Source of the DNA: Heterodontus francisci
Lineage: Eukaryota
Direction of reading: 5' to 3'
NCBI RefSeq assembly: GCF_036365525.1
Contig: NC_090399.1
Location: 42,502,430-42,566,429, forward strand
DNA length: 64,000 bases
The notes under the pieces: model-generated
Databases searched by the model: none
What the model saw: only the letters and a program-made list of their open reading frames with translations
What the model was told of the DNA's origin: nothing
In this document: positions 1 through 64,000 of the stretch, piece by piece
How positions within the stretch are numbered: position 1 is the first letter of the stretch
How the letters are laid out: each line of letters begins with the position of its first letter
Translations under genes and position numbers: made by a program

Positions 1-3000
1 ACAGAGAGACACATCAGGATATGAACCCAAAACACCAACACTACAGAGATAAAGACATCAGGACATGAACCCCAAAACACCAACACAAGAGAAACATCAG
101 GACATAAACCACAAAACACCAACCCCACACAGAGAGGCATCAGGACATGAACCCCAAAACACCAACACAAGAGAGACACATCAGGACTTGAACCCCAAAA
201 CACCAACACAAGAGAAACATCAGGACATGAACCCAAAACACCAACCCCACACATCGAGACACATCAGGACATGAACCCCAAAACACCAACACAAGAGAGA
301 CATCAGGACATGAACCCCAAAACACCAACCCCACACAGAGAGACATCAGGACATGAACCCCAAAACACCAACACAAGAGAGACATCAGGACATGAACCCC
401 AAAACACCAACACAAGAGAGACATCAGGACAAGAACCCCAAAACACCAACACAAGAGAGACATCAGGACATGAACCCCAAAACACCAACCCCACCAGAGA
501 GACATCAGGATATGAACCCCAAAACACCAACCCCACGCAGAGAGACATCAGGATATGAACCCCAAAACACCAACACCACTCGGAGACACATCAGGACATG
601 AACCCCAAAACCCAAACCCACAGAAAGACATCTGGACATGAACCCCAAAACACCAACCCCACGCAGAGTCATCAGGACATGAACCCCAAAACACCAACCC
701 CACACAGAGACACATCAGTTCATGAACCCCAAAACACCAACCCCACGGAAAGACATCAGGACGTGAACCCCAAAACACCAACACAAGAGAGACATCAGGA
801 CATGAACCCCAAAACGCCAACCACACACAGAGAGACACATCAGGATATGAACCCAAAACACCAACACTACAGAGATAAAGACATCAGGACATGAACCCCA
901 AAACACCAACACAAGAGAAACATCAGGACATAAACCCCAAAACACCAACCCCACACAGAGAGGCATCAGGACATGAACCCCAAAACACCAACACAAGAGA
1001 GACACATCAGGACTTGAACCCCAAAACACCAACACAAGAGAAACATCAGGACATGAACCCAAAACACCAACCCCACACATCGAGACACATCAGGACATGA
1101 ACCCCAAAACACCAACACAAGAGAGACATCAGGACATGAACCCCAAAACACCAACCCCACACAGAGAGACATCAGGACATGAACCCCAAAACACCAACAC
1201 AAGAGAGACATCAGGACATGAACCCCAAAACACCAACACAAGAGAGACATCAGGACAAGAACCCCAAAACACCAACACAAGAGAGACATCAGGACATGAA
1301 CCCCAAAACACCAACCCCACACAGAGAGACATCAGGACATGAACCCCAAAACACCAACACAAGAGAGACATCAGGACATGAACCCCAAAACACCAACCCC
1401 ACGCAGAGAGGCATCAGGACATGAACCCCAAAACACCAACACAAGAGAGACATCAGGACATGAACCCCAAAACACCAACCCCACACAGAGAGGCATCAGG
1501 ACATGAACCCCAAAACACCAACACAAGAGAGACATCAGGACATGAACCCCAAAACACCAACCCCACACAGAGAGGCATCAGGACATGAACCCCAAAACAC
1601 CAACACAAGAGAGACATCAGGACATGAACCCCAAAACACCAACACAAGAGAGACATCAGGACATGAACCCCAAAACACCAACACAAGAGACACATCAGGA
1701 CATGAATCCCAAAACGCCAACCCCACATATCGAGACACATCAGGACATGAACCCCAAAACACTAACCCCACACAGAGAGACACATCAGGACATGAACCCC
1801 AAAACACCAACCCCACACAGAGAGACATCAGGATATGAACCCCAAAACACCAACCCCACGCAGAGACACATCAGGGCATGAACCCCAAAACACCAACACG
1901 AGAGAGACATCAGGACATGAACCCCAAAACACCTACCCCACCAGAGAGACATCAGGATATGAACCCCAAAACACCAACCCCACAAAGAGAGACACATCAG
2001 GACATGAACCCCAAAACACCAACCCCACCAGAGAGACATCAGGATATGAACCCCAAAACACCAACCCCACGCAGAGAGACATCAGGACGTGAACCCCAAA
2101 ACACCAACATCAAACATCGAGACACATCAGGACATGAACCCCAAAACACCAACCCCACCAGAGAGACATCAGGATATGAACCCCAAAGCACCAACCCCAC
2201 AAAGAGAGACACATCAGGACATGAACCCCAAAACACCAACCCCACCAGAGAGACATCAGGATATGAACCCCAAAACACCAACCCCACCAGAGAGACATCA
2301 GGATATGAACCCCAAAACACCAACCCCACAAAGAGAGACACATCAGGACATGAACCCCAAAACACCAACCCCACCAGAGAAACATCAGGACATGAACCCC
2401 AAAACACCAACCCCACACAGAGAGGCATCAGGACATGAACCCCAAAACACCAACACAAGAGAGACATCAGGACATGAACCCGAAAACACCAACACTGCAC
2501 AGAGACACATCAGGACTTGAACCCCAAAACACCAACACAAAAGAAACATCAGGACATGAACCCAAAACACCAACCGCACACATCAAGACACATCAGGACA
2601 TGAACCCCAAAACACCAACACAAGAGAGACATCAGGACATGAACCCCAAAACACCAACCCCACACAGAGAGACATCAGGACATGAACCCCAAAACACCAA
2701 CACAAGAGAGACATCAGGACATGAACCCCAAAACACCAACACAAGAGAGACATCAGGACATGAACCCCAAAACACCAACACAAGAGAGACATCAGGACAT
2801 GAACCCCAAAACACCAACCCCACACAGAGAGACATCAGGACATGAACCCCAAAACACCAACACAAGAGAGACATCAGGACATGAACCCCAAAACACCAAC
2901 CCCACGCAGAGAGGCATCAGGACATGAACCCCAAAACACCAACACAAGAGAGACATCAGGACATGAACCCCAAAACAACAACCCCACACAGAGAGGCATC

Positions 3001-6000
3001 AGGACATGAACCCCAAAACACCAACACAAGAGAGACATCAGGACATGAACCCCAAAACACCAACCCCACACAGAGAGGCATCAGGACATGAACCCCAAAA
3101 CACCAACACAAGAGAGACATCAGGACATGAACCCCAAAACACCAACACAAGAGAGACATCAGGACATGAACCCCAAAACACCAACCCCACGCAGAGAGGC
3201 ATCAGGACATGAACCCCAAAACACCAACCCCACACATCGAGACACATCAGGACATGAATCCCAAAACGCCAACCCCACATATCGAGACACATCAGGACAT
3301 GAACCCCAAAACACTAACCCCACACAGAGAGACACATCAGGACATGAACCCCAAAACACCAACCCCACACAGAGACACATCAGGGCATGAACCCCAAAAC
3401 ACCAACACGAGAGAGACATCAGGACATGAACCCCAAAACACCTACCCCACCAGAGAGACATCAGGATATGAACCCCAAAACACCAACCCCACAAAGAGAG
3501 ACACATCAGGACATGAACCCCAAAACACCAACCCCACCAGAGAGACATCAGGATATGAACCCCAAAACACCAACCCCACGCAGAGAGACATCAGGATATG
3601 AACCCCAAAACACCAACACCACTCGGAGACACATCAGGACATGAACCCCAAAACCCAAGCCCACAGAAAGACATCTGGACATGAACCCCAAAACACCAAC
3701 CCCACGCAGAGTCATCAGGACATGAACCCCAAAACACCAACCCCACACAGAGACACATCAGTTCATGAACCCCAAAACACCAACCCCACGGAAAGACATC
3801 AGGACGTGAACCCCAAAACACCAACACAAGAGAGACATCAGGACATGAAACCCAAAACGCCAACCACACACAGAGAGACACATCAGGACATGAACCCCAA
3901 AACACAAACACCACACAGAGAGACATCAGGATATGAACCCAAAACACCAACACTACAGAGAGAAAGACATCAGGACATGAACCCCAAAACACCAACACAA
4001 GAGAGACATCAGGACATGAACCCCAAAACACCAACACCGCACAGAGACACATCAGGACTTGAACCCCAAAACACCAACACAAGAGAAACATCAGGACATG
4101 AACCCAAAACACCAACCCCACACATCGAGACACATCAGGACATGAACCCCAAAACACCAACACAAGAGAGACATCAGGACATGAACCCCAAAACACCAAC
4201 CCCACACAGAGAGACATCAGGACATGAACCCCAAAACACCAACACAAGAGAGACATCAGGACATGAACCCCAAAACACCAACATAAGAGAGACATCAGGA
4301 CATGAACCCCAAAACACCAACACAAGAGAGACATCAGGACAAGAACCCCAAAACACCAACACAAGAGAGACATCAGGACATGAACCCCAAAACACCAACC
4401 CCACACAGAGAGACATCAGGACATGAACCCCAAAACACCAACACAAGAGAGACATCAGGACATGAACCCCAAAACACCAACCCCACGCAGAGAGGCATCA
4501 GGACATGAACCCCAAAACACCAACACAAGAGAGACATCAGGACATGAACCCCAAAACACCAACCCCACACAGAGAGGCATCAGGACATGAACCCCAAAAC
4601 ACCAACACAAGAGAGACATCAGGACATGAACCCCAAAACACCAACCCCACACAGAGAGGCATCAGGACATGAACCCCAAAACACCAACACAAGAGAGACA
4701 TCAGGACATGAACCCCAAAACACCAACACAAGAGAGACATCAGGACATGAACCCCAAAACACCAACCCCACACATCGAGACACATCAGGACATGAACCCC
4801 AAAACACCAACCCCACACAGAGACACATCAGGACATGAACCCCAAAACACCAACCCCACACAGAGACACATCAGGACATGAACCCCAAAACACCAACCCC
4901 ACACATCGAGACACATCAGGACATGAACCCCAAAACACCAACCCCGCACAGAGACACATCAGGACATGAACCCCAAAACACCAACCCCACACAGAGACAC
5001 ATCAGGACATGAACCCCAAAACACCAACACCGCACAGAGACACATCAGGACATGAACCCCAAAACACCAACACCGCACAGAGACACATCAGGACATGAAC
5101 CCCAAAACACCAACACAAGAGAGACATCAGGACATGAACCCCAAAACCCCAACCCCACACAGAGAGGCATCAGGACATGAACCCCAAAACACCAACACAA
5201 GAGACACATCAGGACATGAACCCCAAAACACCAACCCCACACAGAGACACATCAGGACATGAACCCCAAAACACCAACACCACACAGAGAGACATCAGGA
5301 TATGAACCCCAAAACACCAACCCCACACAGAGACACATCAGGACATGAACCCCAACACACCAACCCCACAGAGACACATCAGGATATGAACACCAAAACA
5401 CCAACCCCACACAGAGAGACATCAGTACATGAACCCCAAAACACCAACCCCACCCAGAGAGACATCAAGACATGAACCCCAAAACACCAACCCCACACAG
5501 AGACACATGAGGACATGAACCCCAAAACACCAACCCCACACAGAGAGAGACCTCAGGATATGAACCCCAACACACCAACATCGCACAGAGAGACATCAGG
5601 ATATGAACCCCAAAACACCAACCCCACCCAGAGACACATCAGGACATGAACCCCAAAACACCAACCCCACAGAAAAACATCAGGACGTGAACCCCAAATC
5701 ACCAACACCACACAGAGAAACATCAGGACATGAACCCCAAAACACCAACCCCACAGAGAGAAAGACATCAGGACATGAACCCCAAAACACCAACCCCACA
5801 GAAAAACATCAGGACGTGAACCCCAAAACACCAACCCCACAGAGAGAAAGACATCAGGACATGAACCCCAAAACACCAACACCACACATCGAGACACATC
5901 AGGACATGAACCCCAAAACACCAACCCCACAGAGAGACACATCAGGACATGAACCCCAAAACACTAACCCCACACAGAGAGACATCAGGACATGAACCCC

Positions 6001-9000
6001 AAAACACCAACCCCACACAGAGACACACATCAGGACATGAAACCCAAAACACCAACCCCACGGAGAGAGACATCAGGACATGAACCCCAAAACACCAACC
6101 CCACACAGAGAGACATCAGGACATGAACCCCAAAACACCAACCCCACACAGAGAGACATCAGGACATGAACCCCAAAACACCAACCCCACACAGAGAGAC
6201 ATCAGGACATGAACCCCAAAACACTAACCCCACACAGAGAGACATCAGGACATGAACCCCAAAACACTAACCCCACACAGAGAGACATCAGGACATGAAC
6301 CCCAAAACACCAACCCCACACAGAGAGACATCAGGACATGAACCCCAAAACACCAACCCCACACAGAGAGACATCAGGACATGAACCCCAAAACACTAAC
6401 CCCACACAGAGACACACATCAGGACATGAAACCCAAAACACTAACCCCACACAGAGAGACACATCAGGACATGAACCCCTAAACACCAACCCCACAGAGA
6501 GACACATCAGGACATGAACTCCAAAACACCAACCCCACACAGAGAGACATCAGGACATGAACCCCAAAACACCAACCCCACACAGAGAGACATCAGGATA
6601 TGAACCCAAAACACCAAGCCCACACAGAGACACATCAGGACATGAACCCCAAAACACCAACCCCAGATAGACACATCAGGACATGAACCCCAAAACACCA
6701 ACCCCACACAGAGACACATCAGGACATGAACCCCAAAACACCAACCCCACAGAAAAACATCAGGACATGAACCCCAAAACACCAACCCCACAGAGAGACA
6801 CATCAGGACATGAACCCCAAAACACCAACCCCAGATAGACACATCAGGACATGAACCCCAAAACACCAACCCCACAGAAAAACATCAGGACATGAACCCC
6901 AAAACACCAACCCCACAAAGAGAGACACATCAGGACATGAACCCCAAAACACCAACCCCACCAGAGAGACATCAGGATATGAACCTCAAAACACCAACAC
7001 CACTCGGAGACACATCAGGACATGAACCCCAAAACCCAAGCCCACAGAAAGACATCTGGACATGATGCCCAAAACACCAACCCCACGCAGAGTCATCAGG
7101 ACATGAACCCCAAAACACCAACCCCACGGAGAGACATCAGTTCATGAACCCCAAAACACCAACCCCACGGAAAGACATCAGGACATGAACCCCAAAACAC
7201 CAACACAAGAGAGACATCAGGACATGAACCCCAAAACACCAACCCCACACAGAGAGACATCAGGACATGAACCCCAAAACACCAAACCCACACAGAGAGA
7301 GACATCAGGACATGAACCCCAAAACACCAACCCCACACAGAGAAACATCAGGACATGAACCCCAAAACACCAACCCCACACAGAGAGAGACATCAGGACA
7401 TGAACCCCAAAACACCAACCCCACAGAAAGACATCAGGACGTGAACCCCAAAACACCAACATCTCACAGAGAAACATCAGGACGTGAACCCCAAAACACC
7501 AACCCCACACAGAGAAACATCAGGACATGAACCCCAAAACACCAACCCCACACAGAGAAACATCAGGACATGAACCCCAAAACACCAACCCCACACAGAG
7601 AGACATCAGGACATGAACCCCAAAACACCAACCCCACACAGAGAAACATCAGGACATGAACCCCAAAACACCAACCCCACACAGAGAAACATCAGGACAT
7701 GAACCCCAAAACACCAACCCCACACAGAGAGACATCAGGACATGAACCCCAAAACACTAACCCCACACAGAGAGACACATCAGGACGTGAACCCCAAAAC
7801 ACCAACATCACACATCGAGACACATCAGGACATGAACCCCAAAACACCAACCCCACACAGAGAAACATCAGGACATGAACCCCAAAACACCAACCCCACA
7901 CAGAGAAACATCAGGACATGAACCCCAAAACACCAACCCCACACAGAGAAACATCAGGACATGACTCCCAAAACACCAACCCCACACAGAGAAACATCAG
8001 GACATGAACCCCAAAACACCAACCCCACACAGAGAAACATCAGGACATGAACCCCAAAACACCAACCCCACACAGAGAAACATCAGGACATGAACCCCAA
8101 AACACCAACCCCACACAGAGAAACATCAGGACATGAACCCCAAAACACCAACCCCACACAGAGAGACATCAGGACATGAACCCCAAAACACCAACCCCAC
8201 ACATCGAGACACATCAGGACATGAATCCCAAAACGCCAACCCCACATATCGAGACACATCAGGACATGAACCCCAAAACACTAACCCCACACAGAGAGAC
8301 ACATCAGGACATGAACCCCAAAACACCAACCCCACACAGAGAGACATCAGGATATGAACCCCAAAACACCAACCCCACGCAGAGACACATCAGGGCATGA
8401 ACCCCAAAACACCAACACGAGAGAGACATCAGGACATGAACCCCAAAACACCAACCCCACCAGAGAGACATCAGGATATGAACCCCAAAACACCAACCCC
8501 ACAAAGAGAGACACATCAGGACATGAACCCCAAAACACCAACCCCACCAGAGAGACATCAGGATATGAACCCCAAAACACCAACCCCACGCAGAGAGACA
8601 TCAGGATATGAACCCCAAAACACCAACACCACTCGGAGACACATCAGGACATGAACCCCAAAACCCAACCCCACAGAAAGACATCTGGACATGAACCCCA
8701 AAACACCAACCCCACGCAGAGTCATCAGGACATGAACCCCAAAACACCAACCCCACACAGAGACACATCAGTTCATGAACCCCAAAACACCAACCCCACC
8801 AGAGAGACATCAGGATATGAACCCCAAAACACCAACCCCACGCAGAGACACATCAGGACATGAACCCCAAAACACCAACCCCACCAGAGAGACATCAGGA
8901 TATGAACCCCAAAACACCAACACCACTCGGAGACACATCAGGACATGAACCCCAAAACCCAACCCCACAGAAAGACATCTGGACATGAACCCCAAAACAC

Positions 9001-9830
9001 CAACCCCACACAGAGAGACACATCAGGACATGAACCCCAAAACACCAACCCCACACAGAGAGACATCAGGATATGAACCCCAAAACACCAACCCCACGCA
9101 GAGACACATCAGGACATGAACCCCAAAACACCAACACGAGAGAGACATCAGGACATGAACCCCAAAACACCAACCCCACCAGAGAGACATCAGGATATGA
9201 ACCCCAAAACACCAACACCACTCGGAGACACATCAGGACATGAACCCCAAAACCCAACCCCACAGAAAGACATCTGGACATGAACCCCAAAACACCAACC
9301 CCACACAGAGAGACACATCAGGACATGAACCCCAAAACACCAACCCCACAGAAAGACATCAGGACGTGAACCCCAAAACACCAACACCTCACAGAGAGAC
9401 ATCAGGACATGAACCCCAAAACACAAACCCCACACAGAGAGAGACATCAGGACATGAACCCCAAAACACAAACCCCACACAGAGAGAGACATCAGGACAT
9501 GAACGCCAAAACACCAACACCTCACAGAGAGACATCAGGACATGAACCCCAAAACACAAACCCCACACAGAGAGAGACATCAGGACATGAACCCCAAAAC
9601 ACAAACCCCACACAGAGAGAGACATCAGGACATGAACCCCAAAACACCAACACCTCACAGAGAGACATCAGGACATGAACCCCAAAACACCAAACCCACA
9701 CATAGAGAAAGACATCAAGACATGAAACCCAAAACACCAACCCCACACACACACACAGATATCAGGACATGAACCCCAAAATACCAACCCCAGAGAGAGA
9801 CAGCAGTACATGAACCCCCAAAAAAAGAAC
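1..9830. repeat. Satellite array, ~39-45 bp units (core CATCAGGACATGAACCCCAAAACACCAAC plus a variable 10-16 bp tail), running off the window start
   Basis: About 200+ tandem copies directly visible. All ORFs in 65-9877 are translations of the repeat. Higher-order block repeats are present (ORF 65..274 recurs at 891..1100, 826 bp apart). Confidence 0.98.
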
Positions 9831-10199
9831 CAAACAGAGAGAAAGAGGCACTGATATCCCACAACCTCCCTTCCCAACCCCTGACAATGCTCTAAAAGCC
9901 TGTGATCTCCCAGATCTCACACTGAATTCCAATCAGGGACTCTGTGAACTCATGTCTCACCCGTTCTTCCTCCAGTCCCCCCACAATCTAACCCGATTTG
10001 TTACCTGGAACTTGCTGCACTCACCTTTCATTACATTAAAGGCGCTATATAAATATAAGTTGTTGTTGTAATCTGTGCGCCCTGCTCCTGTAGCACCATC
10101 TACTGTACGGTGAGGTCTCTGGAGCTCCTCAGAGCTCAACATTTGAGTGTGGACTGTTAACACTGTGTGAGGTGGGGGAGCTCCTGAATTTAACCCAGA

Positions 10200-11100
10200 G
10201 CATTTTATATCGAAGTTTGCTGTCGACACGAAGTTGGGTAACTCAGTAAATTGTGTAGACAGGAGACAGGAAGTTACAAAGAGACACTGACAGATTAAAT
10301 GAGCGGGCAAAACTAGGGCAGATGGAGTTCACTGTGGGAAATATGAGATCATCCACTTTGGGTCTAAGAAAGATAAATGGGTATATTTTCCATCCGGTGG
10401 GAAACTTGAACCTGGGGAGAGCAAATGGAGAAATCATTACAGACCAGTGGACAGGGACAATAAGGATTTGGAAGGCTGGCCTTTATCTCGGGGGGACTGC
10501 AATACAAAGGGGTGGAAGTTATGTTCCAGTTTATATAAAGCTCTGGTCAGACTCCATTTGGAGTAACTGTGTTCAGTTCTGGGCCCCGGACCTCAGGAAG
10601 GATAGAATGGCCTTGGGGAGAGAGCAACACAGATTCACCAGAATGATCCTGGGGTTTAGAGGGTTAAATTATGAGGACATGTTGTTTAGACTCAGCTTGT
10701 ATTCTCTCCATTATGGAAGATTGAAGGTGATGTGATCGAGGTGTTTAAAATGTTACAAGGATTTGATAGAATCAATATGAAGAAACGATTTCCCCGAGTG
10801 GGAGAATCAAGAACGAGGAGACATAATCTTAAAATTAGAGCCAGACTGTTCTGGAGTGAAATCAGGAAGCACTTCTTCACACAAAGAGCAGTGGAAACCT
10901 GGAACTCTCTCCCCCAAAAGTCTGTGGATACAGGGGATCAATTGCAGCTTTCAGAGCTGAGATAGACTTTTGTTGGGTCAGTGTCTCGACGGAGATTGAG
11001 CAAACGTAGGAAAATGGAGTTGAGACATAGATCAACCATGATCTAATTGAATAGTGGAACAGGCTCAAGGGGCTGAATACCCTACCCCTGTTCTTATGTT
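10200..11100 (+). mobile_element. CR1 LINE 3' fragment (decayed RT end and 3' UTR)
   Basis: CR1 peptides CVQFWAPDLRKD and MIEVFKMLQGFDR..FPRVGESRTRRHNLKI..FFTQR; 3' tail CCTGTTCTTATGTT. Confidence 0.9.
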
Positions 11101-11249
11101 CCTCTCTCTCCATCCCCATATCCCTGTCCCTCAGTCCACTGCCCACACCCTGCTCCCACCATGGTCTCTCCTTCTCCAGCCCCAGTACCGAGCCTGCTAC
11201 CATCTCCCTCAGACTCCATTATCCACTGAGCAAGGGGAAATGCTCCAGT

Positions 11250-13520
11250 AAAAAGAGAAAATGCTGGAAATACTCAGGTCAGGTAATATCTGTGGAGAAA
11301 GAAAGAGAGTTAACGTTTCCGGTTGATGACATTTGATCAGAACTGGGAAAAGTTATAAATGTCATTAAGGTTTTAAGCAAGTGAACAGGGGGAGGGTGGG
11401 AAAAGAATAACAGGGAAGATGGAAGGCAGGGGAGATTAAATCACGAAAGGGTTGATGGTGGAAGGCCAAAGGGAGTGGTAATAGGACAAGTAAAGAAACA
11501 AAAGAGGAGTCTAGAGGTGTAAATGACGGAATCATGAACAGCTGCTTCCGAAACCAAAAACAATCGAAAAACGAGTTAAAATCAAAAGCTGCAAAAAAAA
11601 GGGAAACAAAAAAGGGGCCAGAGATGACAATCTGAAATTGTTGAACTCAATGTTGAGTTCGAAAGACTGTAAAGTGCCTCATTGAAACATGAGGTTCAGT
11701 TCCTCGAGCTTAAATTGAGCTTCATTGGAACAGGAGGCCGAGGACAGAGAGGTCAGAGTGGGAGCAAAGCGTAAAGTTACAATGGAAGGCCACCGGAAGC
11801 TGGGAAATTGCAGATTGAACAGAGGTGTTGCGCAAAGCAATCACCCAATCTGTATTTTATCTCCCAAATGTAGAGCAGACTGCATCATGAGCAGTGAATA
11901 CAGGAGACTAAATTGAAAGTACATGTAAATTGCTGTTTTACCTGGAAGGAATGTTTGTGGCCTTGGACAGTGAGAAGAGAGCAGGTAAAAGGGCAGGTGT
12001 TGCATCTCATGCGCTTGCAATGGAAAGGGGCTGTGGAAAGGGGAGAGGCTGTTGGGGGTGATTGAGAAGTGGACCAGGGTGTCGTAGAGGGAAATGTCCC
12101 TTTGGAATGTTGAAATGGGAGGGGGAAGATGTGTTTGGTGGTCGTATCACGCTGGAGGTGGTTCAAATGGCCAAGGATGAATACGGAGGCTGGTGGGGTG
12201 GAAGGTGGGGACAAGAGGAACCTCATCATGGTTCTGGGAGGGAGGGGAAGGGGTGAAGGCAGATGTGCGGGAAATGGGACGGACATGATCAAGAGCCCCC
12301 TTGAACTATGGTGGGGGGACTCCTTCGTTGAGGAGAAAGGAAGACATATCGGAAGCACTGGTATGAAAGGGTGCATCGTCAGAACAGATATGATGGAGAT
12401 GGAGAAACTGGGAGAATAGACTGGAGTCCTTACAGGAAGCAGAGTGTGAGGAAGAGTAGTCGAGTTAGCTGAAAGAATCAGTGGGCTTATAGTGAATATA
12501 AGCTGATTGTCTCCATTCCTGGATGTAGGCTGAGAGGTCAAGGAAGAGAAGGGAAGAGTTGGAGATGCAACATGTGAAGGTGAGTGAAAGGTGGAAATTG
12601 GAAACTGATGCAATTTTCCAGATCAGTGTGATATCAGAAAATGGCACCAATACACTTTGTTTCCAATTTCCACTGAGGAAAGGTCACAGACCTGAAATGT
12701 TAACTCAGTTTCTCTCTCCACAGATGCTGCCCGACCAGCTGTGTATTTCCAGAACTGTTTTAATTTCAGGTTTCCAGCATCTGCATTATCTTTTATTTTA
12801 TTTCAGTGATTTACTTGTACCTCTTTCAATCAAGTATATTATATTCACTGCTCACAATGCGATCTCCTCTGCATTGTGGAGAAAGCAGATTGGGTGACCG
12901 CTTTGTGAAACACCTCCATTCAGTCCACAAGAGTGACCCAAGCTTCTCGTTCCCTGTTATTTTAATTCTCCACCTTGCTCTCACTCTGACATCTCTGTCC
13001 TCAGCCTCATACACTGTTTCAATGAAGCTCGAGGAACAGAACCTCATCTTTCAATGAGGCAGTTTACAGCTTCCAGAATCATTGAGTTCAACTATTTCAG
13101 AATGTAATCCCTTCCTCCATTTTGTTTCCTACTTCTTTGCGGATTTCAGTTTTACTTTTGTTTTTATTCCTTTTCTTTGCTTTAGAAGGGCAGGTTTTCA
13201 TGATTCTGCCAATCACACCTCCTCTTTACTTGTGCCATTACCACTCCCTTTGGCCTTGCAGCAACAACTCTTTTTTTTTCCCATTTAACCCCTTCTCCCG
13301 TTCACCCGATACAGACCTTCCCTTTTGTTCTTTTTCCAACCTTCCCCCTTTCACCTCTTTAAACCTGATTGCATTTCTAACTTTTCCCGGTTCTGACAAA
13401 AGGTCATCGACCTGAAACGTTAACACTTTCTCCACAGATGGTGCCAGAACTGCTGAGTATTTCCAGAATTTTCTATTTTTATTCAGATTTCCAGCAACCA
13501 CAGTATTTTGCTTTTGTGCT
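11250..13520. mobile_element. Penelope-like element remnant with inverted arrangement (minus part 11250-12610, plus part 12670-13520)
   Basis: Minus ORF ends CKRMRCNTCPF..FQVKQQFTCTFNLVSCIHCS, the Cys-rich linker and start of the GIY-YIG nuclease. Plus strand has GESRLGDRFVKHL. The same terminal repeat occurs at ~11255-11345 (-), 12670-12800 (+) and 13390-13515 (+). Confidence 0.85.
13390..13428 (+). ncRNA. Minimal type I hammerhead ribozyme motif (Penelope-associated, core mutated)
   Basis: GTT-CTGACAA-A-AGGTC atc GACCT-GAAA-CGTT-AAC: core, stem II, palindromic stem III and GTT/AAC stem I. Confidence 0.55.
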
Positions 13521-13521
13521 G

Positions 13522-14445
13522 AGGCCCCAGTACCCAGTCTAGCACAGCCCCGATCACACCCCATTACTCACTGATCGAGGGTTAATGCCCCAGTACCCAG
13601 CCTGGCACTGTCCCTCTCACACCCATTACTCACTGACCGAAGGTTAATGCCCCAGTACCCAGCCTGGCACTGTCCCTCTCACACCCATTACTCACTGACC
13701 GAGGGTTAATGCCCCAGTACCCAGCCTGGCACTGTCCCTCTCACACCCATTACTCACTGACCGAGGGTTAATGCCCCAGTACCCAGCCTGGCACTGTCCC
13801 TTTCACACCCCATTACTCACTGACCGAGAGTTAATGGCCCAGTACCCAGTCTGGCACTGTCCCTCTCACAACCCATTACTCACTGACCGAGGGTTAATGG
13901 CCCAGTACCCAGTCTGGCACTGTCCCTCTCACACCCCATTACTCACTGACCGAGGGTTAATGCCCCAGTACCCAGTCTGGCACTGTCCCTCTCACAACCC
14001 ATTACTCACTGACCGAGGGTTAATGGCCCAGTACCCAGTCTGGCACTGTCCCTCTCACAACCCATTACTCACTGACCGAGGGTTAATGGCCCAGTACCCA
14101 GTCTGGCACTGTCCCTTTCACACCCCATTACTCACTGACCGAAGGTAAATGCCCCAGTACCCAGTCTAGCACTGTCCCTCTCACAACCCATTACTCACTG
14201 ATCGAGGGTTAATGCCCCAGTACCCAGTCTGGCACTGTCCCTCTCACACCCCATTACTCACTGACCGAGGATTAATGCCCCAGTACCCAGCCTGGCACTG
14301 TCCCTCTCACAACTCATTACTCCCTGATCGAGGGTTAATGCCCCAGTACCCAGTCTGGAACTGTCCCTCTCACACCCCATTACTCACTGACCGAGGATTA
14401 ATGCCCCAGTACCCAGTCTAGCACTGTCCCTCTCACACCCCATTA
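13522..14445. repeat. 63-bp minisatellite, left half
   Basis: Unit GAGGGTTAATGCCCCAGTACCCAGTCTGGCACTGTCCCTCTCACACCCCATTACTCACTGACC; 21-aa periodic ORFs. Confidence 0.97.
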
Positions 14446-17400
14446 AGAACATAAGAAATAGGAGCAGGAGTAGGCCATTCAGCCCCTCAAGCCTACCCTG
14501 CCAATCAATAAGATCATGGCTGATCGGCCCCAGACCTCAACTCCTCTTTCGTGCCAGCTCCTCTTAGCCCTCAACTCCCCAATATTTCAAAAATCTATCT
14601 ACCTCCTCTTTAAATACTTTCAGTGATCTAGCCTCCACAACTTTCTGGGCGAGAGAATTCCAGACATTCACTACCCTGAGAGAAGAAATTCCTTCGCATC
14701 TCAGTTTTAAATGAGTGTCCCCTTATTCTGTAACTATGTCCCCTAGTTTGAGATTCCCCCACTAGTGGAAACATCTTCTCAACATCTACCCTGTCAAGCC
14801 CCCTCAGTATCTCGTACCTTTCAATAAGATCACCCCTCATTCTTCCAAACTCTAATGAAAAAAGGCCTAACCTGTTTAGCCGTTCTTGATAAGTCAACCC
14901 CTTCATCCCAGGAATCAGTCTAGTGAATCTCTTTTGAACTGCCTCCAATGCCAGTATATCCTTTCTTAAATATGGGGACCAAAACTGTACGCAGTACTCC
15001 AGGTGCGACCTCACCAACACCCTGTACAGTTGTAACAAGATTTCCCTGTTTTTAAACTCTAACCCCCGAGCAATAAAGGCCAAAATTCCATTTGCCTTCT
15101 TAATTACTTGCTGCACCTGCATGCTAACTTTGTGTTTCATGCACAAGAACACCCAGATCCCTCTGTGCTGAACTTTATTGAAGTCTTTCTCCATTTAAAT
15201 AATAGTCTGCCTTTTGATCTCACACTTCCCCACATTAAACTCCATCTGTCAAGTTTTTGCCCATTCACTCAACCTATCTATATCCCCTTTCAGATTCCTT
15301 ATGTCCTCATCACAATGTGCCCTCCCACCTATTTTTGTATCAGCAGCAAATTTGGATACATTACACTCTGCTCCCTCCTCCATGTCATTAATATAAATAA
15401 ATAATTGAGTCCCCAAGCCTGATCCTTGTGGCACTCCACTAGTTATGTATTTCTAACCTGAAAAAGACCCATTAATCCCGAATCTGTCGTCTGTGAGTTA
15501 ACCAATCCTCAATCTATGCTGATACATTACCCACAATACCGTGAGCTCCTATCTTGTGCAATAATCTTTTATGTGGCACCTTATCAAATGCCTTCTGGAA
15601 ATCTAAATACACTCCATCTACTGGTTCCTGTTTATCAACTCTGCTTGTTATAACCTCAAAAGAATTCTCGCAAATTTGTCAAACATGATTTCCCTTTCAT
15701 AAAACCATGTTGACTCTGTTTGATTGCATTAAGCTTTTCTAAACATCCTGTTATTTCTTCCTTAATAATGGACTCCAGCATTTTCCCAATGACCGATGTT
15801 AAACTGACTGGCCTATAGTTTCTTGCTTTTTGTTTCCCTCCCTTCTTGAACAGGGGCATCACATTAGTGGTTTTCCAATCTGCTGGGACAATCCCGGAAT
15901 CCAGTGAGTTCCGGAATATTTCGACCAATGCCTCCATTATCTCTGCAGCCACTTCCTTTAAAACCCTTGGATGTCGGCCATCAGGTCCTAGTGACTTGTT
16001 TGCCTTTAGTCCCATTAGTTTGTCAAATACTTTGTCACTCGTGATAGAGACTGTTACAAGATCTTTCCTCCCATTAGCTCCTTGCTTATCTGATATCTGT
16101 GGGATGTTTATAGTGTCCTCCGCCGTGAAGACCGATGCAATATATTGGTTTAAATTATCTGCCATTTCCCTGTTCCCCGTTGTCAATTCTCCAGTCGCAT
16201 CCTCCAAGGGTCCCACGCTCACTTTAGCTACTCTCTTTTTTATATACCCATAGAAGCTCTTGCTGTTTGTTTTTATATTTCTTGCCAATTTACTTTCATA
16301 ATCAGTTGTCTCCTTCTTTATTAGCTTTTTAGTCATCCGCTGCTAGTTCCCAAAAAATTCCCAATCCTCTGGCCTACCATTAGTTTTTGCCGCTTTGTAT
16401 GCCTTAGTTTTTGATTGGATACTCTCCTTGACCGCCTTTGTTAACCACGGGTAGTTCTTCCTTCTCATCGAGTCCTGCTTTTTGACTGGGATAAATTTTT
16501 GCTGAGCATTATGAAATATCTGCTGAAATGTCTGCCACTGCTCATCCACTGACCTTCCCTTTGGACTATTTTCCCAGCCTGCTTGAGACAACTCTTTCTT
16601 CATACCTCCGTAATTGCCCTTGTTTAAGTTGAAGACACTGGTTTGTGACCCGAGTTGCTCGCCCTCAAACTGAATTTGAAATTCTACCATGTTGTGATTG
16701 CTACCCCCTCGAGGATCCTTAACTACCATATCTCTTATTAATCCTACCTCATTACACATTACTAGATCGAAAATAGCCTGTTCCCTGGTAGGTTCTGCAA
16801 TGGATTGTTCTAAGTAACAATCCCTGATGCACTCTACAAATTCGTCTTCCATGTTACCTCTGCCAATCAATATGCAGATTAAAATCACCCATGACAATTG
16901 TAGTGCCCTTCTTACATGCCTCCATTATTTCCTGATTTATATTTTGTCTGACAATGAGGCAACTCTTCGGGGGGCCTATAGACGACAGCCACCCGTGACC
17001 TCTTCCCCTTGCTATTCCTGATTTCAACCCAAACTGATTCCACATCACGATCTATTGCACCTATATCACTACTCACCACTGCACTGATACCTTACTTTAT
17101 TAACAAAGCTACCCCACCTCCTTTTCCTTTTTGCCTATTTTTCTGGAACACCCTTGAATATTGAGTTCCCAGTCTTTGTCACCCTGCAACCACGTCTCTG
17201 TAATAGCTATCAAATCATATTCATTTATTTCGATATGTGCCATCAACTCATCTATCTTGTTACAAATGCTGTGTGCATTCAGATAAAGAGCTTTAAGCTT
17301 TGACTTTTTACCATTATTACTCATTCTGGTTCTAATTTCTGCTAAACTCTTCTGCTTATATTTTCTGCCCCTTCCTGTCACACTTAGATTACCGTTCGCC

Positions 17401-17490
17401 TCTTCACTACCCTGGAACTCTGCTCTCTCGTTTCTTTCAGATTTTTTAAACTTCCCTTCAATTGAACCCTCCCCCCAACTAATTAGTTTA
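14446..17490 (-). mobile_element. CR1 LINE, near-complete ORF2 (APE endonuclease and RT) with frameshifts, inserted into the 63-bp minisatellite
   Basis: Motifs YLNAHSICNK..IAITETWL, VMGDFN, NYRPVSLTS..QHGFMKGKSCLTN, PQGS, KFAADTK, HLEYCVQFWSP. The 3' tail abuts CCCCATTA and the 5' end resumes with CTCACTGACC. Confidence 0.95.
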
Positions 17491-18562
17491 CTCACTGACC
17501 GAGGGTTAATGCCCCAGTACCCAGTCTGGCACTGTCCCTCTCACACCCCATTACTCACTGACCGAGGGTTAATGCCCCAGTACCCAGTTTGGCACTGTCT
17601 CTCTCACACGCCATTACTCACTGACTGAGGGTTAATGCCCCAATACCCAGTCTGGCACTGTCCCTCTCACAACCCATTACTCACTGACTGAGGGTTAATG
17701 CCCCAATACCCAGTCTGGCACTGCCCCTCTCACACCCCATTACTCACTGACCGAGGGTTAATGCCCCAGTACCCAGTCTGGCACTGTCCCTCTCACACCC
17801 CATTACTCACTGACCGAGGGTTAATGCCCCAATACCCAGTCTGGCACTGCCCCTCTCACACCCCATTACTCACTGACTGAGGGTTAATGCCCCAGTACCC
17901 AGTCTGGCACTGTCCCTCTCACACCCCATTACTCACTGACTGAGGGTTAATGCCCCAGTACCCAGTCTGGCACTGTCCCTCTCACACCCCATTACTCACT
18001 GACCGAGGGTTAATGCCCCAGTACCCAGTTTGGCACTGTCTCTCTCACAACCCATTACTCACTGACTGAGGGTTAATGCCCCAATACCCAGTCTGGCACT
18101 GTCCCTCTCACACCCCATTACTCACTGACCGAGGGTTAATGCCCCAATACCCAGTCTGGCACTGTCCCTCTCACACCCCATTACTCACTGACTGAGGGTT
18201 AATGCCCCAATACCCAGTCTGGCACTGTCCCTCTCACAACCCATTACTCACTGACTGAGGGTTAATGCCCCAATACCCAGTCTGGCACTGCCCCTCTCAC
18301 ACCCCATTACTCACTGACTGAGGGTTAATGCCCCAGTACCCAGTCTGGCACTGTCCCTCTCACACCCCATTACTCACTGACCGAGGGTTAATGCCCCAAT
18401 ACCCAGTCTGGCACTGCCCCTCTCACACCCCATTACTCACTGACTGAGGGTTAATGCCCCAGTACCCAGTCTGGCACTGTCCCTCTCACACCCCATTACT
18501 CACTGAGGGTTAATGCCCCAATACCCAGTTTGGCACTGTCCCTCTCACACTCCATTACTCAC
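17491..18562. repeat. 63-bp minisatellite, right half
   Basis: Same unit as 13522-14445. Confidence 0.97.
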
Positions 18563-18949
18563 CTGCAGAGACCCCTCCACACAGAAGGACCAGCACTATC
18601 AGTCCAATCATTGTTGCTTCCCTCGACAAGCTGAAAGGAGCAGTTTGTGGGAAATCCTTTTCCAAAAAACCTTTGCTTCTCAGTCTGTGAGCTGTGTCCT
18701 GTACTGATGATATTAAACTCTGTTCCAGTTTCCTCAGACTGATTGGTTTGACATAAGTTAATGTCCAATCAGAATTAAAACAAACTATGAATCATCAGGC
18801 TCCAGGCGGAATAGTTTCAGACAGTTTGATTCGGGGATCCCCAACAAACTTAACAAATATCGTGAACTATCCAAATCAGAGAAATACTGATAGTTACATC
18901 ACCAGTTGTCAGGGAGGATAAACGTTTGCTACAAAAAGTGAGAAGATTA

Positions 18950-21410
18950 TTACGAACAGGAGGTGGTCAGTCAGCTCTTCGGGCCTGTTACACTATTCAA
19001 ATAGATCATTGCTGATCCTGTATCTTAATTCCATTTTCCTGGCTCTGCTCCATATCCCTTGATACCGTTATCCAATAATATTCAATTAATCTTAGTCTGA
19101 AACGCTCCAATTGTCCCACCTTTCACAACTATTTTGAGGAGAGAGTTCCAAATGTTTATTACCCTTGTTGTGAAAATGTGCTTCCTGACTTCCTTCCTAA
19201 ACAGCATAGCTCGAATTTTAAGATGATAGATTCATAGAGTCATTCATGTCATAGGAGGAGGCCATTCGCCCCATTGAGTCCATGCCAGCTCTCCACGGAG
19301 CAATTCAGTCAATCCCACTTTTCCACTTGATCCCCGTTGTCCTGCAAATGTTTAGTTCAGTTTAGAGATACAGCACTGAAACAGGCCCTTCGGCCCACCG
19401 AGTCTGTGCCGACCATCAACCAACCATTTGTACTAATCCTACACTAATTCCATATTCCTACCACATCCTCACCTATCCCTATATTCGCCTACCACCTACC
19501 TATACTAGGGGCAATTTATAATGGCCAATTTACCTATCACCTGCAAGTCTTTTGGCTTGTGGGAGGAAACCGGAGCACCCGGAGAAAACCCACGCAGACA
19601 CAGGGAGAACTTGCAAACTCCACACAGGCAGTACCCGGAATTGAACCCGGGTCCCTGGAGCTGTGAGGCTGCAGTGCTAACCACTGCGCCACTGTGCCAC
19701 CCCAGGAAGGAAACGTATTTCCTTCAACTGCCCATCCATTTTCCACCACCCTCATGGGCAGTGAGTTCCAAGTCATTACCACTCAATGCGTAAAAAAAAT
19801 TCTTCCTCACATTCCCCCTGCATCATTTCCCCAAAGCTTTCAATCTGTGTCCCCCTAGTCCTTGTTCGATTAGTTAATGGAAACAAATTTTCCTTGTCTA
19901 CCTTATCAAAGCTTGTCATAATCTTATACACTTCTATTAAATCTCCCCTCAATCTCCTTTGTTTTAAGGAGAATAACCCCAGCTTTCTCAACCTAAACTG
20001 ATAACTAAAATCCTCCATCCCTGGAACAATTCTGGTAAATCTCCTCTGCACCGTCTCAAGGATTCTTACATCCTTCCCGAAGTGTGGTGACCAGAACTGG
20101 ATGCAATTCTCCAATTGGGGCGTCACCAGAGCTTTGTAAAGGTTCAGCATAACTTCCATGCTTGTGTACTCAATGCCTCTGTTTATGAAGCCCAAGATCC
20201 CATCTGCTTTGCGAACCACTCTCTCAATATGTCCTTCCAAGGTTGATGCACATGCACCCCCAGATCCCTCTCTTCCTTCACATTCTTTAGAACTGTGCCA
20301 TTAAGTATATATTGCCTCACCCTATCCCTGCAGCCAAAATATATCACCTAACACTTATCTGTATTAAATTCTATCTGCCACCTGTCTGCCCATTCTGCTA
20401 GCCTATGTCCTTTTGCAGGCAGTTTATATCATCCTCACTGTTTGCCACTCCTCTAAGTTTGGTATCAGTGGCAAATTTGGAAATTCTACTCTGTATTCCA
20501 AGATCCAAGTCATTTATCTATAGCAAAAAAAGCAGTGGTTCCAGCACTGACCCTTGGGGAACATCACTGTCTACCATCCTCCAGTCTGAAAAACAGCCAT
20601 TTACCACCACTCACTGTTCTCTGTACTTAAGCCAATTTTCTATCCCATTGGACTCCAACCCTCCTATTCCATGAGCCTCAATTTTGTTAACCACAATTTT
20701 TTGCGGTACCTTATCAAACATTTTCTTAAAATCCATATAAATAACATCCATCGCATTCCCTTCATCAACTTTCTCTGTTACTTGATCCAAAAATTCAATT
20801 TGATTAGTTAAGCATGATCTGCCTTTTACAAATCCATGCTGCTTCTCCTTAATTCACTCAAACCTCTCCAAGTGCCTGCTGATTTTTACCCTGATCATTG
20901 TTTCTAAAACCTTACCCACCACTGATGTTAAACTAACTGGCCTGTAGATGCTCAGACTGTCCTTACACCCTTTCTTGAATAAGGATGCCACATTTGACAC
21001 TCTCTAATCCTCTGGCACCTGCCCCATATCCAGGGAAGATTGGAAGATTATGGCAAGCCCTTCCACTAGCTCCACCCCCATTTTCTTTCGCAAACTGGGA
21101 TGCAACCAGTGATTTATCTACCCAAAGCATCACCAGCCTTTTTCGTAACCCTCCCTCTCTATTTTTACCCTATCTATTGCCCCTCCTCTGATATTTTGTC
21201 AGATTCTACTTCCTTAGTAGCCAACAATACAAAGTATTCATTAAGTATTCTAGCCTTGCCCTGTGCCATTAGGCCCTTAATAGGCCCCACTCCATCTCTT
21301 ACTACCCGCTTACTAGTTCCATGAAGATTTTTGGGTTCCCTTTTATGTTGACAGTCTTTCTATTCTCATATTCTCTCTTTGCCAGTCTTATTTTCCTCCT
21401 CACCACCCCT
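18950..21410 (-). mobile_element. Decayed CR1 LINE fragments, interrupted by a SINE
   Basis: ORF 19776..20240 (GFINRGIEY..CIQFWSPHF..LRGDLIEVYKIM); RT PQGS region near 20550; a separate 3' tail at 18950-19220. Confidence 0.85.
19352..19702 (-). mobile_element. tRNA-derived V-SINE (HE1-like)
   Basis: Reverse complement begins GGGTGGCACAGTGGCGCAGTGGTTAGCACTGCAGCC..GGGTTCAATTCC (A and B boxes). It carries the V-domain GTGTGGAGTTTGCAAGTTCTCCCTGTGTCTGCGTGGG and a CR1-derived tail. Confidence 0.9.
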
Positions 21411-21429
21411 CTCAATTAATTGCATTGGG

Positions 21430-21985
21430 CTTCTCTTTTATCCTCCCCTCCCATCTCACTGTGCTCTCACTTTCTGAGCTGCTCTTTTATCCTCCTCACC
21501 AGTCTCACTGTGCTCTCACTCTCCGAGCTGCTCTTTTATCCTCCTCACCAGTCTCACTGCGCTCTCACTCTCCGAGCTGCTTTTCTATCCTCCCCGCCAG
21601 TCTCACCGTGCTCTCACTCTCCAAACTGCTCTATTATCCGCCTCCCGCCGGTCTCACTGTGCTCTCGCTCACCGAGCTCCTCTTTTATCCTCCTCGCCGG
21701 TCTCACTGTGCTCTCACTCTCCAGGGCTGCTCTTTTATCCTCCCCGCCAGTCTCAGTGTGCTCTCACTCTCCAGGGCTGCTGTTTTATCCTCCCCGCCAG
21801 TCTCAGTGTGCTCTCACTCTCCAGGGCTGCTCTTTTATCCTCCCCGCCAGTCTCAGTGTGCTCTCACTCTCCAGGGCTGCTCTTTTATCCTCCCCGCCAG
21901 TCTCAGTGTGCTCTCACTCTCTGAGCTGCTCTTTTATCCTCCCCGCCAGTCTCACTCTCCGAGCTGCTCTTTTATCCTCCCCGCT
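21430..21985. repeat. 50-bp pyrimidine-rich minisatellite
   Basis: Unit GCTGCTCTTTTATCCTCCCCGCCAGTCTCAGTGTGCTCTCACTCTCCAGG; 50-bp period (21721/21771). Confidence 0.95.
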
Positions 21986-21999
21986 GATATTTTCCTTGC

Positions 22000-22780
22000 T
22001 CTCAATTTCTCCACCACAGGAAATAGTTGCCCTGTATTAACACTGTCAAATCCTTTTAACATTATAAATATCTCAATCAGATCATCCCTCAACCTTCTAT
22101 ACAAGGGGACTACAAGCCGAGTGTATGTAACCTCCCTTTATGCTCTGGTATCATTCTGGTCAATCTGCACTGCATCCCCTCCAAGAACAATATATCCTTG
22201 CTGAGGGGCGGTGCCCAGAACTGAACACAGTTCCTCTAGGTGGGGTCTGACCAAGGCTCCGTCCACCTGAATCATCACTTCCTCCACTTTGTATTCCAGC
22301 TCCCTCGAGATAAAGGCCAACATTTCATTAAACAGACTGGTGAAATGGGCAGATCCACAACAGATACAATTTAATGCAGAGAACTGTTTGAAGTGATGCA
22401 TTTTGGAAGGAAGAATGAGGAGAGGCAATATAAACTAAATGGCACAATTTTAGAGAGGATGCAAGGATGGAGAGAGCTGGTGTGTGTATGTACACAAATC
22501 ACTGAAGGTGACAGGACAAGGTGAGAAGTCTGTTAAAATGCATTTCAGATCCTTGGCTTTATAAGTAGAGACACAGAGTACAAAAACAAGGAAGTTATGA
22601 AGTTATGATAAACCTTTATAAATCACTGGTTCGACCCCAGCTGGAATATCGTGTTCAATCCTGGGCACCAGACTTTGGGAATGATGTCATGGTCTTGGAG
22701 AGGGTACAGAGGAGATTTACTGGAATGGGACCAGGGATGAGGGAGTTCAGTTAATATGAAGAGACTATTCAGTATCCATG
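22000..22780. mobile_element. Two back-to-back CR1 RT fragments (minus to ~22328, plus from ~22330)
   Basis: LAFISRELEYK..RPHLE on minus; RLVKWA..MHFGRKN..AFISRDTEYK on plus. Confidence 0.8.
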
Positions 22781-23344
22781 GATTATGGATGTTTTTTTCA
22801 GATGTGTGTGATTTATTTAATGTTATGTTGAATTGTGCAGTGCCCCGACTGAACCAATGTGGTTCCAACAACCAATGGGAGGGAATTATTTGGCTTTGAA
22901 ATTGGGTGACAGATTTAATTGGTCAATAACCTCTCATTGTAATTTCTATTAGATTGTTCACTTTTAGTCAGTCAGATATCTGAATAGTAACTGAGCAGCT
23001 GACTGGTTACTTGAGGCAATACTGAATACTACACTTTGGAGGGTTGAGGAGCTAAAGGGATACACATGGGGAAGGGGGGTAGGTGGAAAAAACAGACACC
23101 AGGGGTGGGGGGCTGGGGGAGAGGACACTCAATGGAGGGGAGGGGAGACACTCGGTGGGGTGTGGGGGTGGGGAGGTGGGAGAGACAACCGGAGAAGGGG
23201 GAAAAGTGACACAGAGCTGGGGGGGGGGGGAGAGACGCTTGGGGTGAGGGGAGGGGAGGGGACATGTTGAGAGGGCCCGACACCACAAGGTGCAACACAC
23301 TGAGGAGCTGTGATATTCTGAAGTGTAAGACTTTGATTTTGACT

Positions 23345-23758
23345 CTGGGGTGAGAGTCACTGGGGTGTGATGTTGGGGTGTGATGTTGGGGTGTGATGTT
23401 GGGGTGTAACTGCTGGGGTGAGTCTCGCTGGGGTGAGACTCGCTGGGGTGAGACTCGCTGGGGTGAGAGTCGCTGGGGTGAGAGTCGCCGGGGTGAGACA
23501 CGCTGCGGTGTGATGTTGGGGTGTGACTCGCTGGGGTGTGACTCGCTGGGGTGAGAGTCGCTGGGGTGAGAGTCGCTGGGGTGAGAGTCGCTGGGGTGAG
23601 ACACGCTGGGGTGTGATGTTGGGGTGTGACTCGCTGGGGTGAGTCTCGCTGGGGTGAGAGTCGCTGGGGTGAGTCTCGCTGGGGTGAGTCTCGCTGGGGT
23701 GAGAGTCGCTGGGGTGTGACTCGCTGGGGTGAGTCTCGCTGGGGTGTGACCCTCTGGG
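23345..23758. repeat. G-rich ~13-15 bp minisatellite (CGCTGGGGTGAGAGT and variants)
   Basis: Direct tandem repeats, preceded by a G-rich low-complexity tract at 23040-23280. Confidence 0.95.
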
Positions 23759-24513
23759 GCATGAGGGTGAATACAGAATCTGCTTTTGGGAGATGATTCT
23801 GGGCCTTGCTGGTACAGTTGTGGCTCTCACTCTGAGTGTCACTGACTTGCTCAATGTGGGGGTTTTATTAGAAGTGAAAGTGGAGGAAACAGTCTCTTCT
23901 CGGAAGAAGCTGGACTGCAGCCAGTGACCGGGCTCTGCACTGTGACTGGGAATGTGTAACAGAATCGTGCTGTCCTCACTGGCAGGATTCAGACCCTGAT
24001 ACTCAGCTAGCTGAAGCGATGTTTCTCTTTAAAACAACAGCAACTAAACACTTCAAATAATTCACAGGCTGCTTGGCCTTGGAAGAAGTCCTGGGGACAT
24101 GAACCATGCTGTATAGACGAGAATTTGATCAACAACTTTCCAAAAAGTTAGTTCAGGGACTTTCCAACAGTGATAAAGATAAGGTAGAGGGCAGCAAGCA
24201 AACAACTATATGGGTGGGCCCAGGGGGAGCAACCACGGAGTGGAACGGGATAGTGTACAGGGTCAAAGTGTACAGTCCGTAGTTTGACCACAGTATTTCA
24301 GGGCAGTGAAATCCCTGAAAGAACTTTCTTCACAGTCTCATTCCCAGCCTTTACCCCATTCAGCCATCACCCCATTTCCCCCACTCAGTAATAAACACTA
24401 ATTGTGGAAATAAACCACAAACCTGGTAAAATACTGTACACACAGAAATATACCGTACATCCAATAATAAACACAACACCCAAAAGTATACAGTGCACTC
24501 AGTAATAAACCAT

Positions 24514-25063
24514 CTTCTCCTTCTTCTTCTTCTTTGGCCTCCTTGTGTTGGGAGACAATGGGTAAGCGCCTGGAGGTGGTCAGTGGTTTGTGGAGCAGCG
24601 CCTGGAGTGGCTATAAAGGCCAATTCTAGAGTGACAGACTCTTCCACAGGTGCTGCAGATAAAATTGGTTGACGGGGCTGTTACACAGTTGGTTCTCTCC
24701 TTGCGCTTCTGTCTTTTTTCCTGCCAACTGCTAAGTCTCTTCGACTCGTCACACTTTAGCCCCGCCTTTATGGCTGCCCGCCAGCTCTGGCGATCTCAAA
24801 CAACTGACTCCCACGACTTGTGATCAATGTCACAGGACTTCATGTCGCGTTTGCAGATGTCTTTAAAGCGGAGACATGGACGGCCGGTGGGTCTGATACC
24901 AGTGGCGAGCTCGCTGTACGATGTGTCCTTGGGTATTCTGCCATCTTCCATGCGGCTCACATGGCCAAGCCATCTCAAGCGCCGCTGACTCAGTAGTGTG
25001 TATACGCTGGGGATGTTGGCCGTCTCGAGGACTTCTGTGTTGGAGATACGGTCCTGCCACCTG
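24514..25063 (-). mobile_element. 5'-truncated young RTE LINE with a 9-bp TSD
   Basis: Highly similar to the 3' end of the intact RTE at 30847-31390. (GAA)n tail. ATAAACCAT at 24505-24513 and 25064-25072. Confidence 0.92.
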
Positions 25064-25239
25064 ATAAACCATACATGCAATTATAAATTATAGACCCAGT
25101 GATTAAACCGCACACCCAGTGACAAACTGCACCCTCTCCGTAATAAACCATGCAAGTAATAAACCAGACCCTCCGTAATAAACCTACAGAAGTAATAAAC
25201 CAGACCCTCCATAATAAACCACACAATTAATAAACCATG

Positions 25240-27870
25240 ATGATGGTATCTGTCCGTCTCTGGAGACAATGGACTTTGTCCAGGGTGTGTGTCATTTCTG
25301 AATTGAACAGCATCTGTTGTGGCTGTAGAGGCTGACTCGTGAGTGGCATTCCCTTACACAGCTGGCACAGATGAACAACATTGGCCCAAGGTTTGTTTCT
25401 GTTTTTTTTCCTTCTGCCGGCCTCTCTTTTCTGCCATCATTTATTTTGTCTTCTGCTTTTTCCACACTCTTCCTGACTGCCTTTCTCCAGACACTCCAGT
25501 CAGTGTAGTATAATGGCCTGAAAGGGTTAATGTTTGAGACAGTGAGAGTAAACCACTCCCATGCCAGTGATGAGGATGTAATGGTCACATGGGTATTAGG
25601 CTGGGAAGATGCTAGAAGCAGCACGAGGTGTGTTGGCTAGACAGGCTTGTGGAGAGTGTAAATAGTTATACGTTTATAATAAACAAGTTATTCATTAACC
25701 CTGCAAAGACTCTGAAACTTCTGTTAACAACATTCAATCCAGGCTACAACAATACCCAAGAGTCAGCAGCAAGGACTTCCCACACATCGACTCTGATCCC
25801 CGTCAATTTGAGGTCTAGCTTTCAGACATCCTTGTATTGCAGACATGGATGAACTGTTGGTCTCGGCTGATAGCACGCTCGCTGTAGAGCATGTCTTTGT
25901 GTATGCAGCCATCAACCATCACTCATTCAGCTCACATGACCCAGCCAACGGATTTGCCGCTGACACAAGAGGACAAACATGCTGGGGATCCCTATACACC
26001 GGTATACTTCTGTATTCGACACACTGTCCTGCCAGGAGATGCCCAATATCTGTCTGAGGCAGCAGAGCTGGAAGCTGTTCAGCCACTTTTCTTGGCTTGC
26101 ATAAGTTGTCCTTGTTTCGTTACTATAAAGGAGGGTGCTGAGAACACAAGCCTGGTACACGCAGAGCTTTGTATTGTCGGTTAGTTTGCTGTCGGTCCAC
26201 ACTCACCTTCTCAACTTTAACATGACAGCTGCGGCCTTGGCAATGCTGATGCTGATTTCGGCATCAAAGGGGCAGGTTGCTGGTGATTGTTGATCCAAGG
26301 TATGTGAAGCTGTCAATGACCTCCAGAGTGAGGTTGTCCATGTTGATGGAAGATGGAGTCTCCATGTCCTGGCACATAACTTTTGTCTTCCTGACACTGA
26401 TCGTCAGTCTAAACTCCTTGCAGGCCCGGGAGAACCGATCTACAAGTTTCTGTAAGTGAATGTCATTATGGGATGTCAGCGCAGTGTCATCAGCAAACAG
26501 CAATACACAGACTAGGACTTCATGCACTTTGATCTTGGTGCGCAGTCTTGCCAAGTTGACCAGCTTACCATCAGCTCTGGCATGGAGGTAGATGCCCTCA
26601 TTTGAGTCGCCAAAAGCGTACAATAGCAGCAAGGAGAAGAATATGCCAAAGAGAGTTGGCGCCAGGATACAGCCCTGCTTTACCCCACTGCTGACTGTGA
26701 AAGTGTCTGATGTTGCTCCATTGTAACTGATGGAATTGTGCATGTTCTCATAGAAAGAAGAAGTAACACCCAGGAGTCCAGGAGCACAGCCTATTTTCCA
26801 CAGCAGTTTGAAGAGTGCGTCTCTGCTGACAAGATGGAAGGTCTTGGTGAGGTCTATGAAGGAAATGTCGAGTGGTCTGTGCTGTTCATGGCACTTCTCC
26901 TGTAATTGCCGAAGTGAGAAAATCATGTTGACTGTTGACCTGCCAACTCTGAAGCTGCACTGAGACTCAGGATAGATGTGTAATGCCGGGGTCTGCAATC
27001 TGGTCAGAGTAACTGGTCACAGTAATTGTTGCAGTCACCGTGATCCCCGTTAGTTTTGTACAAGGTGACAATGTATGCATGATGCATATCTTGAGGCACA
27101 GATCTTTCCTTCCAACAGAGACACAAGAGTTCATGGAGATGTTACAGAAGCGCGGGTTTTCCGATCTCTTTTCTTCCATGCAATGAGTGCAGAGTTATAG
27201 ATGGTGACATGCAGATGATCCCATTTTGACACCGCACTCTGGATTTGGGCATTGTTATCTGAAAGAGTCTGATCGAGGATGTTGAGGAACTCTTGGGTCC
27301 TGTTTGGGTCAGTGGTACAGCAAGTGTTGATCCGAGGACGACCTTTTTTCTTGAATTGGTATCATTTCCTTGGCTGAAACCTGACCTTGCTACACATCAG
27401 AGAGTGGTCAGTGTCACAGTCAGCACTGTGATAGCTGTGAGTGATGAGGACACTATTGAGGGTGGTACGTCTGGTGATAAGGTCTAGCTGGTGCCAGTGG
27501 CCTGATCTCGGATGTCTCCAGGACACCTTGTGACACGGCTTGACCTGGAAGGAGCTGCTCATCACACACAGTCCATGGTGACAGCATAACTCCAGCAACC
27601 TCTGTCCATGTTCGTTCATCTTGCTAATCCCCTGGTACCTCTGCACATTGGCCAAGCTGTGTAGTTGGTACCCACCCTTGTGTTGAAGTTCTCTAGAAAT
27701 ACAGGTGCTGGGAATTCTGCTGATGGCAGCATCAATTATCTCACAGATCTGATACTTGCCATCGTGAGTGGAGGTGAGTGTCAGGAAATTGATGTACATG
27801 TGGTTAACTGGGCTCACGCTTGTTGACAACTGAAGAGTAAGAAGTCTCTCTCAGCCTTCTGTGGGCTCAA
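25240..27870 (-). mobile_element. Older, degenerate RTE LINE
   Basis: Peptides MNEHGQRLLELC..SWRHPRSGHWHQLD, FIDLTKTF, GVKQGCILAPTLF, LLFADD, FTYLGS and CASCVRECHSRVSLYSH, with frameshifts. Confidence 0.9.
25504..25760. mobile_element. Short LTR-like insertion within the old RTE
   Basis: Starts TGTAG, has CTACA near the end and AATAAA at ~25678. Flanked by duplicated AGTCAG (25498-25503, 25761-25766). The RTE frame rejoins across it (VWEVLAAD|WSVWRK). Confidence 0.55.
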
Positions 27871-28679
27871 TCATCGCACATCAGTGGTGTCATATGTCCA
27901 CATACTATGCACCTCTAAAGTGTTTCCACATGCTACCTCACAGAGAGGTCAAGGGGCACCAAATGCTTTGGGGTGTTGTAGCAAGCGTGAAGTCTTGATG
28001 TTAGGATGCAGCAAAGATGGAAAGCTGCAGTGAGTGAAGGAATAAAACTGTGCAAGAATTGCTGCCTTCTCTGAGGCTTGAAGTCAGGCCCTTCAGATTC
28101 TGAGACCGACACTCTGTCTACTGCATGTGTTCAAAAGGCCATGTGACCAAGTAGCACAGCTTGCACGATAGTCCAAACCATAATGCAAAGTTTGCATAAA
28201 TCTGCGAGCCAGACAGGAGTCAAAGCTATCAGCTCCCGATCCATAGTCAGACGTGTTACCCAGGCTGTGGAGCCTGGTGGCTCACAGTCCACAGAACTGC
28301 GGCATTAATAAGTAGACAAAGCCCCGAGTGGCTAAAGGAGCATGGTGAAAAATCAGTGAGGTTTGCTGCTTTCCTTTGATATCTCATCTGGTAGAGTGGA
28401 GGACTCCAGAGGAAAACAAAGCAAAGTTATCCTGAAATCGCTGGTTCATTTCCGGCTCGAAGGAGTGTATGCCATTTTGGAGTAAGTGTGTATTGGCAGC
28501 AATTAGCTGAAGGCTGCACTCTGAACTTGACGAATAGAGATGTACTAGAAATGTAAACAACCCAAATGTAAACAGAACAGGGAAGGAAAGCATAGAAAAG
28601 AATAAAGTGAGGGAGGACTTTGATGGTAAAGAAATGCATAGAATTATAGAACAGGAGTCTAAAAGATGGTTAAACATAA

Positions 28680-29061
28680 AGTGAGAGAAAATCCTATTAA
28701 AAATAAGTTAAAATATCTGTGGTGCAATGCCCACAGTATCTGTAATAAAACAGGTGAGCTGGAGGCAATCGTGTATTGGGAGGAACCAGATGTAGTTGGG
28801 ATGAGTGAGACATGGCAACTGAAAATTCAGGGACTGGGAATTAAACATTGCAGGGTATAACATATTTAGAAATGATAGAGAGGGAAAAAAGGAAGGTGGA
28901 GTACTTACATTGATTAGGAATAGCATAATGGCAGCAGAAAAAAAGGGATGCAGCTATTTGCAAGACAGAATTAGAATTCATATGGATAAAGATAAAAGAT
29001 AACAAATGATCAATCTACAGACCCCCACCTAATATTGGAAGGGAGATGTAGGAAGAAATAT
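28680..29061 (+). mobile_element. Host CR1 endonuclease fragment (continues at 30630-30846 and 35520-35865)
   Basis: KYLWCNAHSICNK..DVVGMSETW; later IIVGDFN, LLDLVMGN..EHLGS, then DHN at ~35527. Confidence 0.8.
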
Positions 29062-30098
29062 GGTTACGACCAAGGCGGGAGAAATGCACTGTTAATTCAG
29101 TCCCACTTCTCCATGGGTCACAGCACATCAATAAGTTTTTTCCACCAACCGAAGAATAGCCAATTAGATTCTATTTGTCCCCCAGAATAAAGCGCACCAA
29201 CCAGGTTTCTTTAAACAACAACAACACTAACTATTTTTTTAAAAAGTCTTTACCACTAATGAGATAAATCTATATATATGAAAGCTCCTTATTTCCCTAA
29301 TCCTCATGTACACACATACATTAAAAAAAACAGTTAAGTGGGAAAAAAAGGTTTTGGTTTGTTAGGAATAGAATGAATAATAAATCAGTTTGTCACGTTC
29401 TGGTAGGGTATTCTTCAGTTAGGTGAGGTGTCCCAGAGTCGCATAGTCAGACGCCACAGGAAGACTCTCCAGGCGAGGTTGATGAGCAGTCTACAATGGA
29501 TAGGCATTCAAGGCATTTCAGCTACAGCAGACATCACATAGGTTTTTCAGCAGGAGCGTAGCAGCAGCTCTGCTTTGGACGCACAGCAGCAGGTTCCAGG
29601 ATTTCCCAAAACACAGGAGGAAACAGGAACCACACAGGATGCAGGAATTCTTCAGAGACAGGAGGCAATAGGAATCTGCCAGCTTTCAAATACAGGGTTT
29701 CTTTTCACTGGATGCAAGTTTCCTTTTCAGAGAGTGGTATTTTCTGGGTCTTCCACTTTGATTTCCAGGCAGGTCAGAAACCAAATTTCAAATGCCTGCT
29801 CTTTGTCCAACTCACTGGTTTTAAAAGAGTCCAAAGTGAAAGTAAATCTTCCTGAGCTGATCACATGACCAGACACAGTGTCTCCCCTGTCATTTACAGT
29901 GTTGCTCTGAGGAGTTCAAAGACCCCTGACTGGCTTCCTTGAAACTGCTTGCTTTCCTATTCTTGTATACAAGTCAACATCGAAAAATTTCAGATATTTG
30001 CAGGTGTCCATGTCTACCGAAAATCCTTTTTTTCAGTTTTTATTTTAAAACACACAGAATTCTAAGATTTTAGTACAAAAATAAAACCTCTTGTAAAA
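29062..30098. mobile_element. Solo LTR (Gypsy-type) with 4-bp TSD ATAT
   Basis: Ends GGTTACGA..TTGTAAAA, a degenerate TGTTACGA..TCGTAACA. ATAT at 29058-29061 and 30099-30102. Confidence 0.65.
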
Positions 30099-30102
30099 AT
30101 AT

Positions 30103-30625
30103 TCATACCACACATTAGAAGTGACGTTAAGGCATTAGAGAGAGTGCATTAGAGTCACGAGAATGGTTCCAGGGATGAGGAACTTCAGTTCTGTGGATAG
30201 TTTGGAGAAACTGGAGCTGTTCTCCTTGGAGAAGAGGAGATTTGATAGAGGTGTTCAAAATCATGAGGGGTCTGAACAGACTAGATTGGGAGAAACTGTT
30301 TCCATAACTGTTCCCATTCGCAGAAAGATTCAGAACCAGAGGACAATGATTTAAGACAATTGGCAAAAAAAAAACCAATGGTGACATGGGGAAAACCTGT
30401 TTTATATACAGCAAATGGTTAGGATCTGGAGTGCACTACCTGAGAGTGTGATGGAGGCAGATTTAATTGAGGCTTTCAAAACAGAACTGGATAATTATCT
30501 GAAGAGAAAAACAATCAGGACTATGGGGAAAAGATGGGGAGTGGGACCAGGTGAGTTGCTCTTGTAGAAAACCGATACGGCAGGCTGAATGGCCTCCTTC
30601 TGCGCTGTAACCATTCTATGATTCT
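30103..30625 (+). mobile_element. CR1 3' fragment
   Basis: RMVPGMRNFS..LELFSLEKRR; tail CCATTCTATGATTCT. Confidence 0.85.
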
Positions 30626-30846
30626 GTAATTCTAATAATCGTGGGTGATTTCAACAAAACAGATATTAGTTGGACGGGAGAGGTAGGTAAAGGGGAGAAG
30701 GGAATGGAGTTCCTACAATGTGTACAGGACTCCTTTCTAACCCAATATGTAAAAAGCCCAACAAGGGAAGATCGCTCTTGGATCTAGTAATGGGGAATGA
30801 ACTAGAACAGATAAGAGAAGTAAAAACAGAGGAACATCTAGGCAGT

Positions 30847-33800
30847 TTCTTCTTTTGGGCCTCCTTATCTCGAGAGACAATGGATACGCGCCTGGAGGTG
30901 GTCAGTGGTTTGTGAAGCAGCGCCTGGAGTGGCTATAAAGGCCAATTCTGGAGTGACAGGCTCTTCCACAGGTGCTGCAGAGAAATTTGTTTGTTGGGGC
31001 TGTTGCACAGTTGGCTCTCCCCTTGCGCCTCTGTCTTTTTTCCTGCCAACTACTAAGTCTCTTCGACTCGCCACAATTTAGCCCTGTCTTTATGGCTGCC
31101 CGCCAGCTCTGGCGAATGCTGGCAACTGACTCCCACGACTTGTGATCAATGTCACACGATTTCATGTCGCGTTTGCAGACGTCTTTATAACGGAGACATG
31201 GACGGCCGGTGGGTCTGATACCAGTGGCGAGCTCGCTGTACAATGTGTCTTTGGGGATCCTGCCATCTTCCATGCGGCTCACATGGCCAAGCCATCTCAA
31301 GCGCCGCTGACTCAGTAGTGTGTATAAGCTGGGGATGTTGGCCGCTTCAAGGACTTCTGTGTTGGAGATATAGTCCTGCCACCTGATGCCAAGTATTCTC
31401 CGAAGGCAGCGAAGATGGAATGAATTGAGACGTCGCTCTTGGCTGGCATACGTTGTCCAGGCCTCGCTGCCGTAGAGCAAGGTACTGAGGACACAGGCCT
31501 GATACACTCGGACTTTTGTGTTCCGTGTCAGTGCGCCATTTTCCCACACTCTCTTGGCCAGTCTGGACATAGCAGTGGAAGCCTTACCCATGCGCTTGTT
31601 GATTTCTGCATCTAGAGACAGGTTACTGGTGATAGTTGAGCCTAGGTAGGTGAACTCTTGAACCACTTCCAGAGCGTGGTCGCCAATATTGATGGATGGA
31701 GCATTTCTGACATCCTGCCCCATGATGTTCGTTTTCTTGAGGCTGATGGTTAGGCCAAATTCATTGCAGGCAGACGCAAACCTGTCGATGAGACTCTGCA
31801 GGCATTCTTCAGTGTGAGATGTTAAAGCAGCATCGTCAGCAAAGAGGAGTTCTCTGATGAGGACTTTCCGTACTTTGGACTTCGCTCTTAGACGGGCAAG
31901 GTTGAACAACCTGCCCCCTGATCTTGTGTGGAGGAAAATTCCTTCTTCAGAGGATTTGAACGCATGTGAAAGCAGCAGGGAGAAGAAAATCCCAAAAAGT
32001 GTGGGTGCGAGAACACAGCCCTGTTTCACACCACTCAGGATAGGAAAGGGCTCTGATGAGGAGCCACCATGTTGAATTGTGCCTTTCATATTGTCATGGA
32101 ATGAGGTGATGATACTTAGTAGCTTTGGTGGACATCCGATCTTTTCTAGTAGTCTGAAGAGACCACGTCTGCTGACGAGGTCAAAGGCTTTGGTGAGATC
32201 AATGAAAGCAATGTAGAGGGGCATCTGTTGTTCACGGCATTTCTCCTGTATCTGACGAAGGGAGAACAGCATGTCAATAGTCGATCTCTCTGCACGAAAG
32301 CCACACTGTGCCTCAGGGTAGACGCGCTCGGCCAGCTTCTGGAGCCTGTTCAGAGCGACTCGAGCAAAGACTTTCCCCACTATGCTGAGCAGGGAGATTC
32401 CACGGTAGTTGTTGCAGTCACCGCGGTCACCTTTGTTTTTATAGAGGGTGATGATGTTGGCATCGCGCATGTCCTGGGGTACTGCTCCCTCATCCCAGCA
32501 CAGGCATAGCAGTTCATGTAATGCTGAGAGTATAGCAGGCTTGGCACTCTTGATTATTTCAGGGGTAATGCTGTCCTTCCCAGGGGCTTTTCCGCTGGCT
32601 AGGGAATCAATGGCATCACTGAGTTCCGATTTGGTTGGCTGTATGTCCAGCTCATCCATGACTGGTAGAGGCTGGGCTGCATTGAGGGCAGTCTCAGTGA
32701 CAGCATTCTCCCTGGAGTACAGTTCTAGGTAGTGCTCAACCCAGCGGTCCATCTGTTTGCATTGGTCAGTGATTATGTCCCCCGATTTAGATTTGAGGGG
32801 GGTGATCTTCTTGATGGTTGGCCCAAGAGCTCTCTTCATGCCATCATACATTCCTCTGATGTTTCCGGTGTCTGAGGCCAGCTGAATATGACTGCATAGG
32901 TGTTGCCAGTAGTCGTTTGCGCAACGCCTAGCTGTTCTTTGTGCAGTACTTCTGGCTGCTTTAAGTGCTGCGGATGTTAAATCGCTGGGGGCTTTCTTGT
33001 AGTTCAAAAGTGCAATGCGCTTAGCGGCTATGACAGGTTCCAGCTCTTCATTATGAGATTGAAACCAGTCTGCATTTCTCTTCGCACTTTTGCCGTAGGT
33101 GGTCAAAGCTGACTCATAGATGGCGTCTCTGATGTGGGCCCACTTGGTCTCAGCATCCCCTGTGGGAGTGTTTGGAAGGGCTGTTACAAGTGAATTTAGA
33201 AATTTTTGTAACAGCTGTGGGTGAGAAATTCTGCTCGTGTTGATGCGCGGGTGGCCCTTCTGCTTGGAATGATGCAACTTCTTTGGTCTGAGTCTAACCT
33301 TGCTGCACACCAGGGAGTGGTCGGTGTCGCAGTCCGCACTGTGGAAGCTGCGTGTGATTTGAACACTGTTTAAGGAGGCTCGCCTTGTGACAATGAGGTC
33401 TAGCTGGTGCCAACGACGTGATCTTGGGTGCCTCCATGAAACCTGGTGACAGGGTTTAGTGTGAAAGAACGAGTTGGTGATGCAGAGGTTATGATAGGTA
33501 CACAACTCAAGCAGTCTCTGCCCGTTCTCATTCATCCTTCCAACGCCATAGCGCCCAAGGCAGGAGGGCCATGAGTCATGGTCGGCCCCAACCCTGGCAT
33601 TAAAGTCCCCCAGCAGGAATAGGTGTTCGGTGTTGGGGATGCTGCTAATGATGTTATGGAGTTGTTCATAGAACTGGTCTTTAGCTTCAGGTGCGGAACA
33701 GAGTGTTGGAGCATAGATGCTGAGTAGGTGTACTGGACCAGAGGTGGTGAGCAGTCGGATGGACAGTATGCGTTCCGAGCCATTTGAGGGAGGCTCTATC

Positions 33801-34620
33801 ATGCTGAGCAAGGAGTTTCTGATGGCGAAGCCCACTCCATGCTGTCTTGGTTCTTCAGGATCCCTGCCCTGCCAGAAGAAGGTGTAGTCTTGCTCTGCTA
33901 GAGAGCCACTCGCGGGGAGGCGAGTCTCCTGAAGTGCTGCAATGTCCACATTGAGTCTACTGAGCTCGTTGTTAATGATGGCGGTCTTCCGAGAATCGTT
34001 GATTTGTGTAAGGTCTTCCGACAGGCCAGGACACATAGTTCTGACGTTCCAGCTTGCAAAACGAAGGGCTGGTACCTTCTTTCCTTTTTTCATGTTGTTT
34101 GGTGCGGTGTATCAGTCCACCTTTCGGGCAATGACCCTGAGCTCCAAGCACCCATTGAAGCAGGCAGACTGTGGCGGGACAGAACCTTATTGACCGGGGG
34201 CTGCCCGGTTTGAGGCGGGCGGTAGCTGTCCAGTGAGGTGCAATGACCTCTCCCACCGACAAAGGCAACCCGTGGCGCCCAGTTTCTACGCCAATTTATC
34301 TGGACTTATAACCCGTAACTGCTGCCTTCCGTGTTGTTTCAGTCGCTGTGAGGCAACTATGGAGTGACCTCTCCATGGCGCATGCCTGGGCAAATTTATG
34401 GAGGTTGAGAGTTGCCCAGTCGTCAAAACCCCCCTCTCGGCCTTTCTGGTGGGGTCCAAAGGAGTGCAGGACACGACGTTTGGCACCAGTATGGCTGCAG
34501 GAACTGCCGGAAACATGCCAAAGGTGACACATGACCGCCTACGGGGTTCCGCTCCGGATTTTCTGTTAGGGTTTACTCCCTTAGCCTTGGTCTCTCCCGA
34601 GACGCCCACAAGGCAGTGGG
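30847..34620 (-). mobile_element. Full-length RTE-clade LINE with intact ORF
   Basis: (GAA)-type 3' tail, one 1063-aa ORF and ~500 bp of 5' UTR. The 5' boundary is uncertain. Confidence 0.93.
30902..34093 (-). CDS. RTE LINE polyprotein: APE endonuclease, reverse transcriptase and C-terminal zinc finger (1063 aa)
   Basis: SWNVRT, LQETR, LLGDFNA, DCDTDH, NYRGISLL, FIDLTKAFD, GVKQGCVLAP, LLFADD, YLGS, CSTCGRACHSRIGLYSH; no stops. Confidence 0.96.
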   Translation of the reverse strand: MKKGKKVPALRFASWNVRTMCPGLSEDLTQINDSRKTAIINNELSRLNVDIAALQETRLPASGSLAEQDYTFFWQGRDPEEPRQHGVGFAIRNSLLSMIEPPSNGSERILSIRLLTTSGPVHLLSIYAPTLCSAPEAKDQFYEQLHNIISSIPNTEHLFLLGDFNARVGADHDSWPSCLGRYGVGRMNENGQRLLELCTYHNLCITNSFFHTKPCHQVSWRHPRSRRWHQLDLIVTRRASLNSVQITRSFHSADCDTDHSLVCSKVRLRPKKLHHSKQKGHPRINTSRISHPQLLQKFLNSLVTALPNTPTGDAETKWAHIRDAIYESALTTYGKSAKRNADWFQSHNEELEPVIAAKRIALLNYKKAPSDLTSAALKAARSTAQRTARRCANDYWQHLCSHIQLASDTGNIRGMYDGMKRALGPTIKKITPLKSKSGDIITDQCKQMDRWVEHYLELYSRENAVTETALNAAQPLPVMDELDIQPTKSELSDAIDSLASGKAPGKDSITPEIIKSAKPAILSALHELLCLCWDEGAVPQDMRDANIITLYKNKGDRGDCNNYRGISLLSIVGKVFARVALNRLQKLAERVYPEAQCGFRAERSTIDMLFSLRQIQEKCREQQMPLYIAFIDLTKAFDLVSRRGLFRLLEKIGCPPKLLSIITSFHDNMKGTIQHGGSSSEPFPILSGVKQGCVLAPTLFGIFFSLLLSHAFKSSEEGIFLHTRSGGRLFNLARLRAKSKVRKVLIRELLFADDAALTSHTEECLQSLIDRFASACNEFGLTISLKKTNIMGQDVRNAPSINIGDHALEVVQEFTYLGSTITSNLSLDAEINKRMGKASTAMSRLAKRVWENGALTRNTKVRVYQACVLSTLLYGSEAWTTYASQERRLNSFHLRCLRRILGIRWQDYISNTEVLEAANIPSLYTLLSQRRLRWLGHVSRMEDGRIPKDTLYSELATGIRPTGRPCLRYKDVCKRDMKSCDIDHKSWESVASIRQSWRAAIKTGLNCGESKRLSSWQEKRQRRKGRANCATAPTNKFLCSTCGRACHSRIGLYSHSRRCFTNH

Positions 34621-35865
34621 GTTGTTGGGGCCCCTACACAGGTGTAGGATGGTGCCGGTGGGAGGAGGGGATGCAAGGGGGAGGGGTAGAGGGAGGGGGT
34701 GGGGGGGGGTGCAGGGGAAGGGGGTGCGGGGTGAAGATGGTGCGAGGGGGGTGCGGGCTGGGACGGGGTTGTGAGGGGGTGAGCTGAGAAGGTGGAGCAG
34801 GGAAGGGGACGGGGGTGGGGGGGGGGTGGAAGGGGGGTAAAGGGGGGGGGAGGGGGGGTGGAATCTGGTGCAGGTAATAAGCCATTTCCTCAGTGCCCAC
34901 CATCGACGTCCGGAAAGCTCATCCACGTCCTTCGGGAGGTGAAGCATCATTTGGCAGACTTAGAGGTGATTACATTTGCTAAGGGTTTTTTTTTTGCAGT
35001 GGTTTAAATAAAGGCATGCAGCATTGCCGACAGTGCGCTGCAGATGCTCTCCGAGCCATCTCCCGCGGGCGCTTTGAAGTTGCGGCCGGGGGGGCCGTTC
35101 GTGGATGTTTTGGGTGTTCGGGGCACCTTTTCACAGGACTTCTCTCGGGTCCCGCAGCTCCTTCTTCACCTCAATGGACTTACCGCATGCCGTGACTGCA
35201 GACACTCTGGACTGTGAAGACAGCAGGATCGGAGATTAAAGTATCGGCAGCTGTGCTCGTCAGTTTCATCCGGATCAATTTCATTGAGAAAACAAAGAGC
35301 AGGTGTGGCTGGGGGAGGGCAGTGGGCCCAGGTAACATACACTAAACTAACTGTTAACTTTTAGATAGGGCTAAAATGAACTGATTTAAAGAGCCAGGGG
35401 AATTTAAACAGTTTAAGAGGGCAGATTGGGGGAGAAAACGTTAGGGATGGGAGCAGATGGCCATGGATAGAGTTGAACAGCTAGGGAGCTTCCAGCCCAG
35501 GAGCCATCTTTTCTAGTTCCAGATCGTGACCATAATATAACACACTTTAAGATGATGGTAGAAAAAGACTATAAGTATGACCTGGTTAACAGATTGGAGT
35601 AAAGCTGATTTTGAGGGACTGAGAATAGAACTTGGGAAAATAAAATGGGAAAAAATATTGGCAAACGATGATGCAGATTCCAGAACAACAATGGGAAACA
35701 TTGTTCAATAGAGTGCAGGAAAATATATTCTGCTAGAAGAAAAGATCAAACTAAACACTCGTGAGACTCTATGGATGAATAAAGAAATAGGGAACAATTG
35801 AGGGTTAGCAAAGAAGCATACATTAAGTACATAGACAACAGAGGAGTGCATGATAAGAAAAAATG

Positions 35866-36140
35866 ATCTGGAATTGAAAGCTAGTCTCAGTCATGGCACC
35901 ATGACTATCATCAATTGTCATAAAAGCCCATGTGGTTCACTAATGTCTGTTAGGAAAGGAAATCTGCCGTCCTTACCTGGTCTGACCGACATGTGACTCC
36001 AGACCCACAGCAATGTGGTTGGCTCTTAACTACCCTCTGAAATGGCCTAGCAAGCCATTCAGTTGTCAAGGGAAATTAGGGATGGGCAACAAATTCTGAC
36101 CTTGCCAGCAATGCCCACATCCCAATAAAGAATTTTAAAA
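35866..36140 (+). mobile_element. SINE-like element (body and 3' tail shared with the tRNA-headed LINE at 60314)
   Basis: GGAAATCTGCCGTCCTTACCTGGTCTG..GAAATGGCCTAGCAAGCC matches 60430-60635. The tail GGGATGGGCAA..CCCACATCCC matches 61540-61580. Confidence 0.8.
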
Positions 36141-36228
36141 AAGTAAAAAAAACAAAAATTAGGAAAGCACAGAGGAACTCTGAAATTAAATTATCAAAGA
36201 ACAAAACAAAATAGTAAAATATTGTAAA

Positions 36229-36663
36229 ATACTGACCCTCCGACAGTGCAGCGCTCCCTCACTACTGACCCTCCGACAGTGCAGCGCTCCCTCACTACTG
36301 ACCCTCCGACAGTGCAGCGCTCCCTCACTACTGACCCTACGACAGTGCTGCTCTCCCTCAGTACTGACCCTCCAACAGTGCAGCGCTCTCTCAATACTGA
36401 CCCTCCGACAGTGGAACGCTCCCTCAGTACTGACCCTCCTACAGTGCAGCACTCCATCAGTAGTGACCCTCTGACAGTGCTGCTCTCCCTCAGTACTGAC
36501 CCTCCGACAGTGCAGCGCTCCCTCAGTACTGACCCTCCGACAGTGCAGCGCTCCCTCAGTACTGCCCCTCCGACAGTGCAGCGCTCCCTCGGTACTGATC
36601 CTCCGACAATGCAGCTCTTCGTCAGTACTGACCCTCTGACAGTGCAGCACTCCCTCAGTACTG
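36229..36663. repeat. 33-bp minisatellite (CAGTACTGACCCTCCGACAGTGCAGCGCTCCCT), probably DeuSINE-derived
   Basis: 11-aa periodic ORFs. The unit matches CAGTGCAGCGCTCCCTCAGT in the SINE-like relic near 56880. Confidence 0.9.
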
Positions 36664-36665
36664 CC

Positions 36666-37055
36666 TGTAATGAGGTCTTTTTATGTTGTCTGATGCAAAT
36701 TTAATGAGATGCGTGGAGTCCAGGTTGTTGAAGAGCTCCACTAGACGCTATATAATGGAATCTAAATACTGCAGATGCTGGAATCTGAAATAGGAAACAA
36801 ATTGCTGGAAATACTTAGCAGGTCTGGTAGCATCTGTGGAGAGAGGTGCTGAGTTAACGTTTCAGGTCTGTGACCTTTCATCAGCTTATTACTGCTAACT
36901 TATTATACAGTACAGAACTCACTATTTACAGAACTTGCCTCTACTTGTTACAGCAGCAGTGAGACGAGCATGTAGTCACATGACTACATCCTGGCACTTA
37001 GCTCATGAGCATACCAAGATCTTAAAAGGACACTCTTAAAGACAATCACACAGCA
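36666..37055 (-). repeat. 3' LTR of the myc-bearing element, interrupted by a Penelope terminal fragment at ~36755-36885
   Basis: Starts with TG immediately after the PPT and ends ..CATTACA next to the minisatellite. Confidence 0.7.
36852..36885 (-). ncRNA. Minimal hammerhead ribozyme core (Penelope pseudo-LTR)
   Basis: Reverse complement CTGATGA-A-AGGTC aca GACCT-GAAA-CGTT-AACT; canonical core, with the 5' arm of stem I truncated. Confidence 0.65.
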
Positions 37056-37199
37056 TCCCCTTCTTTCCAAAGTCTCGTGTGCTAGAATGAAAAAAAAAGA
37101 AACACTAGATAGCATCAAAATTAGTATATAGAAGGATCGAGAAAAATTTACAAGTATACAGCCGCACAAGTCTATGTTTCGTTTTGGTGATTTGACAAC

Positions 37200-37695
37200 T
37201 CTTGCTCGGAGAATGTGTGTCTCGGGTGTTGAGTTTCTTAATGAAGTTTCTCCATCTCTGCATTCAGTTTCTGATGCTCTGCCTTCAGCCTGCTGACGTA
37301 CTCTGTTGCTTTATTCAAGATCACCACTTTTGAGGCCTTGTCAATCTTGGAGAGTTCCGGCACCTCATCTTGAAGATCTAACAGACAATGCTTCAACTCA
37401 TTCCTCCTCTGCCTCTTGAGGGCATTGTGTGTCCTTCACCTCTCCTCATCCTCTGTGTCTGAAGCTTCAGGCTTAAGGTTGAGGAGCAGTTGAGGGAGGA
37501 GTACTTGGTCTTATGGAGATACCTGCCCGCTCTGGCTTGTTGTGGTACTGTAAGTTCTCTAGAGAGCAAAAGTGAAGGCACGGCATAGTTGTGCTATTGC
37601 TGGGTTTCCAGACTGCACCATTTGATGCTGGTCAGTCTGTGAGCGGGTTCCGGTCCTTGGAGATTTCCCCTTGGTCTCTTCTGCTGTAATGGTTA
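37200..37695 (-). pseudogene. myc: Transduced Myc-family C-terminal fragment (Myc box IV and bHLH-LZ), decayed
   Basis: Manual translation gives IKWCSLETQQ*HNYAVPS (HNY at 37585-37593). After a frameshift it reads [76 protein letters not shown]. Compare c-Myc [56 protein letters not shown]. Confidence 0.93.
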
Positions 37696-37699
37696 CCTT

Positions 37700-38017
37700 A
37701 GTGACCTCATGGATGGTTATAATGTTGAGGTCCTTATACATTGGTAGTCCAACCTCTGCTTGCCTGCTCGTGTTAACTAGGTAGAACATTTGTGGTTCCA
37801 TGCTGACTTGGCATAGCTGCATTGCATTGTTAGTGTGATACTGCAAGGGAATGGATGACCTGTTGTATGCAGATAACCTGGCAGTTGTCAGTTGTATCAT
37901 TGATTTCCAGTGACTCCAGAACATATCTTTCATGATTCGGACTGGTAGTATATTTGCACGAGCTTCGGTGTCAATCTTGACCCAGAGTGTATGTTTGTCA
38001 GCTTTCTTTGGGCACAT
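37700..38017 (-). pseudogene. Retroelement aspartic protease (decayed)
   Basis: VKIDTEARANILP is the DTG(A) motif with G to E. LSAYN..IP and FYLV..GLP follow. Confidence 0.8.
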
Positions 38018-38259
38018 GATGTTAAATGGAGCAAAAGTTGTTTGACTTCATCAACATGATGTGTTAGGTTCACAATGTGGAACGCTTTCTCATCTTCTGT
38101 TTGAGAACGTCTTCTCTCAGAGTCTGGTCTCAGGTTTGTTTTGCTGTGGACTTCGTGTATCAGCTTGCATTTACTCAAGACTTTGGCATGTTCCTTGCTG
38201 CTGTTGCCCTGTTTTCTGTTTGCTTGTGTTCTACCGTGACTTCTGGCTGTGTCTCTGGA

Positions 38260-38959
38260 GCCAGAATTATTGCATAGGTGTACCCAGTGTCCTTTTGCTA
38301 CACGCCTTGCACAGGTCTCAAAATGCAGGACAACTTCACCATGAATAGGACCAACCACACTTACCACACAGCTTGTTTGCTCTTTTCAACCTGGTTATTG
38401 GTCTGATACTGTTGGCTACAGCTAGTGCTTGCAGGTCCTGTTGTTCAGCTACAATGGCTTCATATTTCCTGCCATCTTGCAGCAGTGCATCAATTCTGTG
38501 ACCTTTCTTTTTCCCGATGAGGTCTTTCTGAAATGCTTCAATGGGTATTCATATGAGCATCAGCTCCATTATTCGGTCAGACAGCTCAGTTTCTGAGAAG
38601 TCGCATTTATTGCCCTTACTACGGCATCTACTAATGAACTGGTCTATTGATTCCTGTGGCTGTTGCCTGTAGGATATCAATTCCAGGTGGTGAATTTGAA
38701 AATTCACTCTTAATCGGAGTTGATCATCCAGCACCATCCATATCTTTGCGGGATATTTCTGGTCCTCTTCAGGTAAGCCAGAGTTATTGATTCTGTGTAA
38801 TCCATCAGTTCTGACTGTTAGAAGCATTTTTACAGCCTGTTTTTCTGGTACTACAATTATTTGGTCTTTAAAGCCTAATGACATTCCTTTTTGGAACAGT
38901 TTGAATTCTGATAGGATACCCAGGTCTTTCCAGTTTGTGCTGCAAAATTTGGTATCCAT
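38260..38959 (-). pseudogene. Gypsy-type gag with CCHC knuckle (decayed)
   Basis: ORF 38549..38959 plus a downstream Cys/His cluster. Confidence 0.8.
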
Positions 38960-39004
38960 AGTTCTACTGCTGTTTTGCTTTAAGACAAGCTTCTATGATT
39001 CTGT

Positions 39005-39429
39005 CAGCAGGTCTGGCAGCATCTGTGGAAAGAGAAGCAGAGTTAACGTTTCGGGTCAGTGACCCTTCTTCGGAACTGACAAATATTAGAAAAGTTGTTC
39101 AATATTCAGTGTATTTACACCTAATCTGTACTAATGCTTTGTCTTTCAACACACCATTAACATATTGTTTGCCTTTGCTCCGTGACCTTTTGGTCAGCTA
39201 TGTGGCCTGGTCCAATCTGCACCTTCTCCTTTGTTATCTCTTGCCCCACCCCCACCTCACTTGCTTATAATCTGTGACTTTTCTAATATTTGTCAGTTCC
39301 GAAGAAGGGTCACTGACCCGAAACGTTAACACTGCTTCTCTTTCCACAGATGCTGCCAGACCTGCTGAGTGATTCCAGCATTTCTTGTTTTTGTTTCAGA
39401 TTTCCAGCATCCGCAGTATTTTGCTTTTA
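39005..39429. mobile_element. Young Penelope terminal insertion with an inverted repeat and ~14-bp TSD
   Basis: 39005-39095 is the reverse complement of ~39277-39368. TTCTAYGATTCTGT occurs at 38991-39004 and 39430-39443. Hammerhead motifs lie at 39041-39080 (-) and 39294-39334 (+). Confidence 0.85.
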
Positions 39430-41156
39430 TTCTACGATTCTGTACTGCTTTCCTTTAAAAAAAAGTCTTGGCTGCTTTGATTGACAGGAGCAGGCGTTTA
39501 GCAGTGCTTGTCTGTTTATGTAGCTTCTGGCACTCTATTCTGTCTGTTGAAGAACATTTGTTGCTTTTAAATGAACTTTTTGATTTATTGCAGAAAGTGG
39601 GATTGAAGGTGAACCTGAAAAAGACTCAGTTGGTGCAGAGTGAAGTCACCTCCTTGAGGGTAAAAATCTCTGCTCCAGGACTCAGTCCGGATCAGTATAA
39701 GGTCAAAGTTATTCCGAGACTCCCATTGCTTGTATCGATGACGGCATTGCCATCCTTTTTGGGATTGGTAGGATATCGGAGAAGTTTTATCCTGAACTTT
39801 GCAGATTTGGCCGAGCCACTGTATGAATTATTGAAAGGTGATGAGGAAGATATTCGGCCAGCATGGGGGTGATAGTCACACAGAATCAGTGAATGTCTGA
39901 AAACAGGCAACAATGCAGACTACTGCCCTTATCACCCCAGACTCCAGCAGGCCTTTCCATCTGGAAGTTGGTTCAAACCCTTCCAGCCTGACAGCAGTTT
40001 TAAGTCAGCAACAGCAGATAGACGCACGTTGTGCCCTGTATTTTGAGAGAGGCAGGAAATATGTACTCAGCCTGTGAACGTCACCTTCTGGGCAGTCAAT
40101 CACTTTACTTACATCACCGGACCACAGAAAGTGATTTTATATTCATCGCACATGCTCCTTAATCTTCTATTAAAACCAAGTGATACGAAGGTGTCTTCTC
40201 AATGGATCATCAAATAGACACTTGAGTTACTGCAGCGAGACTTGGACATCACCCCCACATGAACAACTCTTTTTGCCCTGATGCTTGTGTACGAGCGAAG
40301 TCCACACCAGTGTCTATTACCTGTGTTGGAGATGGAATTAAACCCGGTAAAAGCCTGCACTATTCTGGAGGCCCGAAATGTGTACTTGTACGGCTCGTCC
40401 TATTACACTGACGGCCACCCCAAAACCGGGTGTGTCATAGTTGACATGGACACTCCTGATTGGACAATGGGAGTCCAAGTTCCTGTCCATTCATCTCAAC
40501 AATCAGAGCTGATAGCTGTCATCCTCACCGTCCACTATACAGCATCAAAAGCAACTAATATTGGGTCTGATAGTGGTTACGTCTGCAATGCAGTTATGGT
40601 CTTACCCCTGTACCATAAAAATGATTGTTGTTTATCTGATGGTAAATCTTTATTACATTCTGGTCTCCTCTGTAAGCTATGGGAAGTGCTCCGGGAACGA
40701 GTCACCCTCTGTCATTAGGAAAGGTAACAGCCCATCGGAAATAGTTGGGACAAGGGATCAAATTTGGGAAGATGTGGTAAATCAAGGCAAGAGAGAAAGG
40801 GATTAATATGGGAAATGATAATCTGACTATGACAGGAAAGATTCATCACCAAACACCCAGGGTAACAATACAGCCGACTGACTTGCTCCAGAATCCGCAG
40901 AGAATGGATTCCCAGTCCCAGGGTAGGTGATGGATAAATCCAGATCCCAGGCACCTGTTGTAGCTGTTGTTACGAAAATAAAAACCATCAATTTGACAGA
41001 ACTCCAAACTTTGTTCACTCCATTTGCTCAGGTTATAGAATGGCACAAACAGGGGTGTCCAGTATCACAGCCCCCCTGGTGGGCAAACTCCACAGTGATT
41101 CAACACCATGATAAAGAAAGCCCCTCCCTATTAATGATTAAAATAAGGTTGATTCA

Positions 41157-42210
41157 TTGGTAGTTTACATTCCTCCCCACCTTAAAGAGGAAATGTTAGT
41201 ACTCTTTCATTCTCACCCAATGGCTGGACATTACTCAGCCGATACTACATCACAAAAGCTAACTTGCGCCTGTCGGTGGCCAGAAATGGAGCAGCATGTA
41301 GAGCAATATGTCAATAGATGTAGACCATGTTTGCAAGTTAATCCTCCTTCCTGTTCGAATCGCGCCCTACTCCGGTCACAACCTCCTCCTAATGGCCCGT
41401 GGACACACTTACAGATTGATTTTATTGGTCCCTTTACAAAGTCTCAGGGAAACTATGAGTTTGGTCTTGTGGTGGTGGACCAATTTACAAAATGGATGGA
41501 GGCCTTCCCAACCAGGAATAATAAAGTACATACGGCCACACAATTCCTTTTGCGTGAGGTGTTCTGTCGGTAGGGAATACCGAGACAGGTGGTTAGCGAT
41601 CAGGGTCCACACTTTACAGGGGACATTTTTACTGCCCTGCAGGACATGCTCCAAATAAGGCAGAAATTGCACATTACACACCACCCGCAATCATCAGGGA
41701 TTGTGGAAAGGAGTAATCGTACTTTGAAAACCAGAACACCCCACTCAATTGGCTGACATGAAGCCTCTATGTTTGATGACAATATGTTCCACCCGTCATA
41801 AGGCAATAGGGATAAGTCCATATGAGGCTATGACTGGGAGACAAATGCAGATACCGGGACAATAACTCTGGGGAATAGAACGTCATTAAAACTACAGCCA
41901 TGTCGTCAGAAGTGGTTGCAGACAATGATAGACCACGTGGAATAAGTGAACAGACTGGTGGCAGAAAACCTGGGAAGGTCACAAAATCAAGTTAAACAAT
42001 GTTTTGACGAGAAAGTCAAACCATTTGAATATGGGGTTGCAGATCAAGTAAAATAACAACATTTCTCCCCTAAAAAAAACACCTTTTGATGTGAAATGGG
42101 TCAGTCCCCAGACCATAACTGATAAATTAAACCCAGCTGTAAACTATTGAATGTGCCACACGGTCCAAAAAAAGAACCAAAGTTAAGGTGATTCCATATT
42201 AATCAGATGG
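41157..42210 (+). pseudogene. Integrase (HHCC and DDE), with stops
   Basis: HSHPMAGH..CRPC; QIDFIGP; SDQG; GIVER. Confidence 0.9.
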
Positions 42211-42399
42211 AAACTGTTAAGGATTAAGATGTTACATTTGCTCTACCTACAGGTGAGAATGTGGACCTGCATGCTTGAATTAATACTTGGAAAGACAGTG
42301 AACACAATAAACACAACAATAACATTCAGGACACCATTATTCACTGTACTCTGGACAAAGCAGGTGAATGTGCTCCACTTTGCAATTTATGGATCAGAA

Positions 42400-44750
42400 C
42401 CTCAGATTTTTGGTGGACATAAAGTTAATGAGTCACAATGACTCTTACAAGACATACGAGGAGGATCTCCCAGTTTGGATAAGAAATAATAAGAGAGATA
42501 GTGTAATGACAGCAAACATAACAGGCTATGGTGCTCTCCTGGGAAGACTTTCTATGAGAAATAAAAGAGGGATATGGAGTGTGTATTCTGTGCAAGGTAA
42601 AAGACAGGGGAGGCCTGAATGTGTGGAACTTTCTGGGAAAGAATAATGGGAACTGGGAGCAAGTAAAAGAAACAAACCAAGGCCCAGTGGAATCAGAGAG
42701 TGAAGAAGACATCCAATTGAGTTGGCTTCGATGGTGGAAGAGACAGGAAGGGCAATATTCTTGTCTTAGGTCTAATAATGGAAATTGGGATGACAGACCT
42801 CTTTCAGTAACTTTTCGGTGATGGGCCTTGGGGGGTAATAGGCCGAGTCAAGATAAGATTTGAGGATGCAATAACCGGATGTACAAATACCGACAGCTAC
42901 CTCTACAGTGTTACACTCATACCAATGAGAAGGTCGATAGCTCAGATGCCTGGGATCAGGAACAAGTGGGGCAATGTCCTCAATTAGAGGCTCAAACTAG
43001 GGTGTCAACTGACGTGGCAGACAAAAGACACCTACACGAGATACTTCATATAAACACCTTTATTGATACTTCAATCACTTATTAAGCTACTCGTTATTTC
43101 CCTTGTTAAACTATTTGTTACTTGTTACAATAAATCACAAGACTCACGGCTTGGAATTAAATACTACCCGTTGTGAGGTGAGGTGATCAGTCTCCCTCCA
43201 GTGGTGGGTTCTCTTCACTGAATCCTGGACTCGGGGTTCCCTTCCGCGATGGTGGTTCCTGCAGATCTTCGCTTCGGAGGTTCCTAACCTCCCCTTTTTA
43301 TCCAGTTGCTTCCAGCATCGAGAATGTTCTTAGTCACGTACACCCATGACTTGGAGCCATCCGTTTGCTTAGTGCTAGTTGCAAAGCAAAACAAAATACA
43401 TCTGCTGGCCTTGTTCTCCCTATCTGTCCTTGTCTAGCAAACTTCGTAACTGCAGCAGTCTCATATTCTCATAGTCTCATTCAGAAAACAAAATACATCT
43501 TATCACACACTGCCTATTCAACAGGCTGGGCTTGTTAAGCTGCAACTGCAGCTGTTTCACAGTCCTTGTCCTTGTGTAAAGTTGGCTATTTTTCCCTTCA
43601 TGCTTTGCAGATGCTTGGCTGTTAGCCATCCAGGTACAATCCAGAAATAGCCTTGTAATCATCCCTACCCACGAAGCAGTATATCACCAGGTAATACCAG
43701 AAGTGGTCCCTGTCATTTTAAACTTAACCAATTTAGTATTGCTCGAATGGTGTCCCAACATAACAATACAGTTAACTCAAGGGATGATACAGCAGGTTTT
43801 CGACCAGTATTGGGAAAAGGTTGCCTTTGTCAGGAATATCCTGTTATCAGGACAATACAGAATTATGTAAAATTAGGAGTTTGATTGAAGTTTGCCCAGT
43901 CAAGCACGAATGCTACAAGGTTGGGAAGCAGAAGTTATTGGGACTAGTAATACAGATCCCCAGTCTTATGAATTGACCCATGCCTAATCCTCTGTTTAGA
44001 GTAGAAAACATAGGGGTTGTGAGGGAAAGTGTCATTCGTCGATTCCTGAAAGCACCCCAATGGTCGATCCGGCTAAAAGAACTAACTTGGATAGAACCAA
44101 ACCTACAGGGATTCAGAACAAGTAAGGATGCTCTCATTTGCCCAGATGATTTATTCAAGAGACACATGTGGATTCAATGAGTAGGAACTGAACAGTATAA
44201 TGGAGGTTACAGGACCATCAGATGTGAGAACTAGAATGACCAATGTACGAGAAGGGAATTACTGTTTTACCACCTTAGAAGACTATCATCATCACGGGTC
44301 ACTGAAATGTCCAATCAAACCTGGGCCCAACAGTCCGACACCAACCAAAACCACAGGGATAGGGGGAAAAAACCTCCTCGCCATTGCTAAGCCTGACCAA
44401 CAGGTTTTACAAGTAAAAGATGACTTGAACGTAAACATAGAGGATTATGTCACTAAATGTGGATATGACATCCCTGAACTACCTATGGTCTTAACAACAT
44501 TAATAAGTCAAATGAACATCTCCCAATGCCATTATTACACACAAGAGCAAAGAAATAAAGCTATAGCTAAGGAAGTTCCGGGGTAGAGGATTCAATACAT
44601 TGATGGGAAATAGGGTTCAACGTGGAACTTCCCCCCTGAATTAGAATAATTTCACAAATATTGGTTATAACTCAGTTATTGGTGCTAATATGCTTACCAC
44701 TCTATACTTGCTACTTGAAGCACCTGGTGTGTCAGACAAGATGAGAATTA
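42400..44750 (+). pseudogene. env-like glycoprotein remnant
   Basis: Lies between IN and the LTR. Cys-containing segments (FRVENIG..LICP..GNYCFT) and a C-terminal hydrophobic TM at ~44650-44715. Confidence 0.6.
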
Positions 44751-45714
44751 AACATGATCACAGCACAAAATCTCTCGGAAATTAGTAAATGTGGAAGTTT
44801 GAAGTACACAAGAATTTAATTTGAGGGGTCAGCGTAAATGCCTTGCCCTCAATGTGGGGTTATTGTAACATATTTCACTGCTTGGTGTAATTTCTTAAAA
44901 TGTGTAAGCTTAATTATGTGATTATAAGAAGTAATAACACTTTATAATACTGTTACAGTAACTATAATATGAGTAAACTCAGGTAAACCTAGTCTGAGGC
45001 TGAGAAGCAAAGCCTGATGCTGAGCTGAGGTTATGATCAAAAACAAGCTGGCAGCGAAAAACAAACCTCGAGTTAAATATAAAAAGAATGTAGTGGAATG
45101 TTTGAAACTAACATAATGAAAAACAGAACATTAGTTAATTACAATTAAAAGAGAAGATTTAATGTTCCTAAGATCTGTTATCACCAGATTAAAAGATATT
45201 GCTGTAAGTCATGTAACAAGTGTTTGTATGAGGTTCCTAGATCAGGAATAATAACGTTGTAAGGAAATGGAACAATGTGATACCAGAATATTAAGCATAA
45301 CATTTGATGTTACACTTTGAAAAAATGATGATTAAACGGAATGAGTGAGATAGCCCAGGCGATTGTCAGTTGCCACGTAGACTCAAAAGAGAAAAAGGGT
45401 ATAAAAGAACAGCTATTGAACATGAGAAGCAGCACAAAAACCCAGAGGAAGAAAGAAGAGAATCTTTAGTCAACAGAACACAGCATGAAAAAGAGACACT
45501 GCACCACAGTCACTCGGAGGGCTAGCGCCAAGGTTCTGAGGGACAGGCTGTGACTATTGTCCTGGTCAATTATTACTTCTTTGGAAAGGATGCAAAGTAC
45601 TTCATAAACCTGTGGTACTTAGAACCAATATATATCTGTACCCATAGTAATTATTGTCGTCATGGACAAGTCACCCTTGTTGGATTGAACTGAATCCGGA
45701 AAGTAGCAGGAAAG

Positions 45715-47410
45715 CTCCACATATATCCCCATCCTCAATGATGGGGGAGCCCAGCACTTGAGTACAAAAGATAAGCATTTGCGACCATCTTAAGTCAGAA
45801 GTGCTGAGTGGCTGATCCATCTTGGCCTGATCCTGTGGTCCCCAGCATCACTGATGCCAATCTTCAGCCAATTTGATTCACTCCACGTGATATCAAGAAA
45901 TGTCTGAAGGCACTGGATACTGCACAGGCCATAGGCCTGACAATAATCTAGCTGTAGTACTAAAGACTAGTGCTCAAGAACTAGCCAAACTATTTCAGTA
46001 CAGCTACAACACTGGCAGCTACCCGACAATGTGGAAAATTGCCCAGGTATGTCCTATACGCAAAAAGCAGGATAAAATAAAATCTGGCCAATTATTGCCC
46101 CAACAGTCTACTCTCAATCATCAGCAAAATAATGGAAAGTGTCAACGACAGTACTATCAAGTGGCACTTATCCAGCAATAACCTGTTCACTGACAGTCAG
46201 TTTGCGTTCCACCAGGGTCATTAAGCCCCTGATCTCATTACAGCCTTGTTCCAATCATGGACAAAAAAGCAGAACTCAAGATGTGAGGTGAAAGTTACTG
46301 ACTTCGACATCAAGGCAGCATTTGACCTAGTATGGCATCAAGAGCTCTAGTAAAATTGAAGTCAATGGGAATGAGGAGGAAAACTCTCCAATGGTTGGAG
46401 TCGTAACTAGCACAAAGGAAGATGGTTGTGGTTGTTGGGGGTCAATCATCTCATCACTGCAGGACTTCCTCTGGGTAATGTCCCAGGCCCAACCATCTTC
46501 AGCTGCTTCATCAACGACCTTCCCTCAATCATAAAGCCAGAAGTAAGGATGTTTGCTGGTGATTGCACAATGTTCAGAACCATTTGTGACTCCTCAGATA
46601 CTGAAGACGTAAGTGTCCATATGCAACAAAACCTGGGCAACATTCAGCCTTGGGCTGATAAGTGGCACATAACATTTGTGCCACACAAGTGCCAGGCAAT
46701 GACCATTTCCAACAAGAGAGAATCTAACCATCTCCCCTTGACATTCAATGGTATTACCATCACCGAATTCCCCACCATCAATATCCTGGGGGGTTACCGT
46801 TGACCAGAAACTTAATGGACCAGCCATATAAATATTGTGACAACAAGAGCAGGTCAGAAGCTGGGAATTCTGCAGCGAGTATCTCATCTCCGGACTCCCC
46901 AAAGCCTGTCCACCATCTACAAGGCACCATTGTCAGGAGGTTGATGGAATACTCTCCACTTGCCTGGATGGGTGCAGCTCCAACAACATTCAGGAAGCTA
47001 GACACCACCCAGGACAAAGTAGCCTGATTGATTGGCATCCCATCCACCACCAACGCACAGTGGTAGCACTGTGTACCATCTACAAGATGGACTGCAGCAA
47101 CGCACCAAGGCTCCTTCGACAGCACTTTCCGAACCCACAACCTCTCCACCTAGAAAGACAAGGGTAGCAGTTGCATGGGAACATGACCACCACCGGCAAG
47201 TTCCTCTCCAAGCCACACACCATCGTGACTTGGAGCTATATTGCTGTTCCTTCACTGTCACTGGATCAAAGTCCTGGAACTCCCTCCCTATCAGCACGGT
47301 GGGAATACCAGCACCAGATTGACTGCAGCTGTTCAAGGCAATGGCTCGACACCACCTTCTCAAGGGCAATTAGCAATGGGCAAGAAATGCTGGTCTACAC
47401 CCATGAAAGA
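45715..47410 (+). mobile_element. Decayed CR1/L2-type LINE (RT to 3' tail)
   Basis: MWKIAQVCP, DIKAAFD, GPTIFSCFINDLP..MFAGD, MEYSPLAW; same 3' tail family as 61225-61590. Confidence 0.85.
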
Positions 47411-47539
47411 ATAAAAAAAAAACATTGTTTAATCCCCCACCATTTATATCCTGGCTGTAACCATTGCAGCAGCAGCAGGATTATAATCCACCACAATCTG
47501 TAACCTCATCTCCTGGCAGATCCTTCACTCCACCATTAC

Positions 47540-49140
47540 CCTCAAACCAAGTGACCAATCTAGTTTAAGGAGAAGTGAAGGGGGAGCAGCACCAGGAAGA
47601 CCTGAAAATGAGGCATCTACCATTTGAAGCTACAACACAGGACTGTATGTGTGCAGAATGACAGAAGCAGCAAACTAGAGACAGAGGCCAGCGATCCCCT
47701 AATCAACAGATCAGAACACAGCTTTGCAGTCTGGTGACATCCAGTCATGACTGCTGGTGAACAATTAAACAACTAACAGTAGGTGGAGACGCCATGAACA
47801 TCCTCATCCTCAACGATAGCAGAGACCAGCGAGTGAATGTAAAAGACAAAACTGTAGCATTCACCCCAATCTTCAAACAAAAGTGTAGGGTGGATGATCC
47901 ATCTCAGCCTCCTTCTGAGGTCCCCACCATCACAGATGTCAGTCTTCAGCCAATTCAGTTCAATCTACATGATATTAAGAAATGGCTGGGTGCACTGGAT
48001 ATAGCAAAGGCTATAGTCCCTATAACATCTCAGCTGTAAAGCTGAAGGCCTGTACTTCAGAACTAACTTAGGGCGGCACAGTGGTTAGCACTGCAGCCTC
48101 ACAGCTCCGGGGACCCGGGTTCAATTCTGGGTACTGCCTGTGCGGAGTTTGCAAGTTCTCCCTGTGACCGCGTGGGTTTTCGCCGGGTGCTCCGGTTTCC
48201 TCCCACAGTCAAAGACTTGCAGGTGATAGGTAAATTGGCCATTGTAAATTGCCCCTAGTGTAGGTAGGTGGTAGGGAATATGGGATTACTGTAGGGTTAG
48301 TATAAATGGGTGGTTGTTGGTCGGCACAGTCTCGGTGGGCCGAAGGGCCTGTTTCAGTGCTGTATCTCTAAATAAAAAAAAAATAACTTCATCTCTAGCC
48401 AAGCTGTTCGAGTACAACTACAAAACTGGCATCTACCGGACAGGTATGTCCTGTCCACAAAAAAGCAGAACAAATCCAATCCAGTCAGTTACAGCCCCAT
48501 CAGCCTCCTCTCAATCATTAGCAAAGTGATGGACGGTATCATGGACAATGCTATCAATCACCATTTACTCACAATAACCTGCTCACTGAGGCTCAGTTTG
48601 GAATCTGAAAAGATCACTCAACACAAGACCTCATTACAGCCTTGGACCATAGATGGACAAAACATCTGAATCCCAGAAATGAGCAGAGAGTGGCTGCTCT
48701 CAACATCAAGGCAGCATTTGACCAAATGTGACATCAAGGAGCCCTAGTAAAATGGCTGGTGTCACACCGAGCACAAAGGAAGCTGGTTGTTGTAGGAGGA
48801 TAATCATCTCAGCTCCAGGATGTCACTGCAGCAGTTCCTCAGAGTGTTTTTTTTGTTTTCTTTCATGGGATGTGGGTTCATGGGAACAGCACCACCTCCA
48901 ATTTCCCCTCCAACTCACATACCATTCTGAATTGGAAATATATCACCATTCCTACATCATCACAGTCAAAATCCTGGAACACATTCCCTACCAGCAGCAT
49001 TGGGAGAATATCTTTCCCATACGGATTGCAGCATTTCAAGGCAATGGCTCACCACCACCTTCTCCAGGGGAATTAGGGACGGGTGATAAATGCTGGCTTT
49101 TCCAGTGAAATCCACATCCAGAGAATGAAGAATTAAAAAA
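47540..49140 (+). mobile_element. Second decayed copy of the same LINE family, internally deleted
   Basis: Similar to 45720-46330 and to the shared 3' tail. Confidence 0.75.
48070..48383 (+). mobile_element. HE1-like V-SINE with TSD TAACTT
   Basis: tRNA head GGGCGGCACAGTGGTTAGCAC..GGGTTCAATTC, V-domain and A-rich tail. TAACTT at 48064-48069 and 48384-48389. Confidence 0.9.
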
Positions 49141-49144
49141 TAAA

Positions 49145-50050
49145 AATTTGATTTTTATATATTTTGCTTCTTGTTTTTAATTGTAAATTCATTTTGCTTT
49201 AACCTTTTCCCATTCTCTTGTCCTCTTTCACTACTGACTTTTTTAGCCTCCGCCTCTCATTTTCTATCTCCATTCTTTACTACTTTCTATCCATTTCATT
49301 TTGTACTGAACATTTCTCCCATTGTCTCTCTTATTTTTCTCTTCATTGATGAATTATTATTTCTGTCTTTCCTTTTCCTCTTCTCATCTTCATTCTACTG
49401 ATCTTTGGACTGGTTTCTTTCTTTCTCCCTCTCAGACCTTTATAGCTGATTATTTCTTACTTATCTTTTCCACACATCATTTCCCTCTTTTTTTTTATTT
49501 CCCAATTTAATTCCACATCTCTCTCATTTTGAACCTTAATTCCTCATCTCATTTTGTACATTTCATCTTTCAATTTTAATCTTTCCTTTCCACATAATCA
49601 CTTCAGTTGGTTTTAATTGTAATTTAATTTAACTTTTTCTTATTTCCTATTTTACTCCTTCCCATTGCTCTAATGTTCTCCTGATCTTTTACCATCCTGA
49701 ACTGATTTATTTGTTTCAATTTATCTTTGCTTTGCTCAATTTCTTTTCCTATTTCACATTTCAATCTCTTTTCTCTTTATCTTCTCCCTCATTTTTCTAT
49801 TTTCTTTTCCTCATATTCATTCTATTGCCCTTTTAACTCTTCATTTGCTGATTAACGTTTGTCTCTTCTCATCTCCCACACTTTCCGATGTATTTTTTGT
49901 CTCCATCACATTATTCTTGTTTCTCTGTTCTTCTCTTCCTCACATCTCACACTTTTTAAAAAATTCATTCTTGCTTAACTTTTCCTCTTCTCATCTCCCT
50001 CATTTTTCGATTAACTTTTTCTCTCCTTCATATCTCTCATTTTTACCTCA
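49145..50050. repeat. T/C-rich low-complexity tract
   Basis: About 900 bp, strongly G-poor. Confidence 0.85.
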
Positions 50051-53049
50051 AACAGATACACATGGTGGGACTGTCACTATCAGTGTTTACACACTCCTTA
50101 ATCTGACACAATTGGGATCTCTCTGAAATGTTCACCATGATTGGGACATTACCAGACTAGGTCAACTCCTTAGTGAAGAGCAGACAGTGTCCGTCCAAAG
50201 ATTGTCAGCAAATTCCCCCTCATGAAGTGAGACTAATATCACTACCTCTCAGGTGGGAATTTCCTCCAGAACCCAAAGATACTCTTGTAAATTTCTCCAT
50301 GAACCAACTTCCCAAAATTACCCACAGTCATTCTATTCCTCAGCCCCAGAGATTGGTCCAACATCACCTTCAATCAAATTCTGCTTCTCCTGAGTCTGGG
50401 CCGTGCACCTGGGTTCACAATTAGAAAAAATAGTTTTCAGGATTCCCTGTAGTCTAAGAAAAGGAATTAAAGGAAGACCAGTAAGGTCAAGTGGGTTTTT
50501 TGATACAGGAGCTGGTAAAGGGATGTTCTGCTGCTGATGGGTGAAACAGACCCAAGGGCTGTGTTGGTGCCATTAGAGGGAATCCTCCTCCCACTCATGA
50601 AGTGCCAGAGACTGGATTCTCCATCAGTCAGATGAAGCTTTCCATGGATATGGAGATGTCATCTTGGTACTTCAGAGGGACTGGGCCTTGTGTCCCCAAT
50701 CTGACCCAGTATTAACAGGAATGGAGATTAAGGGAGCCAGAAGTTACCACTTGTGTCTCCAAAGAGTTATGGGTGATGTAAAAGAGGAGAAAATGATCTG
50801 TATAAATTTCCCCTCTGATCCAGTGTTGGCCAGTGTCTGTACATCGGTCAGCTCTGTACCATCAACCTCTGGAGAGGAAACATCACAATAAACTGAATTG
50901 AAACAAATTGGATGTTAGAAACAAAGAGTGAGATTCACTGTCAGTCCATCGAATGGGGCCAAACCCACTCCAGAAGCAGCAGTGGGAAAGGAAATGTAAG
51001 TGGGAAATGTTGATCCTCCTGCTCAGTCCATGGCCCAGCACATTAGTGCTTCAGTGTCCTGGTTATTCCAGATTAGCACCTTCCTTCCTTCTTTTCCTCC
51101 TTCCTTCCTGCTGGGTCAAATTTCATCCAATTCCGATCTTCCCACTGATCAATACTTCAATGCTATTTATCAGTGTCCAGTTTGGTTTCTAATCCCTTTG
51201 TAACAGGCCTCATATGTGTTAACCTGGTATTGACTGTTACTCCTCTTGATCCGTAGACAATCTGGATTAATTGTAAACAACAAGCATATCAAACACATGT
51301 ATCTGGTATGAACACACCATGATCTGAGGATCTGTATTTTGTTCAGAATCCAGTTCCTCAAAGCTTTACTTTTTCTGTCTTTCCTTCACCGTCTCTTGGG
51401 TCGAGTGACTGACTGTCTTTTACAGCAGAGCTGCCGTTATCTCCCTCCGCAGGGGAATTCCAGCATTTCTCCATCTGTCACAGCACAGCAACAGGTGTGG
51501 GCAGGATGGATGTTGCTGAGTGTGACTGCACATGTCCTACCTCTTTGACGACACTCTCTTGTCCTTTGGACAGTCCTGGAAATGCACTGTCTGGAAATGC
51601 AGGGCATCTGAAGGACAGTCTTGGTCTTCAATGATGAGCTGAACCCAAAGAATTGAAGGACTGAAGAGATCAAAGTGGGAAATTCCTCAGACTGAATGTC
51701 ACACACACACAATATTCCAACTGTAACCAGTAGAAAAGGATAAAGTAGAATGGGAGTGGACAAAGGCTCATCTCTCGAGGTTTCTAATTTACCTGCAGAG
51801 TGAGTGCTGCACCATCCCAGGGGCAGCTCCTGTGAATGGAATGTTTCGTGCTCTTGTGCTGATCTCTGTGAGTGTGCAGAATGTGTCTGATTTCAGGCCA
51901 GTGCTGGGTACAAGAACAACAACTTATATTTATATTGCACCTTCAACCTAATAAAATGTTCCAAGGCGCTTCACAGGAGCATTATAAAACAAAGCATGAT
52001 ACATAGCCACATAAGGAGATATTCGGTCAGATGACCAAAATCTTGGTCAATGAAGTAGGTTTTAAGGAGTGTCTTAAAGGAGGAAAGTGAGGTGGAGAGG
52101 TAGAGAGCTGTTAGAATCAGAGGACCTTAAACAGCAGGAGAGAGGGTTTAGGATGGAAAAGGAGCAACAGATGGCCATGGATGGACGTGCACAGCAAGAA
52201 GCTCTCTTGGGAGCTGACTGCCCAGGAGCCATCTTACACTGGTATGTGAATGAGGTAGATAAAGAGTAAACCTCCCTCTACAGTGTCACAGCAAACACTC
52301 CCATGGCAGGTACAGCCCAAGTTAAATACAGTGTAAAAGCCTCCAAATTGGCTCACCAATCACAGCCAACTCAGTTACAGCTTGTGTTAAACACAATGTA
52401 CAAACTCTCTGACACTAACCAATGACACACACCAGCTCAGGTACAGCATGGTAAGCAGACAGATCAAAAATCCCTCTACATGTCAGTGTCAAGTCCTCCC
52501 AGGTGAGGTATAGACTCACTTTACACACGGTTTAAACTACAGTCAACTTGTTGCATCAAAGTCCGAGATTCATCGTTAGACTGTCACCTCGGCAAAATCC
52601 TGGACTGATGGGAATCTCAGTAAAGTTCCTCACCTTTACAAATCATTGAAGCTGCTGTTTCATCCCATCCTCAATACTGAGGGTCTTGGAGCCACCAGAT
52701 CTGCTCTGTGAACCCAGAGACCTTTCTCCAGTCCCAGTTAGTGTGGTGATGATTCAACTTCTCTCTCCAGCTTCCTGAGATACTGTTCACTCCAAGAATC
52801 TTTAGCATTAAAGTTATTAATATTAATTCTAGAATCTGTAACTTTAATACAGTGAGACTGTGTCTGAATATGATTATATTTAATTTGAATATATTTGTAA
52901 TGAATGGCATTTGTTTGAATTACTTACTTTAATATGAAATTGTTCTTTTCTTTCCATTTCCCTATTGATATGGTCTAAAGTCACTCACAGTGTCAGCTGC
53001 CGACTCCAGCTCCTCCCTCAGTAACTCCACTGATGTGGAACCAGGGCTG

Positions 53050-53100
53050 TAAACCCGCCTCCAACTGACATCACAAAGGAGCCAGGAGCCAATCACACAG
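53050..53100. promoter_or_regulatory. Promoter-like motif cluster (GC box, CRE-like site, CCAAT)
   Basis: CCCGCCTCC, TGACATCA and AGCCAATCA within 50 bp of apparently unique DNA. Confidence 0.35.
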
Positions 53101-53259
53101 CAGCCAGAATTATGTCACAAAGCAGCCCGAGTCTCTCCCACTCAAGGGGAAGGGGGTGGGGTGGTTACAGGGTCAAATGACCAGACTCTGCCGCAGACAA
53201 AGAGACGTTACACCACAGAAGGCAGACCATTGGCTGCCTTCTCCCATCTCCTGATTTTG

Positions 53260-53590
53260 ATAGAATAAATAAGGAGAAACTGTTTCTACTGGTGAAAGCT
53301 CTGGTAACCAGAGGACACAGGTTGAAGGTGATTGGCAAAAGAACCAGAGGTGACATGAGGAAATATTCTTTCACACAGTGAGTTGTTATGATCTGGAATG
53401 CATTGTCCAAAAAAGGTGATGGAAGCAAATTGAATAGCAGCATTCAAAAGAGAATTAGATAAATACTTAGTGGGGAAAAATACAGAGTGATAAGGAAAGA
53501 GCAGAGGAGTGGGATTAATTGGATAGCTCAAGTAAAGGGCTGACACAAGCACAATGGCTACCTCTTGTGCTATGATTCTATATTCCTCCC
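53260..53590 (+). mobile_element. CR1 3' fragment
   Basis: ACCAGAGGACACAGGTTGAAGG..TTCACACAG..; tail CTATGATTCTAT. Confidence 0.8.
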
Positions 53591-53636
53591 TGTTTTCATT
53601 AGTTGCTTATAAGAGATATTCCAGCTCATCACACTG

Positions 53637-53978
53637 TTTTTAGTTTAGAGATACAGCACTGAAACAGGCCCTTCGCCCCACCGCGTCTGTGCCGACCACC
53701 AACCACCCATTGAAACTAATCCTACACAAATTCCATATTCCTACCACATCCCCACCTGTCCCTATATTTCCCTACCACCTACCTATACTAGGGGCAATTG
53801 CTAATGGCCAATTTATCTATCAACCTGCAAGTCTTTGGCATGTGGGAGGAAACCGGAGCACCCGGAGGAAACCCACGCAGACACAGGGAGAACATGCAAA
53901 CTCCACACAGGCAGTACCCAGAATTGAACCCGGGTTGTTGGAGCTGTGAGGCTGCGGTGCTAGCCACTGCGCCACTGT
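53637..53978 (-). mobile_element. HE1-like V-SINE
   Basis: Closely similar to 19352-19702; flanked by CACTGT. Confidence 0.9.
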
Positions 53979-54849
53979 GAGAATATTATAGGGTAATGCA
54001 TGTATGGGACACAATAATTCGGGGGCACGTCAGTATAAAATCATACAGAGGCCAAATTCAATGCATAACATTCAATAGGTATCAGAGCATCACATTTCAG
54101 ATTGAGATGCACCAACAGCTGAGGAGAGGATTTAAACATCCTCTGCAGTGATTATCACCCTGTTATTAAATACAGAGCGGAAGGGAAAGAGCAAGTGAGT
54201 GGGATTAATTGGATAGCTCAACTAAAGGGCTGACACAGGTACGATGGGCTGAATGGCCTCCTCCTATTCTGTGTGTTTATATGATCCTCTATTTTTTCAT
54301 TCATTGCTGAGAAGAGATATCCCAGCACATCACACTGTGGGAATGTTGTAGAGCCATGCATGTATGGGACACAATCATCCTGGGTCACATCAGTATCAAA
54401 TCATACAAGGGCCACAATCATTAGGTGCAATTTCAAAACATATCATTCAATAGGTATCAGAGTATCACATTTCAGATTGAAATGCACCAACAGCCGAGGA
54501 GAGGATTTAAACATCCTCTGCAGTGATTATCACCCTGTTATTACAGTCCTGCAGACTGTTAACTGGGAAGACAGACACTTCACCACTTTGTAACTGCAGC
54601 TTGTTGGCACCAATGTCAGCAACCTCATTCCCTAATCCAAGAGACTCCATGACCAGTGAGCTCCGCTGGATACAGACGGTGTCATTGAGCGGCAGAATCA
54701 AATCCTCATTTAACATCACAATATCATTTTAGTTTGTCAGGAAGGGTACTTGTAGAATGTATTACTTCAGTGCTGGAGAGATTGGGATGATTGGCCCCTT
54801 CAACAGGCTTCCAGTCAAAGGTACTGACAGGGTTAATGGGGAAGTTGCT

Positions 54850-55560
54850 ACATTGGTGTACTTGTCCATAGATCACTGAAGGCAGCAGTGCAGGTAGATA
54901 GGGTGGTTAGGAAGGTATATGGGATACTTGCCTTTATTAGCTGAGGCATAGAATATAAGAGCAGGGAGGTTATGATGGAGCTGTATAAAATGCTAGTTAA
55001 GCCACAGCTGTAGTACTGTGTACAGCTCTGGGTACCACACTAAAGGAAGGATATGATTGCTCTGGAGAGGGTGCAGAGGAGATTCACCAGGATGTTGCCT
55101 GGGCTGGAGCATTTCAGCTATGAAGAGAGACTGAAAAGTCTTGGGTTGTTTTCCTTAGAGCAGAGAAGGCTAAGGGGAGACATGATTGAGGTTTACAAAA
55201 TTATGAGGGGCATTGATAGGTTAGATAGGAAGAGACTTTTTCCCTTCGTGGAGGGGTCAATAACCAGGGGGCATAGATTTAAGGTAAGGGGAAGCAGGTT
55301 TTGAGGGGAACTGAGGAAAGTTTTTTTTTTTTACCCAGACGATGGTTGGAATCTGGAACGCACTGCCTGAAGGGGTGGTGGAGGCAGGAACCCTAACAAC
55401 ATTTAAGAGGTATTTAGATGAGCACGTGAAACGTCATAGCATACAGGGCTACGGGCCAAGTGCTGGAAAATGGGATCAGAATAGTTAGGTGTTTGATGGC
55501 CAGCACAGACACGATGGGCCAAAGGACCTGTTCTGTGCTGTATAACTCAATGACACGATG
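54850..55560 (+). mobile_element. CR1 3' fragment
   Basis: ALERVQRRFTRMLPGL..LRGDMIEVYKIMRG. Confidence 0.9.
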
Positions 55561-56689
55561 ACTCCATCTGTCAATCATTATTGGAGTTGAGTTCCGAGAT
55601 CCACTTTACCAGGCAACCCAACTTTGCAGCATTGGGGAATGAATTAAACTCAATTAGATGGAAAGTGATCCAATAAAACACATTCAGGTGGAAGGAATGT
55701 ATCTGATTCATTCCTCTGCTGTGAGTTCACAGTTTGTTAGAAGGAGGGGAAGAGTTGTTGGGTTAATATTAGTAACTGTCTAATTTCAGGATTGATTGTT
55801 TCATGGCTAGAATGCAGAGAATGGGAGTTATGGAGAAGCTCTCATCTGTTCCCTTTGCCTTGGGTTATTTGTTGATCCTGTCCTAGTGGACTGTGAGTGT
55901 AATTTCTGCCGCTCCTGTATTGTGTCCTACAGACAGGTGCAGGGAGGGTCTGTCTGTTGCCCCCAGTGTGGTGAAGATGCTGCAGAGCAGACCCTGCAGC
56001 CCAACTGTGTATTGAGGAATGTGATGGACAAGATTTTCAGGCTGACTGGTTTGCTGGAGGTGAATGAGGAGGAGAGGCGTCTGTGCCAGGAACACCAAGA
56101 GAAATTGTCCCTGATCTGTGAGACGGATGAGATGTTCATCTGCCTGGTGTGCAGGGACTTGAAACTTCACAAGCAGCACAAATTTATAGAGAATTGAATT
56201 CATCACAACATGCAAGGTATGGGATCCCTTCTCAACGGTGAGAATGGTGATGGGGGAATGGTGGAAATGTACTACTCAGTCAGTACATGAAGGTGGACTG
56301 GGGTCTCCTGTATACTTTATCATGGGGTAATTCTGTCTTCTCTTCTACTTAGTAACTTCACAGAACTAGTCTTGTATCCAAGTATCACAGTTCAATACAC
56401 TTCCTTCCTGTCTCCCCTGCAGAATAAAGGAGTTGCTTTCTTAAACTCACTAAACCAGAAAGTGGTCTCTTTGAAAGATGCGCTGCAGAAACAAGGACTT
56501 GAGATTGCACACACTAAAGTAAGTTGGTCTGATCTACCTGTGTCCAGAAAGGTTTACAATCTGCAGTCACTGTGTGTGTGTTGTGGCTGTTACACAGGCT
56601 AATATCTGCATGACAATGACTACACCTGTTGTTTTGGTAAGTCCCAAGATTGTAAAAGGTGTATTATCAATGCCAGATTTCTTTCAATG

Positions 56690-57020
56690 TGGCAGCCATT
56701 TTACATGTGCTAGCGAAATAAATAAATTACTAATTAAATAGTTTCTGAGGCTGTTTTGAAGGAGGGGTATCAGTTGGGGCATTGGGAGGAATCTCTGCTC
56801 TTTTTAATATTGCCAAGGGATCTTTCACATCCAGACAGGGCCTTGAGTTAACATCTTATCCAAAAGGCAGCACCTACACCAGTGCAGCGCTCCCTCAGTG
56901 TTGCCCATCTGAGAGTGCAGTGCTTCAGCAGGTCTCGGCCTAGATCATGTGCTGAAGTCTAAGTCATGGGTTCAAGATCCACTCTATTCATAGAGGCTAC
57001 CAAATTGGCCAAGGCTCCAG
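56690..57020. mobile_element. DeuSINE-like relic in a TRIM intron
   Basis: GGGATCTTT..CATCC..GGGCC..GTTAACATCT..CAGTGCAGCGCTCCCTCAGT pattern. Confidence 0.55.
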
Positions 57021-58364
57021 GCTGTGGATTTCACTTTTTTTAGTTTGGAGAATGTGTAGGAATTAATTTTTTTGGTCTGGAAATCAGTGTCAATCATGTT
57101 GAATTCTGAAGTTTGTTCCTTTCCTTAAGGAAATGGGGTTTAATCTGATCTACCATGTTACACAGCAGTTTGCTGACCACCAGTTCCTCAATGACCAAGA
57201 GCAACATGATGGAAAGGCTGGAAGCTCAGGTGGAAAGTAACTTGACAAATGGAAAGAAACCTGACAGAAATGCACACGATACTCTTCTCCCCTGAGCTGG
57301 ATATCACTAACATTTGAGGCCAAACTGAATCAAAGTGATCTCTCTGCAGGTCCACACTGTGCTCTTTTCTTCTCCCTCCTCACTTCTGTTTGATTAAATT
57401 GAAAGGTATCTGCCCCCTCCCAGTGGCTCATTGTTATGGCGATGGTGGACATCTGTAACTTAGCTTCCAAGTTGCTCGACAACAAAGGGAAACCTAAGCC
57501 AGGGTTTCTGTTGCTGACGTCCATTCGTTTTACTTAGTTTATGCTATTGCACCTCACTTTTTCTTACCAAATGCATTGTTTTACATTTGTGTTCAATTTC
57601 ATCAAATATGTGTCTGCCCGTTTTACCAGTTCATGTCCTGTCACTATCCTCCTCACTTGTGTTTACTACATTTGAACTTTGAAACAATGCCCTGTCGAAC
57701 CAACTCCAAATCATTGTGAAAAAGAGCGGGTTCCTAATACTGACCCCTGGGGGACACCACTGTATAGCCTCCCTCCAGACTGAAAAACAACCATTCACCA
57801 TTACTCTCTGCTTTCTGTCTCTTAGCCAATGTTGTATTCATGCATCCACTGTCCCTATTAATCCAAGTCAATTATCTGGTACTTTATCAAAATATTCTAA
57901 ACCTGCATCTTTCTGGGTTTTTTTTACTTTTTATTACACAATAGCAGAGTAAATCCATCTGGCTGATGGGTGACTGACCCCAGCTCCAGAATCTACAGTT
58001 GTTCACATTGGGCTGATCTCTCTGATTTGCCTGATCTGTCTGTGCAATGGTTCCTGGCTTTTCCCTCCACCTCTCTGTCTAGAAATCCATTCCACGTGTC
58101 CTCTTTGAGTGAAGAACTTCCTGACCATCGGATATTTAACTTCACCCGGTTTAGCCTGTCACTTTGTCATAATTTACCTTTCATTCATCCTGATCCGTCT
58201 CTAAATGCCACCCATTGTATCATGAACTTCCCTGCTCTCACCGGCACCCTGCTTAGGCGCCTCAACAGTCACCAGTGTTTCCTTCTTCCGTCTTGCCTTT
58301 ACTGATTTATATATTTGAAGGGTCAAAGGGCTTTAAAAAGAATTCTGACCAAATCCTTTACTAT

Positions 58365-58640
58365 CTAGAAGGACAGGGGCAGCAGACACATGGGAACACC
58401 ACCAATTGCAAGTTTCCCTCCAAGCCACACACCATCCTGACTTAGAACTAAATCGCCGTTCCTTCACTGTCACTGGGTCAAAATCATGAACTCCCTCCCT
58501 AACAGTACTGTGGGTCTACAAACATCACATCGACTATAGTGCTTCAAGAAAGCAGTTCACCACAATCTTCTCGAGGGCAATTAGGGATCGGCAATAAATG
58601 CTGGCCTTGGCAGTGATGTCCACATCCCATTAAAGAATCA
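58365..58640 (+). mobile_element. LINE 3' tail (same family as 47150-47410)
   Basis: CTAGAAGGACAGGGGCAGCAG..GGGCAATTAGGGAT..CACATCCC. Confidence 0.8.
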
Positions 58641-59059
58641 GATTCTGGCTTTTTGATTCATTCTCATGTCTGTATTAATCTTAGATTATTAAATAACCGT
58701 GTTCAAAGAGAACTTAATCTAAAGTGGGATAATATGAGACCAAATCGATGAAGCTTCAGTGAAGTGATGAAATCTGTTGGGAATGTGTGCCCTGGGTACA
58801 TTGAGTGTGGAATCAATGAGAATGTACTGTCCCAAGTTGGTTTTCACCTCGCCCAGTTTAATTCACTTCAGCGTGCTTTTGTGTTCCATGAAGCTGCAAC
58901 AACAAACTAACATTGTTTCTGTTTTCTCTTCAAGGAGGTTAGTTCTTGGAGGGACAGGTATGTATTGTCAATAATGAACTATTGCTGATGTAGCAGCTCC
59001 ACATCCCACTGTGTTCTCTAGTCTGAATCCTGTAGTGTTAATTCACTTCATACAAAACT

Positions 59060-59600
59060 GGCTTTTATTGCAGGGGCTTGGAGTACAAGAGGAAGGAAGT
59101 CTTGCTGCAATTGTACAGGGCTTTGGTGAGACCACACCTAGAGTGATGTGTGCGGTTTTAGTCGCTGTGTACCAAAGGAGCTTTTTGCCTTAAACAAGGT
59201 GCAACAAAAGTTCATGGATTTAATTTCTAGCATGAGAGGGTTGTCTTATGAGGAGAGACTGAGTAAATTGGGCCCATACTGACTGGAGTTTAAAAAAATG
59301 CCAACTGATCTCAGAATCTTCTTTTTCAATGATGGGGTATGACAGGCTGGGTGCAGAGGGGCAGCCATGTAGGAGTAAGATGAAGAGCAATTTCTTCACT
59401 CGGTGTTGTTTCTCTACCCCTGAGGGCTGTGGATACTCAGTCACTGAGTATATTCAAGGCTGAGATTGATTAGATTTTGGGACTCTAAGGGATCGAGGAT
59501 ATGGGGATGAGAAAAAGTGGAGTTGAGGGTCAGCTGTGGTCTTATTGAATGGCGGTGCAGGCTCAAGGGGGTGTATAGCCTACTCCTGCTCCTAGTTCTT
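59060..59600 (+). mobile_element. CR1 3' fragment
   Basis: GGTGAGACCACACCTAGAGT..; tail CCTACTCCTGCTCCTAGTTCTT. Confidence 0.8.
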
Positions 59601-60313
59601 GAAGTTCTTCTGTCCTGGTGTTCTCCAACAGGTATTAATGTTAGCAGTTTTTCTGAAGAGACGCCCACTGCTATGTCTGGGAATGTGTGCCTGGGGACAT
59701 ACAAAGTGCACACTTAGGAGAGAAATAAAGGAAATTATCCATCCAGGTAAATGAATGAATAACATTGCTTCCACCAGTAATCCTGTATCCAGATCAACAG
59801 GGGTGATCTGAATCCCAGCCTGTGTTCAGTTGTAGATTATTCTTTCCCAAGTTGTGTCTGTAGAATTCACTTGCAGGGTTAGTGGTTTGACACAGAAGCT
59901 GTCGACATTCGAGGTTAGGTTGGTGAGGTGGATGAAGGGATGTGTGATTAGGACTATTCCCTCATGGAGGGTGGACGGTGGGGTGGGGGGGCAAATACTA
60001 ATATGAACTGGCTGAGCTGACTGTAACTTGTATGTGGGAGGGTGGCAGGAATTTTATTTAAACCCTTTACACTTTATAGCATTTAAATACAGTCCCCACT
60101 GCTTACAGTTTGTGCTAATGCATTTTTCCCACTATAGGTAGTAGATGGCTTGTCCCAAAGTTGTGACTCTAAATCTAAAAATGGGCACACTTTTCTTCAA
60201 GGGAACCTGTAAAGTGATTTATGCCTTTAACCCCTTATAGAGACTAAACCAAATCAGGAGTACATCTCTATGAATCTCCTTTAAGTTCAAATCAGACAAA
60301 TTCTCAGACACAT

Positions 60314-61597
60314 GGGGAGGCGGTGGCGTAATGGTATTGTCACTGGACTAGTTACCCAGAGACCCAGGGTATTGCTCTGGGGACATGGGTTCGAATCCCA
60401 CCACAGCAGAAGGTAGAATTTGAATTCAATTAATAAATCTGGAATTAAAAAGCTAGTCTAATGATGGCCATGAAATCATTGTCGATTTGTTGTAAAAACC
60501 CATCTGGTTCACTAATGTCCTTCAGGGAAGGAAATCTGCTGTCCTTACCTGGTCTGGCCGACATGTGACTCCAGACTCACAGCAATGTGGTTGACTCTTA
60601 CATGCCCTCTGAAATGGCCTAGCAAGCCACTCAGTTGTATCTAACTGCTACGAAGTCAATAAAAAGGAATGAAACCGGACGGACCACCCGGCATCGACCT
60701 AGACACCAGAAACGACAACGGCAAACCCAGCCCTGTCGACACTGCAAAGTCCTCCTTACTAACATTGGGGACTTGTCCCAAAGTTGGGAGAGCTGTCCCA
60801 CAGACTAGTCAAGCAACAGACTGATGGTCATACTCACGGAATCATACCTGACAGACAATGTCCCAGACACTGCCATCACCATTCCCGGGTATGTCCTGTC
60901 CCACCGGCAGTGCAGAGGTGACGGCACAGTGGTATACAGTAGGGAGGGAGTTGCCCTGGAAGTGCACAACATCGACTTTGCATCCCATGAAGTCTAATGG
61001 CATCAGGTCAAACATGGGCAAGGAAACCTCCTGCTGATTACCACTTACCGCCCTCCCTCAGCTAATGAGTCAGTACTCCTCCATGTTGAACAACACTTGG
61101 AGGAAGCACTGAGGGTGGCAAGGCACAGAATGTACTCTGGGTGGGGGACTTCAATGTCCATCCCAAGAGTGGCTCGGTAGCACCACTGCTGACTGAGCTG
61201 GTCAAGTCCTAAAGGACATATCCACCACCGACGCACAGTGGCAGCAGTGCGTACCATCTACAAGATGCACTGCAGCAACGCACCAAGGCTCCTTAGACAG
61301 CACCTTCCAAACACCCAACCTCTACCAACTAGAAGGACAAGGGCAGCAAATGTATGGGAGCACCACCAACTGCAAGTTCCCCTCCAAGTCGCACACCATC
61401 CTGACTAGGAACTATATCGCCGTTCCTTCACTGTCACTGGGTCAAAATCCTGGAATTCCCTTCCTAACAGCACTGGGGTGTACCTACCCCCACATAGACT
61501 GCTGCAGTTCAATAAGGCAGCTCACCACCACCTTCTCAAGGCAATAAATGCTGGCCTAGCCAGCGACGCCCACATCCCATGCATAAATTAAAAAAAC
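60314..61597 (+). mobile_element. Internally deleted LINE with a tRNA-like 5' head
   Basis: GGTGGCGTAATGG (A box) and GGTTCGAATCCC (B box), then APE-like LLTN.GLVPKLGELSHRL..ILTESYL..VGDFNVH. Jumps at ~61220 to the 3' tail and poly-A. Confidence 0.8.
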
Positions 61598-63287
61598 TTA
61601 TTTGGATCCAAAGAATTGTACTTTCTTTCCCTCAAAGAAAGATACTAAAAGAGAATATTACCATTTGTCGGGTGGCCTATTTAAAAAAATTATTGTGGCT
61701 GTCAAGTATCCCAGATATTATAAGGGTCTGGGAAGTCTGTTCAATATGCATCTCTCCACTTAGAGACACGGAGAGGGGGCTCCTTGTAGTTGTATACAGG
61801 ATGCAACATGAGACAATTTATTAACTTTTTTTTATAGATTTATTAAAGAATTTAACATGCAACCACTTCTAAGTGGATAAATATAACACTATCAAATATT
61901 ACTAAAAGATGTAACTCCTAATCTTATTTCTAACCTATAACCAAAAGTTTAACCTTGCTAATGTTACAGCAAAATATTTTAGAATATCCATAAATTTAAA
62001 GTGAACTTTTTTACCTTAAATTCCCCGTAGTTGAGAAGCATTGTTGAGGATTCAACATTTCTAATCTTTGCTTCATAACCTCCTTAGGTTTATACTGTTT
62101 CTGAAGTGTCATCTGACTTTTAACATATAGGTGTTATCTTCCTGTGTGTTTTTCTTTTGCTTTTTAAAATCCATACCTTGAACTACTATCTCCACTTAAT
62201 GGTTTACTGGAACTCTCCTGCTCTTGAGGATGTGAGCATTTATCTGGTCAAAATGTTGATAATTGTGTTTATTTGACTATTTTAATTGCCTTTTTTATGG
62301 TAGGTTGGACTTCCCTTGTTGGTCAATCTGTCGACATTTACTAACACCATCAATTATTTTAAATTTATGGTATCTCTTACTGATATCACATGGGATATTT
62401 CAATGTGTGTGTTTATCCTCCAAGACCCGAGCTACAGAAACACTGAAATGGATTTTCCAACTTAAGTTTGTAGCAGGGACCTTGAAATTTCTAAGTCTGC
62501 CTTCTTAAAGGGGAATGCCAATGAGTCTTGAAAACCTGACCAGCCACTCAATCTTTAATTCTAAAAGGTATAATGCATTAACTATTTCTAAATTTTACCT
62601 AATGAAGCCTGATACCTATATTCCATCATACCTGTGTGTACTTCACATAGAAAAGGCACACTCTGAATCTTTGACACCTGTTTGTAACTTTATCACAAAA
62701 ATGTCCTGTTCAAGGACAGCAGAGTATTCAACTCCACAGAAGCTTGGCAGGGGGAGCAGATGACAAAACAAATTGCAAAGGTTAAAAATAGTCTATTGAT
62801 TACAACAAAACAAGCTGAACTGATTGGTTGGGCTGGTGTAGTGTAATTTACTTAGACACTCACTGTCAGCAGGTGCAACCTCCACACTGAACATCCTGTT
62901 TCTGCACTGAAAGAGCTGGTGTGTGGAACACATTAATCAGTGACTTTGTAATTGACGATGGCAGCAATGGAAATTGATCAGTGCTCTTTGCCCAGTTGAA
63001 GTGGTGCGGACTGTGTGTCTTTTACTGAGGCCGGTGGGGCTGCTGTTCTTCTACTCGGCCAGTTTGTGGGGAACTGGGTCACAGCAGTTGGGTGGAAATG
63101 CTTGGTGATTTCTGACCCCTCCCCATGCTCAGATTTCTGAGCAACTCTTTTTTTTTATTGATCAGAAATGAAATCTGTTTTACAATGTGAAGTGATCTTT
63201 TATAATGTCCTTAACATTTTTCACATTGGACAGTGTCCTCTCTCTGAAGGGAGGAAAATGGTGTAATATTTGACCTGTAGTCCATCC

Positions 63288-64000
63288 CACCTGATGCCAA
63301 GGATTCTCCGGAGGCAGCGAAGATGGAATGAATTGAGACGTCGCTCTTGGCTGACATACGTTGTCCAGGCCTCGCCGCCGTAGAGCAAGTACTGAGGACA
63401 CAGGCTTGATACACGCGGACTTTTGTGTTCTGTGTCCGTGTGCCATTTTCCCACACTCTCTCTTGGCCAGTCTGGACATAGCAGTGGAAGCCTGTCCCAT
63501 GCGCTTGTGGCAGGACCGTATCTCCAACACAGAAGTCCTAGAGGCAGCCAACATCCCCAGCTTATAGACCCTACTGAGCCAGCGGCGCTTGAGATGGCTT
63601 GGCCATGTGAGCCGTGTGGAAGATGGCAGGATCCCCAAGGACACATTGTACAGCGAGCTCGCCACTGGTATCAGACCCACCGGCCGTCCATGTCTCCGCT
63701 TTAAAGACGTCTGCAAACGCGACATGAAGTCCTGTGACATTGATCACAATTCGTGGGAGTCAGTTGCCAGTGATCGCCAGAGCTGACGGGCAGCCATAAA
63801 GGCGGGGCTAAAGTGTGGCGAGTCGAAGAGACTTAGCAGTTGGCAGGAAAAAAGACAGAAGCGCAACGGGAGAGCCAACTGCGAAACAGTCCTGACAACC
63901 AATTTTATCTGCAGCACCTGTGGAAGAGCCTGTCACTCTAGAATTGGCCTTTATAGCCACTCCAGGCACTGCTCCACAAACCACTGACCACCTCCAGGTG
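63288..64000. mobile_element. RTE LINE 3' end with an inverted 5' segment (minus 63288-63507, plus 63508 to window end)
   Basis: The minus part encodes KRMGQAS..LRRILGIRW. The plus part begins WQDRISNTEV and runs to ..CSTNH*. Confidence 0.9.

Follow-up and report, generated by a model that had tools for sequence, protein, structure and literature searches.

The window, a stretch of 64,000 nucleotides of Heterodontus francisci DNA (NC_090399.1), carries on its minus strand one decayed, 5′-truncated member of a non-autonomous Gypsy (Mag-like) LTR retrotransposon family. In this family, pol appears to have been replaced through template switching by the spliced mRNA of the host gene mych. We regard the family and its capture route as practically certain. 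Judging from the sequences of its copies, the myc piece itself is best read, with some reserve, as an in-frame but disarmed passenger. As a case of LTR-mediated gene capture, the family stands out by its scale and by its cargo, and our literature search found no earlier description of a myc-bearing retrotransposon family.

Structure of the Element in the Window

The window copy and its surroundings are composed of the following parts:

36666..37055, minus strand: 3′ LTR (TG...CA), matching both LTRs of dispersed copies, ~260 bp in relatives
about 36739-36885, within the 3′ LTR: short-repeat insert of ~147 bp splitting the LTR
37056..37068, minus strand: polypurine tract (PPT); the same tract precedes the LTR of the pol-bearing relative L064/L068
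37069..37210, minus strand: integrase-tail remnant and 3′ untranslated stretch, matching the integrase-tail end of the form A copy L059
37211..37674, minus strand: captured mych fragment of 464 bp, host residues ~205-357 (box IV, nuclear signal, bHLH-LZ)
37667..37674, minus strand: 5′ junction of form C, in frame and placed on a short microhomology that the protease-RT linker shares with mych exon 3
37675..38047, minus strand: aspartic protease and linker, decayed
38270..38959, minus strand: decayed gag interrupted by in-frame stops and carrying two zinc knuckles
39005..39430, unstranded: later short-repeat insertion with inverted arms, absent from other C29 copies
39430..39548, minus strand: leader remnant, at which the element is cut, leaving this copy without 5′ LTR or primer site
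39549..41756, plus strand: unrelated pol fragment (RT end, RNase H, integrase; Pfam) adjoining the cut

The first-pass annotation of the window had read gag, a zinc knuckle, protease, myc, PPT and 3′ LTR in this order on the minus strand, and the order was recovered, the knuckle being double and decayed. Between protease and myc, there is indeed no RT, RNase H or integrase core. The gag and protease assignments rest on relatives, as Pfam gave no gag, knuckle or protease family for the window frames or for P0135: the gag frame matched the Gag-Pol protein P0273 (43% over 214 aa, E 1e-59), and the protease frame matched at 36% over 112 aa (E 2e-22). The myc piece gave a Pfam HLH match (E 4.8e-12) and shows 85.6% DNA identity with the host mych exon. 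However, the bHLH-LZ, previously described as full, is not intact: the myc part holds three stops and two frameshifts; one of the stops falls within the basic region, and the frame is lost before the end of the zipper. The absence of introns, also pointed out earlier, is uninformative here, since the piece in this copy falls entirely inside the last coding exon; the RNA route is shown by longer family members. Similarly, the LTR element announced for the window is present with its 3′ LTR but lacks the 5′ one, being cut at 39548. The Pfam RVT_1 match of the plus-strand pol begins at 39549, directly at this cut. That pol fragment does not belong to the partner family, as it reaches only 27-36% to P0273 and P0149. 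In the window frames at 42864-44583, Pfam detected no family.

A Large Family With Four Nested Forms

Junction motifs revealed at least 1,629 myc-bearing copies (control motifs, 0). Four nested 5′ forms, A, B, C, and D, were counted 142, 402, 66, and 1,019 times (controls, 0), the shortest form being the commonest, and the short 3′ junction gave 1,458 matches. The distance from protease to myc is 420, 282/288, 66, and 42 nt across the forms, and the myc length shrank from form to form, the deletions trimming only the N-terminal side of a bHLH-LZ which is kept whole in every form seen. Each of the four 5′ junctions preserves the gag-protease frame, and 26 of 30 measured copies are in frame from protease to myc. 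The figure of 1.2% for four in-frame junctions by chance is too low, since microhomology between two coding sequences is in frame in more than one case out of three. Of the 6 long copies, 4 had been chosen for their long open frames.

Two LTRs (TG...CA, ~260 bp) were found in 14 of 26 loci. Of these 14, four had a perfect 5-bp target duplication (5/5), one matched at 4/5 and one at 3/5, and eight matched at just 0-2 of 5 positions. The primer site equals the tRNA-Leu 3′ end of this genome save about one base; the Rfam tRNA search named no anticodons. By this primer, the 5-bp duplication, the short LTR and the double zinc knuckle, which is a mark of the Mag lineage, this Ty3/Gypsy element is provisionally classed as Mag-like. 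The paired LTRs and target duplications sought for the family do exist, the copy does not stand alone, its flanks are gag, protease and LTR sequence, and the proposal of a Gypsy-type non-autonomous element that transduced host myc is supported.

It could be argued that a processed pseudogene landed in an existing element and was then multiplied by segmental duplication. The window copy does lie inside a block duplicated on C29 (20 of the 40 best matches, one of them 100% identical over 441 bp). Nevertheless, only 13 of the 66 form C junctions are on C29, the 53 others being spread over 27 other contigs (28 in all), and protease-side sequence was joined to myc in 20 of 20 non-C29 loci. In addition, pol is replaced and not interrupted, neither a poly-A nor a duplication of the myc piece's own (the latter as noted in the first reading) is seen at either junction, and the dispersed copies have different flanks and target duplications. 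This scenario is extremely improbable and was rejected.

A pol-bearing family, the putative partner, is present in the same genome, with 1,216 pol-continuing junction matches. The parental order protease-RT-RNase H-integrase is found in the relatives P0273 and P0149, and in this genome L063 maps to RT and L064 to RT-integrase in the same order. L064 shares the PPT and the first ~120 bp of the LTR with the myc-bearing family at 78-84%, and the leader at 66-76%; it is broken, lacks myc and also has an in-frame internal deletion. L063 is also broken, and its LTR was missing from the expected place. Every pol-bearing copy seen was broken, and a search with the L061 protease-RT frame for a full-length partner among longer proteins retained 0 of 118 candidates at E 1e-15, whereas the HMMER library search did return relatives.

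Donor and Capture Route

Compared with the C16 exon, the family myc pieces have a DNA identity of 83-92%; the corresponding values are 66-77% (local) for the C5 exon and 69-82% (in short stretches) for the C3 exon. P0002, which is named mych, matches the C16 exon at 100%, so that the donor suggested from motifs by the first-pass annotation was correct. The exon 2-3 splice junction was present in 7 of 7 long copies, where the host intron of ~1.7 kb is absent, and microhomology was found at the A, B, C, D and 3′ junctions. The kept splice junction and the microhomology at every junction argue for capture by template switching; the anatomy of the junctions is observed, and the switch itself is what we infer from it. 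A Gypsy element with a single ORF would have packaged spliced mych mRNA, and its reverse transcriptase would have switched to this mRNA just past the start of RT, then back into the integrase tail, each time at a short in-frame microhomology. The product retained the LTRs, primer site, gag and protease, and its dispersal, target duplications and shared ends suggest that the pol-bearing family copied it in trans. Further microhomology deletions probably led to the shorter forms, from A to a 3′-shortened A, then B, C, and D.

Fate of the Myc Cargo

Myc boxes I and II, which v-myc retains, are absent from every form seen: the longest form begins at host residue ~121, and the box I-like (42) and box II-like (100) stretches lie before it. 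Form A keeps box IIIb, box IV and the nuclear signal, as well as the E-box triad in one of its two loci. This triad is His-Glu-Arg (PMC10437117). The glutamate is changed to lysine in 21 of 28 loci and kept in two of 28, and in none of the five annotated models; the histidine is changed to arginine or cysteine in 17 of 28. The lysine of the likely nuclear signal is replaced by glutamine in 25 of 26 copies of forms B-D. It is highly improbable that the fusion promoted the growth of carrier germ cells as gag-myc does in MC29. What form A keeps, and a layout which is that of a defective gag-myc virus with its helper (PMC13431497), would fit such a role; but the transactivation boxes are missing in all forms, the successful forms lost DNA-reading residues, and no env lies between myc and LTR, nor in any copy read. 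For forms B-D, equivalence to v-myc is already largely refuted. Of the v-myc-like nature first proposed, the gag-side in-frame layout replacing pol stands and the implied activity is not supported, with boxes I and II lacking, no purifying selection on myc along the element lineage, and both DNA-reading and nuclear-signal residues replaced.

The disarmed passenger accounts for these features as follows. The frame would have stayed open, probably as translation of Gag-protease or stability of the RNA needs a long frame. Myc activity would not have been kept and was likely selected against, as the E-box glutamate and histidine and the signal lysine gave way one after another. Decay has since reached every copy seen.

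Among shared variants, the third-position share was 30 of 54 in gag (p 0.002), 36 of 72 in linker-protease (p 0.016), and 9 of 24 in myc (p 1), close to the leader (8 of 21); the contrast between myc and gag-protease was not significant (9/24 vs. 66/126, p 0.27). These shares suggest that gag-protease was under purifying selection, or that its variants may instead stem from recombination with pol-bearing partners, and that the variants shared within myc are neutral. The common myc changes that are not present in both form A copies were 10 amino-acid-changing to 3 silent (8:2 without CpG sites), a ratio equal to that of private decay (206:76, p 1) and different from that of the host-side class (1:9, p 0.003). 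One of the 10, a stop, falls on a CpG hot spot and reflects recurrent decay rather than a change of the lineage. A wholly neutral cargo, in which the myc piece is filler, its frame open by chance or for RNA stability and the changes at key residues coincidental, would explain the ratio, the likeness to the non-coding leader and the shrinking myc length. It is nonetheless unlikely, as the roughly 10 changes over 153 codons include two of the three E-box residues (p 0.011, a value resting on two changes; p 0.0008 with the signal lysine, added after the fact), and both common amino-acid changes of the basic region fall on base-reading residues. Enrichment at invariant residues was weak (9/10, p 0.077).

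Alternatively, the piece may be a co-opted module aiding spread, either as a Max-binding, non-DNA-reading piece (dominant negative) released from the polyprotein, or with zipper and basic patch serving particle assembly. Selection would then have kept the Max-binding zipper and removed DNA reading and nuclear import, giving a transposon-encoded Myc-network antagonist; if true, this antagonist helped the myc-bearing forms outnumber their helpers. Both variants taken together are rather doubtful, as is the antagonist. The constancy of the bHLH-LZ, the common changes in the 38-residue HLH (1 changing to 4 silent) and the excess of myc-bearing over pol-continuing junctions point in this direction. 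On the other hand, myc shows no third-position excess, the silent HLH differences include host-side changes, the 25-residue zipper has two common amino-acid changes, and the 3′ part may be kept only by its place beside the PPT.

It also speaks against the disarmed passenger that the HLH has just one common amino-acid change, as would suit a dimer surface that was retained. A tree built from 31 myc pieces was star-like, with good support for 2 of 28 inner branches; it did not separate forms A, B, and D and placed host mych, weakly, beside form A.

Comparison With Known Systems

LTR-mediated retroposition in metazoans, known from young loci at a small number of sites (18 sites for nine retrocopies), shares with the shark family a partial mRNA replacing internal ORFs, microhomology where the template is switched, the lack of poly-A and own duplication, both LTRs, and further rounds as a non-autonomous element; the shark family differs by its at least 1,629 copies, its nested in-frame subfamilies and its myc-family cargo (Tan et al., 2016, PMC5131818). 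The gag-myc avian retroviruses such as MC29 likewise have a defective genome with in-frame gag-side myc in place of pol and need a helper, whereas the shark element is an env-less Gypsy of the germ line, with a mych donor, protease kept before myc, no transactivation boxes and DNA-reading residues lost (PMC13431497). CrocERV29 (KIT ligand) and CrocERV31 (nectin3) are also ancient germ-line LTR elements multiplying growth-related host mRNA; however, they are true retroviruses, with nine intact KIT-ligand frames under purifying selection, while the shark family has far more copies and no sign that cargo function was kept (PMC4299795). The Mag lineage has a tRNA-Leu/Ser primer, a 5-bp duplication and a short LTR; the shark element shares the tRNA-Leu primer, the duplication, the short LTRs and, in its relatives, the single gag-pol frame, but is non-autonomous, with pol replaced by host sequence (PMC3286476).

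An env-less retrotransposon can produce the gag-myc layout of acute tumor viruses, and in the germ line of a vertebrate this layout was amplified more than a thousandfold. Its nested subfamilies form a natural record of a proto-oncogene-family cargo in a carrier that has to pass through healthy germ cells, in which the cargo was trimmed and the residues for DNA reading and import were lost, contrary to v-myc. With more than a thousand copies, whether it was disarmed by selection or drifted can be tested with codon models. For annotators, there is a warning: five public gene models of H. francisci labelled “myc-like” or “N-myc-like” are copies of the myc-bearing element.

Age, Expression, and Distribution

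LTR pairs are about 12% apart, and all copies seen are old. The epaulette shark mutation rate (7e-10 per generation, PMC10587355) leads to tens of millions of generations, which is too old to be taken at face value, and no age in years is claimed. No RNA holder of the element's sequence was listed. Contigs from runs which are only guessed to be RNA span the 5′ junction (X5) and the 3′ junction (X6 and X7) but do not show transcription, strand or level; the depth over myc in these runs includes host mych. The flanks of L031 are repeats. The junction is also present in two other organisms.

Structure of the copy in the window

The copy in the window belongs to a Gypsy-type (Mag-like), non-autonomous LTR retrotransposon family in which pol is replaced by a piece of a host myc gene.

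36666-39548, minus strand: leader remnant, gag, two decayed zinc knuckles, protease, myc piece, integrase-tail remnant, polypurine tract and one LTR, in that order

No Pfam gag or protease family was recognised in this copy. Its gag aligned with a single-frame Gag-Pol relative, P0273 (pol order RT, RNase H, integrase), at 43% (214 aa), and its protease at 36% (112 aa). The myc piece matched Pfam HLH (E 4.8e-12), and the best solved relative of the equivalent piece in copy L019 was Myc (E 1.5e-23). The myc part holds 3 stops and 2 frameshifts, with additional ones in gag and protease, short-repeat inserts interrupt the LTR and the leader, and the 5' LTR is missing because the element breaks off at 39548, the point at which an unrelated plus-strand pol begins. 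With these lesions, the copy is a dead element. It sits in a block duplicated within its contig, C29, where 20 of the best 40 matches to a 441-bp query fell. Copy L001, also on C29 and ~393 kb away, is 100% identical across this query, and is either a very recent duplication or an assembly duplicate.

Family size and LTR anatomy

On the genome, the 441-bp query gave 2,769 first-look candidates, and the best 40 of these 2,769, spread over 11 contigs, were scored. We fetched 26 loci, namely all 20 scored matches outside C29 and 6 of 118 Myc_N matches. Protease-side sequence was joined to myc in 20/20 loci outside C29. The first-pass annotation, which took the element for an LTR retroelement that may form a family, was right on both counts. 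Two ~260-bp LTRs were present in 14 of the 26 loci (spacing ~3.2 kb in the common form). Of these 14, four had target-site matches of 5/5, one of 4/5 and one of 3/5; the remaining eight had 0-2/5, and in many of these eight the ends are eroded. The primer site directly after the 5' LTR fits the 3' end of a tRNA-Leu gene of the same genome at all but ~1 base.

Myc-bearing copies occur in four nested 5' forms, from A (longest myc) to D (shortest), the window copy being form C. Searches with junction 25-mers (up to 2 mismatches) gave 142, 402, 66 and 1,019 matches for forms A, B, C and D, that is at least 1,629, and 0 for each reversed-pattern control; these counts are lower bounds and their ratios rough, as the patterns are unequal in degeneracy and decayed copies are missed. 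The 66 form C matches lay on 28 contigs, 13 of them on C29. The short 3' junction gave 1,458 matches, and sequence that runs on into pol where form A switches gave 1,216. Also, ten duplicated copies on C29 (L009-L018) are a much shorter derivative, with an LTR, ~360 bp and then myc from the box IV region onward, gag and protease being gone.

Donor gene and route of capture

Three host myc loci, on C5, C3 and C16, were prominent in the Myc_N search (118 matches), and no L-myc-like locus was evident among the 119 of 1,624 candidates scored. Element copies match the C16 gene best, with 83-92% identity to its last exon and much lower values for the other two loci. As this exon is 100% identical to P0002, named mych of Heterodontus francisci at NCBI, the donor is mych, as had been guessed at first reading.

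The intronless state of the myc piece had also been pointed out. In forms C and D a single mych exon contains the whole piece, so that intron absence is there no evidence of an RNA route. In 7/7 long copies (L050, L057-L062), the end of exon 2 runs straight into exon 3 at the host GT-AG splice sites and the ~1.7-kb intron is absent, and a spliced origin stands.

Two pol-bearing relatives of the same genome, L063 and L064, are 83-87% identical to the myc elements over the shared part; L064 also shares the polypurine tract and, at 78-84%, ~120 bp at the start of the LTR. Compared with them, form A departs from pol ~45 codons into RT and re-enters it in the integrase tail. Short microhomologies occur at both switch points and at later deletions, and neither poly-A nor an own duplication was found at the junctions of the myc piece. 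The same junction anatomy is described for LTR-mediated retroposition (PMC5131818). Template switching would be the capture route, and mobilisation would have occurred in trans. In some form A copies the 5' junction is only ~680 bp away from a short 3' junction, and this intermediate places the forms in the order A, shortened A and B, followed by C and D.

Reading frame and loss of Myc residues

The distances from protease to myc are 420, 282 or 288, 66 and 42 nt. Of 30 measured copies, 26 were in frame; each of the four exceptions was a single case, and no anchor was obtained for two loci. If every junction had a one-in-three chance of being in frame, all four would be so with a probability of 1.2%; this figure is too low, as in-frame microhomology is readily shared between coding sequences and 4 of the 6 long copies had been chosen for long frames. 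A further in-frame variant, the fifth, comes from P0283, where form A has lost additional sequence within the RT remnant; being an annotated model, it is biased towards open frames. In myc-less L064 (1-1501) there is likewise an in-frame deletion, through which early RT runs into the stretch preceding integrase, so that the rule may be about the frame itself instead of Myc.

Several observations speak against a working Myc. The longest form begins at host residue ~121, past the motifs that we take to be box I-like (at 42) and box II-like (at 100) in Mych. The role of Myc box II is treated in PMC7226237. Substitutions were read in 28 loci (20 dispersed, 6 long, the window copy and L028). Private differences from the host were 206 changing and 76 silent, which indicates decay. 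Among differences common to at least 14 copies, those shared by both form A loci, on the host side or stem, were 1 changing and 9 silent, whereas those not in both were 10 and 3 (8 and 2 outside CpG sites). The two classes differ (p 0.003), and the latter does not differ from private decay (p 1). These 10 changes include one stop, which lies at a CpG hot spot; 9/10 fall at residues invariant in four shark orthologues (p 0.077). Variants common to four or more copies showed a third-position excess in gag (30/54, p 0.002) and linker-protease (36/72, p 0.016), with none in myc (9/24) or leader (8/21); the contrast between myc and gag-protease was not significant (p 0.27).

The E-box is read by a His-Glu-Arg triad (PMC10437117). 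The Glu has become Lys in 21/28 loci and 5/5 annotated models, at a site which is not a host CpG. Form A retains the His; in 17/28 loci it is replaced by Arg, or by Cys as the CpG product of Arg. The first lysine of the PxKR motif after box IV, a likely nuclear signal in which this lysine has a key role, is Gln in 25/26 B-D loci. A strong c-Myc nuclear signal follows box IV at this position (PMC7226237). That ~10 changes over 153 codons should include two of the three triad residues has p 0.011; with the signal lysine, added after the data were seen, p is 0.0008. We infer that selection may have acted against Myc activity. The family is a Gypsy element built like a gag-myc virus but failing two defining tests of v-myc; the initial likening to acutely transforming retroviruses such as MC29 holds for layout and probably not for activity.

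Relation to known systems, age and distribution

The capture mechanism is already known. The closest systems are LTR-mediated retrocopies, ERVs of crocodilians that carry KIT ligand (PMC4299795) and MC29 (PMC13431497). A literature search (myc or mych with LTR retrotransposon capture in sharks or cartilaginous fish; the species genome) found no description, most subscription papers being outside its scope, and a Repbase/Dfam entry may exist; the accessible parts of PMC13297096 and PMC2323570 hold nothing on a myc-bearing shark element. Within the reach of this search, the scale is new, and so are a Gypsy element lacking env with myc as its cargo and the step-by-step loss of Myc working residues.

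LTR pairs diverged by a median of 0.126 (15 pairs, one not an element and several truncated); for the five pairs whose target duplications are good, the range is 0.095-0.142. The tree of myc pieces has a star-like shape, and its end branches measure 0.067. Proteins derived from the element share 79-82% identity with Heterodontus francisci Mych against 66-76% with Mych of four other sharks, and by this comparison the capture probably took place after the split from those lineages. Among named proteins, fusions were seen for Heterodontus francisci only (P0007, P0122, P0282, P0283, P0284). Contigs from two other organisms (B and C) span the 3' junction of the myc element at at least 80% likeness (X6 record 22; X10 record 8, by 32 bases).

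Neighbouring and other repeats

The decayed pol at 39549-41756 is back to back with the cut end of the myc element; beyond 41756 and up to 44583, no Pfam family was found in the window frames.

1-10000: satellite array, ~39-45-bp units, AT skew near 0.77
13500-14550: satellite array, ~63-bp units
17350-18600: satellite array, ~63-bp units
21430-21970: satellite array, ~49-bp units
23366-23806: satellite array, ~15-bp units
30902-34111, minus strand: LINE with an unbroken 1,069-aa frame (endonuclease and RT)
36186-36665: satellite array, ~33-bp units, adjoining the LTR of the myc element
39549-41756, plus strand: decayed pol from a different LTR element, with RT end, RNase H and integrase

Pieces of the LINE 3' end, 92-94% similar, lie near 24569-25060 and 63507-63998. 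Elsewhere in the genome, C34:18.73-19.00 Mb (L065) is a tandem array of period ~3,050 bp with more than 80 matches to a tRNA-Leu 3' end.

Follow-up and report, generated by a model that had tools for sequence, protein, structure and literature searches.

The 64,000-nucleotide stretch of Heterodontus francisci DNA analysed here (the window) includes a single dead member of a Ty3/Gypsy LTR retrotransposon family, in which the reverse transcriptase (RT), RNase H and integrase regions have been replaced by part of a spliced host mych mRNA. The captured sequence lacks the transactivation domain, is fused in frame to gag and protease (PR), has been amplified in the genome and has lost E-box contacts. 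We put at about an even chance that the Myc part was a translated, frame-preserved but largely passive cargo of the element. Gene capture by LTR elements, as in maize Bs1, and myc capture by retroviruses are already known. Captured myc has previously come from tumour-causing infectious retroviruses; here an env-less retrotransposon in the germ line of a shark has taken up the little-studied mych and been amplified ~2,400-fold. A literature search covering titles and abstract openings brought up no description of a retrotransposon with a myc-family gene as its cargo.

Architecture of the copy in the window

On the minus strand of the window, a gag-like region is followed by a protease-like ORF and then by the C-terminus of Myc (Table 1). 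The gag comprises a capsid-like part and two Cys/His knuckles near 38370-38290. Pfam returned no protease or gag-capsid family on the element's ORFs, and zf-CCHC_3 matched a different copy (L079) at E = 0.0011, below the Pfam cut-off. The protease motif of the window copy is DTE, with its Asp at ~37972, a residue retained in 62 of 73 copies. The captured piece comprises the box IV region, a basic-rich linker, the bHLH (from 37438) and the zipper, with Myc-derived DNA continuing past the zipper stop to ~37212. Positions 37241-37435 match Pfam HLH (E = 4.8e-12) and, as best PDB match, human Myc (E = 1.9e-16), with Lys at the Glu position of the basic region. A polypurine tract (37056-37068) directly precedes the LTR. 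The 5′ LTR and primer-binding site are missing from this copy, which has no LTR pair. We infer that the later insertion between leader and gag is SINE-like.

Table 1. Features of the Myc-bearing element copy, in window coordinates
Feature	Position	Strand	Basis
3′ LTR, partial, ~170 of ~255 bp	36886..37055	-	aligns to LTR of copy L068; LTR pairs in other copies
Integrase tail and 3′ UTR remnant	37056..37211	-	aligns to parent tail
Captured host mych exon-3 piece	37212..37674	-	86% identity to host exon 3; junction in phase; tree
Private zipper stop TAA	37238..37240	-	1/38 copies
Basic region: stop 37436-38, His site 37429, Glu site 37417 (= Lys)	37415..37438	-	
Out-of-frame segment between two indels, with box IV stop 37594-96	37465..37636	-	alignment to host exon
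Aspartic protease region and linker, in ORF 37559-38047	37668..38047	-	aligns to parent PR-RT ORF
Gag, broken by stops	38048..38992	-	translation; same frame as PR in window copy
Later insertion, common short repeat	39005..39430	.	other copies without insert here; matches many unrelated loci; inverted repeat I6
5′ leader remnant	39430..39548	-	contiguous with 39004 in other copies

The preliminary description of this sequence had placed the bHLH codon at 37438 in the frame of the protease ORF, which translation of the minus strand confirms, and box IV in another. Alignment to the host exon indeed puts the box IV region (codon 37596) out of that frame, between two indels, -2 at ~37636 and -1 at ~37465 (net -3). 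These are private to the window copy, being found in 1 of 88 and 0 of 90 other copies, respectively. The two stops described earlier, TGA at 37436-38 and TAG at 37594-96, are both present, and to these we add the TAA in the zipper. Two of the three are rare among copies, TAG occurring in 3 of 55; TGA, at a CpG hot spot, occurs in 13 of 52.

The insertion lies within a segmentally duplicated region (G000:C29, 35.2-42.9 Mb, L001-L008). One duplicate ~393 kb away is 100% identical and six are 91-92% identical; four fetched with flanking sequence share the window's flanks. A 33-bp tandem array is common to the duplicated segments. Within the window, tandem arrays with periods of ~43, 63 and 33 bp occupy 1-10000, 13620-14550, 17360-18600 and 36230-36690. 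A separate, degraded retroelement lies on the opposite strand (39544-~44700, plus), directly against the 5′ end of the Myc-bearing copy. It retains RT, RNase H and integrase pieces; the ~2.5 kb that follow consist of broken frames and look env-like by eye, and the element is possibly an endogenous retrovirus. An apparently intact LINE ORF of 1,069 aa (30902-34111, minus), which we take to be RTE-like, has endonuclease and RT motifs, and related pieces lie at 24569-25060 and 63507-63998.

Donor gene, capture and the element family

As donor we identify the host gene at G000:C16:100.02 Mb: the translations of its two exons correspond to a Heterodontus francisci protein that its source names 'myelocytomatosis oncogene homolog'. 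In an exon-3 protein tree of 22 sequences, none of them MYCL, three element copies join host mych (98/95) within the mych of cartilaginous fishes and separate from MYC and MYCN. The tree and the identity of the host gene led us to reject MYC and MYCL as donors. Three Myc paralogues (MYC, MYCN and mych) were found in the genome, and no MYCL locus. Mych has been described as a distinct member of the Myc family (PMC2323570).

All 39 copies of the first set fetched match exon 3 and, in addition, some of the final ~190 nt of host exon 2. The earlier observation that only the region of the last myc exon is present holds for the subfamily of the window copy, not for the family. The 1.7-kb mych intron is absent and exons 2 and 3 are joined in phase in 37 of 38 scored copies, which identifies the source as a spliced mRNA; the same join rules out capture of intron-containing genomic DNA. 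The capture begins ~16 codons past box II, where the parent's RT start and exon 2 share a 7-nt identity; its other end falls within the final heptad of the zipper, where the integrase tail has a similar patch. Gene capture in LTR elements has been ascribed to abnormal template switching during reverse transcription (PMC13317346), and the microhomology at both capture points would fit such a process. Pfam Myc_N matched 118 of 119 scored places, with its N-terminal part at three loci only. When the N-terminal parts of mych and of MYC served as queries, 2 of 23 and 4 of 51 candidates matched, every one of them at the three host genes. Therefore, no copy found has boxes I and II, the hallmark of a transforming Myc, and the absence of MBI and MBII reported for the window extends to the family.

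The family is large. An 801-bp PR-Myc stretch matches 40 of 40 scored places at 80-100% identity (4,299 candidates in the 6.0-Gb genome), and an exact 18-mer from the zipper occurs 1,083 times, against 0 for its reversed control, so that the resemblance of the window copy to Myc is not due to chance. As this 18-mer is present in 25 of 56 sampled copies, we estimate ~2,400 copies, a figure that is probably low because the sample favours well-preserved copies. Counts below refer to 96 independent copies, L031-L034 having been dropped as segmental duplicates sharing the window's flanks. Every copy sample required Myc sequence; for a coordinate-ordered sample, 60 copies were picked among zipper 18-mer matches and 40 used.

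Several features mark the family as Ty3/Gypsy LTR retrotransposons. The LTRs are ~255 bp long with TG...CA ends (25 pairs, median 85.5% alike, range 75-92.5), a 5-bp target-site duplication is clear in at least 3 of 14 copies inspected, and a primer-binding site complementary to the 3′ end of host tRNA-Leu(TAG) accompanies the polypurine tract. Elsewhere in the genome (G000:C34:18.73-19.00 Mb), a tandem array with a period of ~3,050 bp contains the tRNA-Leu 3′ motif ~80 times, one unit being confirmed as tRNA-Leu(TAG). The Myc-bearing copies share their LTR and gag-PR with the parent, a Gypsy family with full pol; pieces of the parent match RVT_1, RT_RNaseH and rve (the last just under the cut-off). 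An earlier search for longer PR-RT relatives found none among 118 candidates; a later one recovered single-ORF Gypsy polyproteins with the order PR-RT-RNaseH-IN, the best being a sea-urchin protein (46%). The tail shared by parent and Myc-bearing copies gave 7,357 first-look candidates, and 28 of 30 integrase-tail loci fetched are without Myc. With its single frame and two Cys/His knuckles, the element may belong to a Mag-like lineage.

Of their own pol, Myc-bearing copies keep ~40 codons of the RT start (in the original junction class, A) and the integrase tail, and are not autonomous. In both the parent and the Myc-bearing copies the integrase tail runs into the polypurine tract and LTR with no env between them, setting the element apart from a retrovirus. 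None of 93 copies is open from the gag knuckle to the bHLH, and all sampled copies are now dead. We leave the family undated: at the epaulette-shark pedigree rate of 7e-10 per generation (PMC10587355), its 7-9% divergence would require an implausible ~1e8 generations.

Reading frame, selection and E-box contacts

Four 5′ junction classes were distinguished: A is the original, and B, C and D each represent a separate deletion. The window copy belongs to class C, with its junction at 37668-37674 (~6 nt overlap), and class D is the commonest (22 of 40 in the coordinate-ordered sample). Myc lies in the gag-protease frame in 21/27 class A, 9/11 class B, 16/17 class C and 18/19 class D copies (96 copies, 6 unscored), and at 7 of 16 one-off junctions. 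For comparison, random 6-nt matches between the same coding sequences are in phase in 232 of 591 cases overall (39%) and in 18 of 33 locally, so that four of four would be in phase by chance with a probability of ~2% or, against the local background, ~9%. Natural copies are open across each join: gag knuckle-PR-Myc in L050 and L100, PR-RT start-Myc in L071 and L091, and Myc-integrase tail in L058. These copies and the four in-phase classes bear out the proposal that the ancestor had an in-frame Gag-PR-Myc(bHLHZ) polyprotein without a transactivation domain.

Three of four post-zipper tail deletions also keep the integrase frame (10/11, 3/4 and 4/4), indicating that frame-keeping is not specific to Myc; in the commonest tail deletion it is not kept and the frame ends shortly after the zipper. 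The PR-RT linker, in which a putative protease cut might lie, is missing from class D, and the exon-2 piece and box IIIb are progressively lost in classes C and D. At host exon-3 codons 72, 76, 79 and 140, class A has non-host letters and class D mostly those of today's host, a contrast that could reflect later re-recombination with mych mRNA.

Within subfamilies, dN/dS of the Myc part is 0.79-0.93, the pattern of post-insertion decay, which serves as a neutral baseline. The net between-subfamily value is 0.85 [0.33-3.29], a comparison of low power, and that of the HLH-zipper alone 0.54 [0.08-9.37]. Corresponding values are 0.30 [0.12-0.67] for protease, 0.32 [0.17-0.63] for the gag N-part and 0.49 [0.18-1.11] for the gag knuckle. 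Purifying selection was thus not detected between subfamilies on the Myc part, and is seen on protease and gag. The preliminary description had held that neutral evolution of Myc beside a conserved gag would speak against its polyprotein reading, and the values for Myc, protease and gag partly show this pattern. Net dS of gag and protease is ~5 times that of Myc, which suggests exchange by recombination with older parent lineages; given such exchange, the purifying signal on gag and protease need not originate in Myc-bearing masters.

About nine subfamily-level amino-acid changes, absent or nearly absent from the mych of six other cartilaginous fishes, accompany ~5 segregating synonymous changes. 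Seven of the ~9 fall at positions invariant in those six (71 of 146 positions are invariant). The 13 hydrophobic core positions of the HLH-zipper carry no subfamily-level change, which is not significant, and core residues are mostly retained in individual copies.

The Glu-to-Lys change noted earlier in the basic region is present in the window copy and is not private to it: Lys occupies this site in 75 of 90 copies, which rules out private damage. Glu is found in 8 of 90, all of the oldest structure (8 of 21 class A copies, 0 of 60 in the later classes A4, B, C and D), and an intact HNxxER in the family is not supported. In class A, most copies (17 of 21) have His at the His site; later classes show a mix of His, Arg and Cys there, which may represent an Arg codon decayed at CpG. 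The Arg base contact is mostly kept, leaving the His-Glu-Arg set of E-box contacts incomplete. In human Myc, the His and Glu residues make base contacts, and the H359A/E363A protein is reported to bind Max, to lose E-box recognition and to slow growth when over-expressed (bioRxiv 10.1101/2020.05.04.076190). From the family-wide Glu-to-Lys change, the spreading forms would appear to have lost E-box specificity. Two of the ~9 subfamily changes fall on the three base-contacting codons (p ~0.01, in a test chosen post hoc).

Explanations for the captured Myc and related systems

We propose that a single-ORF Ty3/Gypsy element co-packaged host mych mRNA and that two template switches at short microhomologies during reverse transcription, a mechanism suggested by the structure we observe, swapped RT-RNaseH-integrase for mych from just past box II to the zipper end. 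The non-autonomous product would have kept its LTRs, tRNA-Leu primer site, polypurine tract, gag and protease, probably borrowing RT and integrase from its full-length parent as helper. It would have been translated as Gag-PR-Mych(box IIIb/IV-bHLHZ)-tail. In the lineages that amplified, the frame would have stayed open as far as a stop close to the 3′ LTR, the simplest reasons being stability of the RNA or packaging coupled to translation. The Myc amino acids would meanwhile have drifted about neutrally. E-box specificity would have gone early, Glu changing to Lys and later His as well, by drift or because an E-box-blind by-product costs the germ cell less.

Such a passive cargo, to which we assign about half of the probability, is favoured by the spliced join, the microhomology at the capture points, a parent with RT-RNaseH-integrase and the same LTR, and a Myc dN/dS like the neutral baseline. 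We also count for it the changes at invariant positions, the loss of exon 2 and box IIIb, the in-frame tail deletions and the lack, among 93 copies, of any open from gag knuckle to bHLH. Against it stand the in-phase junctions of all four classes, the untouched HLH-zipper core and the changes on base-contacting codons; the Myc confidence interval is also wide, and the purifying signal on gag and protease may stem from recombination. A selected Max sponge is a possibility that we hold at about half the weight of passive cargo. Here a Mych bHLH-zipper lacking transactivation and blind to the E-box, either freed by the protease or still joined to it, would tie up Max and shift germ-cell Myc/Max output or Max-dependent repression in the element's favour, in the manner of Omomyc or Myc-HEA. 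Besides the frame kept at four of four junction classes, the bHLH-zipper was retained through deletions that removed the integrase tail, the RT start, box IIIb and the exon-2 piece, although this retention is partly ascertainment, as every sample required Myc sequence. The later, commoner classes have basic residues at both base-contacting sites, and human H359A/E363A Myc is described as binding Max without E-box recognition (bioRxiv 10.1101/2020.05.04.076190). The HLH-zipper dN/dS has a point estimate of 0.54, yet its interval spans 0.08-9.37, the PR-RT linker is gone in class D, and the amino-acid changes do not avoid invariant residues. It is doubtful, if conceivable, that the retrotransposon held only the Max-dimerisation module in frame across four independent rearrangements and that selection acted to remove both of its E-box contacts. 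If true, this would be a natural transposon-encoded Max sponge acting on the germ-cell Myc/Max network, a mirror image of retroviral oncogene capture.

The loss of E-box contacts may instead, with rather lower probability, reflect detoxification, the fusion being an unavoidable and harmful by-product without positive Myc function, so that masters losing E-box recognition and box IIIb were favoured. The confinement of Glu to class A, the mix at the His site and the changes at invariant residues all fit; deleting Myc, or placing a stop behind the protease, would be simpler, though, and no such amplified class was seen in samples that are blind to Myc-free ones. We consider it quite unlikely that the captured sequence works at the RNA level, sequence of a needed host gene blunting small-RNA silencing of the element with the protein irrelevant. 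Such camouflage has been described as an idea for plant elements (PMC13317346) and would suit a family of thousands of copies, but it leaves frame-keeping unexplained, and the Myc-less parent is also abundant, as its first-look candidates and mostly Myc-free fetched loci attest.

Least probable is a host-domesticated family of truncated Myc genes working today. Five NCBI models named 'N-myc' or 'myc proto-oncogene protein-like' (XP_067875998.1, XP_067884620.1, XP_067907334.1, XP_067892408.1 and XP_067893611.1) are element copies carrying PR/RT-start pieces fused to mych, and contigs of four runs from three coded organisms, taken on a guess to be RNA, span every one of a copy's 30 bins. That RNA status is a guess, however, copy-to-copy dN/dS is about 0.8-0.9, LTR pairs are 75-92% alike, and the frame from gag to bHLH is open in none of 93 copies. 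Contigs of X5 (organism B) span the class D join with 117 nt on the shorter side, and those of X9 (organism A) with 38 nt; in X8 (organism C), with 28 nt, the bridge is weak. This suggests that the family predates the split of these organisms. Among the 120 protein matches listed of 397, fusion-type models come from one species only, other sharks showing mych only, within the limits of annotation.

The closest known systems are the v-myc retroviruses (avian MC29, with its gag-myc architecture, and MH2), in which a spliced myc-family mRNA likewise lies in frame with gag, pol is replaced and a helper is required. v-myc keeps Myc boxes I/II, whereas the shark element lacks them and has lost its E-box contacts; it further differs in its Ty3/Gypsy carrier, the absence of a visible env, its mych donor and its thousands of germ-line copies. 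Rodent s-myc and woodchuck N-myc2 are Myc retrogenes or processed pseudogenes, intron-less copies of myc-family mRNA. These are stand-alone retrocopies, in contrast to the shark Myc piece, which sits between LTRs in the gag-PR frame and moved with the element. MH2 is reported to carry v-myc (PMC13297096). Maize Bs1 and other gene-capturing LTR retrotransposons similarly hold host-gene segments (PMC13317346); the shark element differs in its vertebrate host and in its cargo, a transcription-factor domain of a proto-oncogene family that continues the frame of gag and protease in four junction classes. It resembles Omomyc in having a bHLH-zipper without a transactivation domain (PMC7780693) and Myc-HEA in the change of both base-contacting residues (bioRxiv 10.1101/2020.05.04.076190). 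Unlike those of these proteins engineered from c-Myc, its changes are natural and to basic residues.

The copies preserve the steps of a capture, from splicing and microhomology switches to in-frame deletions and loss of DNA-reading residues, and form a natural system in which to ask if a captured cargo comes under selection, is tolerated or is disarmed. The element also explains the five mis-annotated 'N-myc/myc-like' models, and will confound analysis of myc copy number or expression in the Heterodontus francisci genome.
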